DNA from: a virus
Strand: one strand, 5' to 3'
Length of the DNA stretch: 64,000 nucleotides
Virus record (IMG/VR): IMGVR_UViG_3300014202_000807
Positions 1-64,000 of the stretch are shown here, in pieces. The notes beneath the pieces are model-generated. The model searched no databases and was not told the origin of the DNA. It saw only the letters and a program-made list of their open reading frames with translations. The position numbers were made by a program, and so were the translations under genes. Every line of letters starts with the position of its first letter. Positions within the stretch are counted from its first letter, which is position 1.

Positions 1-9657: not shown

Positions 9658-9900
9658 CTATTCTCCGATGGTGCCAAACAGAATCTTGGTTGCTTTTTTG
9701 ATCTCGTCGACCTGGCGCGTAACACACTCACAAGGCTCTATAACAACAACCTGATCGACCTTTGCCGCACCTGTTGGCTCTCCATTTTCGTAATCAATGC
9801 CCCCCGGCGGTCTGTCGTATGTAAGATTAAGATTGTTGCCACATTTTGAACAAATAAACTTAGTCACCAAGAATTTGCGCATCATTTCGCACTCATCCAC
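9658..9900 (-). CDS. Hypothetical Zn-ribbon protein
   Basis: CSKC...CEC; in operon. Confidence 0.5.
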   Translation of the reverse strand: MDECEMMRKFLVTKFICSKCGNNLNLTYDRPPGGIDYENGEPTGAAKVDQVVVIEPCECVTRQVDEIKKATKILFGTIGE

Positions 9901-10121
9901 CAGTATTTGATTTTGTTGTATTCGCGTCTGTGTTTTTCAATATCTCTTCGATTAATATCAAGCCACATACTTAACAAAGTAAGTCTTCTAAATCCTGGTA
10001 CAAAATACATGATTCCATACCACCTCAAATAATCAGCAGCCATATCAATCTCATCATCAATCCAATCACTCAACTGCTCCAACCGATCGAAAAACCCGCC
10101 CTGCTTGTAGTATGGTTTCAT
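9882..10121 (-). CDS. Hypothetical protein
   Basis: Operon packing. Confidence 0.5.
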   Translation of the reverse strand: MKPYYKQGGFFDRLEQLSDWIDDEIDMAADYLRWYGIMYFVPGFRRLTLLSMWLDINRRDIEKHRREYNKIKYWWMSAK

Positions 10122-10136
10122 GTTTACCTTTTAGAA

Positions 10137-10340
10137 TTATTTTCCATTAAGCATTTCAAATGCTTCATTGCATTTTTTCTGCGCTTCTGACAATCCTTCT
10201 GATCCGTGACATAACCAACCGTCAGAGACCATCAAAAAAATAGCATCCTCCATGATCTTGATTTTCTCTGCATATCCGGTTAGATAAAGACCAACATCTC
10301 CGGAATCATGCATACGCTGTATCTGCTCGCTTACTCTCAT
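10137..10340 (-). CDS. Hypothetical protein
   Basis: Operon packing. Confidence 0.5.
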   Translation of the reverse strand: MRVSEQIQRMHDSGDVGLYLTGYAEKIKIMEDAIFLMVSDGWLCHGSEGLSEAQKKCNEAFEMLNGK

Positions 10341-10369
10341 ATCACTACAAATCCTTACTCAATTAAAAG

Positions 10370-10651
10370 TCACCTTCTTCCGTAAATCTTCTCAATCGTT
10401 TCTCCAAGCAAATTAAGCTCACTCTGCTTCATAATCTTGAGCATAAATTGCTGCCCATGGACACCATTTCTGCCGCCCTGATGGCAATCTTTGCAGAGCG
10501 GTATAGTGCAAAAATGATGACCTCGCCTGCCTTTAATCCTGCCCTCAAGTATGTGATGCGCGTCACTTGGTGCGCTGGCACCGCATAAACAGCAAGGCTG
10601 CGATTTAACTCTCTCAAGATGATCTGATTCAGACTGCGTTATCTTGCTCAT
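10370..10651 (-). CDS. HNH/Zn nuclease, Ref/DUF968-like
   Basis: PCCLCG...DAHH...TIPLCKDCHQG...GVH. Confidence 0.7.
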   Translation of the reverse strand: MSKITQSESDHLERVKSQPCCLCGASAPSDAHHILEGRIKGRRGHHFCTIPLCKDCHQGGRNGVHGQQFMLKIMKQSELNLLGETIEKIYGRR

Positions 10652-10889
10652 TCTCTATGCATCCACTCTCATAAAGCATGTCAAACAACCTCTTGCTAAC
10701 AATAATCGTGTCATTTGGTAATATTTCGTTTTTAACTATTTTTAACGCCCGGCCATTAATCAGAAAAATATCTCCAGGATCCTCTTTCGGAGCTAATGCG
10801 CGTATTAATTCAATTGCTTCATTAAGCGCATCAAGCGTTAGAGCATCTTGTTTTTTACATAGATTAGAAGTCGATTCAATTGTTTTCAT
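10629..10889 (-). CDS. Hypothetical protein
   Basis: Operon packing. Confidence 0.5.
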   Translation of the reverse strand: MKTIESTSNLCKKQDALTLDALNEAIELIRALAPKEDPGDIFLINGRALKIVKNEILPNDTIIVSKRLFDMLYESGCIENEQDNAV

Positions 10890-11197
10890 TTATTTTCTAC
10901 TCGCATTGCTGTGCGCATACGATCAAGCTCTCTTTCAGTCCTGTAATAGCCCAGCGCAGATCCCGATGCGCGTAACACTGAGTCAAGCGCTTCATCGATT
11001 AGCTGTTCTGGATTGGTTGTGTTTGTCATGCATCACCTATCAACCAAGGCTCGAATGTTTCATCCGCAGCTTTGCGCATCAAAATCACCAATCTTTCAGC
11101 TTCTTGGCGTTTAAGCACTACATCACCATTTGTGTTCGATTCTGCTTCAATACGATCCGCGAATTCTGTGAGTTGTTCTTCAGTTGTTTTTTTCATA

Positions 11198-11527
11198 TCA
11201 ACCGCCCTTCACTATCATTAAATGACCGTCATTGCCAACCGGCAACGATTCGATATCTATGCGCCCCTTTTCTTGCTTGCGTATCAGAGCTCTAGCCTCG
11301 TGCAATACAATCGCCATCCTCAAATGATGAATAATTTCCTCATTCAGTGGCCAATGTATCTGTTCATCCAAAAACTTCACCCGGCTAATCAATGCTCGCA
11401 GTACTTCTTGATTTGTCGTTCCTTCACGCTCACATCCGGGATTTCTGTTAACAAAACGTAACGTTGATTTGCCGTTACCGTCAAGATGATCCAACTCAAA
11501 AACGTGCCCAAGTTCAATAACTTTCAT
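11198..11527 (-). CDS. Candidate Acb2/Tad1-hairpin family protein
   Basis: GTTNQEVLRALISRVKFL...NEEIIHHLRMAIVLHEAR resembles the G(T/V)xNExxL..xIDRL..ENA.A..KLEEA pattern. Confidence 0.5.
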   Translation of the reverse strand: MKVIELGHVFELDHLDGNGKSTLRFVNRNPGCEREGTTNQEVLRALISRVKFLDEQIHWPLNEEIIHHLRMAIVLHEARALIRKQEKGRIDIESLPVGNDGHLMIVKGG

Positions 11528-11677
11528 CAATCCTTTCCCTGCATAACTCGCAAACATTTTCTGAATCTAGATCGTCAGGATGAGTCATCCTTAAACATTC
11601 TTCGCATTCAACAAAATTTCTTGTGTAATCATCAGAAACCAATCCTGATTTTATATACCCATCTATCAAGTCACTCA

Positions 11678-12097
11678 TCACTCCACCATATTTTCAGCAA
11701 TTTCAGGTTTATGAAATCCAGGCTCAGACCATCGAACATCGTGTTCCGCGCCGAATGCGTACATTAAATCGATAAGGTCAATAAACTCTTTTTTGCCCAT
11801 CTGGCTTGTCCTTCCGCCTACAGCAATAAATCCTGATTTATCCATATTTGGCACTATCTTTTGACCCTTCAGAATGGCTGTAAAAAAATCTTTCCATTCC
11901 TCGTCAGTCATCCAAAATTCACACCAGCACACTTGCCTAGCAATATCTTGTAGCATTGGCCACATTTTCGCGTTTTGCTCCAGCGTCCTTGTTGGCTCTT
12001 TAATTTCACACACATAACCTTCAGGAGCATGATCAATGGCATGCTTTGCGTTATACTTGACCTGACTATTGATCAGGTTGAAAAACTGTTTTGACAT
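11678..12097 (-). CDS. ninB: NinB/Orf recombination protein
   Basis: RTLEQNAKMWPMLQDIARQVCW, EEWKDFF, RTSQMGKKEF...YAFGAEHDVRWS. Confidence 0.9.
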   Translation of the reverse strand: MSKQFFNLINSQVKYNAKHAIDHAPEGYVCEIKEPTRTLEQNAKMWPMLQDIARQVCWCEFWMTDEEWKDFFTAILKGQKIVPNMDKSGFIAVGGRTSQMGKKEFIDLIDLMYAFGAEHDVRWSEPGFHKPEIAENMVE

Positions 12098-12155
12098 TAC
12101 AGATTACCTAAACGCTTATTTGTCATAGCAAACTCACCAAACTTGCGTAGCGCAC

Positions 12156-12521
12156 TCATCGCAGCTCAAATCCCATTAAAAACTCCGCATTAGCTATTTC
12201 TTTAGCCAACTCTTTAACAGCAAGTTCAGCTGCTATAAGCTTTTCCAGTATCTTCGAAAAATCTTTTTCCGCCACTGAAAGAGCTTTGTTATTAATTTTC
12301 TGAAGTGATTCGAGTTTGCGCACAACGTGTTTTCCGGTCTCTTTTGATTTAACAATATTGACAAATTCATTCCGGACGCCAATTATTACTGATGCTGAAT
12401 TAATGTACTCATCGTGCTCGGCTCTTGCCGCATCAGCAATCTTTTTCAAGCGCGCCAGTTCCTTCTTCATCGCATTGATAGCTAATTGCTTTCCTGATTT
12501 AATTTTACTTATTTCGCTCAT
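12156..12521 (-). CDS. Hypothetical coiled-coil protein
   Basis: 121-aa helical ORF in the operon. Confidence 0.55.
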   Translation of the reverse strand: MSEISKIKSGKQLAINAMKKELARLKKIADAARAEHDEYINSASVIIGVRNEFVNIVKSKETGKHVVRKLESLQKINNKALSVAEKDFSKILEKLIAAELAVKELAKEIANAEFLMGFELR

Positions 12522-12570
12522 GCGCCGTCTCTCGCCGTTTTGTGAACCAAGCAGAAGATTTGTTTATCGC

Positions 12571-13347
12571 TCACACAAAACACCCGCATCCGCCGAAGTC
12601 AAGCTCATCATGCTTAACTCCAGATTCAATCATTTCGCGGAATTCTTTTAGTGTTAAATATCTTAGTTCTCCGTCCACCATTTTTCTCAAAAACGGCCTT
12701 GCCGTAGGCAATTCTTTCATTAACTTTTCTTGCTCAAATTCATGGTGCGCATACACATCCGGCATAATAGTTAACAATCTGTGATAATGTTCTTGGCCAG
12801 CTTTTACGCAAAAACCGCCGCAGTTGTTGTGCGAAAAACCAACTTTATAAAGTTTCGGAAGATCAATTCCGTAGCTCTCTATAACTTCAAAGCAATCCTT
12901 TTTATCTAAAAATGGGGCGTCAAGAAGCGGAGACCAGCATTCATAATCAGCATAATTTCTTCTTGCTGTTTCGTGTCTATGCGACTCCGACCAGTCGAAG
13001 CCGAAAACGATTACACAATCTTCCGGCGAGTAATTATCAGTAAGCCACTTCGCAAAAACCTTACCTTTCAACTCTGTGGTGCAATGCGCCGTCCTTGTAT
13101 TGCCTTGATATTTCTTGTCTTTAAAAACCTGCCATGGTGTCCGCCCGTCTTTCAATGTCACGTGCTCACAACCTATTTTTTCAACTGATTCGCGAACAAA
13201 TCGATAAAGGTCATCGTCTTCTATTAATGTGTCGCAAAAAACCAATACTGTGTTTTCTTTTCCATATTTATCAACCGCCCTGACAGCGGCAGCAAACGAG
13301 CCAGCACCTCCGGAAAATGAAACTATGCATTTTTTATCGCTGATCAT
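12571..13347 (-). CDS. PAPS-reductase-like (adenine nucleotide alpha hydrolase) Fe-S protein
   Basis: PP-loop SFSGGAGS, CTTELK, HNNCGGFCVKAG, terminal GCGCF. Confidence 0.8.
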   Translation of the reverse strand: MISDKKCIVSFSGGAGSFAAAVRAVDKYGKENTVLVFCDTLIEDDDLYRFVRESVEKIGCEHVTLKDGRTPWQVFKDKKYQGNTRTAHCTTELKGKVFAKWLTDNYSPEDCVIVFGFDWSESHRHETARRNYADYECWSPLLDAPFLDKKDCFEVIESYGIDLPKLYKVGFSHNNCGGFCVKAGQEHYHRLLTIMPDVYAHHEFEQEKLMKELPTARPFLRKMVDGELRYLTLKEFREMIESGVKHDELDFGGCGCFV

Positions 13348-13670
13348 TTGCCTGGCTCATTAATAATTGCCTGTATGCGCTCAAGTTGATCCAATGTCAT
13401 TCTGGTGAAATCCAGTTGTCTAAATTTACTGATAATGATTGATTTTCTTACCCTCTCACGTATCTGATCAGTAACAGGCACGATTTTTGATGAATACCAT
13501 ATCGAACCACCAACGGTTAAGCCGCTGCCTCTTTTGTATCTTCCTAGATTCGTAACGATCTGAGTCTTTGTTATTTTTGTCACTTTCTCGATTGAGTGCC
13601 AGCCGTTCCACGCCTCAACAGCCACTTCATCTCCGACTTTCAGCGACTCCAGCCATTCTGTGTTATTCAT
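13344..13670 (-). CDS. Hypothetical protein
   Basis: LKVGDEV...KVTKITKTQIV beta-barrel-like start. Confidence 0.6.
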   Translation of the reverse strand: MNNTEWLESLKVGDEVAVEAWNGWHSIEKVTKITKTQIVTNLGRYKRGSGLTVGGSIWYSSKIVPVTDQIRERVRKSIIISKFRQLDFTRMTLDQLERIQAIINEPGK

Positions 13671-13690
13671 TTCGCTTTACTCGCCGGATG

Positions 13691-14362
13691 TTACGCAGCG
13701 TCCTCATTCTTAGCAAAACTCAATACACCAACAGCGGAATTGACATCGCACTTGAGTTTTTGCAGGCCAATCTCAAGACAGAATTCAGCCTTGCCAATAC
13801 CGCCCTGATACACAAGCAATGCTTGATGCTGGTTTCCAACCAGAACTGGTTTTTCGATTTTGTGACCCTCTTTCGAGTTGTGCGCCTCTGCCAGTCCGAT
13901 CAAATGCGAACGGTACTCAGGCCGTTCGTTACGTGATTTGTACCCGCGATAGCGGTTTTCAAATTCCTTCGCAACGAAGGGCCATTCGCTTTCTGATTTC
14001 ATGCCAAGCGGTATCCATCCCCCCATATCCGACAGCACTTTGTGAATCAAAGGATCATCAAAAATAATGGACTGATAAATCCCGATCTCTCGCACAGCAC
14101 GATCAACTTTAGCCCATGCCAGAAGCGCAGAATCCTGAGTTCCGCCGCCCAGCATCTTGATGATGTCGGCTGGCTTTGGAAGCCATTTCCCCTGCTCTGG
14201 ATTGATCACGTGGCGGTTAAACCCTTCGATGATCGCCGACAGATCGTAACGCTTCAGAGCATTCCACCAAAGATCAAGAGAAAAATCACTTAAGTCTTTC
14301 TCGTAAAAGGCGTAAACACCTGCAACCCCCCTTCTAAACTGGTCAAAATCGTTTTCAGTCAT
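13691..14362 (-). CDS. DUF6475-like replication accessory protein
   Basis: PKPADII, AWAKVDRAV, FDDPLIH, WPFVAKEF; follows the initiator. Confidence 0.75.
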   Translation of the reverse strand: MTENDFDQFRRGVAGVYAFYEKDLSDFSLDLWWNALKRYDLSAIIEGFNRHVINPEQGKWLPKPADIIKMLGGGTQDSALLAWAKVDRAVREIGIYQSIIFDDPLIHKVLSDMGGWIPLGMKSESEWPFVAKEFENRYRGYKSRNERPEYRSHLIGLAEAHNSKEGHKIEKPVLVGNQHQALLVYQGGIGKAEFCLEIGLQKLKCDVNSAVGVLSFAKNEDAA

Positions 14363-15207
14363 GCCTTAATCCTCATTTCTGGCGGAACCCAGTTTTCTGC
14401 AACTGAAAAATTCCTTTTTTCAATTGATTCCTGCTTGTTCGGCAGGCGTCCTTCGTGCAATTTCCCGGCCATCGCCTTGACGTTTTCACGTTGTTTTTTA
14501 ACGATTCCCAGGATGTACGCAAACCCTTTGCCTTTGTCCTTTGCCGTCCTTGCCGCGTAGACAAATTCATCAAGCGTAGCCCCGGCATCAATCAACATCA
14601 AAAGCTCAGGGTGCGCCGGGTTTACGTCTGAAATGCCTTGTTTTTTAATGGAAATACACACACTTGCCGCCGGTGTTTGCTTGCTGTTTTGCGGGTTATG
14701 ATCGATTGCTGGCGGATCGTCAGAGATAATTTGAGAATTATTCTCATCTTCGCCGTGTTGTAACGAACAGTAGTCAGTGTGTGTTTTAACCGTATTGGTT
14801 AATGGTTCTTGGTTAATGGTTCTTGGTTCTTGGTTAGGTGGAGCTTCGTTCACGCTTTCGCACGGATCGTTCACGGTTCGTGATTTTTTCCTTCTGTTTG
14901 CTTCACGCTCCGTTGCGATTCGCTTGTTTGTTTCTGAGGTTTCGTGGTATTTCTCTATTTCCTCTTTGATTCTGTTCTGAACGTAAACGCCATCTTCAAG
15001 AGTGAAAAATTTATTCAAAACAAACTTTACAGCGGCCTCCTCTTCCTCAGTTCTAACCCAGCACCAGTCAAAAGCCTCTTCAAGAGTTGGGAATCTCTCA
15101 CGGTCATAGCACGAATGAATAAGAAGCGTGTACGCTCCGTGTTCCAGCATTGATAGACGGCCAGCCTTTTTAGCGTAGTCACCTATATTCATTTTGAAAT
15201 AGTGCAT
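14359..15207 (-). CDS. Replication initiator, YdaU/DUF1376 family
   Basis: MHYFKMNIGDY...LSMLEHGAYTLL...VLNKFF...QNRIKEEI; NQEP repeats. Confidence 0.85.
   Translation of the reverse strand: MHYFKMNIGDYAKKAGRLSMLEHGAYTLLIHSCYDRERFPTLEEAFDWCWVRTEEEEAAVKFVLNKFFTLEDGVYVQNRIKEEIEKYHETSETNKRIATEREANRRKKSRTVNDPCESVNEAPPNQEPRTINQEPLTNTVKTHTDYCSLQHGEDENNSQIISDDPPAIDHNPQNSKQTPAASVCISIKKQGISDVNPAHPELLMLIDAGATLDEFVYAARTAKDKGKGFAYILGIVKKQRENVKAMAGKLHEGRLPNKQESIEKRNFSVAENWVPPEMRIKA
14795..14883. repeat. Putative origin iterons inside the initiator gene
   Basis: TTGGTTAATGGTTC x2 plus TTGGTTC, and TCGTTCACG x2 plus TCGCACG at about 10-bp phasing. Confidence 0.6.
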
Positions 15208-15327
15208 AACTCTCTTCCGATTATTGATTTCACCAATACGTCATGGGAACTGCCCCAAGTGTTGGCTCGGTAAAGTTTTTGTCGGCTGGTCAAGGCCGTA
15301 AAAAATGCAATTCCCATTCGTATTGAT

Positions 15328-15831
15328 TCAATCATTTCCGCTCTTCATGAAAACTAGCCAGTGAGTGAGTCCTTTTCTGCCAGACAAATGACCAAATAAA
15401 GGGTCAAAAGGCACCAGTTTTAGAACTTCAGCAATCTTGACTTGAGTTTCATTCCATTTAAAAACCATAACTCCATCAACTTTCAGAACCCTGAAACATT
15501 CAGAGAAACCCTGGCTCAAGTCATCACGCCAGTTTTCTGAAAGCATTCCATACTTAGCTTTCAGCCAGCTTTTATCACCAGCTCTAACCAAATGCGGAGG
15601 ATCAAATGCAACGAGACTAAATGTTCCATCGGAGAATGGAAGCGCTCTGAAATCCATTAAAGTGTCTGGTTCAATTCTGAGCGTCCTTGTTCCGTTTTCA
15701 TTTCCGTGCGAACGATCTTTAACAGTCAAAAACTCATTACGATGATCGCCGAAAACAACCCCAGGGTGACTCCTGTCAAACCACATCATTTTGCTTCCGC
15801 AGCACGGGTCAAGTATCGATTTTGCGCCCAT
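15328..15831 (-). CDS. SAM-dependent (DNA amino-) methyltransferase
   Basis: ILDPCCGS motif I, FDPPH motif IV, ECFRVLK. Confidence 0.85.
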   Translation of the reverse strand: MGAKSILDPCCGSKMMWFDRSHPGVVFGDHRNEFLTVKDRSHGNENGTRTLRIEPDTLMDFRALPFSDGTFSLVAFDPPHLVRAGDKSWLKAKYGMLSENWRDDLSQGFSECFRVLKVDGVMVFKWNETQVKIAEVLKLVPFDPLFGHLSGRKGLTHWLVFMKSGND

Positions 15832-16247
15832 GCGTATTAGATTCCATGAAGACGATTTTTTAAGTTTTCCCTGCGTCGTTTCTGCTTCACATATTCCTCG
15901 GCAATAGCCGATAAAGCGATTGAGATAGTCCAGGACAAAATTTCGTATTCCATTTCATGATTTCCTAAAACTTTTCTTACCTTTTTTAATCAAAATAAGT
16001 CGATTTCAACCGCCCTGACAGTCATTACCTGTTCTGACGCCGCCAAAAGGAAAGAAAAAGCGGCGCATCGGCTAAAGGGGTGTTCACCATGGAGGAGTAG
16101 CACATGTTGATCTTAAAAAAACAAATGGAAAACATTCGATATCGCGTACAACAAAACAAACATCCATGTTCCGTACAAACCAATCCTCATCAGTAGTTCA
16201 ATTAGCCTGCTGATCATGGTTTTTAACCAATGTCTGATTATTTAGTC

Positions 16248-16865
16248 TCATCGTATCGCCGTGACCGGGTATTTCTTGCGTTTGTTCTCATTCAGCTTCA
16301 AGCCGATATCCCTGAGAACTGCTTTTGTTACATCAAGAAGCTCGTTGACCTCTTTCTGGGCATTTAATAATTCCCGGTCTGAGCAGCCGTCAATCAATTC
16401 GCATAGAGATTGCTCAACCTCCCCGCTTTCCTTCACGATTCGCTTAAGATGCGTCAGAACTGTTTCAGTGTCAGAATCATCAGCAGCTGGCTCGAAGTTC
16501 TGCGCGAACATTCCGGTTTGAACCAACATTTCATTGATGCAACGGGTTCTGATTGGAGATGGAAAGGTGTTTAGTACAGCAGGTAGGAAATTGATCGGTA
16601 GAAGTGTCGAATCTTTGGTTCTGTCATCAAGCCAGCGGAATACTCGATCCGCATTTACGCGCCTGGCTTCGAAATTCTTATCTATGTCACTTGTCTTGTC
16701 ATTCGAGAATTCTTTTATCCCCGGCAAACCAATCACATTGGTTTTTTGATACTCAGAAATAATCAGTTCCGCAATTGCTTCCCTGCTCATGCCGGTAGAC
16801 CTTCTCCACACGTCAACATGATCGGAAATTATTGAAATCCAAGTTTTTTGCGGCATGTGCTGCAT
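16248..16865 (-). CDS. CII/YdaT-like regulator
   Basis: Position just downstream of cro; C-terminal KESGE...ELL..AQKE helix pair. Confidence 0.55.
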   Translation of the reverse strand: MQHMPQKTWISIISDHVDVWRRSTGMSREAIAELIISEYQKTNVIGLPGIKEFSNDKTSDIDKNFEARRVNADRVFRWLDDRTKDSTLLPINFLPAVLNTFPSPIRTRCINEMLVQTGMFAQNFEPAADDSDTETVLTHLKRIVKESGEVEQSLCELIDGCSDRELLNAQKEVNELLDVTKAVLRDIGLKLNENKRKKYPVTAIR

Positions 16866-17027
16866 GATTGTTTGACTCCAAAGTTATAAACTAAAAACAT
16901 CGAAACTGGCGCTCCCCGTCGCGGACTGACGAAGAAAGCGTGGAAATATTTTCCGCGCCGGGAAGCATTGAAATCGGGTGACATACTTTTTTGGAGACAA
17001 CGGTATGTCAGCGTTGTTGGCGAAGAC

Positions 17028-17297
17028 TTAAGCTACTTCTTTAATTCCTGGAGGATAAATGTCATGACTCAGAGACCTTACGGTTACAACGCGATTTGTA
17101 ATTTCCTCAATAGCGAGTCTGTACTCTGGAGGCACGGTAGGTATACCGGATGGATGGTTTATCCATTTGTATACATGCTGCTGCCTTATCCTCTTTTTGC
17201 CTAAATTTTTAGCCTCGAACCAATCATTGATTCTTTTTGCCAAATCTGATTGGCCTCCGGCTATTTCAATAGCTATTTGCAATGGATATTTATTCAT
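17028..17297 (-). CDS. cro: Cro/YdaS-like repressor
   Basis: AIEIAGGQSDLAKRI...QQHVYKW...LAIEEIT...DIY; divergent from cI. Confidence 0.85.
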   Translation of the reverse strand: MNKYPLQIAIEIAGGQSDLAKRINDWFEAKNLGKKRIRQQHVYKWINHPSGIPTVPPEYRLAIEEITNRVVTVRSLSHDIYPPGIKEVA

Positions 17298-17304
17298 GTC
17301 GGCA

Positions 17305-17352
17305 ATAATACAACCATTAGTTGTAGAAAGTCAACAACTGATAATTGGTTGT
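17305..17352. promoter_or_regulatory. OR operator(s) and PR promoter
   Basis: Palindrome ACAACCATTAGTTGT at 17310-17324; minus-strand TTGACT-N18-TATTAT. Confidence 0.75.
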
Positions 17353-17373
17353 AATAAGCATATGATTTATCGC

Positions 17374-17811
17374 ATGAGCGATAATGAAAAGCTGCTTTTT
17401 TCGAGGCGGCTAAAAGAACTATGCGTAGAAAAAGATCTTCCAGATCATGGAAGACAAACCATTTTGCGCAAAAAACTTAAAGTTTCTCAAGAGGCCGTCA
17501 GAAAATGGCTGGATGGGGAATCGGTGCCGAGGCATAATCACAAAGTACAACTTTGCGAGTATTTTGGCGTTAATTACGAATGGCTGGCTACCGGCAGAGG
17601 AGATAAATATGCTCGGAAACAACAACGCAGCGATGCCGAGGAATTGTTGGAGCTCATGGGTATTGATCCAGACAACATTGACGTTGATCAAATAGAAATA
17701 GTGCGCAAGGCAATGGAGGTGCCAAAAGAAAGTCGACACCGCTTAAAAAGAATCGTTGATGCATTTAACGAACCAGATAGCGATGGAGAAGAACAGGGCT
17801 CTGGCGGGTGA
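17374..17811 (+). CDS. cI: CI-like repressor (HTH only)
   Basis: FSRRLKELC...GRQTIL...VSQEAVRKWLDGESVP...VNYEWLATG; no S24 peptidase domain. Confidence 0.85.
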   Translation: MSDNEKLLFSRRLKELCVEKDLPDHGRQTILRKKLKVSQEAVRKWLDGESVPRHNHKVQLCEYFGVNYEWLATGRGDKYARKQQRSDAEELLELMGIDPDNIDVDQIEIVRKAMEVPKESRHRLKRIVDAFNEPDSDGEEQGSGG

Positions 17812-17900
17812 TAAGCTTGTTTACTTGTCTGATCGATGTCAGAAGTTGAGGTGTTTTTGTAAAAACAGTTGATTGTTGCTGCAATATAAGAGGATTTCTA

Positions 17901-18755
17901 ATGAGAAGATTAAAAACATGCCTGTGCATGGCAATCGTTGTTGTCGTACTGGGTGGCTGTGCTGCTGCTTTTTCTGACGTTTCGACGCATGGACATAGCG
18001 TTTACTCATCAAATAACCCGGTCAACAAGATCCCTGCTGAGCTGTTGCCGCTCGATATGCGCCAATGCCTCAATATCCCGCCGATAAGCGCATACACGAG
18101 ATCAGGCATCGATTTCGAGCAAACGCCAACAATTGAATCATTTTGTAATGGAGTGCGGGCACGACATCCGGAATACCCGCAATGCTATGCTGATTGCGAA
18201 ACAAGGTTTGCGGAATCGTTCAATCGAGAAAGGGCAACAAAAGAGCAGCGGGAAATAGATAATCGATTGGAACAGGAAAGGATAGCCGAAAGGAAGCGCG
18301 CAGAAGATGCGGCAATTAAGGAAGAAGAGCAAAGAGTATCCGCGCTGCACGACGGCCTTCGATCCGGAAGTATTCAGCCAGAAGACATGAGGCAGGCCAA
18401 AATTGCCTACGATGCTGGTGATGGTTTCGCGGTAGCAAAATCGCCAAAGCTTAGACCGGACGGACAACTATACGCGCTGAGTGGTTCTATATCAGCAGCC
18501 GAAGACGGAACGGCGGTATTTTTTGGTGAGGTGACAAACTGGAGTAATTCGCTAATACCGATCAAGGAATTCAACTATATTGGCGTCAGGATTCCAAAAG
18601 AACTGCAAGACCATTATTTTGATAATGCACGAATCAATGGATGGTTTGGAATTGTCGGGAGGTATGTCGACAATTCATCATACAAAAACATTCTTGGGTC
18701 AAGCCAGCAGACAATTCCGGTGTTCGATGCGGTATATCTTGAGTTAGAAAGATAA
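17901..18755 (+). CDS. Lipoprotein (possible lysogenic conversion or superinfection exclusion)
   Basis: Basic N-terminus, hydrophobic core, lipobox LGGC; downstream of cI. Confidence 0.65.
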   Translation: MRRLKTCLCMAIVVVVLGGCAAAFSDVSTHGHSVYSSNNPVNKIPAELLPLDMRQCLNIPPISAYTRSGIDFEQTPTIESFCNGVRARHPEYPQCYADCETRFAESFNRERATKEQREIDNRLEQERIAERKRAEDAAIKEEEQRVSALHDGLRSGSIQPEDMRQAKIAYDAGDGFAVAKSPKLRPDGQLYALSGSISAAEDGTAVFFGEVTNWSNSLIPIKEFNYIGVRIPKELQDHYFDNARINGWFGIVGRYVDNSSYKNILGSSQQTIPVFDAVYLELER

Positions 18756-18800
18756 ATTCCCATCCGTCCAGCGACTACCGCCGGGCGTATGGAAAATAAA

Positions 18801-19250
18801 TTAAGCTGCCTCCTTCCATCCAGATTCCGTCTCTTCAAGAAGAATCCTAAAATTGTGGATTTCACGATCAAGCTGACTTATTCTTTCTAGCAGACTATTG
18901 ATTTCTTTATTCCCGTTGATCTTCTCTTCGTACATTAATCTCAGCATCCTCTCCGCAGGAAGTGGCGCACTTGCCCTATCATTTTCCCAGGAACGAATGG
19001 TAGATTCCTTAACTCCCAGCAAAGTGGCCAGGCTTACTTGAGATAAATCAAGTTCCTTTCTGAGGAAACGTATTTCTGATCCATTAAGCTTTGGTTTGTC
19101 ATTTATCAAACGTCTTCCTATGGCTTTATGAAGCCCTTCAATGTCATGAATAGATACGGAATCCCCGTACTGCGAGGTGGACATAATGCTGTAACCATTT
19201 TTCAGCCAGATGTTTGGCAGTCCGCAGGTTGTGTAATGGTACTCTTTCAT
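18801..19250 (-). CDS. Type II antitoxin, MqsA/HigA-like HTH
   Basis: YHYTTCGLPNIWLKNG and EIRFLRKELDLSQVSLATLLGV...WE. Confidence 0.8.
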   Translation of the reverse strand: MKEYHYTTCGLPNIWLKNGYSIMSTSQYGDSVSIHDIEGLHKAIGRRLINDKPKLNGSEIRFLRKELDLSQVSLATLLGVKESTIRSWENDRASAPLPAERMLRLMYEEKINGNKEINSLLERISQLDREIHNFRILLEETESGWKEAA

Positions 19251-19275
19251 GATAGCTCCTCCTTCTCCTTCTTAT

Positions 19276-19626
19276 TTAATACGCTGTAATTATTACAACG
19301 TAATCACCTTCCTTGTTTCTATCAAGCTCGGAAACCACTCTGATCAAATCTCCAGAAGATATGATTTCCATTGTTAATTTCCAGTTTCCTTTCATATTAA
19401 CGCTTGGGCCTTCAATAACCTTTCCATGTCTCAAGCAACGAATAACCTGAATATTGGTTATATCACGCTCTTGCATGCGCTCAGTTGCGTGGTTAGTGAA
19501 ATATACCCTTTCACTACTTTTCATTGCTATATCCTGTATCGTTTCTTTAACCCATTTGTCTGATGGGTTTATTTTCAATACTTTAGCCTTTGTTTTCATA
19601 TCTAAAAAACAATCGTTAACCGTCAT
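19276..19626 (-). CDS. DUF4258 (RelE-fold) toxin
   Basis: FTNHATERMQERDI...VIITAY; directly upstream of the antitoxin. Confidence 0.8.
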   Translation of the reverse strand: MTVNDCFLDMKTKAKVLKINPSDKWVKETIQDIAMKSSERVYFTNHATERMQERDITNIQVIRCLRHGKVIEGPSVNMKGNWKLTMEIISSGDLIRVVSELDRNKEGDYVVIITAY

Positions 19627-19703
19627 ATTCTAGCGGTTTTTATGTTCCTTTGCAACGAACATATTTCGACAAACTTTAGCATCAGCACACCTAAAAAAAC
19701 ACG

Positions 19704-19724
19704 AACCCGCTTCGGCGGGTTTTT
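19704..19724. terminator. Rho-independent terminator
   Basis: AACCCGC-TTCG-GCGGGTT-TTT, flanked by A and T tracts. Confidence 0.8.
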
Positions 19725-19742
19725 GTTTTATAAATATGAATT

Positions 19743-20471
19743 CTATTCTTCAATAATTTCAAAAACATTGTCAATAAAATCTATGATCTCTTGACCATCG
19801 ATAGAAACTGAAACGCCCATATTCTCGCGATAACCATCCTCCAACTTACGCTTGATGAGCGACACGACATCACCAGACATCATCGCGGATTTTATCCTGT
19901 CTATTGATGTGCAGTTTAGTTCGTGAAATAGTTTTTTTGTTTCACCTGATGCTATTGCCATCTTGGTCAACAGGTACAAGCTGTATGCATCACTCTCCGA
20001 TACGCCATCCTCATCCAGTATGAATATATCGAACATTTCAGTAATGTCCGGCTCAACCCCTTTTGTCGGAGAGACGTGATAGAGAGACCAGTTATGCCCG
20101 TTTGTAACTATCGCCCATTCAGCGCCAAGAGCAACAGCATAAGATGCAGCCTGGTTAATTGCCGAGGCATTGATATTAACCGTGGCCGCTTTGCATTCTA
20201 TGACCATGAATATTTTTCCATCGTCTTTTAACGCTATATCCACCCTCTTCCCGAGAACCCGCGCTTCAGTTTCAATATCTTCTTCCTTGTAACCCATAGA
20301 AGGGGACTTGAGCAAGTCAACACACCATCGTCTGGCTTCTTCCTCGTTTCTTCCGCCCTTCGAAAGTTGCAGCGCTATGCGCCCCACCTGTTGCTGAAAT
20401 TCCTTGCCAATTTTTTTGATTTTCGATTTTTTACTGAATTTTGAAAAGACCATTAGGTTTCCTTTGGGCAT
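19743..20471 (-). CDS. HsdR N-terminal-like PD-(D/E)xK nuclease domain protein
   Basis: NEEEAR, RVDIAL, VIECKA, QAASYA, AIVTNG. Confidence 0.8.
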   Translation of the reverse strand: MPKGNLMVFSKFSKKSKIKKIGKEFQQQVGRIALQLSKGGRNEEEARRWCVDLLKSPSMGYKEEDIETEARVLGKRVDIALKDDGKIFMVIECKAATVNINASAINQAASYAVALGAEWAIVTNGHNWSLYHVSPTKGVEPDITEMFDIFILDEDGVSESDAYSLYLLTKMAIASGETKKLFHELNCTSIDRIKSAMMSGDVVSLIKRKLEDGYRENMGVSVSIDGQEIIDFIDNVFEIIEE

Positions 20472-20543
20472 TTATTAGTTTGATCTCGATTTCATGACGG
20501 TAATCAACAAATTATCACTTATACGTAAAATTTCTCCAAAATA

Positions 20544-20590
20544 ACAACTTTTAGTTGTTGACAAGAAACAACCGTTAGTTGTAATATTCT
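20544..20590 (+). promoter_or_regulatory. OL operators and PL promoter
   Basis: ACAACTTTTAGTTGT (20544-20558) and ACAACCGTTAGTTGT (20568-20582) flank TTGACA (20558-20563); -10 TAATAT. Confidence 0.8.
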
Positions 20591-20908
20591 CACATCAACG
20601 CAGCCAAACAGAAAATATTTCGGTCGGCAGGCGTTGCAAAGAATCACTCTCTCCCTGTGTGATGTTGTTACGGGTGGGCGCAATGTCCACCCGGTTTTTT
20701 CGGGGAAGAGGCGGAATTGATGGGTGAGGAATGACCGCAGCCCTCAACGGCAGGCCCGGCACAAATGCAAGTGCCTCAGGAATGTCGGCGTAACGGTGCG
20801 AAGTCATTGACAAGCCGGGAAAGACCGGAAAATTGCCATTACCGAACAGAACTCAAACTGAGTGGCTGGAAGATCGGTGACGGCCGGGAAAGACCGGCAC
20901 AGATTAAC

Positions 20909-21040
20909 GGGGGCTGCGGCGTTGGTGGGAACACGCTGCATGGACTGGCTCTGTACGTTGCACGTAACCAGTTTCCAGCACTTGCAAGCTTGAAGAAGAC
21001 GAAACACGTAATCAGGTTCAAATCCTGACAGCCTCCACTA
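20909..21040 (+). ncRNA. tRNA-like element (non-canonical)
   Basis: GGGGGCTG pairs with CAGCCTCC; T-arm TCAGG-TTCAAAT-CCTGA; enlarged interior. Confidence 0.5.
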
Positions 21041-21383
21041 ACTAACGAGGAGATAACATGATTAAGATAATAGACATCATATTAGCAGTAATTTTGATGG
21101 TTTTAGTACTGATATATGCTTTTGTCGATCTTAAATCTTATGACGAAGATATGTTGTTGATTTCAATCTTAATGACCACTCTTATTCTTGGTTATCCAAA
21201 AGACAAATTTTGACTTGTAAAAACAAGGAGCAACAATGACTGACTACAAATTAGCACTTGCGGCATTTTTAGCAGCATTCATTGCTGTTAGTTTTGATGA
21301 TGCGGAAGGATTTGAGCGCAGATGGTGCGAAACATACTCGGAATGGTGCACCACGGTTGCGGAAGATGAACTAAAGGAGTGGA

Positions 21384-21821
21384 GTGGCGATGAATATTAA
21401 ATGTTTTTTAGGTAGGCACGACTTGCCTAATTTCTCAATAGATAAAATTTTGTACACGGCTGACGGCGATGTTTTCGCAACGATCAGCAAGAGAACATGC
21501 CGGTCTTGTCCCAAGACTGAGCATTTAGTGCTGACACGTGACGATTTAAGCGCAAGCGAGAAGGAATCAGCAGAATACTGGCGCGTAACCTCCGATCCTC
21601 AGATGATCCGATCCGCAATGGAACGGTTCATTAGTAATGATGGGTCGATTGCGATTAAGTCAATACTTGACTGTCTTTCTGACGCAATTGTCAGCACGGA
21701 AATAAGAAAGCGTCAGCAGGGAGAGATGTTTCCTGATTTCGGGGAAACAATTGAGCAGATCGGAATGGTAAAGGTTCCGATGGAGGATCAGTTGCCGGAA
21801 ATTTTTAAGGATCGGGCGTGA
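21384..21821 (+). CDS. Hypothetical protein
   Basis: AAGGAG upstream; CFLGRH...CRSC. Confidence 0.6.
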   Translation: MAMNIKCFLGRHDLPNFSIDKILYTADGDVFATISKRTCRSCPKTEHLVLTRDDLSASEKESAEYWRVTSDPQMIRSAMERFISNDGSIAIKSILDCLSDAIVSTEIRKRQQGEMFPDFGETIEQIGMVKVPMEDQLPEIFKDRA

Positions 21822-22768
21822 ATATGGACAGAAAAAACTGGATCGGAGGTTCCGACGCAGCATCAATCCTTGGTGTTTCGCCATGGAAAACCTCTTTCCA
21901 GTTGTATCAAGAGAAGATCGGTGATCATGTCGAAGAGGTTACGCAAGCAAAGCAAAAGATATTCAATCGAGGCAAAAGACTTGAGCCGGTTGTTATTGAA
22001 ATGCTGATCGACGAACTCAGGGAAAACGGTCATGAAGTTGAAGTAATAGCCCGGAACGAAAGATATAAAGATTCTGTTCACGACTTCATGGCAGCAGAGA
22101 TTGACATTGAGTTGGTCATCGACGGCGAAGAAATGAACGGTGAAATCAAGACCGTTCACCCGTTCGCGGCAAAGGATTGGGGGGAAGAAGGGACCGACGA
22201 AATACCCATCTATTACACCGCCCAAATAGCCCACGGCCAGATGATCACCGGGCGCAACAGAACCATTGTTGCAGCACTGATCGGCGCTGATGATCTTCGC
22301 ATCCATTTTGTTGAACGCGATGGCGAACTGATTGAAATCATACGTGATAAAGAAATCGCATTCTGGGAAATGGTTCAAAACAGAATCCCGCCGGAACCGA
22401 CTACGCACGATGACATAAAGCTTCTTTATAAGCGCGCTTACGGATCTGCGGTTGATGTCACCGAAGACGTATCGGATTACTTCGAATCACTGGTAATTGC
22501 AAAAGCACAACACAAAGAACTCGAATCAAAGATCGATCTAATCACAACAAAAATCAAGTCATTTATGGGTGATGCTGCTGTTTTAACGGCAAACGGCAGG
22601 CCAATACTGACTTGGAAGAACAATAAAGATGGCAGAAAAACAGACTGGAAGGCAGCGTTTTATGATCTTGTTGGAAAATCAACAGGAATCAGTAAGGCGG
22701 ATTTGGAAAAGATTATCAATAACAAAACTGAGACAGTGCCTGGTGCGCGTGTTTTCAGAATTAAATAA
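21818..22768 (+). CDS. YqaJ-like viral recombinase exonuclease
   Basis: IGGSDAASILGVSPW, GKRLEP, EIKT, YYTAQ. Confidence 0.9.
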   Translation: MNMDRKNWIGGSDAASILGVSPWKTSFQLYQEKIGDHVEEVTQAKQKIFNRGKRLEPVVIEMLIDELRENGHEVEVIARNERYKDSVHDFMAAEIDIELVIDGEEMNGEIKTVHPFAAKDWGEEGTDEIPIYYTAQIAHGQMITGRNRTIVAALIGADDLRIHFVERDGELIEIIRDKEIAFWEMVQNRIPPEPTTHDDIKLLYKRAYGSAVDVTEDVSDYFESLVIAKAQHKELESKIDLITTKIKSFMGDAAVLTANGRPILTWKNNKDGRKTDWKAAFYDLVGKSTGISKADLEKIINNKTETVPGARVFRIK

Positions 22769-22779
22769 AGGAGGTCAAG

Positions 22780-23724
22780 ATGTCCACAGAAACGTTGAAA
22801 GCAGTAGCAACCGGAAGACCAGTTGATAAACCAAAGAATATCGCTGATTTATCTCATTTCCTTGCTGGAAGAATGGGTCAGATTAAATCAGTGATTGCAA
22901 ACAAATTGACGCCGGAAAAGATGTCCAGAATTGCTCTTAATGAGTTACGCAGCAATGATTATCTGGCAAGAATAGCAATTCAAAACCCTGGCAGCTTTGT
23001 GAATGCAGTGGTTCAGGCGGCTCATCTTGGTCTTGAGATAGGCGGTGCACTTGGGCAGGCGTATCTCGTGCCCTTCAAAGGCGAAATCAAGATGATGCCT
23101 GGCTATCGTGGCCTTATATCACTTGCGAGAAGGTCCGGTGAAATCAGCAGCATCAATGCTGAAATAGTTTATGAGAATGATATTTTTGATCTTGAGCTTG
23201 GCATAGACACGAAGGTTAAGCACAAGCCCTGTTTAACCGGTGATCGTGGCGAACCAAAGCTGGTTTATATGGTTGCCCATTTCAAGGATGGAGGAAACCA
23301 TTTCGAGTGGATGACTGTTGCCGAGGTAATGAAGATAAAGGCCAGAAGTTCGGCTGTTAAATCTGGCAAAGAAACACCGTGGGATACCGACCGCGATGAA
23401 ATGATCAAGAAAACGATCATTCGGCGAGGATGGAAATACCTGCCCATGTCGATTGAAATGCAAAGCGCTGAAAAGATTGACTCTGCAAACGAAACCGGCA
23501 AATCAGTAGTTATCGATGGTGATAGCGTAATTATTGATGAGTCTACCGCTGAGATAGTTTCTGAAAAAACCGAACCTGAGCAACCGAAAACAGAAGAACC
23601 AAAACCGCGAGCTGAGAAAGAATCTGATTCCAAGCCAGATGCAAAACCAACTGAGCCAGAAGAATCAGGGGCTAATAATCCTGCCCCAGAAAGACGCCGT
23701 GGCAACGATTACGCAATGGAGTGA
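22780..23724 (+). CDS. recT: RecT single-strand annealing protein
   Basis: GLE...LGQAYLVPF, GYRGLISLARRSG, VYENDIF, PW...MIKKTIIRR..KYLPMS. Confidence 0.92.
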   Translation: MSTETLKAVATGRPVDKPKNIADLSHFLAGRMGQIKSVIANKLTPEKMSRIALNELRSNDYLARIAIQNPGSFVNAVVQAAHLGLEIGGALGQAYLVPFKGEIKMMPGYRGLISLARRSGEISSINAEIVYENDIFDLELGIDTKVKHKPCLTGDRGEPKLVYMVAHFKDGGNHFEWMTVAEVMKIKARSSAVKSGKETPWDTDRDEMIKKTIIRRGWKYLPMSIEMQSAEKIDSANETGKSVVIDGDSVIIDESTAEIVSEKTEPEQPKTEEPKPRAEKESDSKPDAKPTEPEESGANNPAPERRRGNDYAME

Positions 23725-24215
23725 TCATGAAAATAAACCAAATAGAAATATCAAATTACTTGCACGCTGTTGGTGACGTAAGGATGGATCTGCAAACACC
23801 AATAACTCTGATTGCGGGCAGAAATGGTTCCGGAAAATCATCAATTCGGGACGCGATACAACACGCCCTGACCGGCGAAGCATCACGGGTTAGATTGAAA
23901 AAAGAGTATGGCATGCTGGTTAATGACCGGCTATCAAGTTCAGAATCAGGTTTTGTTGAAATCAAGTCAGGCGAAGAAACGTACAGCGTAGTCATTCCAT
24001 CCGGGAAAGGCAATCACAGCGACAGCCCTACCATGCAATATGTCTTGGATGCGCAGCGATTCGCAAAACTCGACGAAAAAGGACGACGTGAATACTTATT
24101 TGGGTTGTCCGGAGCGAAGATTAATCCTGAAAATATCATTATCAAAATGATTGAACTGGGATGCGATAAGGAAAAAGTTGAAAGCATTATCAACATCTTA
24201 AAAATTGAAGAATGA
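23721..24215 (+). CDS. SbcC/Rad50-like ATPase, N-terminal half
   Basis: INQIEISNY...Walker A GRNGSGKSSIRDAI; stops early. Confidence 0.85.
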   Translation: MIMKINQIEISNYLHAVGDVRMDLQTPITLIAGRNGSGKSSIRDAIQHALTGEASRVRLKKEYGMLVNDRLSSSESGFVEIKSGEETYSVVIPSGKGNHSDSPTMQYVLDAQRFAKLDEKGRREYLFGLSGAKINPENIIIKMIELGCDKEKVESIINILKIEE

Positions 24216-24937
24216 GAGAGATATGCTCAGTAAAAAACTGTGACGGGATTGTTAAAGCCAAAGGTCTGTGCAACAAGCATCACCACAGAATGTCCAGATA
24301 CGGAGACACAGAACTTCGCAGGCACACCATGCCCACTGGTGGTAAATGCACTGTTATTGGATGCGCCGGAGTCGCAAGAGGATCTGGAATGTGTAACAAG
24401 CATTACCGAAGATTTAAAAAATATGGCGATCCCAAAAAAGGACATCAGAAGATGTCGATTAAAGATCGATTAATAAAAAAAATAAAAATAAATATAAATA
24501 CAGGATGTTGGGATTTTACCGGAAGCAAGGATTTAAAAGGATACGGAAAACTATGGGACGGGAATACCATGCGCAGCGCTCACAGGATTTCATTTATAGA
24601 ATACAAAGGATCCATCCCAGATGGATTGTTTGTTCTACATAAGTGCGATAACCCTGGCTGCATTAATCCGGATCATTTGTTTCTTGGCACACATAACGAA
24701 AACATGGAAGACATGAGAAAAAAGGGAAGGTCGTGTACAGAGAAAAGGCTATGTGGGTCAAGGAACTTTAACTCCAAATTGAGTGAAAACGATATACCGA
24801 AAATCAAGAAAAGATTACTAAATGGCGAATCATGTAAAAAAATTGCGGAATCATATTCTGTAGATAGGACAACCATATCTTTTATTAAAAACGGAACAAC
24901 TTGGAAACATTTAAAAGGAGAAAACAATGGGATTTAG
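24212..24937 (+). CDS. Free-standing HNH homing endonuclease
   Basis: Two CxxxxC...GxCNKH repeats; CW..G....GYG, AHR, VLHKCDNPGCINPDHLFLGTHNEN; C-terminal HTH. Confidence 0.9.
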   Translation: MREICSVKNCDGIVKAKGLCNKHHHRMSRYGDTELRRHTMPTGGKCTVIGCAGVARGSGMCNKHYRRFKKYGDPKKGHQKMSIKDRLIKKIKININTGCWDFTGSKDLKGYGKLWDGNTMRSAHRISFIEYKGSIPDGLFVLHKCDNPGCINPDHLFLGTHNENMEDMRKKGRSCTEKRLCGSRNFNSKLSENDIPKIKKRLLNGESCKKIAESYSVDRTTISFIKNGTTWKHLKGENNGI

Positions 24938-26291
24938 GATGGCTCATGAATATGCGATGGATAAAGCCAAGGAATTAAAAACACTGTGGAGACATCTAAC
25001 CGGAGGAGAAACTTGGGGCAAAGACAAGGCCGAAAAATGGGAACCCAAATTGCCCGAAATGGCTGCTGAGAAAGCCGGTGAATTACTTTCAAGCGCAACC
25101 GGCAAAGCTTCGGAAATCGAAGCGGAGATAAAGTCCTTGACGGAAACGCTGGGCGCAGCAAGACAATCTGAAAAGAACAGATTGGATAATGCATCCGAAA
25201 CAGAAAGGCTTGAAAAGCTTGCCAGCAGCATTGACCGGGTAACAAAAAAAATAGAACTGGACACGGCAGAAGCCAAAGAGATTGAATCAAAACTCCAAAC
25301 ACTGAAAGATGCTCAAGCGAAGAAGGCTCCTGATCCGCTTTTAACAGAAATATTCGCTGTTGCTGATGCGTTGGTCGACCACGCAATTAGCTGCGGCGTT
25401 GCATTCCCTGGTGAATTACATGACCGGCATATCGCTTGCGCGGAAGAATACGCATCGCAATATCAATCAGAAAGTGAAATTGATCAAAAGGAGATTGCTT
25501 CCGACATTCTCAAACTGGAATCCAGTCTTAAGCTGATGTGCAATGCGGTAGCAAACGGAAGGCGGGATCTGGTGCTTGCAGAAGATGCCGCCAAAAAACT
25601 AGCTGAAATGTCCGCCAAAACCAGCAATCAGGATTCTTCCGGCGTCAATATTGATCAGCTATCTGCATTGATAGCAGAAAGAACAAAAACACTGAATGAC
25701 TGGAATGCGGATAAGGCTAAATATCAAACAATCATTGATGCTCACGCAAAACGTGATTCAACGATCAAACAAGCCAATCAGTTTCATTACGACATCATGG
25801 AGTGGCTTGCGATTGCTGATCAATTATCACCTACCGGCATACCATCAGAATTACTTAAAACCGCACTCGACCCGATCAATGAGCGCCTGCTTTCTACGGC
25901 GGCAGAGTCGTGGATGATGCGCGTGTTAATCAATGACGATATGAGCATCACCGTGGCGCGTGACCAGACCACAAAACAAACCTCATACGCCCTGCTCTCA
26001 GAATCAGAGCAGTGGCGTGTTGATGCGATGATTGCTGAGGCCATATCTCACGTTTCTGGAATCAAGATAATGGTTCTGGATCGCTTTGATGTCTTGGACA
26101 TGCAGAACCGCTCAGACCTGATCTGCTGGCTTGATGGACTGGCGCAGGATGGCGCGATTGATACCTGCATCATCTTCGGAACATTGAAAGAGTCACCAAA
26201 AAAACTACCAGAATCATTTCAGTCGTACTGGATTGAGAATGGGCGTGTTGTTGATGATACTGAGGAAGTTAAAAGCAAGGAGGCGGCGTGA
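24927..26291 (+). CDS. SbcC/Rad50-like ATPase, C-terminal half
   Basis: Coiled coil, signature LSESE, Walker B MVLDRFDVLD; own RBS AAGGAG at 24915-24920. Confidence 0.85.
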   Translation: MGFRMAHEYAMDKAKELKTLWRHLTGGETWGKDKAEKWEPKLPEMAAEKAGELLSSATGKASEIEAEIKSLTETLGAARQSEKNRLDNASETERLEKLASSIDRVTKKIELDTAEAKEIESKLQTLKDAQAKKAPDPLLTEIFAVADALVDHAISCGVAFPGELHDRHIACAEEYASQYQSESEIDQKEIASDILKLESSLKLMCNAVANGRRDLVLAEDAAKKLAEMSAKTSNQDSSGVNIDQLSALIAERTKTLNDWNADKAKYQTIIDAHAKRDSTIKQANQFHYDIMEWLAIADQLSPTGIPSELLKTALDPINERLLSTAAESWMMRVLINDDMSITVARDQTTKQTSYALLSESEQWRVDAMIAEAISHVSGIKIMVLDRFDVLDMQNRSDLICWLDGLAQDGAIDTCIIFGTLKESPKKLPESFQSYWIENGRVVDDTEEVKSKEAA

Positions 26292-26626
26292 ATATTTTAG
26301 AGATTATTGGATTGCTGACACTGGTATTGTCTGGAGTTGTTTTGATTCTTTATGCTACCGGAATTTTAAAAATAGGTAAGGTAGAAATTGACCGCATGGA
26401 GAGTGATGCTGACTGGCTATCTGCCCAAGATATGACCGAATTTTGGCAGTGTCATGATGATTCGGTGGCGCAAATAAGGGGAGCAATCGAGGATGCGATT
26501 AAAGCCATAACTCTGTATGAATGGTTTATCGACGAGGATCATCCGAGAAATTCTGCCCCAGATGATATACGCGAAAATCTTAGGAAGGTGCTTGCTGAAA
26601 ACGAAGTCATAAATAGTAAAAAATGA
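26288..26626 (+). CDS. Membrane-anchored hypothetical protein
   Basis: N-terminal TM segment; GTGA overlap. Confidence 0.55.
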   Translation: MNILEIIGLLTLVLSGVVLILYATGILKIGKVEIDRMESDADWLSAQDMTEFWQCHDDSVAQIRGAIEDAIKAITLYEWFIDEDHPRNSAPDDIRENLRKVLAENEVINSKK

Positions 26627-26829
26627 AATCAGTTATCGAAATGATTAGAGCGGAATTGGTCGGAATGGGCGCTGACGGGCTGGCAAACGAGGATAGTGAG
26701 TGTGGATGCAGTCTTGATGACCTAATCCCATGCGGAAACGTCCACGAAACCGAATGTTTTGCGGCGAAAAACAATAAACGCAAGGCGAAAAAGGAATCGC
26801 TGGATTTTTGGATGGAGAGAATCGAATGA
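26623..26829 (+). CDS. Small Cys-rich hypothetical protein
   Basis: GADGL...ECGCSLDDLIPC. Confidence 0.6.
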   Translation: MKSVIEMIRAELVGMGADGLANEDSECGCSLDDLIPCGNVHETECFAAKNNKRKAKKESLDFWMERIE

Positions 26830-27347
26830 AAGCGTCTGAAATTCTATCCCCAGAATACCAAAGCAAACAACTCGTAATCTTCCCTGAAGAACGCAGATAC
26901 ATACACCGCAGATGTCCAGCCGAAGCCAGGTTAGAAAGAATAATTGAGATCAGGAAGAAAAGGCTTGAGAGGGAAAGAAAATCTCATGGACAGGCGAATA
27001 GGTATGAAGGATGGTCAAAAGCCGTTGCCAAAAAATTGACGGACATTGCCAAGCCGTTGCTGATTGAGGGAATGAATTCAACAGAGATTTATAACCTTGT
27101 TCCGGCTGAGATTATCACTGACAAAAAAGGAAACAAGCTCGGCCTGTCCAGATTCAGGCATTGGCTATCAATACTCAGAAAGGATCTTGTTGATTCCGGT
27201 GTTGCGCAGCCGGTTGCAAATAAATCAAATCAAGTCCTTGAGATGCTTAAAAAAGGAATTACTCCGCAGGAGATAAAGAGCAAAACCGGATGGCGGACTG
27301 ACATTATCAGGAAAGTTTTTATCAAGTTCAAGGAAAAACAAAAATGA
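26826..27347 (+). CDS. Basic hypothetical protein (possible HTH)
   Basis: ATGA-coupled start at 26826; C-terminal GITPQEIKSKTG. Confidence 0.55.
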   Translation: MKASEILSPEYQSKQLVIFPEERRYIHRRCPAEARLERIIEIRKKRLERERKSHGQANRYEGWSKAVAKKLTDIAKPLLIEGMNSTEIYNLVPAEIITDKKGNKLGLSRFRHWLSILRKDLVDSGVAQPVANKSNQVLEMLKKGITPQEIKSKTGWRTDIIRKVFIKFKEKQK

Positions 27348-27988
27348 CCGGACAACAAGCAAATACTTGGGCTTTGTCGCTTGGGCTGCCAGACATAGCC
27401 CCTGACAGTCAAAAAGAAATTATTAGATCAATTGCTACCGGCAAAGATCAAGAGAAAACCCTGCTTAAAAAAACATCGCCTTTTGTGAGAAAGGTTATGA
27501 AGAAAAGAAACGTCTGGAAAATTCCCAAAAAAGATTACGAGAGATTTAACTCCGTTTGTCTCAAATTACTCAAGAAAGGGTACGGTAACAAACGAATCAT
27601 AAAGATAGCAAGAAGATTGAATCTACTGCCCTATTCACACGGAACTTACCAGTCGGCGATAACTAAAGTCAGGGCTGCTAATGGTTTTAGAGACAAAAGG
27701 GTGATGGATGAAAGCACTCAACGAAGGGTTATTTTGCTGACAAATAAGGGGGTCAGTATAGAAGGAGTTGCGGAAATATTATCTCTTGATCCATCAGATG
27801 TGCGCTGCCGAATAATGCAGGAGAAGTACAGAGCAGGAAAGAAACCGAGGCGACAAAGGATAGATCAGTACATAAAGTGCTGCAATCGCGGTTTATCGAC
27901 AAAACAAATCGCCCGGGAACTTGGCGTTACTGTTTGCAACGCCAGGAGACAGATTAGAAAGTACAGGGCGGAGGGATATATCAAATGA
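27344..27988 (+). CDS. Basic protein with HTH repeats
   Basis: GVSIEGVAEILSL and GLSTKQIARELGV. Confidence 0.6.
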   Translation: MTGQQANTWALSLGLPDIAPDSQKEIIRSIATGKDQEKTLLKKTSPFVRKVMKKRNVWKIPKKDYERFNSVCLKLLKKGYGNKRIIKIARRLNLLPYSHGTYQSAITKVRAANGFRDKRVMDESTQRRVILLTNKGVSIEGVAEILSLDPSDVRCRIMQEKYRAGKKPRRQRIDQYIKCCNRGLSTKQIARELGVTVCNARRQIRKYRAEGYIK

Positions 27989-28200
27989 TTAAAAGAGAAC
28001 TAACACAATTAACACTCGAGCATTGTCGCGAAGTTCTGACGCGGGACTTATTAATAGGGGCTGCATATGCACTGGACGGAGAAAGCAAAGCGTTCGTGTT
28101 TAACCCGTTTTCGAACGAATATAGGGTGATGCGTGGCCTCGAAGTTATTGAGTCTGGTCAGGCGGTTGAGGAGTTGCTTGCGGTTTACAATGAGCTGTGA
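27985..28200 (+). CDS. Hypothetical protein
   Basis: ATGA overlap. Confidence 0.5.
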   Translation: MIKRELTQLTLEHCREVLTRDLLIGAAYALDGESKAFVFNPFSNEYRVMRGLEVIESGQAVEELLAVYNEL

Positions 28201-28247
28201 ACATGTACACAAAAGTTGAAAAATAAACAATCAATAAAGGATGCGCG

Positions 28248-29114
28248 ATGAAAAACCTAACAATATTCAAAACTGAAAAAGGCTGGAAACCAACAGCTGA
28301 AGTTGATCGATTGATTAGCAATCTGTCAGTGCCAGATCAACCTGGCACAGGCTGGCAAGTATTGCATGACGGCACTCCGTTGATCGACATAAACGGACAG
28401 ATCATGTTGATCATGGAAGTGCAGGGAAAGAAAGTGCCCCGGGCTGTGCTGAAGCGCGAGACGCAGCTTCGGCTTGAGAAGCTTGCGCAAAGCACAGGAA
28501 ATACCGGCGTTCTGAAGTCTGGAAAGATACGAAAAGAGATAATGAATACAGTCTATAACGAACTCTATGCGCGGGCATTCTTGACAAGCAAATTGACAAA
28601 GGTCTGGGTTGATTCAGTGAATGGGTATTTATGTATTGACTCCGCATCTGAGGCTAAGATAGGCCAAGCAATGACACTCTTATCTTTATTCAGAAATACA
28701 AGAATAGTTCCTTTGGCGACGGTATATCACCCGCGCCAGACAATGCGAAAACTATTGCTTGGAGAGGTTGACTCTGAACATTTCCATATCGGAAAATCAT
28801 GTGAAATTTACGACCAGACATTACCCGGCAAATCAATCATCTACAAAAATGAGCAGTTATCGTCACAAGAATTAATGACTCAATTGCAAAACGGCAGGGC
28901 AGTTAAAAAACTATCTATTGAGTTTGACGACAAAATACGCTTTGTGCTGCACGAAAACCTATGTATCAGCGGCATAAAAATCATCGAAGAAATTGAAGAC
29001 GCTGAAGAATACGAGTCGGCAGAAGCAAAGTTTGATGCGGATTTTATTATTATGACAGGCATGTATTCAGAACTGATTGGCGCAGTTGTTGAGGCTCTGG
29101 GTGGTGAGCAATGA
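28248..29114 (+). CDS. rdgC: Recombination-associated protein RdgC
   Basis: MKNLTIF, KKVP..VLK, ELYARAF, IDSAS, VKKLSI, FDADFIIM...LGGE. Confidence 0.85.
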   Translation: MKNLTIFKTEKGWKPTAEVDRLISNLSVPDQPGTGWQVLHDGTPLIDINGQIMLIMEVQGKKVPRAVLKRETQLRLEKLAQSTGNTGVLKSGKIRKEIMNTVYNELYARAFLTSKLTKVWVDSVNGYLCIDSASEAKIGQAMTLLSLFRNTRIVPLATVYHPRQTMRKLLLGEVDSEHFHIGKSCEIYDQTLPGKSIIYKNEQLSSQELMTQLQNGRAVKKLSIEFDDKIRFVLHENLCISGIKIIEEIEDAEEYESAEAKFDADFIIMTGMYSELIGAVVEALGGEQ

Positions 29115-29323
29115 GTGAAAGTGAAGATTTTCAACGCGCTGTTAAAATTGGCATGACCTGCTCTGATTGCAGACATTTTCAGAGAAATAAAAAAGTTAAG
29201 GAAAGAATTATTGATGACTCTTGCTATCACCGCGACGCTATGCAAAGTACATATTACGGCGAGCAATCAATGCAAGTTTCTACTGATTTTCTATGCAACA
29301 GATTCCAGGAGCATAAAGAATGA
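29111..29323 (+). CDS. Hypothetical protein
   Basis: TCSDCRHF...CNRF. Confidence 0.55.
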   Translation: MSESEDFQRAVKIGMTCSDCRHFQRNKKVKERIIDDSCYHRDAMQSTYYGEQSMQVSTDFLCNRFQEHKE

Positions 29324-29904
29324 ACACAAACGACCTATATTTAGAATACGCGCGAGTAATCAAGATGTGCGAAGGCACTCAGCTGGAGGATACACCGTGT
29401 ATGTGTGTAAGATGGAAATGGAAGGGTTCTGATAAATGGTTTTATTTCGCTCCATTTACACGGCATCCGAATTTAAATGCATTTACTGTTAATCAGGACG
29501 TGGATTTTGCTGTGGCAGTGCTGGAAGGAAAGCCGGTGTTCGTCGGCGATAGAATTTATGCAAAGAGTCCTAATTCTGGAATGTGCGGAGGAGGAATAAT
29601 TATTATTGATAACGATGGGATTAGGATTGAGTTTGGAAACAAAACATCTTTCCATATTGAAATTTTCAGCAATGCTCCTATCGATCAATATTTCACGTGG
29701 CAACCACCCGCACCAAAACGCACATTCACGCTGAATGGGGTTGAGTTGCCTTGTCCTGTGCGTGATGAAGGTGATGGCCACGTTTATGAGGCAGGAATAT
29801 CGTTGTGCGGACACGGTATTGGATTCTTTTTCGACAATCAAAAGGATGCTGAAAAAGTATTCAATTATCTGAAAAACCTACTCACAGAGGCGCGTGACAA
29901 ATGA
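29320..29904 (+). CDS. Hypothetical protein
   Basis: VLEGKPVFVGD, RTFTLNGVELPCP phage motifs. Confidence 0.6.
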   Translation: MNTNDLYLEYARVIKMCEGTQLEDTPCMCVRWKWKGSDKWFYFAPFTRHPNLNAFTVNQDVDFAVAVLEGKPVFVGDRIYAKSPNSGMCGGGIIIIDNDGIRIEFGNKTSFHIEIFSNAPIDQYFTWQPPAPKRTFTLNGVELPCPVRDEGDGHVYEAGISLCGHGIGFFFDNQKDAEKVFNYLKNLLTEARDK

Positions 29905-30003
29905 GCAGCGAAAACCAACTAACAATTGACATAGAAAAACTCGGCGAAGCTGTTGCCAGGCACATGCCGCCGGTTGTTAGGGATTATTCATAACTGATTC
30001 AAA

Positions 30004-30288
30004 ATGAGCATCAATTACGTCACAATAAAAAAATTCTGCGAATTATCAGGTTACTCTGAGGATGCCGTGAATTCAAAAATCAAGCGTGGTGACTGGCTGC
30101 GCGATAGAGAGTATATTAAGGCCCCTGACGGTAGGAATTTGATAAACGTGGATAGGTATCATGAATGGGTAGAAACAAGTATCCAGGCATCAGTGCGGCC
30201 AGTGCAACAACAATCGAAATCAGCTTCTACTATCAAGGCCAGAAATGCCGTGAACGTCTCAAGTTGCAGCCCACTCCCGCTAACCTGA
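30004..30288 (+). CDS. xis: Excisionase
   Basis: YVTIKKFCELSGYSEDAVNSKIKRGDW...KAPDGR; overlaps int. Confidence 0.85.
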   Translation: MSINYVTIKKFCELSGYSEDAVNSKIKRGDWLRDREYIKAPDGRNLINVDRYHEWVETSIQASVRPVQQQSKSASTIKARNAVNVSSCSPLPLT

Positions 30289-31319
30289 AACGGGCGGCCA
30301 ATCATCGAGCCGCTATTTTGTTGGCAATTGAAAACGGTACTTTCGATTACTCTGTTACATTTCCGAATTCTAAGAACGCACACAAATTCACCCCATCACA
30401 GCACACAGTAAAAACTTACCTTGTTGAGTGGCTTGCAAACAAAGAACCGACAATCAAAGCCAGCACGATCAACGATTACCGCAAGACAATAAACAATATC
30501 ATCATCCCGGCGTTTGGGGCCATGCCGCTAACCGCTTTGTCACGCGCTGACGTGCGCACTCTGGCGGCTGGGATGGATTGCTCAAACAAACGATTAGCAA
30601 ACATACTAAGCCCGCTCAGGGCTGCATTGCAGGACGCATACCTTGATGATCTGATACCATCAAACCCGCTTTATGGGTGGACATATAAACGCAACGAGCC
30701 GCCGAAGCAGACAGCCCATGTTGACCCGTTTAACGCAGAAGAACAGGCGGCAATAATCGGAGCGGCAACAGGACAAATCAGGAATCAGTGCATTGTATTT
30801 TTCTGGACCGGAATGCGCACGTCAGAATTGATTGCGCTGGAATGGTCAGATATTGACTGGGAACGCAAGAAAATCAGGATAAATAAAGCTATCACCCAAG
30901 CATCACGAACTGAAGAAACAACCAAGACGGCCACTGGCAGGCGCGAAATTGACATGCTTCAGAATGTCGAAAAGGTATTGATCGATCAGAAGCAATATAC
31001 CCTACTCCACAGCAAGAAAGTATTTCTCAATCCGTTCACGAATGAGACGTGGACTGGCGATCAGCAGATAAGGAAAGGGTTCTGGATACCGTTGCTAAAA
31101 AAAGCGGGCGTGAGGTACAGAAACCCGTATCAGACAAGGCACACATTCGCTTCAATGATGTTGTCAGCCGGTGAGAATATTGCGTGGGTATCGTCTCAAA
31201 TGGGGCACTCGAATATAATGATCACTACACGAACTTATGCGCGATGGATCAATACAAAAGAGGATCATGGCAGTAAGGCGATAGAGAAGTTTAACTCTGA
31301 TCTAAAGGATGCGAATTGA
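30165..31319 (+). CDS. int: Tyrosine integrase with arm-binding domain
   Basis: TGMRTSELIAL, YQTRHTFAS, QMGH, TY; DUF3596-like N-terminus. Confidence 0.95.
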   Translation: MGRNKYPGISAASATTIEISFYYQGQKCRERLKLQPTPANLKRAANHRAAILLAIENGTFDYSVTFPNSKNAHKFTPSQHTVKTYLVEWLANKEPTIKASTINDYRKTINNIIIPAFGAMPLTALSRADVRTLAAGMDCSNKRLANILSPLRAALQDAYLDDLIPSNPLYGWTYKRNEPPKQTAHVDPFNAEEQAAIIGAATGQIRNQCIVFFWTGMRTSELIALEWSDIDWERKKIRINKAITQASRTEETTKTATGRREIDMLQNVEKVLIDQKQYTLLHSKKVFLNPFTNETWTGDQQIRKGFWIPLLKKAGVRYRNPYQTRHTFASMMLSAGENIAWVSSQMGHSNIMITTRTYARWINTKEDHGSKAIEKFNSDLKDAN

Positions 31320-31326
31320 ATAAAAT

Positions 31327-31544
31327 GTCCAGCATTACAGTCGACATTATGATTCAACTATAAATTTTATTCAAATTAATCAGTATGTTATGATTTTTGG
31401 TAAGAAAAAGACGCGGGTTCGAATCCCGCCTTCTCCGCCAGCGAATCTATATAAATCAATAACTTACAGTATCAATATGGCCTAAAGATGGGCATAAATA
31501 GGCATGTTTTGGCATAGAATGGTCAACATTTTGGGCAACATTTT
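31327..31544. other. attP (core about 31410-31440 = tRNA/tmRNA 3' end)
   Basis: GACGCGGGTTCGAATCCCGCCTTCTCCGCCA; IHF site AATCAATAACTTA at 31454-31466; arm repeats GGTCAACATTTT/GGGCAACATTTT. Confidence 0.8.
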
Positions 31545-31555
31545 CAGACCACAAT

Positions 31556-32041
31556 CTATTTCCAATATTGCCACCCAAACAACCTAACCCCGGCATACAA
31601 GACATACGCCATCCATTTTTTGGTTAATCGCCTTTCCTTCCATTCCTGATCTATGACGTCGCTTTCGCGCATGTAGCTTTGCGCAACATTAGGTAGAGCC
31701 TTGATGTAATACTGACGCTCAGCAAGCATTGCCTCAAGGTAAAGCTCGTCGCATTCCTTGCGCGTGAACGTGCGCCCATCTGTTATGCCGCGCAAACTAT
31801 ACAATTCATCATGCAATGCTGCGGCAGGTCGATGCGGTCCGTTAGGATTGATCAGGCCGCGCATGCACCAAGGGATTGACGATAAATTGTTCACAGATCC
31901 TGGATGAACGCTTATTACGCAATCAAGCTTTGCTGACTTGAAATCGAGATAGCTGTCACTGATCCAGTGTCCGCCACGGTCAGGGATCATCCAGTATGCC
32001 GGTAGATGCATGAATTCAGCTTTTTCCGTCATAATCAGCAA
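31556..32041 (-). CDS. DUF1353 family protein
   Basis: LSSIP...AAALHDELY...TRKECDELY...YAGVRLFG. Confidence 0.8.
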   Translation of the reverse strand: MLIMTEKAEFMHLPAYWMIPDRGGHWISDSYLDFKSAKLDCVISVHPGSVNNLSSIPWCMRGLINPNGPHRPAAALHDELYSLRGITDGRTFTRKECDELYLEAMLAERQYYIKALPNVAQSYMRESDVIDQEWKERRLTKKWMAYVLYAGVRLFGWQYWK

Positions 32042-32164
32042 CCGAACGCCTTTGTTATGAGGTAAGTAAGGCCGATAACAACACTGTATTTAAGCCAATC
32101 AGACCATAGTATCCGCGGAAGTCCATTCAGCACTTTCTTGATCATATCGCCGCCTAATATTTTA

Positions 32165-32581
32165 TTAAAAGCCATTATTAGCCGCCAAATCTAATAAGTG
32201 ATCTACAGTGCCGATCAAAGTTATTTCCTGCGTGCCGCCTTCCCCGCCATCATAATGATAGATATTGCCATCACGCTCACCGATGGCATCGCCGTTAGAA
32301 TACATGCGCGCGTAATAATCAAAAATCATCAGGGATTCTTGAGATTCTGGTAGCTTGTCACTATATGCGTCCTCGCCCCAGTCAAAAATCCTGTCGATAT
32401 CTTCTTTGCTGTGCGCAGGCTCATCGACTGATTCGTCAACTGACGGTTGATCGATAACCGGCGAAATGTTCTCGTTTGTAATGTTGATCACATTGTTGAC
32501 GGTCACCGGCGCAAATACGAAATCACGCGTTACTGTCCCGATCAGGTCTGCTAAATTCATGTTTCCGAAAGACATTTTCAT
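32165..32581 (-). CDS. Hypothetical protein
   Basis: Acidic ORF in the tail module. Confidence 0.55.
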   Translation of the reverse strand: MKMSFGNMNLADLIGTVTRDFVFAPVTVNNVINITNENISPVIDQPSVDESVDEPAHSKEDIDRIFDWGEDAYSDKLPESQESLMIFDYYARMYSNGDAIGERDGNIYHYDGGEGGTQEITLIGTVDHLLDLAANNGF

Positions 32582-32613
32582 CTTACGATCCTGTTAATTA
32601 AAATTAATAATGA

Positions 32614-33063
32614 CTACTGAATTTCACAATTCAAAATTTGTGATTTGCGCAACTGAACGTCAATAGTTACACCATTCGCGTTAATCTGCGTAAGTGTGTG
32701 TTCTATTGCGCCCTGGATGGATGCCAGTGACAGGTTCACATTTAATGTTCTAGGATCATCAAGTATCAACCAAAAATCATTGATAATTTCATCGGTTGCG
32801 CGCAATTCACGCGCCTTAATTCTTTCTTGATGAGTAAACAGCAGAAGGAATCCAGGGATGTCGATTGATTTTATTGTCGGCGTCGTCGGTGGTGGCGAAG
32901 CAACCTCTGGAGCATTCCAGTCTACTCCATCGAACTCCCATCCATTTTCAACTTCATCAGGAACGTCAACAAACTGCGAAGCAACATTAGGATGAAACAA
33001 TTCATCAACATCTCCGCCAGTGACATCTTGTGCAATATTGTTTACAACACGTGCTTTTTTCAT
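32614..33063 (-). CDS. Tail fibre assembly/chaperone-like protein
   Basis: FHP...VPDEVENGWEFDG; follows the fibre gene. Confidence 0.65.
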   Translation of the reverse strand: MKKARVVNNIAQDVTGGDVDELFHPNVASQFVDVPDEVENGWEFDGVDWNAPEVASPPPTTPTIKSIDIPGFLLLFTHQERIKARELRATDEIINDFWLILDDPRTLNVNLSLASIQGAIEHTLTQINANGVTIDVQLRKSQILNCEIQ

Positions 33064-33066
33064 TGT

Positions 33067-33879
33067 TTACCACTCCACGATCACGAGTCCGACCCCGCCG
33101 ACGCTTCCGGTTCCGCCAGCATTAACTCTGGCTCCGCCGCCGCCGCCAAATCCGCCATTACCGCCGCCATATCCAGATCCACCACCGCCACCGACCCCAC
33201 CTTTACCTCCGTGACCGCCAGAAGTTCCTTGGCCATTCCCGCCGCCACCTCCTGAACCTCCATTGTGTCCGATTGGGGTTGCATTCGCCCCGCCACCGCC
33301 GGTGAATCCGTCGAAAGGAAACCGTATAATTGCATTTATTCTGTTAAGATCCCCGGAACCAGTGGTTATTACGCCGGTAATATCTGGCGCTCCACCAACC
33401 CCATCAAGTGGCAATCCGAACGGACTCCCACCCCCGCCAGCAACCGACGTATGCCCCAGCCCAACGCCGCCACCAGCATTAGTACCATTTCCTCCAGCAC
33501 CAAGTTGAGACCCAGCGCCACCACCTGAATTCCCATTCAGTCCACCAGTAGCTGATATCAAGGCACCAAAACTTGACGTTGCTCCATCTCCTCCGGCAGA
33601 AACAGCGTAATTTGTTCCCGGAACAACCTGGAAAACACCATGCGCGTATCCGCCGCCTCCAGAACCGGTATTCGTGCTACCATTTTTTCCGGCACCGACG
33701 CACCTAACTCTTATGGATGTAGTTTCCGGCGGTATGGTGAATGTGCCACCAGCACCGTAAAAAACTCTGAACAGACCTTTTCCAAATATCCCCAAGAACC
33801 CTAGCGGATTTACTCTGGTTTCAATGGCTGACCTTACATTCCTTGTTATGATCTGGCTCATTTTATGACTCCACCCCAT
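33067..33879 (-). CDS. Glycine-rich tail fibre-associated protein
   Basis: GTFTIP..IRVRCVGAG, GGGGG repeats, terminal GLVIVEW. Confidence 0.75.
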   Translation of the reverse strand: MGWSHKMSQIITRNVRSAIETRVNPLGFLGIFGKGLFRVFYGAGGTFTIPPETTSIRVRCVGAGKNGSTNTGSGGGGYAHGVFQVVPGTNYAVSAGGDGATSSFGALISATGGLNGNSGGGAGSQLGAGGNGTNAGGGVGLGHTSVAGGGGSPFGLPLDGVGGAPDITGVITTGSGDLNRINAIIRFPFDGFTGGGGANATPIGHNGGSGGGGGNGQGTSGGHGGKGGVGGGGGSGYGGGNGGFGGGGGARVNAGGTGSVGGVGLVIVEW

Positions 33880-34174
33880 GAACGCGGACAGACACAGAGC
33901 TGAGATTGCTTCGCACCCAAACTTTTTCGTTCGGAGACATCATTACCGCGATTTCTTCAAGTATTGAATATGACTCAACGGGAGTGTTGAATGTGATGTA
34001 ATCATCATCTGCCGGAGATGCTCCAGACCCAATGGAGACACTCACATTTGTCGTTTCGGGATTACGATTTGCAACACGAATATTTGCTGTCGCCACCTTT
34101 CCTGATGGTACCGTGTACAGCAAGGTATCTACACCAGCGGAAAGATTGGCTGAACCAAGTTTGCCTGATGCCAT
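33863..34174 (-). CDS. Small tail-associated protein
   Basis: TLLYTVP...VSVRVHGVE beta-sandwich type. Confidence 0.65.
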   Translation of the reverse strand: MASGKLGSANLSAGVDTLLYTVPSGKVATANIRVANRNPETTNVSVSIGSGASPADDDYITFNTPVESYSILEEIAVMMSPNEKVWVRSNLSSVSVRVHGVES

Positions 34175-34191
34175 ATTAATAATTCCTCATA

Positions 34192-35316
34192 TCAGAACTG
34201 TGAAAAGAAATAGCTTTCTGCGCTAATTGGCCTGCTCGGCTCGTACACATTGACGCCATCGGTAAACACGTGGGTATTTCTCTCCTGAGAGCAATCAACA
34301 CCGCCTCCAGCACTTGTTTTCAACAATATTGAATGAGGACCAGTCGTGTTGTTCTGCACAATCCATGACCGGATATGCAAGCTCGGAACAATTACATTTA
34401 TGTTTGCCGTTAAAGCGCCAGTGAACTTAAGCACTTCGTTTGCGGATTCGATAGGCGTTAGGGTTACATCAACACCGCCCGCCACATTTTTTGAAAGAAT
34501 TCCCCTCGAAGATGAACTTGGATTCAGAAGAACAAAGTCAACTCCATCGTACTCAATGTCGACCGACTGCCCGGCGGCAATTACTGCGTCTACCTTCGAT
34601 CCGTCTGCGTCATATTGTTTTAATGATCTTGCACCACGGCTATTAATATTGATCGTGGATGCGACATTTACATTCTCGTTAAATTTCGCCCTGAACCGAT
34701 GGCCATTAACGTATGCAGTAAGATTCGGAGTAACGGAACCAATGAATGCTGGCGAGGCTCCGGTTGTTGTAAAAGATGAATACTGCTGCGCCTGAACGCC
34801 GGTTTTTAATGCGTATTGTGGGTGTGGGTCAACCTTTGCCTCGTGATTGGCAATCTCATTCAGAACGTACTGATGAGTGGCCATCACGATATTCGGGTCG
34901 ACAATCAGGTTTATTGTTGCCGTGTTGCTGGTCTCGACAATAATCCTGTATATCGTATCTCTAGTAGAGCCTTCAGCAAGAACAGGTTTGTATTCTGGCG
35001 GGTGATTGCCGATAAAGATTGTTGTTCCTCCGGCGTCTTTTACTGCTATTTCACGCACATAAAAACCACCGATGTTGGGCGGAAGAACGAGTTCAATTAT
35101 GTACCAAGCCGGATTTACTGGATCTTGCGTAATTGAGTTTATCCCTGCTCTATACACCTCATTGACCACCTCGTGAGTCGTTGGGGTGGGCAGTGGGACG
35201 GCCCCGTTTCCATCACCAAGAACCACTTCAGAAAGATTCAAAGGCGTGTTATTGGCAGCAGCAACGGCCATGGCCGAAGCGCCAATATCTGTCAGCAGGG
35301 TATAAAAATTGCTCAT
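34192..35316 (-). CDS. Tail fibre protein with tail-collar domain
   Basis: FYTLLTDIG, GDGNG, GGFYVRE, YKPVLAEGS, DPHPQY. Confidence 0.88.
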   Translation of the reverse strand: MSNFYTLLTDIGASAMAVAAANNTPLNLSEVVLGDGNGAVPLPTPTTHEVVNEVYRAGINSITQDPVNPAWYIIELVLPPNIGGFYVREIAVKDAGGTTIFIGNHPPEYKPVLAEGSTRDTIYRIIVETSNTATINLIVDPNIVMATHQYVLNEIANHEAKVDPHPQYALKTGVQAQQYSSFTTTGASPAFIGSVTPNLTAYVNGHRFRAKFNENVNVASTININSRGARSLKQYDADGSKVDAVIAAGQSVDIEYDGVDFVLLNPSSSSRGILSKNVAGGVDVTLTPIESANEVLKFTGALTANINVIVPSLHIRSWIVQNNTTGPHSILLKTSAGGGVDCSQERNTHVFTDGVNVYEPSRPISAESYFFSQF

Positions 35317-35403
35317 CTAAGATTGGACTTAATCAGTAGTAACATAAGATCAATACTAATTCGCCGCGATTTCTACAGCCTTGAGTTTTTCCGCAAATGA
35401 CAT

Positions 35404-36936
35404 CTATCCAGAAATAATTCTTAATGGAGGCGGTAGATTTTCTTCAAATGTTGATCGCGGTATCGCCCTTGCCCCAGATGGAAAGCCAAGCCCGTCCGCT
35501 GGCGGGTTAACTGTTGCGTATTGCACGTACTTGGTTCTGTTGCCAATCAATTCCCATCTTGAGCTTCCAGCGCCAGGGTTATACGCTTCCGGCGCGAACT
35601 CGCCTGTAAGCGTGCTCATTGTTGGCCAGTAATCAAGTCCGATGTCGGCGTAAATTCTCGCGCCAGCCCTGTCGTCTGGGCCGACCGTGTTTTGCAGCAC
35701 CAACTTTGCCTTGTATCTAATAAAAAAGCATCTTATGTCATTACCATTTGCTATAGGGAATCTTGCCGATGATCCATGCACAGCATAATTTGTGCCAGAT
35801 ACGGTTCCACTGTTTTTGGCTCCAGACAAGAAAAATGATTTACTCCCATTTGCCTCAAGTCTCTGAGCAACCGAACTTTCCGGAGGAGGCCAAGATACCT
35901 GCTGTGACATATTTGCAAGCTCCCATTCTCCCGTGCTGTCTCGACAAATCCACACCTCCAAGTCACGTATGTTGACACCGGTGTTTATCGCTGAATGTGA
36001 CGTTGCTGGCCACATAACAAACCAGCAAGTAGCCGCCTGCCATGGCACCAAAGCTTTAAAAGATGGATTGCTTGGATTCCACCAATTCGGCGCATAATCA
36101 CCTCGACACCGGTTTCCCATGCCAATAACAGCTCTCTGCGTCCAGTCCGCGGATGGATTCCCTTGCAAAACAACACCGGCCTGATTGCTCCCCATCCCCG
36201 CATACAGATCTGACAGTAAGTTGTTATCAACTTTTGGATATATCGTTGCAAAGGTTACTGATGCCAGCGCAATACCAATGTAATTATTCCGCCCCCATTC
36301 AACAGGTTGAGATGCCGCCGGATAAACCATGCTGTATGATCCGGACTGCATTGTTGCGCCAATATAGTTTTTTCTGACCGACCTGCTCAGCTTCGCAAAG
36401 TACAAAACGAGCCTTGCCGGTATGATGGATCGCAGAATGGGTTCCATCTTGTCGATCTCATCCCAGGTTATGTCCGGAGATTGAATTGAAACCCTTATCC
36501 GGCTGGTTGAATATTTGGAACTATCGGCATACTGCAACGCAGAAAGCTTTGTCGGGTACGCGTGCGCTTTTGATTGCGCCATTTGTTCAACGTAATGGAC
36601 ATTCGGGAACAGCATCTGAAGGTACGTGCGCAAAAAGTGGAATCCTCGCCCATTTCTTCTGCGTGATTTCCATGCCTTGTACAGATAGCGGGTTGTCGTT
36701 TCCTCGCGCTCAACATCAAGCAGTGAAAGGCCATCCGCGTTAATCATTTTTCGCACCAGATCCAGCGAACCAAGATGCGCCATGCCAAGCACGTTTGCAT
36801 CGAAGGACTGTTCCGCCAGCATCAACTCAAACAAATCAATGAACAGGTTTCTCAGATCGTTTTCTACGTCATCAACAACAAAACTGTTCTTAAGTGGCGT
36901 TAACCCTGGCAGTTGCGCGTTAGGAAAATCCATCAT
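35404..36936 (-). CDS. Baseplate wedge-like protein with extra C-terminal domain
   Basis: RGFHFLRTYLQML, IIPARL; located between the J-like gene and the fibre. Confidence 0.65.
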   Translation of the reverse strand: MMDFPNAQLPGLTPLKNSFVVDDVENDLRNLFIDLFELMLAEQSFDANVLGMAHLGSLDLVRKMINADGLSLLDVEREETTTRYLYKAWKSRRRNGRGFHFLRTYLQMLFPNVHYVEQMAQSKAHAYPTKLSALQYADSSKYSTSRIRVSIQSPDITWDEIDKMEPILRSIIPARLVLYFAKLSRSVRKNYIGATMQSGSYSMVYPAASQPVEWGRNNYIGIALASVTFATIYPKVDNNLLSDLYAGMGSNQAGVVLQGNPSADWTQRAVIGMGNRCRGDYAPNWWNPSNPSFKALVPWQAATCWFVMWPATSHSAINTGVNIRDLEVWICRDSTGEWELANMSQQVSWPPPESSVAQRLEANGSKSFFLSGAKNSGTVSGTNYAVHGSSARFPIANGNDIRCFFIRYKAKLVLQNTVGPDDRAGARIYADIGLDYWPTMSTLTGEFAPEAYNPGAGSSRWELIGNRTKYVQYATVNPPADGLGFPSGARAIPRSTFEENLPPPLRIISG

Positions 36937-36945
36937 GGTGTCAAT

Positions 36946-38442
36946 TTAACTCCATGCCGGAGGCAATACATTCCCGGTGACTACGGTAACTGTCAGACTG
37001 CTTGACGAAACATACCGCCACAGCTCCGGCCTGTGGTTTCCGACCGGATCGGCAATAGTCACTTTGATGTCCGCATTTGCGTCAGACAATGCCGCTATTC
37101 TTTGTCTCAGTAGCGCGTAAACCTGCTTGTATAGTGGCTTGTTGCCGCCGCGCTTCGCGCCTCCGCCTGAATTTGATTCGCCGTACTCAGACAAAATGGC
37201 TTCGATTATTCTTGATTGAACGTCACCGGCAACATAAGCCGCCGATATCGTTGCATTGATAGTCATGGCTATTTCAGAGCGTACCGGCGTCACAAACTTG
37301 ACACGGTAGCTGTCATCCGCCGAAAGAATGACGCTTCTTATTCCCTTCTGTGTGGCAGTAAGATTGCCTTCCGCGATAAATGCCGGTGGCACCGGGGTTC
37401 CCGGATCAGGCTCAGTCAATACGGTTTCATTTCCGTTTTGCGAAAGAACCGCAACAAATAGCGTATTGATATTGTCGACACTCGCCCCCCTGGCAACCTC
37501 TTCAATAGCCTCATTCCATACCGACAAAAAGCGCATGTTGCTGTATGCACGGCGAACAACAAAGTCGAATTCACCGAGAAATACAGCATTATGGTTATAC
37601 ACTGAAGGGTATTTAACTAAGTCCCGAAGCGTTGTTATGCTTGGCGGGTTCTGGCCTTTATCAATAACCTGATTAAGCTTTAGGTCGATATTTGAGTCAA
37701 AGGGTGATAGCGCATATTCGAAGGCAAAAGGCGCGTCAGCGTTAAGCGACAGTTCGCCGAAGGTTCTGGATACGGTCAGTGTTATGACGCTACCATTGAC
37801 CGGCTGAACGCCAACAATACCCTCTTGCCCGAACCGAACATAAACACGCTGGCGGTCATCCGCTTCAACGTGGAATATTTTTTCTCCGGGCCATGTATTC
37901 ACGTACCGTTCTCGGTATGTGAAATCACCATCTGCATCACTTGCAGATATCCCGCTCAAATAGGTTTCATCTTCTGAATCAGGTATCTCGATAGCATAAA
38001 AGGGTGTGCTGCCAGTCACAGTGTGAGCAATGACATCTTTTTTAACCTGCGTAGCCTCAAATGTTCCTGCGCTGTTGGCCGGTATTACCGCCTGAGTTTC
38101 AATGATGTACGGATACCCGTTTGAATCCGTGATAGTTCTGCCTGAATCCACAGTAAACGGCACATTGTTGCTGTTAACAACGGACACACTGACCCGTCCA
38201 GAACGCGCTTTACGCACGATCCCGCGCATGGCCGCGTCAGCCATAACGGTTGCATCACGCGATTTCTCGAACGGCTCCGCCATGGCTGTTTCGATCTGGG
38301 ACGAAAACATCGCCAGCATGGTAGCCATGGCATCAAGATTTTGAATTACTCTTGGATCGCCAGACCTGAAAAGCGGCTCAACGGCTGGGTAATTGCCGAT
38401 AGAATCTACGATTGCCTGCTGAAAATCTGCTTTAGTCAACAT
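36946..38442 (-). CDS. Baseplate J-like protein
   Basis: VRFG...G..P, V..GEF, LSVWNE; position in the module. Confidence 0.7.
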   Translation of the reverse strand: MLTKADFQQAIVDSIGNYPAVEPLFRSGDPRVIQNLDAMATMLAMFSSQIETAMAEPFEKSRDATVMADAAMRGIVRKARSGRVSVSVVNSNNVPFTVDSGRTITDSNGYPYIIETQAVIPANSAGTFEATQVKKDVIAHTVTGSTPFYAIEIPDSEDETYLSGISASDADGDFTYRERYVNTWPGEKIFHVEADDRQRVYVRFGQEGIVGVQPVNGSVITLTVSRTFGELSLNADAPFAFEYALSPFDSNIDLKLNQVIDKGQNPPSITTLRDLVKYPSVYNHNAVFLGEFDFVVRRAYSNMRFLSVWNEAIEEVARGASVDNINTLFVAVLSQNGNETVLTEPDPGTPVPPAFIAEGNLTATQKGIRSVILSADDSYRVKFVTPVRSEIAMTINATISAAYVAGDVQSRIIEAILSEYGESNSGGGAKRGGNKPLYKQVYALLRQRIAALSDANADIKVTIADPVGNHRPELWRYVSSSSLTVTVVTGNVLPPAWS

Positions 38443-38448
38443 GATTGA

Positions 38449-38745
38449 TTACCCCGCATCAGGTACCGTGATTGGCTGACCGGCCACCTCAATGACTAAT
38501 TCAAGCTTGTCAGGGTAGGTTTGTACGCTGTACAGGTTTGTGGCACTAAGTGGAAGGGCTTGCAGAATCGGAACGTCGCCGCGCAATTTCTGAAGCGTTG
38601 CTTCCGGCGCACCGTCTGAAAAAGGATTTTGTAGCAGAGATTTTATGTCCTGCCCGTAATCTGAGCCAAGATATCCGTTAACCGGCGTTTTCAGCCAGTG
38701 AGATACCATGCCCTGAATTGAGTTTCCATCAATGATATTTGCCAT
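38449..38745 (-). CDS. Baseplate gp25/W-like protein
   Basis: HWLKTPVNGYLGSDYG; upstream of the J-like gene. Confidence 0.6.
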   Translation of the reverse strand: MANIIDGNSIQGMVSHWLKTPVNGYLGSDYGQDIKSLLQNPFSDGAPEATLQKLRGDVPILQALPLSATNLYSVQTYPDKLELVIEVAGQPITVPDAG

Positions 38746-38796
38746 GCGCTAATCGTAGTGATTTTGCGCATGGTCAAATGCTTGGTTTTTCCTAAA

Positions 38797-39276
38797 CTAA
38801 ACAGGATTAACTTCGAAGAATCCGTTTGGCGCGGTCATGATAATGTCCGATCCGTCGGGTGTTTTTTCAAAGTCATTCACGCTCATCGGGATGAGGCTTG
38901 CGTCCGTTCCAGAAGTAGTATCTGGATCATAACAAAAAACCAAGTCACTCCACATCCCACCGGCAGCCTGAACAGCGGCAAACGTCTGATCTGGGACATA
39001 TAGCACGGTCTTGTTATTCACGTGATCAGGAGCGAACGCAACAATGTCAGCATCGGTTAACACTTTACGCGCATATCCGGAGTTTGTTGCTTCGTTTGTC
39101 GTTCCGGAAAGCATATCGAATAGAGTCTCCTTGTCCCTCAGCACGGCATCACCTTCGATTCCGGTTGCGGCAAGAGCAACAATGATGATCGCAGAATTTG
39201 CGGGGTCATTCGTGTCTACCCGGTTATACAGCTCAACATTTCGCCCCAAGGCGATATTTGGCACAAAATTACCCAT
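38797..39276 (-). CDS. Virion structural protein
   Basis: GYARKVL, TPDGSDI motifs. Confidence 0.6.
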   Translation of the reverse strand: MGNFVPNIALGRNVELYNRVDTNDPANSAIIIVALAATGIEGDAVLRDKETLFDMLSGTTNEATNSGYARKVLTDADIVAFAPDHVNNKTVLYVPDQTFAAVQAAGGMWSDLVFCYDPDTTSGTDASLIPMSVNDFEKTPDGSDIIMTAPNGFFEVNPV

Positions 39277-39661
39277 TGCTCGCTACCTCATCTTCGTTGA
39301 TCAATTCGCACAAAAAGAAAGCGTCATTACGATAGCCAGCCGGGTTCTGGTGATCTGGCGATTCTTGACCGGCAAAGTTTGCAGCAACATATTTTCTTGC
39401 TTCAAACTGGTCGGCAAGTTTTGTATTGTCGAAACAGCAGTAGTATCCGGGAATAGCGACAATCCTGTATCTCAACTCTTGAGGTTCGGTGTGAATCGTG
39501 ATGACACCCTTGCTGACGGAACACAACCCTTCTCCAATCAACTGATTGATAAGCTGCTGCGTGAATTTTTGCGTTTGACTTACGCTAATTGCCTTGAGGT
39601 ACTGGAATTCGCCAGTACTTGGGTCATAGACTCGTCTTAGAAACATCTGGATTGCCCCCAA
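39269..39661 (-). CDS. Hypothetical protein
   Basis: Operon packing. Confidence 0.55.
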   Translation of the reverse strand: MGAIQMFLRRVYDPSTGEFQYLKAISVSQTQKFTQQLINQLIGEGLCSVSKGVITIHTEPQELRYRIVAIPGYYCCFDNTKLADQFEARKYVAANFAGQESPDHQNPAGYRNDAFFLCELINEDEVASNG

Positions 39662-39670
39662 CTATATGAA

Positions 39671-39994
39671 TTATTCATAGAATCGGATTATTCCACCCTT
39701 AATGATTGTGCCCTTGTGCGGTTGTCCGTTTCCGTCAATCCACGACAGAGATAATTCATAATTGCCTGGCACAGTAACTTTGTTTGGCTTGATGTAGAGC
39801 ATCAGAGCATTTTGAGACTCTATCTGTATCTCCGCCGCGCTCATGGCGAAAGAAGCGGTAATGTTGCTGTCAAGCGTATTCTTGAGCGTCAGCGTTATTT
39901 CCTGAATGTCACTCGCATCATAATCAAGAGAATTGAATATTTTGATGGCTACTTTATGGGCTACGCCAACATACGCCCTTCCTGATATGCTCAT
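39671..39994 (-). CDS. Small Ig/BppU-like protein
   Basis: PGNYELSLSW.D.NG pattern. Confidence 0.5.
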   Translation of the reverse strand: MSISGRAYVGVAHKVAIKIFNSLDYDASDIQEITLTLKNTLDSNITASFAMSAAEIQIESQNALMLYIKPNKVTVPGNYELSLSWIDGNGQPHKGTIIKGGIIRFYE

Positions 39995-41763
39995 AATCGT
40001 ATAACTATCGGCCCGTCAAAAGTTTTAACCTTGATTGTGAAATCGAGTGGAACATAAACGAATCCACCGGACACAAAAATCACCAACGACTTGTCCGCCT
40101 CTTTTGCCTGCCTGATTAAATCTACTTTTCTGCTTGAAATGGATAAAGCAGAATCGTTTTCTATCGATTTAATCAGGGTTGACAGGGAAATGACTTGCAC
40201 CTGCCTTGCGCTATCAGACTCAAATGCCTGAACTATCTCAGCAACACTGATCGAGCCAATGATAGATGCTGAATCAATGCTTCCGGCAGGCTGTATTCCG
40301 AGTGCGCCGATGCGAACAAGGTGAACTGCGCCTTCAGTCTCACCGGCCTGCGTGATTGAATCAATTTTCAGCGCCGAAATCGCATTTGTCGTATTAGATT
40401 CATTGCCGGGAATAATTACTATCGTTTCCGGCGATGTAATGAATCCAGACGCATCACTTTCGATGGCGCTCAGAATCTCTTTTGATTTGGCAGAATGCAG
40501 ATCGATGGACAGGCAAGATTCCGACCCGGGCGAAATTTCCTGAACCTTTGTTGATGACAGAAAGCCGGATGCGCTTATTTCGATAGCCTGCGCTATGGCC
40601 ATTAACTGCAATCCATCAACCTGGATAGCTGAATCAGATTCTACGGCTGATGATATTTGCGCGTAACTCACCGGATCGACCGGAAGCGATGCGCTTAATT
40701 CAGATGATTCTGATATTGAAAGAATCGACAGAGAATCAATTATTTTGGATGAATCAATTTCTATTGATGCATTTATAACGCCATGCTTTGCGCCATCAAG
40801 AGCTGGCGCATAATCATTCTCAATAGCCGCAATTACCGACCTCAATGAATCGCCAAACAAGGCTGATGACTGACCAACCTCAGCGGTCTGGTCAATTGAG
40901 TCAACCTTGATTGATGACAGGATATTCGCACCATCGACCTCATTACCCGGAAGCATCAGCGTTACATCTGGGGTCGTAATCGCTACCGAATAATCAATCT
41001 CAGTAGAAACGAAGACCTGATTTAATTTCTGCGCAAACAACTGAGCAGAATCATTTGCTTCGGTTGCGATATTAATCAGACCAGAACTATGACCAAAAAC
41101 CTGATTACCCGAGTCGGTTTCCAGCGAACACTGAATGTCATCTGTTTTTATCGACAGCACCGACATCGAGTAATCATTTTCAATCGGCGGAGCAATGACC
41201 AGCATGGACTGACGAAAAACCAGCAGAGACGAATCTGACTCAATTGAAACATCAATAACAGACACCGAATCGCTTGATACGGCCATTGATGAATCGTTTT
41301 CTGCGGCATTCGATAGCTGAGATACTTTGTCTGCTAAAATATTGATAGCTGAATCGTTTTCTGACGAAATCAGGATGGGTGATGATGATGCGCGGTCAAT
41401 ATTTAGCGAATGGTTAGACTCGTTCGCCGACAATATGGCATTAGCTGGTAGCGACTCGGTATTTAATGATGCGTCTGACTCGGCAGCAAAGCCAATCTCA
41501 GTGGGAGCGAATACCTGATGCCAAGTATTAACAACCGGGCCGCCCAATCCAAGGCGGGTGATTTGAACAATGTTGTATGGTGGAAATATCGGCGGCTCTT
41601 CTTCGTCCTGAGCGCCCCAGAAATTAACAACCGGGCCGCCCAATCCAAGGCGGGTGATTTGAGTAAGGTTTGATGGTGGAGACGTTACCGGATCATCACC
41701 GCCGCCAGTAATTTCCCAATGATTGACTACAGGCCCACCAAGCCCAAGCTTGGTTATCTGCAT
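39991..41763 (-). CDS. Repeat-rich fibre-like protein
   Basis: QIT(K/R)LGLGGPVVN x3, then about 20-aa A.E.D.A repeats. Confidence 0.65.
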   Translation of the reverse strand: MQITKLGLGGPVVNHWEITGGGDDPVTSPPSNLTQITRLGLGGPVVNFWGAQDEEEPPIFPPYNIVQITRLGLGGPVVNTWHQVFAPTEIGFAAESDASLNTESLPANAILSANESNHSLNIDRASSSPILISSENDSAINILADKVSQLSNAAENDSSMAVSSDSVSVIDVSIESDSSLLVFRQSMLVIAPPIENDYSMSVLSIKTDDIQCSLETDSGNQVFGHSSGLINIATEANDSAQLFAQKLNQVFVSTEIDYSVAITTPDVTLMLPGNEVDGANILSSIKVDSIDQTAEVGQSSALFGDSLRSVIAAIENDYAPALDGAKHGVINASIEIDSSKIIDSLSILSISESSELSASLPVDPVSYAQISSAVESDSAIQVDGLQLMAIAQAIEISASGFLSSTKVQEISPGSESCLSIDLHSAKSKEILSAIESDASGFITSPETIVIIPGNESNTTNAISALKIDSITQAGETEGAVHLVRIGALGIQPAGSIDSASIIGSISVAEIVQAFESDSARQVQVISLSTLIKSIENDSALSISSRKVDLIRQAKEADKSLVIFVSGGFVYVPLDFTIKVKTFDGPIVIRL

Positions 41764-41778
41764 TGATTTCTACCGTTC

Positions 41779-42627
41779 CTATGTCAGCACGGCCACGGCA
41801 TCAGCGCCAACCGCCGCCGCAACTTGGGTTATCGTAGCAACACCAGTGGATGCATTGTAAGACTGTATCAATGCGCGCTGGTCTTTCAGCGCAGCCGGGG
41901 AACTGAACACTAGTGCAGCATTTTTGTAAATCTGGTCACTGGCATTGTTTGGTGATGCGCCATCGACTGTGGCAAGTATTGCCGTGGTTGTCGTGCCGCC
42001 AGCACCGAATGTTACCGGAACAGCCCTCTTCGCGTGATTCTTTAAATTCACTGCGGCAGAAGTGTCATTATCTATCGCCTGCAATGTTACCGGGACACGC
42101 CCACTGACCAACCCGGCAACGGTTCTTGTGCCAATATCAATAACCGCATCATTCACATCTTTAAGCATCCCATCCGGATCTTCAATCAAAGACCTAACCA
42201 GGGTTGCTGAATACTCATCTATCCTAACCTCGCCAGCGCCAGATACATTTAACTGGTCAAAATTAAGTGGAATCTGGTTATCAATGGCGGCTATATCGGC
42301 TGATAGTGAAGCGCCACCGGGTGCCCCGATACGGCTGAAGCTATCCCCGGATTGCGGGAATCCAGGGTAAATATTGAGCGCCGTCGGGACTGCCCCGGTG
42401 CCCTCGAATGAAAATAAAATATGATCGTAGTTCGTCTCTGATTGGGCTGGCGCATACGTATGATCACCGCCGCCCTTATGCGTGCATATTCCGCTACCAA
42501 CCGACCCAATTGTTCTGGAACCATTATTTCCCGTGACATAAACAGTAACAGCGCCGGTAAACGCCGAACCATCAGCCGTTGAAATCATCTTAACGCCAAC
42601 AACCTGACCAGCTACATTCTTTTTCAT
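41779..42627 (-). CDS. Virion structural protein
   Basis: MKKNVAGQ N-terminus; Thr/Ala-rich C-terminus. Confidence 0.6.
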   Translation of the reverse strand: MKKNVAGQVVGVKMISTADGSAFTGAVTVYVTGNNGSRTIGSVGSGICTHKGGGDHTYAPAQSETNYDHILFSFEGTGAVPTALNIYPGFPQSGDSFSRIGAPGGASLSADIAAIDNQIPLNFDQLNVSGAGEVRIDEYSATLVRSLIEDPDGMLKDVNDAVIDIGTRTVAGLVSGRVPVTLQAIDNDTSAAVNLKNHAKRAVPVTFGAGGTTTTAILATVDGASPNNASDQIYKNAALVFSSPAALKDQRALIQSYNASTGVATITQVAAAVGADAVAVLT

Positions 42628-43670
42628 CCCACGATTACCCTATTATTTGAATTAACAATCCATGCTGGCAAGAAACCACCACCGCCGCCCTCATCAACGA
42701 ACTCAAACGCGCCGATATCCCACGCAGCGCCCTGCGGTCTTGATACGCCAATAATATCTTCCTCCGTAGCAACGAATTCAGCCCTGTCGTACGAGCCATA
42801 ATTTGTTGCCAGATCAGCCCCGGCATTTACCAAAGCGCTTTCTGCATGCAGCGATAAATCATTCGTGGCGTAATTCGTGAAATCGCCAGATAAGATATTT
42901 GCAATTGCTCCTGCGCCCGGAACATCCGTTGTAACTGCTGCGTCCGTGGCATTATTTGAACTGTTTGCGGTGCTAAAGTGGTCTGCAAGAGGCGTTGCAT
43001 ACTTGTTTGTTCCGCCAACAACCACCGTATTCTTACAAGTTATTCTTCCCGATCCGCTTGTTCCTGACTTCTTAATTCCGTCAGTACAGTTCTTGAATGT
43101 TGTATTAAAAATATCGAATGGATACCAATTCGGCGTAATTATTCCCTCAGCCGAGTTGTATGCGATTGAATCCATAATTGCAGTGTTTGCTCCCCCGCCA
43201 GACATCCTGAACGCCACGCCAGCAGACTTTGCAATACAATTCTTGAGCAGGATTCTGCCGGTTCCGGCCCGATTACAGAAAAATCCCCAGCCACTCGCGT
43301 GAGTGTTTTCTACATCAAGTCCAACGATGTAGATATTACCGGTATCGCCAATCGTCACAATGCCATCGAACCCGAGACTTTTGCGCAGATACAACCCGGA
43401 CTGCGGGGTTCCGTCTCCCCTAGAACCCTCAGCGACTTCGATCAATACGAAATCACTCGCGCCCCATCCGGTTATCGCAAAACTGTCCACCATTTCCCCG
43501 GAGCCAGACGCAATGACGTGATGCCAATTTGCGCCGCCCATATTCGTGGCTTCCGCTGCCTGCCATTCAGAAAATGTTGCGTAAGCTCTATCCGAGCCAG
43601 ACGTGGCATTTGTCGTGCCATTGCCGCCAGGCGTAGAGTCTTTGTTGATGTATCTAAGTATTTCGGGCAT
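42624..43670 (-). CDS. Beta-helix-like virion protein
   Basis: Asn/Gly-rich repeats; DIIG.SRPQGAAWDIGAFE C-terminal motif. Confidence 0.65.
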   Translation of the reverse strand: MPEILRYINKDSTPGGNGTTNATSGSDRAYATFSEWQAAEATNMGGANWHHVIASGSGEMVDSFAITGWGASDFVLIEVAEGSRGDGTPQSGLYLRKSLGFDGIVTIGDTGNIYIVGLDVENTHASGWGFFCNRAGTGRILLKNCIAKSAGVAFRMSGGGANTAIMDSIAYNSAEGIITPNWYPFDIFNTTFKNCTDGIKKSGTSGSGRITCKNTVVVGGTNKYATPLADHFSTANSSNNATDAAVTTDVPGAGAIANILSGDFTNYATNDLSLHAESALVNAGADLATNYGSYDRAEFVATEEDIIGVSRPQGAAWDIGAFEFVDEGGGGGFLPAWIVNSNNRVIVG

Positions 43671-43713
43671 TCAGTTATTAGTAAAACCTGAGTTATTGAC
43701 TGAATGCAGTGTA

Positions 43714-44121
43714 TTATTTCGCCTCCATGTCGGAGTCGTACAATTTCCAGAATTCTCCGCTTTCGCCATCCAACATGAAGGAATTGTTGTAAATGATGCT
43801 GGATGCCAGATTAACTTCCCTGAATTCATTCGCCATGATCAATGTTTCAACATCCGTATCGCCACGGTATACATCTGCAACCATCGGATCGGATTGGCTG
43901 CCAAGGTCATGACCGCTTCGATTCATGATGTCCTTCAATGCCCACCAATAAGGTCCGTAATCACGATAACGCGCCTTATCTTTCTTCAGCCTGTCAGCTA
44001 TAACGCCAAGACCGAATTCAAGCAGATTTGTTATTCCTAGATTCACTCTAAGGTTTGATTCGCGCTCATCGACACGCTTCTTGATCAATTCCTTGTCAAA
44101 AAAATATTCTGTAAAAGCCAT
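43714..44121 (-). CDS. Hypothetical protein downstream of DarB
   Basis: AAGGAG RBS; YRDYGPYWWALK. Confidence 0.65.
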   Translation of the reverse strand: MAFTEYFFDKELIKKRVDERESNLRVNLGITNLLEFGLGVIADRLKKDKARYRDYGPYWWALKDIMNRSGHDLGSQSDPMVADVYRGDTDVETLIMANEFREVNLASSIIYNNSFMLDGESGEFWKLYDSDMEAK

Positions 44122-44136
44122 GATCTGGTTCTCCTT

Positions 44137-47100
44137 TTAGGCAACAATTCTTACGCTGTATTTCTCGGCATTATCGCCGTACTCTTTGATCAGAGCATCA
44201 TAAACAGTACGCTTGATAACCCACGTGTTTATTGGCGCATTGGGCTTGTTTTTTGCAGTTTCAACGTCATAATGCTTTGGCCCTGCCTTACCTATCCATG
44301 CCGCCTTTTCTCCAATTCCTTCAGCGAATTCACGGACACTGACAATCTTTGTAAAGCCATACTCGGATTGCATTGCCACCCAATCATCGGAAGACTCCAG
44401 CGACACAGATGAATTCACGTTTTCGTCTGCACCATCAGGCTTTGGTATGGCTTTTATTGCATCGCCAATGGCTTTCCTGAACGAGTAAGGAAGGTATTCG
44501 GTTGATTGATCACCAACCCCGTCATAGTCAATCCATTCTGTGGCGTTCCTGACATAAGCAAGGGCATTGCTGATAATTTCCTGCTCAGCTCCGCCAGTCA
44601 GTGACGCAGAAAAGGAATTAAAATCGACCTCTTTTTCAATTGCGGCAGAAGTCCAAGAGTTGCCGCCAAGATCAGAAAAAGTGAGTTTCATTTTGTGTGC
44701 CTTGGCATACTCAATCAGGTTTTTTCTTTGATCGTAGTAAGATGTCTTCTCTCGCACATCAAGACTGCTTGAAACCACAAACTTTGAACGATCTATGGAT
44801 TTAATAACCTCTTTTTGAGACTCAACAATCTTGCGCATAACCGGCGTAGTCGGCTCTTCACCGATGACTGTCGGGAAATATGGCTGAGGAAGCAGGTAAC
44901 TGTAGATAGAATACTCCGCCAGCATTTCAACCTTGCGCCTTTGCGCCACCTCCGGAACGATCTCGCTGAATTTGTTATCCACAACACCGGAATTCGCTAT
45001 GTCATCCTCGATCTTTGCGGCATCAATCAGACATTGTTCATATTCAGCAGTGCCAGGGTATATCAATTCACTCTTTTTCAGGAATTCGACCATGCTTGCG
45101 GACAGAATGCTGTTACTGCCCGGATTGAAAGCAATAGCTTTTCTTCCGTTATTGTAGGAAACCCCTAGATGACCCTCCTGAAATCTGGCGAATGTACCAT
45201 CAACAATCGGCTTTCCGTCAAGAACCGCCCCCTTGCCATCGGAAATCAGTTCAACTATTTTTTGCGGGTAACTTCCAGACTCTTTTGATTGACGAATAAA
45301 GTTCTGCGTTGATTCCGATATCATGGATTTGGCCATATCAACTTCCACCTGCCATTCATTCCATGCTGGGGAATTTTCCTTCACGCCGATACTGAATGCC
45401 GGGTATTTCTTGCCGCGTAGAATTTCTTCTACATCGCTCTCCTTTCTTGATCTGTTTGAACTGTTTATTTCAGCAAACATTTCGTCAATGGAATATGCTT
45501 CATGCCGCAATTCAATTGTTGCCGAACGGGAAACATGCTCTCTGATACCAGCAATCCTTGCATTTATCTCTGCAAGCAAAGCGGTATTCTTCAAAACGGC
45601 GGACTGACTGGCGATAGGGCTATTGATTCTTTCATTCAACATCAATGCCTGATTCTTGAGCTTCCACATGCCCATTAACTTTGACACCACCATATTCGCA
45701 GGATCTTCATTTTCTCTTAGGAATTTATTCTGTTTGCGGATCGTATCAATATTGATCATCTGCTTATCACGATTTGTTGCTGCGCGTGATTCTGCTTCTT
45801 TGGCCGCTATCGTTTCCTGCAATCTGGTCATCGCATCAGCATCGCCAACGGTATCAATAAGCGCTTCCATCTGCTCTTTTGAAAGTCCGCCTGTGACGGC
45901 AACACTATCGCCACCATCCTGACCCAGAACCTGCCCTATCCAGTCGGCCTTTTTATTCACCATCGAGCGTTTAGTAGTATCGAAAGTGCCGTCCGCATCG
46001 TAGTAATAGATGCTTACCCGTTGCGTTTTGTTGCCCTGCCTGACCCCACGCCCGTTACGTTGCTCAAGGCTGTCCGGCGTCCACCCAATAGTAAGGTGAT
46101 GGATTGCCTGCGTACCTTTTTGCAGGTTAATCCCAACCTCCGCCTTTTCATTGGCTATAACAGTGCGGTACTTGTTTCCCTCGCCATTTGCATTGAATCC
46201 GTCCTGAACATCCAGGATCTCATCCGGCGAATTGTTTTTTTTGCCGGTGATGATTGCAATAGCTCCAGAAGGAACACCGGCTCGCTTGGTCAGTAGGCGC
46301 TTTATTTTGTTGTGCAGTGGAAGTATGTCGCAGAATATGATCTGCTTTACGATTGACGATACCTGTCCGTTTTCATCTATCCCGCGTGGCGTGACCTGTT
46401 CGTTCTGGAAATTTTCCAGCATCGCGGCAAGCTTTGGCGGAACGGACACATCAAGATCAAGACCGGCTTTTTCGGCCATGTCCTCGAATTTTGTCTGAGT
46501 ATCAGGATCAATGGTATCAATGACAATCCTTGAGTCCTGATTTATCCTTGCTTGAACATGGATTTTCAATAACTCAATTGCATCACCGCCAGAATCCTTG
46601 ACTATCTTCTTGCCGACAATTGCATCACCTGAAGTCATCGGGCCGGGCCGCTGACGTTCTTCCGTGAATTTCTTGTTATTGAACTGATCAACCACGGACT
46701 TGGCGATATCTGCCTGCGGGGATATAAAATTGTAGAATGTCGCCCTATTATCAAGCTCAGGATCGGCAATCAACATCGTCATTTTGTTGATCAGGTTGAA
46801 CGGGTGCCCTATCAGGTCAATAGGTTCGCCGAAATGATCAGATACCGCCTCAAATGCTTCCGGGTCGCCCCTATTTGGCATCTTGTTGCTTATATCGTCA
46901 ATAGCGAAGCGAAAAGCCGATTTATAAAGACGAAGGCGATCAACAATATCGTTTGTCAAGGCCACGTGTGATTGCTTTTCTTCCCGGTTCGGAACAACAA
47001 TCTGCTCGCCAACATCTTCAGCAGTTTTGATCGTGGCCACATCACCAATGGCCTTGCGAAGAATGCCAAGGTTATTCAACCCAACAAATACATCGGTTGT

Positions 47101-50100
47101 ACGCGCAACGCCATCAATACTCACATCATCCTGATTTTCTTTCTGTACAAAGATGTTCATGAAATCGTCAGCGCCCTTTACTCCAAGACACATATCGTTA
47201 ACTCGGTCATGGCCAGCGGATAGCGATAGCATTGAGTAAATCTCTAGCGGACTATTTGTTATTGGCGTGGCTGTCAGCATGAGCACGCCGTCCTTTAGTG
47301 GCGATTTGCCGCGTATGTACCATGCTTTTGCCTGGGCGTCTATGCCTCGTTTAGATACCGAAGAAAGAGACAGGAATTTGGCGCTCTTGAAATCAATTGT
47401 CTCGGATGAGTTTTTAAAACAATTGTGTACTAGGATTCCTTCTGCGAAGAAATTGTGATTATCTTTGACTGTAATATCGTAGACATAACCGTCTGAACAC
47501 ACCCCTCCAAATCTTCCATCACCTGTTTGTTCGAGAACCTCAACACTTTCCACCCCAACGATTCCAGAAAGTTGTCTTTCTTCGCATCCATAGCCTTTAC
47601 TTTCCTGCTTAGATGACTCATTCCATCCACCTCTATCGCTATCATCAAATTCTGATTTGCCAAATCCAGCTTGTAGTGAGTAGGTATCCCGTTCCCTTTG
47701 GGAACTCTCGTTTTTACAATGAATTCCATCGACCAGTTTAACGCTTGCGCCAACATAGCTTGCGGAACTGTCGCACCCTTTCCGTTGCCTCCCCTGTTCT
47801 TGATCTTTACCCCTTTCTGAACGCCACTCTTCAATCGTTTTAATCTGTTCTTCTCTACAGCCTCGGGAGTTTGCAGCCAATTGTGTTGCATTAAAGCCTC
47901 TCGGTGCTTGGCCTTTTTCGATTCGCTTCTCAATGACATTTTCATGGACTCCGAATTCTTGTGCCTCCATTTCGTGGAGCAAGACCTCCCGCAAAAAAAT
48001 TGACTTGCCTTCCCGGTTACATATTTCCAATTCTGCACGTGATTCAGCTCGAACTCCGCTCCGCATTCCACGCAATTCTTGTAGATTGGAACTTTCTTTA
48101 TCTTGGAAGCATAGCTGCACTTGCTTGAGCAATAAATTTTGCCCCCCTTTTTTATGCTCTTTTGATGGTGCCTCGCTGCCGTGAATTCTTGTTTGCATTG
48201 GTCGCACGTCACTACCGGACGCGACTTTTCTGAACATTTCCACATCCTCTTCGACGAACAAGAGGTGCTGCAAAACACATCCACTCCCGGATTTCTGGCC
48301 AACTTCCTTGTTTGATAATAACTCGGGACGAATTTTATTCCGCAATTGCTGCAATTCATTTCCATCTGCTGTTTTTGAATAATTGAAATACACATTATAC
48401 TCATTATTCAAAAACTCTGCTTTTATATAGCCTACATTGGGGACAAAAAACGGATGATCGTGTGTTGAAACAATGCTTTGTCCATTTGATAGGTTAACCC
48501 TTACCAATTTCGACGGCCTTCTGCGCATCACATCTGTAACTGTCTTATACTCTATCTCTCCACTACGATGGTTAACCGATCTTACCTTGTCCCCAATTTT
48601 TAGATTTTCTATAGGAATTCCATCAACCAGAGTCCCGGCAGGAAAACAATGCCCTTCATCAATGACAATGCTATCCACGCCCATATCCTCAAGATACGGC
48701 GCGCTACCGGTCTTTGATGACAATATTGCGAGCAAGCCTGATTGTTTTCCTTTTGCCCTTTCATCAGCAGCCTTATCTTCTTTTTCTGAGAAACTACTAT
48801 CCACGCTCCTCAGATAAGACTCGTAATCAGCAATTGTTCCATCCCGCAAGCGGATGCGCTCAAAAGCCTCCATCGTCATGAAAATTTTGCTGTGGCGGTT
48901 TTCCATCACGGAGGTTAAATCAGCATCAAAATTAGAAGACTTTACGGTCGCGTCTCCATTCTTGTTTTCACGCAAACCAATAAAAAGAGTTCCATCCATG
49001 CTTGCGTATGCGCGTGATGCTTCTTTACGCCAGTTCGATAATACGGAGTTTGGTACAACAAAGAATGTTTTGGTCTTGACACCGATGCTTTGCACGTACT
49101 GAACTGCTGCGAGCGACTGAAACGTCTTCCCTAGTCCAACCCCGTGCCCATTTATGCCGCCGAATTCACGACTCATGCGACGCACAAACGCATTCTGGTA
49201 TCCGTGCAACTTGATAGCATCACCCATGCCAGGAATAACCAACCCGGCATCGTCATCTACTTGCCTGAATCTAAGCTTATTCGGATCTGATGCCATGGCA
49301 TCAAGGCGATCCATAATGACCCTATTTCCGCGAACCCATCCATTGAACTGCTCATTCGCGGTATTGACCATCTTGCGTAGCTCTTTCAGGGCATCGGCGT
49401 TACTCATGCCTAAATTCTTAAGACCACTAAGCGTTATCGTCCCGCTCTTCATGTAATCGCCAATGCGATTTATGAGTTTCTCCTTGACAGTTTTGTCACT
49501 ACCCTTAATGTCAATATCTACCCTCGTTTTGCCGGTTACTTCGTCATAAATTACAGCGGCGGACGGGTGGATAAATCGGCGCATGAATTCGGCCTTTTCT
49601 TCATTCGTCACGTATGGGCTAAAGAGATTGAAGTTAAGCCTTGAAACATCAACCTTATCCACACGGCTTTCGGCATCAAGTTTCTGGCGAAGCAGTTTAT
49701 CGCGCACTTTATCGTCTGTGGCCGAATTAATCTCAGCATCAATGCGTTTCATGAATTCGGCATAATTGCCGACATAATAATCATCCGCCTTTGTTACCGA
49801 ACGTCCATCGGATGAAATGCACCACTCAGGATCTTCAATAGGGCTGAAATCTTCACCATACAACCCCCTGGCATCTTCAAGGGATACCCATATTGATTTG
49901 GTCTTGTAGCGCAACCCCTCAAATCCGGCATCCGCTGAAATTTCAACCGAATTCAACGATTGAGACACATCCCCGCGCCATATAGCCGAAAATCCAGACT
50001 TCTTCTGATAATGAACACCAATCAGATTGAGTCCGTCCTTGATCTTTCCGCCAATAACGGATGGTCTGCTTTTGGCTACCGTGGATACGACTTGCATGCC

Positions 50101-51816
50101 GTCTGATAATGCGGGGTACTCGTCAAGGTAGTTGACGCCCACCTCATCACTAAGCCTCTCATCAAGTATCTGAGCAACCGACAGTCCTACAATAGCGGCA
50201 TTCCAATACTTACCTCTATCAGCAACATCCGGAAGCCTGCCAAGCTCCGCAATTGCGCCTCGCAGCCACCCGGGAATGTCCAGCGATTGAGACATTTTCT
50301 GCATGTACTCAATAAAATTGATGGCATCTTTATATGGAATCTTGTTTTCAAACGCGCTGTATGGTGTTGAAAGCTTTCCGGCCATGGAAAGCATCCCGGC
50401 ATTGCCGCCGGAGTTCTCTATCGCAACCCATACACCATCCTTCATCTGTAGCGTTTGTCCGGCCTGGGTAATGGTGTCGCCGTCACGATAAATAATCGGT
50501 GAGGTTTCTGCTGTATTAAGCAGATCCCAATTGATACGAGAATCAGGGAAGCGCTTTAGCATCCTTCCGATTTCTGACACGCTGGCTGGATTGAATACCC
50601 GATCAACGTCACGAAACTTGTTCGGGTCTTTAGGGATAAATTCGCCCAATATGAAGCGCTTATTTCCCTCTACATCGAAATACTTGCCATCAATGAAGGG
50701 CTGCCACTGAATATTGGATTCAATCAATGTTTGCGGAGATTGTTCGCGTAATTCGGCTATTTTTTCCAGTGTTTCGCGGTTGAATTTACGATAAACAATA
50801 ACGTCGGTCATCGTGTCTGCGCTTGCTGTGCCAAAAACTGAGTTTGGCAGTCGATATGCGCCAAGGAACTCAGCCATGAATGATGATTTGACGCGTAACT
50901 CCTCTTCCTTCCCGCCTTTGCCTGAAACGACCCTTGGCGGAGTAATGAAACACGCAAGGCCGTTAGGCTTCAACTTCTCAAGCGAACGCAGGATAAAATA
51001 GTTTTGCAGCGGCTCGTTCTGGTATTTATTGTCGTGCAACTGATTGCCGCCACGATCCGCCACGCCACCGAACGGAACATTGGTTATGATTGCGTCGTAT
51101 TCTTCGTCCGGAGTATTTGCGGCCACCTTCTCGAACGGAGAAATAATTACGTTGTGCCCCGGCCCGCCGTTAACCAATTCATTAATGCGGCCAGAAGTCT
51201 CATTCAGCTCTACAGCATCAATTACAGCATCCAGTGGCGCTGTTGCCCCGAAAATACCAACCCCTGCGCTTGGATCACGGACTTTTCCGCCACTGAACCC
51301 GAGTTCTCGCATCAGATCCCACATGCCTTCGGCGATTGGTTTCGGCGTGTAATATTCGTATGCACTGCCCTTTTTGCCGTCAGCACCGATCAATGCGCCA
51401 CCGGTTCCGGAATACTTGGCAAGGATTGCTTTCTGCTCTGGCGTCAGGCTTGATCCATCAATTTCACCGCTATCAATCTTGCCAAGCAAATCAAGCGCGG
51501 CTTTGTTGTCCTTCTTGCGCTGGACGGTCTTTCTGTTTGGGTCGAACTCGTAGAATTGCGCGGTCTGTTTGCGCTGGGCAGATTCTTCAGACAATACATC
51601 TCCATCGCCCGGCTGCTGGTCGTCCGCCTGCTTCTTGCCAGTCACACCAAGCCTTATCAATAAGGCATTAACCTGGTTGGCTGCCTTTATCTTCTGGATT
51701 GGGCTTGATGCATTAAGCAACTCTGTGTTTGCTTTTGACAGTTGCGCCGTCAGGCGAATGCGTTCAAGCGGACTTAGATTGGCATCATCAAATATTGCAG
51801 ATAGCATTTTCGTCAT
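44137..51816 (-). CDS. darB: DarB-like DNA methyltransferase/SNF2 helicase, intein-containing
   Basis: EYYTP, DPSAGVGIF, NVPF; VGLGKT, IDEGH|CFKN, LTATPITNS, GINLQ, EQRNGRGVRQGN. Confidence 0.88.
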   Translation of the reverse strand: MTKMLSAIFDDANLSPLERIRLTAQLSKANTELLNASSPIQKIKAANQVNALLIRLGVTGKKQADDQQPGDGDVLSEESAQRKQTAQFYEFDPNRKTVQRKKDNKAALDLLGKIDSGEIDGSSLTPEQKAILAKYSGTGGALIGADGKKGSAYEYYTPKPIAEGMWDLMRELGFSGGKVRDPSAGVGIFGATAPLDAVIDAVELNETSGRINELVNGGPGHNVIISPFEKVAANTPDEEYDAIITNVPFGGVADRGGNQLHDNKYQNEPLQNYFILRSLEKLKPNGLACFITPPRVVSGKGGKEEELRVKSSFMAEFLGAYRLPNSVFGTASADTMTDVIVYRKFNRETLEKIAELREQSPQTLIESNIQWQPFIDGKYFDVEGNKRFILGEFIPKDPNKFRDVDRVFNPASVSEIGRMLKRFPDSRINWDLLNTAETSPIIYRDGDTITQAGQTLQMKDGVWVAIENSGGNAGMLSMAGKLSTPYSAFENKIPYKDAINFIEYMQKMSQSLDIPGWLRGAIAELGRLPDVADRGKYWNAAIVGLSVAQILDERLSDEVGVNYLDEYPALSDGMQVVSTVAKSRPSVIGGKIKDGLNLIGVHYQKKSGFSAIWRGDVSQSLNSVEISADAGFEGLRYKTKSIWVSLEDARGLYGEDFSPIEDPEWCISSDGRSVTKADDYYVGNYAEFMKRIDAEINSATDDKVRDKLLRQKLDAESRVDKVDVSRLNFNLFSPYVTNEEKAEFMRRFIHPSAAVIYDEVTGKTRVDIDIKGSDKTVKEKLINRIGDYMKSGTITLSGLKNLGMSNADALKELRKMVNTANEQFNGWVRGNRVIMDRLDAMASDPNKLRFRQVDDDAGLVIPGMGDAIKLHGYQNAFVRRMSREFGGINGHGVGLGKTFQSLAAVQYVQSIGVKTKTFFVVPNSVLSNWRKEASRAYASMDGTLFIGLRENKNGDATVKSSNFDADLTSVMENRHSKIFMTMEAFERIRLRDGTIADYESYLRSVDSSFSEKEDKAADERAKGKQSGLLAILSSKTGSAPYLEDMGVDSIVIDEGHCFPAGTLVDGIPIENLKIGDKVRSVNHRSGEIEYKTVTDVMRRRPSKLVRVNLSNGQSIVSTHDHPFFVPNVGYIKAEFLNNEYNVYFNYSKTADGNELQQLRNKIRPELLSNKEVGQKSGSGCVLQHLLFVEEDVEMFRKVASGSDVRPMQTRIHGSEAPSKEHKKGGQNLLLKQVQLCFQDKESSNLQELRGMRSGVRAESRAELEICNREGKSIFLREVLLHEMEAQEFGVHENVIEKRIEKGQAPRGFNATQLAANSRGCREEQIKTIEEWRSERGKDQEQGRQRKGCDSSASYVGASVKLVDGIHCKNESSQRERDTYSLQAGFGKSEFDDSDRGGWNESSKQESKGYGCEERQLSGIVGVESVEVLEQTGDGRFGGVCSDGYVYDITVKDNHNFFAEGILVHNCFKNSSETIDFKSAKFLSLSSVSKRGIDAQAKAWYIRGKSPLKDGVLMLTATPITNSPLEIYSMLSLSAGHDRVNDMCLGVKGADDFMNIFVQKENQDDVSIDGVARTTDVFVGLNNLGILRKAIGDVATIKTAEDVGEQIVVPNREEKQSHVALTNDIVDRLRLYKSAFRFAIDDISNKMPNRGDPEAFEAVSDHFGEPIDLIGHPFNLINKMTMLIADPELDNRATFYNFISPQADIAKSVVDQFNNKKFTEERQRPGPMTSGDAIVGKKIVKDSGGDAIELLKIHVQARINQDSRIVIDTIDPDTQTKFEDMAEKAGLDLDVSVPPKLAAMLENFQNEQVTPRGIDENGQVSSIVKQIIFCDILPLHNKIKRLLTKRAGVPSGAIAIITGKKNNSPDEILDVQDGFNANGEGNKYRTVIANEKAEVGINLQKGTQAIHHLTIGWTPDSLEQRNGRGVRQGNKTQRVSIYYYDADGTFDTTKRSMVNKKADWIGQVLGQDGGDSVAVTGGLSKEQMEALIDTVGDADAMTRLQETIAAKEAESRAATNRDKQMINIDTIRKQNKFLRENEDPANMVVSKLMGMWKLKNQALMLNERINSPIASQSAVLKNTALLAEINARIAGIREHVSRSATIELRHEAYSIDEMFAEINSSNRSRKESDVEEILRGKKYPAFSIGVKENSPAWNEWQVEVDMAKSMISESTQNFIRQSKESGSYPQKIVELISDGKGAVLDGKPIVDGTFARFQEGHLGVSYNNGRKAIAFNPGSNSILSASMVEFLKKSELIYPGTAEYEQCLIDAAKIEDDIANSGVVDNKFSEIVPEVAQRRKVEMLAEYSIYSYLLPQPYFPTVIGEEPTTPVMRKIVESQKEVIKSIDRSKFVVSSSLDVREKTSYYDQRKNLIEYAKAHKMKLTFSDLGGNSWTSAAIEKEVDFNSFSASLTGGAEQEIISNALAYVRNATEWIDYDGVGDQSTEYLPYSFRKAIGDAIKAIPKPDGADENVNSSVSLESSDDWVAMQSEYGFTKIVSVREFAEGIGEKAAWIGKAGPKHYDVETAKNKPNAPINTWVIKRTVYDALIKEYGDNAEKYSVRIVA
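47422..48648 (-). mobile_element. Intein (409 aa, precursor residues 1057-1465)
   Basis: Block A CFPAGTLV, block B STHDHPF, block F VYDITV..NHNFFA, block G ILVHN followed by C+1. Confidence 0.95.
47430..48404 (-). CDS. Zn-finger/Vsr(DUF559)-type endonuclease nested in the +1 frame of the intein
   Basis: Three CxxC...C(S/G)xxC repeats; YKLDLA...IAIEVDGMSH...DAKKDNFLESLGWKVLRF. Confidence 0.85.
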   Translation of the reverse strand: MSIMCISIIQKQQMEMNCSNCGIKFVPSYYQTRKLARNPGVDVFCSTSCSSKRMWKCSEKSRPVVTCDQCKQEFTAARHHQKSIKKGGKIYCSSKCSYASKIKKVPIYKNCVECGAEFELNHVQNWKYVTGKASQFFCGRSCSTKWRHKNSESMKMSLRSESKKAKHREALMQHNWLQTPEAVEKNRLKRLKSGVQKGVKIKNRGGNGKGATVPQAMLAQALNWSMEFIVKTRVPKGNGIPTHYKLDLANQNLMIAIEVDGMSHLSRKVKAMDAKKDNFLESLGWKVLRFSNKQVMEDLEGCVQTVMSTILQSKIITISSQKES

Positions 51817-51833
51817 TCCTTATTCTGCATTGA

Positions 51834-52211
51834 TTATTCACTCACCGGAGACATTCTCAATTTTATCTCCAGGTATAATGGATGCGGCTGATCATATAGC
51901 CATGAGCGATGCGCATACCTGCTGGATATATATTCGCATGCAATTTTCTGCCCTGATGATATCGAACCAGTGCCACTCTCCCTTATAAAGGCTTCAAATT
52001 TTCCGCTCTCTTTCATCCGCGCTGCAATGTCAATTGCATTTTTATCAACAGTCTCTAGCAATAGAATAACCGCATCCACCGGCTCTAGCGCAGGCGGACA
52101 ATCTATTGACGCACATAAGGAGCTAAGATGATCTTCAACATCAACAGCGGGTGAGAAAAACGAAAAGTCCGAATTAATAAGTCTTAAACATTTGGGTGTT
52201 TGATTTTCCAT
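51834..52211 (-). CDS. Hypothetical protein between darA and darB
   Basis: 125-aa ORF fills the gap. Confidence 0.55.
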   Translation of the reverse strand: MENQTPKCLRLINSDFSFFSPAVDVEDHLSSLCASIDCPPALEPVDAVILLLETVDKNAIDIAARMKESGKFEAFIRESGTGSISSGQKIACEYISSRYAHRSWLYDQPHPLYLEIKLRMSPVSE

Positions 52212-52230
52212 TTCATATTCTCTCTGTGCA

Positions 52231-55200
52231 TTAAGATAAAAGTTCTTTCGATTTTTTGGTTATGTAGTCCGCGTATGCGTTGGCCGCCTGGATAACCAGA
52301 ACATCACCATCACCGAGTTCTTCAGCAGCCTTTTCTATTTGATCAGGGAATGTTTCGGCGTCCATGTCTGCTGTTCCATCGACAACGGACTGGAGGAATG
52401 ATCTGGATGCGTTTATGCTCCCATCGACACCTTTACTTGAATAAACCAAGATTGGGTTTTCAGGCAACATCGATATAACCGATCTGTCTATACTCTTTCC
52501 TTGTTGAAATGACTGGATTTCACCCCAAGTCATACCGAATATAAGTTCATTATTATCGGTGGTCGTTTGTAGCGACTTATTTCTGTCACCGATATATAAA
52601 TTACCCTTCATCTGGATAGCTAAGTTTTTGTAGTAATCAAAGCTGCTAGTAGGATCATTTTTATCGGCCAACTCAGGCACGGCACCAGACGTTAATATGC
52701 TTCCGTCTCTTTCAATGGCGAACGACATTCCGCGCATATCATTTATGTTTGTTGAACCATCTTCTTGACTTTCTTCTGCGGAATCTCTTTTTTGGATCAA
52801 AATATTTGCATAGTCGTACTCGGATTTTGATACTTCATAGACGCCAAGCATGTACCTTGTCACCTTGCCCGCCTCTTTCACTTTTTTCTCATGCTCGCGC
52901 TGCTGCTGATCAGTAGCTCTAAAAAATGCCGATCCTGACATTGGCTTTATCTTGTCTTCTTCATAAGTGCTTGTGTTTTCGCCACCAGAAACCAAGTCTT
53001 CAACAAACTGCCGTTTGTTTTTCACAACCCCGTTATGCCCGATCATTTTGGATAGCTCCGCTATCGCCTTTCCTTTTTGCATTGGGTTGCCACCAACATC
53101 AGCAAATTCTTTTTCTTTTCTTAACTTCTCATCCGCTGCTGTCATCTCCTCATCGGCTCGCAACGCATCCCTTCTCAATTTATCTTGGTACTGCTTTGAA
53201 TCAAGCTCTATGAATCTTTCCAGATCATCGACCGGTATTATTGGTCCGCCATTCACCTTCCCATTCATAAGAGCGTAATATTTACCATCCTTGAGCGATT
53301 CAATAGTAATTTCGTCACCCTGGCCATCCCTCCATGACCTTCCGATATTGGCATCTTCTGACACACCACCACCCATAATCTCGCCAATAGTCTTCGGTTT
53401 CCAGTTAAAATCCAGCTCAACACCAGAGCCTATCAATTCCTCGATGCTGATATAACCAAGCTCTCCACCATCGCCAAACAGATCAGCCAGCCCAAAAGCC
53501 TGCAACTGCTCATCTTCCATGTCCTTTTCGGTGATGTGCCAATCAGCAGATCCCTTAAAGTAATGCAGGTAAGCTATGGCTTTGTCTCCCATACCATCCT
53601 GCCCGTAGGTTTTGGGCATGGTCTGGATGGTGTTGGCTATCTCAAGCATCTTGTCGATGAAATATTGTTTCTCTTCGCCACGGATGCCCATGCCAACAGC
53701 TGATAATTGGGATTTGCCGATGAATTGTTTTAATAGGGGCATGACCTTATTGACATCTTCTATAGCGGCATTAGGCTTCGCTTCTGGCTCATGGTCTTTT
53801 GGCTTCTCGTCTGAGCGCCTTGATAATTTAAAATCGCTCGCATTCCAATATTGACTACCCTTGTCTTCAAGCTTCAGCATTTGCTTGTTTGAGTCATAAT
53901 CAGTTTTTATGTGATTAATCCTCATTTCGTCCTTGCCATAAAATCCAACATCTTTCACCGCAATGACATAATCACCAATCTGGAATGATGGCGCTTCTTC
54001 CGAAACTCCATCATCTCCAATAACTTCAGGCTCCTCGCCTTCGATGAATAGATTGAAAACTTCCTTGGATTCATCTACACTATCAAATGCAGCAGTAATG
54101 TTGCCTTGCTTCGACAAGTAAGGTCGGTCGCCAGCCAGCCGGGAAGGATTCGATGATCCCCCGGATTCGTAAGTGGCGTCAGAAATTGGGTCAGATTCTT
54201 CTGGCCCATTTCTATTTGCGCTGTCCAAAATAGCGCCTGGCGCATGGACGGTGTGATCCCAATGAAACTTTCCTTTATCATCCTCCTTGATGACGAACCT
54301 AACGGCGACATCCTCACCATCTATTTTCGCCAACGAACGCATGGTGTGATAGGCAGTCACATTTGACTCTGACGGGCTGTACGGTGGCGTTGAATTCAAT
54401 TCCTTTGCGCTGCTAATTAACAACTCAATTGCTGCAACAAGTTTCAGTTTTCTCGTGTCAGCACTCAGGCTTAATGTTTTTTTAACTCCGCTTTTGCGAA
54501 TCTCAACGTCTCCTTTAAGTGCCGGACAAGGAACCCATTTGCCTATCAATTCACTGATCTTCTGTTTTGCTGCAAGCCTTAGCTGTTTTGCTCCTTCAGC
54601 GGTATCCGGAAAGTCTCCAAGTTCCTTACCTGATAAAGTAATGACAGGATCGCCTTGATCTGTTGGGGTTTCTTCCGATTCGCCAGAACCAGAAACAACA
54701 GAAGCAATGGCGGTCTCAACATCATCTGGATGGTTTTCTAAAATACTATCAATGGCCTTATCTGCTCCCATTTTTAGCGTCACAACAGACCTTAAGGAAG
54801 GGCTTGCACCAACTTTTGCCAATTGATCAGCGTCCATATTTTCAAGGATTGTCCGTGCAGCGTCTTCACGCTCTTTAAGTGCCTGCTGTTCTTCGTCAGG
54901 AATTATTAGCCCACCGCCCATTACTCTGCCTTCAGCCTCAATCTTGAGAACTTCAAGCTCATTCTGCGCACTTTTCAACTCACCCTCCAGGGTGACAATC
55001 TCATCCTTAAGATTCTGAATATTCTGCATACGATCAGCCCGTTTCGCATTCGCGCGGGCAAATGCCGCGCTATTCTTTTCGGCCAGCTTCAGGATTCGCC
55101 TTGCCACTTCGCGCACATCAAGATCCCGCCCGCGCTCAGGCGCAACAACGATGGTGATGTCTTTTTTGTTCAGCATCCATTTCCACGAAATGACCTCATC

Positions 55201-56127
55201 CGTAGGCGCTATCTTTTGTGGCGTAACATCTGGATTATGGAAGTATATTGATATTGTCTGCCCGTCCGACAGCTCATATACAACAGCAACATTCACCACG
55301 CCGCTCTGTTTGAACGGATCGGATATCTGCATTGCAATCGGCTTGATTTGACTCGCTGAGCGCTCCATGATGCCCTGCAATATGCTCATCTTGCGTTCAA
55401 GCTTAACGAATGGAGTAACAAGCGCGTCCAGCAGCACACTTCCTTCAGAATCTTCGAGAATTTCACTCATGGAAACGGAATCCATCAGCAAATTATCTTC
55501 ATCCGACTGGCGCATTTCGTACAACACACGGTCAAGGGTGCGCCCATCAATCGGCAGGTTGTTTTCATTCCAGTACACTTTTTTCATTGTTTCGAATCCT
55601 TCTGCGGGTAAGTCTGCTTGTTTGATGGGTCGGCTCATATCACCATTCTTAAGCCACCATTTGAATTGATTTATTGATAATTGAGCGATGCTTGCGAGAC
55701 CTTTCCAGTATCTGTCATAGCTTTGCTTGTAGGCTCGAATAGCCGATTCCTGGTCAGGGAAGGCGAGCATCGACTTGTGTTCATCGAAGCGCCCGTTCAC
55801 GTTCTGGTTGATAACAAAAACATGTTCGGATTGCGGGTAAAACCCCACAAAGCAGTCAACACCATCACCGTCAGCGCCCTTTGTGCCGCCTACATAGCCA
55901 TAGTGCGCCGCCATGCGCGATGTCCAGCGCTTACCGGTTTTCTGGACAATTCCTGTCCGGTATGAACCGCGCGGCTGCTCAATGACTATCTTCAGTCCGT
56001 GATAGTCAAATCTGCCCATTTTGTAATTGCCTGCGTTACATTGATTCTCGGTAGGCTCGGGCATCCGGTTTCTACCGAATGCTCCAGAATGCGCGGCGGA
56101 CTCAATTTCAGGAAGTGATATGGGCAT
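52231..56127 (-). CDS. DarA-like polyvalent internal head protein
   Basis: InPase-like N-domain (GNYKMG, GADGDGVD, DEHK), DarA-like core (LSDGQTISIYFHNPD, KWMLNKKDIT), LPD3-like and DUF2958-like segments; likely ATG at 56127. Confidence 0.8.
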   Translation of the reverse strand: MPISLPEIESAAHSGAFGRNRMPEPTENQCNAGNYKMGRFDYHGLKIVIEQPRGSYRTGIVQKTGKRWTSRMAAHYGYVGGTKGADGDGVDCFVGFYPQSEHVFVINQNVNGRFDEHKSMLAFPDQESAIRAYKQSYDRYWKGLASIAQLSINQFKWWLKNGDMSRPIKQADLPAEGFETMKKVYWNENNLPIDGRTLDRVLYEMRQSDEDNLLMDSVSMSEILEDSEGSVLLDALVTPFVKLERKMSILQGIMERSASQIKPIAMQISDPFKQSGVVNVAVVYELSDGQTISIYFHNPDVTPQKIAPTDEVISWKWMLNKKDITIVVAPERGRDLDVREVARRILKLAEKNSAAFARANAKRADRMQNIQNLKDEIVTLEGELKSAQNELEVLKIEAEGRVMGGGLIIPDEEQQALKEREDAARTILENMDADQLAKVGASPSLRSVVTLKMGADKAIDSILENHPDDVETAIASVVSGSGESEETPTDQGDPVITLSGKELGDFPDTAEGAKQLRLAAKQKISELIGKWVPCPALKGDVEIRKSGVKKTLSLSADTRKLKLVAAIELLISSAKELNSTPPYSPSESNVTAYHTMRSLAKIDGEDVAVRFVIKEDDKGKFHWDHTVHAPGAILDSANRNGPEESDPISDATYESGGSSNPSRLAGDRPYLSKQGNITAAFDSVDESKEVFNLFIEGEEPEVIGDDGVSEEAPSFQIGDYVIAVKDVGFYGKDEMRINHIKTDYDSNKQMLKLEDKGSQYWNASDFKLSRRSDEKPKDHEPEAKPNAAIEDVNKVMPLLKQFIGKSQLSAVGMGIRGEEKQYFIDKMLEIANTIQTMPKTYGQDGMGDKAIAYLHYFKGSADWHITEKDMEDEQLQAFGLADLFGDGGELGYISIEELIGSGVELDFNWKPKTIGEIMGGGVSEDANIGRSWRDGQGDEITIESLKDGKYYALMNGKVNGGPIIPVDDLERFIELDSKQYQDKLRRDALRADEEMTAADEKLRKEKEFADVGGNPMQKGKAIAELSKMIGHNGVVKNKRQFVEDLVSGGENTSTYEEDKIKPMSGSAFFRATDQQQREHEKKVKEAGKVTRYMLGVYEVSKSEYDYANILIQKRDSAEESQEDGSTNINDMRGMSFAIERDGSILTSGAVPELADKNDPTSSFDYYKNLAIQMKGNLYIGDRNKSLQTTTDNNELIFGMTWGEIQSFQQGKSIDRSVISMLPENPILVYSSKGVDGSINASRSFLQSVVDGTADMDAETFPDQIEKAAEELGDGDVLVIQAANAYADYITKKSKELLS

Positions 56128-56243
56128 AAGATTGATCTTGTAAATTCGCAAATTCAGTATCGAATCTTATGCTTTATGGAATGTCTGGATGCTTCGGTTT
56201 TCCGTTGTTCTGCTTGATGAATTGATAAAAGATTTAAAATATG

Positions 56244-56272
56244 TTGACGTTTTAATTTAAGGTTGGTATAGT
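56244..56272 (+). promoter_or_regulatory. Sigma70 promoter of island 1
   Basis: TTGACG-N17-TATAGT. Confidence 0.7.
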
Positions 56273-56346
56273 TACTTACATGATCACTTGATCAATAACG
56301 GTAGCAAGTCCCGATGACTTGCATGGGCAACCAGAAGGAGGATGCC

Positions 56347-56544
56347 ATGAACCAAAACCAAAACCAAAACCAAAACCAAAACCAAAACCAAAACCAAAAC
56401 CAAAACCAAAGCCATGAACAAGGGCGGGCATATGAGCAAGTCCCTGGCGATTATTACCCGGGAGCTTGCAGTTTTTGTGGAGGCACGATCTTTGTGCCCC
56501 ACGGGCACAGTTACGGCGCATGCCACGACTGCGGCTCAATATAA
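56347..56544 (+). CDS. Small (NQ)10 plus Zn-ribbon protein
   Basis: AAGGAGG RBS; CSFC...CHDC. Confidence 0.65.
   Translation: MNQNQNQNQNQNQNQNQNQNQSHEQGRAYEQVPGDYYPGACSFCGGTIFVPHGHSYGACHDCGSI
56350..56409 (+). repeat. Perfect (AACCAA)10 microsatellite
   Basis: Read directly from the sequence. Confidence 0.95.
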
Positions 56545-56553
56545 GGGGGGAAT

Positions 56554-56886
56554 ATGAAAAAATTCCTCACAACAAGCGGCGGTTACATAACCGCAGCAGA
56601 CGAATCCGCAGCGGCAAACCTTGCCGCAGAGTACAGCATGGGTGAAATTGCTGGTGTGGAAAAGGCACCAGCAAAAAAACCGGCAGTCATACGAGCCGGA
56701 AATTTTGCGGTATGGGACAATATATCCCAATCCGCGTCAATGGTTGGCACGCTTGCATCCTGTGCCAGCCATCAGCACGACTACCCGCGAGACGGGGAAA
56801 TCGTATTCTTTGAATCCGGGAAACCGGAAAAACTCAACACCGCAGAGCGCAAACAGGTAAACGCCTGGCTGCGTGACGCAGAATAG
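56554..56886 (+). CDS. Hypothetical protein
   Basis: G-rich RBS; island operon. Confidence 0.6.
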   Translation: MKKFLTTSGGYITAADESAAANLAAEYSMGEIAGVEKAPAKKPAVIRAGNFAVWDNISQSASMVGTLASCASHQHDYPRDGEIVFFESGKPEKLNTAERKQVNAWLRDAE

Positions 56887-56895
56887 GAGATCGCA

Positions 56896-57246
56896 ATGAT
56901 CTATATTTGTAACTCGTTCTCACTCTCCATGCTTGACGCATGGAGGCTTGAGGACTCTGAAGCCATGACGAAAATCAGCGTCACACCAATAAGCGACCCC
57001 GGGGCGTGGCTGGCTGAAGCTGAAGAAGCGCACGGGAAAGCCGCATCAGCCGTTGGGCACGCTGATACGGCACAGTTATTTGGGAAAATTCTTGGCCGCA
57101 CGGTAGAGTTTAACCGGTCATCGATAAAACTCGATGAATCAGCAGAGTTGCTGATAGGCCAATTAGTCGGGCCACGACCACCGGAAGGCAGTACCACACT
57201 GCCAGAAGGTGCCACTATCAAGTGGCTATCTGTGTCGATAGAATGA
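56896..57246 (+). CDS. DUF1874 (STIV B116)-like protein
   Basis: YICNSFSLSML, SAVGHADTA, NR.SIKL, GPRPPEGSTTLP. Confidence 0.7.
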   Translation: MIYICNSFSLSMLDAWRLEDSEAMTKISVTPISDPGAWLAEAEEAHGKAASAVGHADTAQLFGKILGRTVEFNRSSIKLDESAELLIGQLVGPRPPEGSTTLPEGATIKWLSVSIE

Positions 57247-57461
57247 CCCGCCGACACCTAACATGGGCCTACTTGGGCAACCAGGCGGGCCCGCTTTCAG
57301 AGCTAGCTGGGGATGCATTGAAAAATCCACAGCTATCATTTCAATTTGCATCTGATGAAGACCGCGCCCGCGTACGCAGGCAGGTCGAGGATGCGATTCG
57401 AAAAAATGCAACAGACCGCGAGTTAGTCGAACTGGCGGCAAGGTTTGGTTGCAAACTTTAA
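57243..57461 (+). CDS. Hypothetical protein
   Basis: ATGA-coupled; RVRRQVEDAIRK. Confidence 0.55.
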   Translation: MTRRHLTWAYLGNQAGPLSELAGDALKNPQLSFQFASDEDRARVRRQVEDAIRKNATDRELVELAARFGCKL

Positions 57462-57479
57462 TTAATAAGGAGAGGAAAA

Positions 57480-57674
57480 ATGAAAAATCTATTTGGCCGT
57501 ATTGACGTTAACAATAACGTTGCTGTATTCCGCGAAAGCGGAGAAATAGCAACTAGGTTAGACGCGAATGTATACCCGATTGGGAGCAGTCTCAGTGCTA
57601 AATATGAACATCCAGAGGGTATTAAACTAACTCAGGATGATGCTCGGAAATTGGGAATTGAGATAATTGACTAA
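57480..57674 (+). CDS. Hypothetical protein
   Basis: AAGGAG RBS; followed by a hairpin at 57697-57713. Confidence 0.6.
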   Translation: MKNLFGRIDVNNNVAVFRESGEIATRLDANVYPIGSSLSAKYEHPEGIKLTQDDARKLGIEIID

Positions 57675-57721
57675 CCAACCACCCTAACCGTCGCAGCCGG
57701 GCGAAAAGCCCGGACGCTAAG

Positions 57722-58207
57722 CTAAGCAGCAGCCTTCAGACTTTCTATCTCTTCCCTGACGGCGGCAATAGCCTCTTTCAGAGCATCACGCTTTTCAGTC
57801 AACACCTGCTCCATCTTTGGCGCAGCGGTGCGAATACTTGCTGGTGGCTTGACTCTCGCCATGGCAAGCTTCTTCTGGAACTTTGATCGCCCGGAATCCA
57901 TTGCTTTGACAACTTCGGTGATCGCCGCGATATGGTCATCCTGATTCTTGATCGGAACTAACTTTTTGTTGAGCAAAACCTGATATATGTCTCCGGTCTG
58001 TTTCACGCGCAGAACAACCGTTTGAGAATCGGCAAAGGTCAGCGTCATTTCTCTGTAACTTACTCCCATCGACCGCTTTACCGATGAAGACACATCCTGC
58101 TGAACGATATTCGCGCCAGCGCGGGCAAAGTAACGCGCCACGATCTTGCTTGCCTTGTCGCCTGCGGCCATATCATTGAAGCTGAAAAGCATTTTATTAC
58201 TATCCAT
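57722..58207 (-). CDS. Hdf/DarA N-terminal-like protein
   Basis: KRSMGVSYREMTLTFADSQTV...GDIYQVLLN, followed by a coiled coil. Confidence 0.65.
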   Translation of the reverse strand: MDSNKMLFSFNDMAAGDKASKIVARYFARAGANIVQQDVSSSVKRSMGVSYREMTLTFADSQTVVLRVKQTGDIYQVLLNKKLVPIKNQDDHIAAITEVVKAMDSGRSKFQKKLAMARVKPPASIRTAAPKMEQVLTEKRDALKEAIAAVREEIESLKAAA

Positions 58208-58216
58208 TACCCACCC

Positions 58217-58657
58217 CTAAATACCGTTGTGCAAATAATAAGAAAACAATTTACTAACATTAATCATCCCGTTTTCCACGCACTCCGCCTTGGTTAGCGG
58301 GGTTGGTGTGTGAACTGGAACAAATAATTCTGCGTTGATCAAACATCTGTCAGCATCAATTAATACATCAACAGGCGTAGTAATTGCAATATCTCCGGAT
58401 GCGGATTCAATCTCAAATTGATCAACAGACGACAAATGCACATTCTCAGCCGAAAGGCTCATATCAGCAGACGTTTCCATAACAACCATGCCATCCGCGT
58501 AGACTTCGTACTTGCCGGTGCTATCTATCCGATACCAGTGGTCGTGATGTTCGCACTTGAGTACCCTATAGACGAACCCGTATGTTTCGCTAGTACAGGT
58601 CTGGTATTCTCCAGAATCTCCAGCTAAATCAAACGGCGGAACGCTCCCATCGCTCAT
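58217..58657 (-). CDS. Spike-associated hypothetical protein
   Basis: Follows the gpV-like gene; beta-strand repeats. Confidence 0.5.
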   Translation of the reverse strand: MSDGSVPPFDLAGDSGEYQTCTSETYGFVYRVLKCEHHDHWYRIDSTGKYEVYADGMVVMETSADMSLSAENVHLSSVDQFEIESASGDIAITTPVDVLIDADRCLINAELFVPVHTPTPLTKAECVENGMINVSKLFSYYLHNGI

Positions 58658-59202
58658 ATCACAACCCTCCCGGTTCTTGATCGCAGGACTATCTGAGAAT
58701 CGAATGACTCTATCAGAATCCTTCCGTCGCTACGTATCTCAGTGCGATCAAATGCCATGGTTTTCAAATCTTTATATGCCCTTATCAGACAATCAGCATC
58801 AGAACTAACCTGAAAATCATTTCCAGCCTTAAGCCGAATATCGGAACCGGCCAGAGCATTAATCAGCACATTCGCCAAAAACTCTATGTTTTCGTGATGC
58901 CACCTGCGCCAGTCAACTGAATTTCCTGCCTGCGGGTTTCGGTAGCCGGTTATGATTGGATAACGCGAGTCACCGCCTATGAACGATATCCATACGGTAT
59001 CCCCTGGCAATATTTCAATTTCTGTTTCGTACTGCCCAAGCCTTGATTTATCGCCTATCGAGTACTCTATTTCTGCCTCTGGAAGAACGTCTCCGCCTTC
59101 AGTCAAGTCAGGCATTTCAACACGACATGTGCGCCTCTGTTGATCGTAAGATCGAACAACAGCAGGGTATCTACCGGGCATGTAACCGTATTTATCCATC
59201 AC
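58654..59202 (-). CDS. Baseplate spike gpV-like protein
   Basis: YPAVVRSYD..RRTCRV, GDTVWISFIGGD.RYPIITG OB-fold. Confidence 0.75.
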   Translation of the reverse strand: MMDKYGYMPGRYPAVVRSYDQQRRTCRVEMPDLTEGGDVLPEAEIEYSIGDKSRLGQYETEIEILPGDTVWISFIGGDSRYPIITGYRNPQAGNSVDWRRWHHENIEFLANVLINALAGSDIRLKAGNDFQVSSDADCLIRAYKDLKTMAFDRTEIRSDGRILIESFDSQIVLRSRTGRVVI

Positions 59203-60101
59203 TCTTCAAGCGTCCCTAGCCAAAGCTTTGTGTACTGATTATTTCCTGAGCCATCAGTCCCGGATTCAAAAACATGAGCTACTGTTATCACGCAAAACAG
59301 TTCTTCATTTTCGCTAACCGACTTAATCACGTCACCAGCAACAATCTTTGGCGAAAGATTAATCTTTGATGACTTCCTTTGCACCAGGCAACGAGTCATG
59401 TTCATCAGCTGCCCGGCGTCCTTAAACGGCACATATCGTGCGCTACGAGGATTCTTTTTGTTTCCGCTAACAATCGATCCATCTTCATTTGTCGAGAAGA
59501 ACCAAGGTATTTCATGCCGCTCAATGAATCCGCTATCAAACTCATCCGATGCATTTTCGGGCAAGTCCATGACTGGCTTCTGAGTAAAAATATCCTTCAG
59601 CCGGAAAAATTCCAGCCTGCCAGACCTCCATCGAACAACGCCACCCTCTTCTTGCAGCAATCTAGCTATATGAAAGCTTGGCGTGTCACCGGCAAAACAA
59701 TAGAACCTTGGCACAGTGAAATCACCATCAACAGCCTTGATTGAAGCCCCAGCAGCCCGGTAAATTGATGAAAGAGAATTTCTTTCCTTGATTATCGCCC
59801 TGCTGCGCACAAACGCAATGCTGTGGCAGTTATCAAGTAGCGCGGTAATCCTGACTGCATCCATTTCCCGCTTACCTTGGGCCATCCTGTTCAGAACCTT
59901 CACTGACTTGATAATTCTAAGCGCATCGCCACTGCTTCCAATCGTGACAATTTCGCCCTCCGATAGCCTTTCTTCAAGATCCTCATCAATCCGTATTTCG
60001 GCCTCAAGCGTTACTGGAACTGGCGACAAATCCGAGCGCAAGACAGCAGACCTCAGCAGGTCTCCGCGTATCTGGTTGCCGTTGTTGAGGTGTATAATCA
60101 T
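59199..60101 (-). CDS. Baseplate hub-like protein
   Basis: LRSDLSPVPVTLEA; upstream of the spike. Confidence 0.6.
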   Translation of the reverse strand: MIIHLNNGNQIRGDLLRSAVLRSDLSPVPVTLEAEIRIDEDLEERLSEGEIVTIGSSGDALRIIKSVKVLNRMAQGKREMDAVRITALLDNCHSIAFVRSRAIIKERNSLSSIYRAAGASIKAVDGDFTVPRFYCFAGDTPSFHIARLLQEEGGVVRWRSGRLEFFRLKDIFTQKPVMDLPENASDEFDSGFIERHEIPWFFSTNEDGSIVSGNKKNPRSARYVPFKDAGQLMNMTRCLVQRKSSKINLSPKIVAGDVIKSVSENEELFCVITVAHVFESGTDGSGNNQYTKLWLGTLEE

Positions 60102-60605
60102 CTACGCTGCTTTATTAAACTCAGGTTTACAATAGAATCCAGCCACTCCGAAATTCATCAATCTACGCTTACTTTCTTCCCCAATAGCCAAGAAAACACT
60201 TGGCGCTCCAGAATTGCCTTTGCCACGCTCACCGTTCGGTTTATGAAATGTTATCCGGCCAGACGGAAAGAACAAAAGCCAATCGTGCCTGGCAACTCGC
60301 TGAAACCATGCCGTTTCAGTTCTGGCAAAGATCAGGGCTATTCCTTCTCCGTGCTCAGCAAGCTTGTGTAGCCATGCTTCAGCATGCTTACCATACGGAG
60401 GATTGACCCAGACGACCCCATGCCAAGGCAATTCCAGGTCATTGCAATCAGCCTCGGCATAGTGCTTGCTGGCCGTCGGCCACGGCCTTGGCTCTGCCGC
60501 GCACGGGTCAAGATCGAACGGCCCGAGCGCTTCAATAATATGCCTTGGAGTGAGCCAGATATTGGTTTCTCCTTCGTTCGGTCTTTCATGCGAACCAATG
60601 CCCAA
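60102..60605 (-). CDS. Phage DNA N6-adenine methyltransferase
   Basis: WLTP, FDLDPCA, WVNPPY, ARTETAWF, GRITF. Confidence 0.9.
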   Translation of the reverse strand: MGIGSHERPNEGETNIWLTPRHIIEALGPFDLDPCAAEPRPWPTASKHYAEADCNDLELPWHGVVWVNPPYGKHAEAWLHKLAEHGEGIALIFARTETAWFQRVARHDWLLFFPSGRITFHKPNGERGKGNSGAPSVFLAIGEESKRRLMNFGVAGFYCKPEFNKAA

Positions 60606-60623
60606 TTTACATCCCTCTTTCTG

Positions 60624-61010
60624 CTATACAGTGATTATATCTTGCACAAATGCCCGCTTCGGCAATTCCATTTCGATCTGCATGATCTCCTGCCCGATCT
60701 CGCTTGATGACCTGGCAAACACATCGACACCAGCGCCTCTTGATGCCTCCAACTGTATGGCCGTTTCTCTCTCGCAATACAGGTAGAACAGCGGACGAAT
60801 TACAGCCCACTCGGAATCACTCAGCAACGTATCAGGCGATATTTTCGGCAACGGCGGTGTAAGCGCATCACGGGACTCGATGCCAGCAAACCCGGCATAG
60901 AATACTGTCGCAGAAACAGCCATGGATAACGCAATAGGCGTGTCCAGCATGTTTGATGTCATGCGTTCCTGCAACAGGAACTCGTCTACGCGGTCAGAGA
61001 TTGTGGCCAT
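60624..61010 (-). CDS. Structural-module hypothetical protein
   Basis: SEWAVIRPLF...EASRG motif. Confidence 0.6.
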   Translation of the reverse strand: MATISDRVDEFLLQERMTSNMLDTPIALSMAVSATVFYAGFAGIESRDALTPPLPKISPDTLLSDSEWAVIRPLFYLYCERETAIQLEASRGAGVDVFARSSSEIGQEIMQIEMELPKRAFVQDIITV

Positions 61011-61019
61011 TCAAAATGA

Positions 61020-61520
61020 TTAACTGTAGTTTTCAGAATTTCCCGGAATTATTTCACCAAAATAGTGGTAGTGCAGGGTTCCGCTAAACAGCAATATTTG
61101 CGAGCGGTTTTCCCAATCACGATCCGGGTCATCTAGTTGAATGAAGCAGTCAACCAACTTCTTTGCCCTCAAGAACCGCTGCGGCGTTCCTTCGTACACC
61201 GTGGCGTTAAATATCCCGCCAGAAGTAATAAGGTTAACCATCATGTTATCGATCGATCCTTGGGTTGTTTCCATGAACGTAACCGGCCCCTGGTGCCTAA
61301 TCTTTATTTGTTGTGGCTGAACATAGGCCGCGCCAAGTGGCGATGACACTTCAATCTCGCCTTCCGGCGAAACCTCTGGCCACGGCGCTTGCTTGCACAG
61401 CAAATAATTCTGCTCAAATCCGGCAATTTCAAACGTGAAGTCGCTTGAAATAATCTTTGCGCCGAGCGCTTTTGTTACGTCGTAAAAGCCTTTCAGATAC
61501 TGCGTGTTAGATACGGTCAT
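61020..61520 (-). CDS. Tail tube-like protein
   Basis: Size and motifs (KQAPWP, ETTQG, GTLHYHYFG) typical of P1-type tube proteins. Confidence 0.6.
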   Translation of the reverse strand: MTVSNTQYLKGFYDVTKALGAKIISSDFTFEIAGFEQNYLLCKQAPWPEVSPEGEIEVSSPLGAAYVQPQQIKIRHQGPVTFMETTQGSIDNMMVNLITSGGIFNATVYEGTPQRFLRAKKLVDCFIQLDDPDRDWENRSQILLFSGTLHYHYFGEIIPGNSENYS

Positions 61521-61635
61521 GATTGCATTCCCTGGAATTAAATATCCGATGGGAAGACTTTATGCGATGGGGTATGTGCGGAAGCGTTTGTTTTTCCTGT
61601 TTAAGAAAAAGTTTTGTTGATAAATTCAAAATAGG

Positions 61636-61663
61636 TTGATATTTTAAATTAGATCGGTATAAT
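61636..61663 (+). promoter_or_regulatory. Sigma70 promoter of island 2
   Basis: TTGATA-N16-TATAAT. Confidence 0.7.
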
Positions 61664-61698
61664 TACTCACATGCAGTAATTAATCAGGAGAGAGAAAA

Positions 61699-61974
61699 AT
61701 GGAATATGACATAGAAATCGCTGAATTTAATAGCGCAGGAATCAGAGCTGAAGCAAAGATACACGGGATTACCCACATGCGCGAAATCGGCGGAGGGTAC
61801 GTATCCGGACACGAAGGTGAGGCTGATTGGTATATAAGATTCTACGCCTTGCCTCACCCAAAAGGCTGGGAGTTCCGTGTGGCCGACACCAACGCAGACC
61901 CAGTATGGGAAGGGTCCGACGCGGAAGAATTTGCCAACCTTGCCGCGCAATGCGGGGTTGATTTAAATAACTAA
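61699..61974 (+). CDS. Hypothetical protein
   Basis: AGGAG RBS; DTNADPVWE. Confidence 0.65.
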   Translation: MEYDIEIAEFNSAGIRAEAKIHGITHMREIGGGYVSGHEGEADWYIRFYALPHPKGWEFRVADTNADPVWEGSDAEEFANLAAQCGVDLNN

Positions 61975-61995
61975 ACTCTAAAAGGAGGCGGGAAA

Positions 61996-62643
61996 ATGAG
62001 AAACGAAAAAAATACGATCAGTATGTTCGCAACAGCAAATCCTACTGACAAATGGGTCGTTGCGATTGACGGTTTCTTTTGCTACGCGGGCAGCAAAGCG
62101 GAGGCAGAATCAATTTACGACACGGCAATGAAGGGAAGTGACGGGCACATAGAAGAATCTGGATTCGGGTCAATTGACATCATTCCGCCCCATCATTACC
62201 CGCGATACATTAACGACTATCAACCAGATGGCGGAGTAGTTGATGTAACAACACGCGCCCCGATAGACTTGGCTGGTTACATCCAAAAAAATGATGCAAG
62301 ACTTTCAGCAAGAGTGCATGCGCGGAAAGATTTGCTTGCGACAACAAGCGCAAGACAAAGACTCGCTGACGCAAAAGAAGATTTGATGGTGCTGCTTGGC
62401 ATGAGCGCAACAACATGGAGAAACTCGGACAAGATGACTAAAAAGCATGGATTGACAGGAAAAAAAGGTAACAACACGAAGCCCGAGTCTGAAAAAAGAT
62501 CATCCAGACTAAATATCTGGTGTCACCCTGGTGACAAAGAGGCATGGAAAGAGGCAGCTGAACTGGCCGGGGAAACTCTTAGCACATGGGTGAACGATAC
62601 TCTTAACGAGAAAGCAAAATCCCGCCACAAGAATAACCCGTGA
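61996..62643 (+). CDS. Protein with C-terminal ribbon-helix-helix DNA-binding domain
   Basis: AAGGAGG RBS; RLNIW...KEAWKEAAELAGETLSTWVNDTLN. Confidence 0.7.
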   Translation: MRNEKNTISMFATANPTDKWVVAIDGFFCYAGSKAEAESIYDTAMKGSDGHIEESGFGSIDIIPPHHYPRYINDYQPDGGVVDVTTRAPIDLAGYIQKNDARLSARVHARKDLLATTSARQRLADAKEDLMVLLGMSATTWRNSDKMTKKHGLTGKKGNNTKPESEKRSSRLNIWCHPGDKEAWKEAAELAGETLSTWVNDTLNEKAKSRHKNNP

Positions 62644-62654
62644 CGGGATTTTTT
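62616..62654. terminator. Bidirectional terminator
   Basis: AAAATCCCGCCAC...GTGACGGGATTTTTT between convergent genes. Confidence 0.65.
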
Positions 62655-62677
62655 GGACTGACTGGATTGTGCCCAGA

Positions 62678-63046
62678 TTATGGCTGCTGCGCTTCTTCCG
62701 GCAAAGGTTCCGTGATTCCGCTTTCGTCATCTTCGGGATCTTCAACTGGCGGCGGCGCATCAGGGTTCAGATCATCCAGAGCCTGAGCAATAGATTCCAG
62801 CTCATTCATTGCATCAATTGCTTCTTGAGGCAACTCAACATCAGTGAGCGCGTCCTGAAGGGCATTAATCTGCCCGATAATTTCCGCACTTGCCTTGTGC
62901 AGTTGAGCATTGATCACATTCAGTTTTTCAGCCAATTCATTAACTTTAGTCATAATTCTTCCCAAAATAAGTTCGTGTCGTTTTAGAAGCTTAATTACGT
63001 CCGGCGGACACGGTGCGCCGACATAAATATGAGTTGTGTTTGTCAT
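62678..63046 (-). CDS. Acidic coiled-coil protein
   Basis: QLHKASAEI...AQALDDLNPD. Confidence 0.6.
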   Translation of the reverse strand: MTNTTHIYVGAPCPPDVIKLLKRHELILGRIMTKVNELAEKLNVINAQLHKASAEIIGQINALQDALTDVELPQEAIDAMNELESIAQALDDLNPDAPPPVEDPEDDESGITEPLPEEAQQP

Positions 63047-63405
63047 TATTCCTGGCAGTAAATTTTACGTTCCCACCTGTCCTTGCATAAACTTCCGGCG
63101 CAGGTCTTTATTTCCACCGGCAGCCATTGCATGTTTGATACCTCATCTTTCCCTCCACAGGCAAGCGGAATTGTGTGATCTATCTGCCACCCGTCACACG
63201 AATCATATAATGCCGCTCCGGTCGGGCATGGCCATCGTTTCCTGAATTCATTCTTTACCTTCCAGCTTCTCAATATCTTGCCGTAAGAATTGCGCTTGAT
63301 TTCTTCCACACAACATCTTGTTTCCTGATATCCATCAGCAGAAACTGACGCCGAAGGCAACGACACAAGACAAGCGACAATCACAATGGCAACTGCATAC
63401 CTCAT
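63046..63405 (-). CDS. Signal-peptide HNH nuclease
   Basis: N-terminal signal peptide (ASVSA); CP.G...C.GWQIDHTIPLACGGKD..NMQW. Confidence 0.8.
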   Translation of the reverse strand: MRYAVAIVIVACLVSLPSASVSADGYQETRCCVEEIKRNSYGKILRSWKVKNEFRKRWPCPTGAALYDSCDGWQIDHTIPLACGGKDEVSNMQWLPVEIKTCAGSLCKDRWERKIYCQE

Positions 63406-63926
63406 TCAACCACCTCGACGATCTGCTCAACCTCACTCTTAACAGCCTTGAAATACGCCTTAAGGGTTTCGCGCTCGCGGTATAACTCCCAAATCCCGTC
63501 GCTTAATTCTTCTTCGGTGACTTGAATGTCTTGATAAACTCCTCCGGAGATTCGTATTCCAGATCCACCGGTGGATTCAGTAGCGTCGCCGGTACCTTCG
63601 GTTTTTCCTCGCAAGGCGTCTCCATCACAAGAGGCCGCTTTGACACGGAACTGCACCCTACGAGCGTCAGCAAGATCAGCGGTAAGCCGATTAAGTACAT
63701 TGTCTTTTTCATTGATTGCCCTCAATAAAGTAATTTCATTCTGTTCATTTTGTTTTGCAACACGTTCCATGGCCTTCCCGAGTTCAACAGCAAGCTTTTC
63801 CTGTTGCTTTGCCTCTTTCTCAAGCCATTCAGCGTTTTTTATCTTCATTCCATGGTCAAGGCCGATGAATCCGGCCCCGCCAACTGAAAGAAGGAATACG
63901 ATTATTCCGATGAGAATATTTGTCAT
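63402..63926 (-). CDS. Rz-like inner-membrane spanin
   Basis: N-terminal TM segment plus coiled coil; contains a nested lipoprotein gene. Confidence 0.8.
   Translation of the reverse strand: MTNILIGIIVFLLSVGGAGFIGLDHGMKIKNAEWLEKEAKQQEKLAVELGKAMERVAKQNEQNEITLLRAINEKDNVLNRLTADLADARRVQFRVKAASCDGDALRGKTEGTGDATESTGGSGIRISGGVYQDIQVTEEELSDGIWELYRERETLKAYFKAVKSEVEQIVEVVE
63503..63700 (-). CDS. Rz1-like outer-membrane spanin (nested)
   Basis: Lipobox LVGC, Pro-rich (VPATLLNPP), alternate frame inside Rz. Confidence 0.8.
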   Translation of the reverse strand: MYLIGLPLILLTLVGCSSVSKRPLVMETPCEEKPKVPATLLNPPVDLEYESPEEFIKTFKSPKKN

Positions 63927-64000
63927 TGTTCATTTCCTTTTTTGCATTCCAGTCGATCCTTTGAGTAGAAATTGTACAGATACCCAATCAAAGCAAGCGG
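63923..64000 (-). CDS. 3' end of membrane protein (possible holin, partial)
   Basis: PLALIGYLYNFYSKDR...; ATGA overlap with Rz. Confidence 0.4.
   Translation of the reverse strand, partial: PLALIGYLYNFYSKDRLECKKGNEQ

Follow-up and report, generated by a model that had tools for sequence, protein, structure and literature searches.

A class-1 intein in a phage darB-like gene and a predicted Vsr-like nuclease encoded in its +1 frame

The darB intein and the reading frame nested in it

The stretch of DNA analyzed here, referred to as the window, comprises 64,000 nucleotides of IMG/VR virus record IMGVR_UViG_3300014202_000807. Its phage is temperate and tailed; the window also includes genes for a terminase, an integrase, a repressor, and tail proteins, as well as DarA-like genes. 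The gene of interest shows the features of the DarB-like class: an adenine methylase fused to an SNF2/SF2 helicase, homology to P1 DarB (27% identity over 238 aa, E 3e-14), and a DarA-like neighbor. In phage P1, DarB is described as packaged in the head and as guarding DNA against type I restriction (PMC5512222), a function demonstrated in P1 only. The features in the frame of this gene are as follows.

44137..51816, minus strand: darB-like ORF of 2559 aa without a stop, encoding a methyltransferase and an SNF2/SF2 helicase
47422..48648, minus strand: class-1 intein of 409 aa, after DEGH of helicase motif II (Walker B), junction DEGH/CFKN
48379..48648, minus strand: N-terminal splicing part, residues 1-90, with C1, T62, and H65; model pLDDT 96-98
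47575..48378, minus strand: stop-free filler in the intein frame, residues 91-358, an off-frame reading of the nuclease gene
47422..47574, minus strand: C-terminal splicing part, residues 359-409, with blocks F and G and terminal His-Asn
47419..47421, minus strand: TGT, the +1 Cys codon of the C-extein and splicing nucleophile

Class-1 inteins are characterized by a C1 nucleophile, TxxH in block B, Asp in block F, a terminal His-Asn, and a +1 Cys, Ser, or Thr. The darB insert carries C1, T62 and H65 in block B (STHDH), D391 in block F (VYDITV), and H408-N409 followed by a +1 Cys, and its frame matches Pfam Intein_splicing with an E value of 5e-14. Excision in silico restores IDEGH/CFKN, as the initial annotation had read it, and all 27 empty darB alleles run DExH straight into the C-extein. 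A structural model built with 31 relatives reached a pLDDT of 96-98 over residues 1-90 and mostly above 90 over residues 361-409; Foldseek returned 25 matches to it at E <= 0.001, and all those listed were Hint proteins. By its motifs, its Hint fold, and its clean removal, the insert is a class-1 intein. Its splicing activity is predicted, and we regard splicing of the precursor as very probable.

The middle of the intein had been described as filler without a nuclease motif, and this description held. It is poorly conserved, predicted to be disordered (pLDDT mostly below 50), and contains 0 stops. A Pfam-type domain search found no nuclease family match in the intein frame, so the insert is not a canonical bifunctional intein. 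Nor is it a fractured gene or a split intein, as the host frame has 0 stops in the window. The same DNA encodes a second protein in the +1 frame.

47430..48404, minus strand: nested +1-frame ORF, 324 aa from the first ATG, with zinc fingers and a Vsr/DUF559 (EDxHD-like) nuclease
47979..48353, minus strand: three CxxC...CxxxC fingers (C18-C49, C67-C96, C111-C142), the predicted DNA-binding part
47460..47792, minus strand: nuclease domain, residues 205-315, with Q215, D247, E258-x-D260, H264, and D273

The nested ORF ends with a TAG at 47432-47430, 8 nt ahead of the splice junction and inside block G, and it matches Pfam DUF559 with an E value of 5e-13; both the reading of three fingers joined to a Vsr/DUF559 nuclease and the position of the stop thus agree with what was first proposed. 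Finger number differs between relatives. Over residues 205-320, the nuclease model superimposes on 3hrl (Z 12.7, rmsd 1.1, 86 aligned), on I-Bth0305I 3r3p (Z 10.8, rmsd 2.4, 90 aligned), and on Vsr 1cw0 (Z 9.6, rmsd 2.3, 97 aligned). Foldseek with this model gave no row at E <= 0.001, the best being 3r3p at 3.6e-3, and sequence searches of the PDB gave weak matches to 3hrl (E 2.7e-8) and 3r3p (E 0.024) with the nuclease profile and to 3hrl (E 0.012) with the single domain.

Residues D247, D260, H264, and D273 are invariant across 30 aligned nuclease proteins, and the D247-H264-D273 spacing of 17/9 is that of D196-H213-D222, the catalytic residues of I-Bth0305I. The position of the first acidic residue of EDxHD, a Glu, corresponds to Q215 as placed from the fold-aligned range; among the 81 nested members scored here (6 were unscored), 74 have Gln and 7 have Glu. 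Because this position holds Gln, the nuclease is called EDxHD-like (QDxHD) rather than a member of the EDxHD group. The nested ORF is a gene for a zinc-finger and Vsr-like nuclease with intact D-H-D active-site spacing, for which cleavage is predicted.

Dual coding, selection, and the wider family

Both the darB frame and the +1 frame are open for all 975 nt. When the nuclease codons were shuffled synonymously 500 times and stops were counted in the other frames, 16.8 +/- 2.8 stops (minimum 9) were expected in the intein frame and 0 were observed; the third frame had 30 stops, with 27 expected from the same shuffles. A chance ORF is rejected, since stop avoidance in the intein frame lies far beyond the shuffles and is conserved in relatives. 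A decayed in-frame nuclease is likewise rejected by the stop avoidance and by purifying selection on the nested frame. Dual coding in the darB intein is thus confirmed.

Frame-specific comparison of relatives pointed in the same direction. Between the window and the relative L025, the finger-to-catalytic region is 60% identical in amino acids when read in the nuclease frame and 36% identical when read in the intein frame. Among 22 pairs listed, two near-identical ones were set aside; in the remaining 20 diverged pairs, which share members and are in many cases near saturation, the nuclease frame gave a pN lower than pS in every one (omega 0.06-0.29 where unsaturated), and the host frame gave a pN higher than pS in 19. 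It is the nuclease frame that is under selection; all that is kept in the middle of the intein is freedom from stops. The concern that the +1 ORF might be disrupted or unconstrained in homologues was not borne out, as relatives keep the ORF under purifying selection. The end of the nested gene is constrained differently.

47430..47580, minus strand: about 50 codons conserved in both frames, GWKVLRF...VMST over VESVEVL and block F

In this segment, the last strand and helix of the nuclease overlie the intein strands VESVEVL and block F, confirming that the conserved C-terminal splicing blocks are dual-coding. Mean top-residue frequency is 0.70 over nuclease residues 276-310 and 0.65 over intein residues 359-409, compared with 0.22 over the filler, and both of these conserved segments are modelled with confidence. 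Of the 51 clusters with both junctions mapped, 50 have their nuclease stop 8-65 nt ahead of the junction and one has it beyond the junction.

Viral relatives were found by the nuclease alignment alone, which found loci where a single-sequence nuclease scan of viral contigs revealed no further locus; a scan with the intein frame mostly gave unrelated inteins that matched through blocks F and G. Of 304 confirmed viral stretches, the best 80 were analyzed, and 75 of these have an open host frame across the nuclease: an automatic classification placed 70 inside a single intein ORF, three showed both junctions on inspection, and two are cut by a contig end. The other five consist of a split intein in three almost identical versions (with 24-25 stops), a locus with a single stop, and a free-standing gene. 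The nuclease is always in the +1 frame relative to the host frame in nested loci. Clustering of the viral loci and the window at 90% identity gave 60 clusters, 57 of them with 0 host-frame stops. Codons ending in T before AA, AG, or GA, which make host-frame stops, number 0 of 2726 in these 57 nested clusters and 108 of 295 in five free or split nuclease genes.

Similar loci are present in genome assemblies, for which the best 80 of 423 matches, from 31 of 64 parts of the set, were studied. Of 37 loci above 100 bits, 34 have no host-frame stop (31 with both intein ends), two are free-standing, and one is split; the 43 loci at or below 73 bits are ordinary DUF559 genes whose surroundings lack intein blocks. 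The genome loci of the family come from many phyla, and among their sources are two isolates, Ktedonobacter racemifer and Longilinea arvoryzae. Where junctions can be seen, they nearly always fall in Walker B, between DE or DExH and a following C or S. The host genes mostly encode SF2 helicases (ResIII/XPB-like, SNF2, DinG-like, and DarB), with a clamp-loader-like ATPase and a D12 methylase, the latter with a junction off this pattern, as further hosts. DarB is therefore one host among many for a large nuclease-intein family, and the earlier suggestion that the novelty might lie in the DarB host was too narrow.

Members of the family occur in several arrangements. Two UvrD helicases have the nuclease in frame inside an intein at VDE/C; free-standing relatives comprise L050, L149, L161, and a Deinococcus plasmid gene; and split-intein relatives comprise L057/L058/L097 and L152. 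In the nuclease tree, split, in-frame, and free forms are scattered among the nested ones and the order of events is not given; this tree has 100 rows, was made by a quick method with 45 of 97 inner branches open, and leaves out L138, L140, L154, L160, and L164 as duplicates or fragments. An unrelated mini-intein of 150 aa lies at the same DE/C site in Vibrio phage K459. As a nuclease-less version of the Vibrio full intein it was rejected (about 60% DNA identity, no clean alignment), and it therefore does not define the ends of the cassette.

Current annotation misses the nested genes. All 40 phage records matched at E <= 1e-8 have only a helicase-type, coil-containing, or hypothetical CDS annotated over the match, and phi673, CP-T1, and the Nahant Vibrio phages list only a helicase there. 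The nested ORF was confirmed in phi673, CP-T1, 1.088.O, 1.194.O, and K391. The nuclease of such an intein would be taken for decayed, though selection points to an active one.

Predicted expression and probable mobility of the element

The nested ORF has ATGs at 48404, 48395, 48365, and 48359, three of which the initial annotation had listed (that at 48395 is additional), and the start is likely to be 48365 or 48359. Around these codons, the window shows no Shine-Dalgarno match, in line with the earlier remark that no strong ribosome-binding site is present, and no -10 box of the leaderless type; a sigma-70 scan of the coding strand found no full promoter. One further element, not mentioned previously, lies upstream.

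48394..48399, minus strand: TATAAT, candidate -10 box, 34 nt ahead of ATG 48359, with no -35 match

This hexamer also forms Tyr-Asn codons of the intein frame, and TACAAT occupies its position in L025 and L026.

Start signals are clearer across the family. In 47 of 57 clusters, the 15 codons that precede the first CxxC include an ATG (a frequency of 0.081 per codon compared to 0.035 upstream, a 2.3-fold enrichment, p 2e-7). Among these 47 ATGs, 16 have a Shine-Dalgarno sequence, 13 have a -10-like hexamer in leaderless geometry (6-9 nt before the ATG), one has both, and 17 have neither, so that 30 of 47 finger-proximal ATGs carry a signal compared to 28 of 148 control ATGs. The hexamers, at 14 of 47, exceed all 300 shuffles (mean 3.4, maximum 9), with the qualification that they sit in intein-coding DNA, a constraint outside the shuffle model. 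The hexamer set and the 17 Shine-Dalgarno ATGs are nearly exclusive of each other. Shine-Dalgarno sequences at the last ATG number 16, which the best of 300 shuffles equalled (mean 9.0).

These data bear on an alternative in which ribosomes undergo a programmed +1 frameshift after IntN, or transcription slips there, to yield an N-extein-IntN-nuclease fusion, perhaps set free by N-terminal cleavage. The constancy of the +1 frame and of the entry point right after IntN would fit such a mechanism, as would the window itself, which has no clear ribosome-binding site and an A5 run shortly upstream of ATG 48365; moreover, IntN-nuclease-IntC occurs as an in-frame fusion in the two UvrD helicases, and the nuclease domain therefore tolerates fusion. 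However, ATGs and start signals are enriched just before the first finger, a +1-frame stop at 48410-48408 leaves only a short window for shifting, the upstream regions share no common slippery sequence by eye, and the free-standing and split relatives have the same N-terminus. We consider frameshifting unlikely, and internal initiation is the probable route to the nuclease, judging from these sequence signals.

Several lines of evidence suggest that the element moves. First, the darB alleles found with a C-extein are empty in 27 of 27 cases, including the two closest (74-80% identity). Second, a single clade of the three intein-bearing DarBs, one of which has a long branch, was rejected (AU p 0.0016 and 0.016), while their nucleases group with a support of 99. 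Third, contigs from three sequencing runs carry mismatches to the window at 1/623, 14/862, and 5/376 bases (0.2-1.6%) if contained entirely in the intein, compared to 55/697, 67/716, and 47/556 bases (7.9-9.4%) if contained entirely in darB; these contigs are short, mostly unlinked, and of low depth, and the runs were picked by words shared with the region. Junction-bridging records number three only, and a contig across the N-junction has 23 differences, with one in the intein and 19 in the extein among the 20 listed. Fourth, the inteins of Vibrio phages 1.088.O and 1.194.O are 95.8% identical, compared to 76-78% for their exteins. As to the DarB tree, its patchiness could also reflect one gain and several losses.

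Phages phi673, with the intein, and phi674, which is empty, have flanks that are 99.7/98.5% identical, and the nearest difference between them is the +1 codon itself: TGT (Cys) in the intein allele and GTG (Val) in the empty allele. The +1 Cys is also missing from 26 of 27 empty darB alleles, L111 being the sole one with Cys. Because of the phi673/phi674 codons and this darB pattern, homing appears to bring the Cys codon along. This suggests that the element imports its own +1 nucleophile, and we hold import of the codon during homing to be fairly likely. Collectively, homing is supported by the empty nearest alleles, the run contrast, and the phage pairs; the darB element is under selection and very likely mobile, and an active nuclease that takes part in homing is highly likely on the present comparisons.

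A different view would make the nuclease a passenger, a once free-standing gene that landed in a mini-intein and now spreads itself or decays, without moving the intein. The free-standing relatives, the unrelated mini-intein of K459 at the same site, and the replacement of the first acidic residue by Gln could all be accommodated in this way, but intein and nuclease move as one near-identical block into diverged exteins, purifying selection is family-wide, and the four catalytic-site residues named above are invariant. We therefore find the passenger view improbable. An assembly artefact, with compensating indels that pushed an in-frame nuclease out of frame, has a negligible chance of being correct: the window is probably a metagenomic assembly and the gene-call record P0068, a helicase-intein-nuclease fusion, looks like frameshifted read-through, but contigs of 4 runs from 3 studies aligned to the region list no insertions or deletions (each contig covers only a part of it, and the window may itself derive from one of the runs), both frames are open throughout and conserved in the last 50 codons, and the artefact is refuted by the same layout in the cultured phages phi673, CP-T1, and the Nahant Vibrio phages, besides the two bacterial isolates.

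A proposed two-gene element compared with known systems

The locus is most plausibly a two-gene selfish element, in which a darB-frame intein is accompanied by a separate +1-frame nuclease that likely drives homing. The initial proposal of a splicing-type intein with its nuclease encoded apart is supported in this respect by conservation, frame-specific selection, and a homing-like distribution. The DarB precursor would be translated through about 270 disordered filler residues, which would leave with the intein. Translation of the nuclease would begin separately, at an internal ATG (48365 or 48359) that closely follows the N-terminal splicing part, with transcription probably from an intein-internal promoter, and its production would therefore not be tied to DarB synthesis. 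The enzyme would cut or nick empty alleles close to their conserved Walker B codons (GATGAR), and repair would copy the intein together with the +1 Cys codon into the empty allele; alleles without the nucleophile would therefore be open to invasion. The homologue in P1 is a virion protein, and in darB a start of its own would allow the nuclease to be made at another time than the host protein.

A broader reading is put forward tentatively: that contiguous dual coding is the stable, dominant form of an old, mobile Walker B intein family rather than an accident or a passing stage, with its own promoter and start in intein DNA, import of the +1 Cys, and some 50 codons folded in both frames, and that it is the source of the split, in-frame, and free forms. 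If so, one family would hold every state of the proposed path to nuclease gain and splitting of inteins, and phi673/phi674 would for the first time allow homing by an out-of-frame nuclease to be tested directly. In any case, the occurrence of one nuclease in nested, split, in-frame, and free forms bears on nuclease gain and on the origin of split inteins; the phage pair, whose laboratory host is harmless, is ready for tests of homing; and the family provides many natural examples of long gene overlaps in which one part is constrained only by stops and another is doubly constrained.

The general layout is already in preprints of 2025-26, and the actinobacteriophage precedent mentioned in the initial annotation is real. 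Gosselin, Arsenault, and Gogarten describe actinobacteriophage inteins with out-of-frame nucleases (antisense LAGLIDADG, antisense Vsr-like, and frame-3 endonuclease VII) and cite earlier reports from 1998-2002 (10.1101/2025.01.02.630785). Those inteins are likewise contiguous, with a stop-free filler middle, a separate overlapping nuclease ORF, a Vsr-like nuclease matched to 3R3P, and signs of continued transfer. Unlike the types described there, the nuclease of the darB intein is on the same strand, in the +1 frame, and Vsr-like with Cys4 fingers, and its family sits at helicase Walker B with about 50 codons over the conserved C-terminal splicing part. Phillips, DeSimone, and Gogarten report a cyanobacterial dnaX intein with an overlapping out-of-frame LAGLIDADG ORF (10.64898/2026.09.14.751524). 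That intein shares the separate overlapping frames, a patchy distribution, a Shine-Dalgarno-like motif of its own, and omega below 1 in the nuclease frame and often above 1 in the host frame; it differs in its LAGLIDADG nuclease and one cellular host gene, compared to Vsr/DUF559 and many phage or prophage hosts in many phyla.

Compared to the fractured genes of Dassa et al. 2009, in which split inteins flank a Vsr-like or GIY-YIG nuclease gene (PMC2677866), the darB intein likewise has a Vsr-like gene between IntN and IntC with its 3' end over IntC. Fractured genes, however, have a broken host frame and splice in trans, whereas the host frame here is unbroken for 975 nt, and the model in their Figure 5, as presented there, includes split, in-frame, and free states and no contiguous dual-coded state. 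The homing endonuclease I-Bth0305I, prototype of the EDxHD group (Taylor et al. 2011, PMC3239194; PDB 3R3P), is described with a C-terminal Vsr fold, the same D-H-D spacing, and an N-terminal DNA-binding part. It resides in a group I intron of phage recA, whereas the window nuclease resides in an intein, has Gln at the first position, and has N-terminal Cys4 fingers. The hidden HNH nucleases of the ShiLan domain in phage methylases (Arsenault et al. 2025, PMC11855218) resemble the present case as zinc-finger nucleases out of frame within a stop-free in-frame insert with proposed leaderless initiation, and they differ in having no splicing domain, an HNH nuclease, the third frame, and a methylase host. 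In the phi673 paper (PMC6132909), the passage concerned reports that gp43 has an intein and that phi674 gp40 lacks one; it does not mention a nested gene.

Searches of the open literature found no Vsr-like type on the same strand in the +1 frame, no such family at Walker B of helicases, and no DarB host, and preprint supplements could list cases. What is new here, relative to these systems, is the type and frame of the nuclease, the target motif, the breadth of the family, and the overlap with the splicing domain, together with the apparent import of the +1 Cys and the occurrence of nested, split, in-frame, and free forms in one family.

Occupied and empty insertion sites

The helicase alleles of phi673 (gp43, comparison locus L212) and phi674 (gp40, L218), two phages that infect one laboratory host, are near-identical, but the dual-coded element is present in the former and absent from the latter, and the first C-extein codon is TGT in phi673 gp43 and GTG in phi674 gp40. 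Among the empty darB alleles, Cys is found at this +1 position in 1 of 27, namely that of locus L111, whose empty junction DEGH/CFKN (here and below, a slash marks the insertion point of the intein) is identical in its residues to that of the window. In a Vibrio phage the DE/C site holds an intein of a different kind, and in close relatives the same site is filled by the dual-coded intein.

L217:2501-4582, Vibrio phage K459: 150-aa mini-intein at DE/C, unrelated to the dual-coded intein

Other hosts and another nuclease

Beyond the SF2 helicases, hosts of family members include clamp-loader-like ATPases (locus L051, by Pfam; locus L158, by likeness of the junction) and a D12 adenine methylase carrying the intein at HPVNE/C (L043). 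The host at L101 received no Pfam call, and its junction is terminase-like. A terminase intein found at two loci shares the layout of the darB intein family but has a different, HNH-like nuclease; as in the Vsr/DUF559 family, the 3′ end of the nested L007 ORF overlaps intein block F.

L007:4386-6911, and the same in L009: intein of the terminase large subunit, its central region free of stops
L007:5092-6006: nested ORF in the +1 frame that codes for zinc fingers plus an HNH-like nuclease

Other genes of the window

The window also contains the following features, among which the tandem repeat lies upstream of the darA-like gene.

24212-24937, plus: free-standing HNH endonuclease, flanked by RecE/RecT genes and an SbcC-like gene
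39991-43670, minus: three long genes that lie between the baseplate genes and darB and match PHROG families poorly or not at all
52231-56151, minus: large polyvalent DarA-like protein (InPase, DarA_N, LPD3, DUF2958)
about 56340-56400 (approximate): short tandem repeat of 6-base units, a Phe-Gly run in the ORF listing
57722-58207: second DarA_N gene

Free-standing, in-frame and split forms of the nuclease

An annotated, free-standing relative of the nuclease occurs on a Deinococcus plasmid, and on a Rhodovastum plasmid a search match (H42) falls beneath an SNF2 gene.

L214:2696-3310, Deinococcus plasmid: free-standing nuclease relative

In two UvrD-like (SF1) helicases (P0082 and P0083), an intein at VDE/C holds the family nuclease in frame and lacks the fingers, which corresponds to the end state foretold by Gosselin et al. 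(bioRxiv 10.1101/2025.01.02.630785). Split versions occur at L057, L058, L097 and L152, where the N-terminal splicing part ends at a stop, the nuclease follows in the +1 frame, and the C-terminal splicing part restarts within the 3′ end of the nuclease; this arrangement matches the fractured genes, split inteins around a nuclease gene, as described by Dassa et al. 2009 (PMC2677866).
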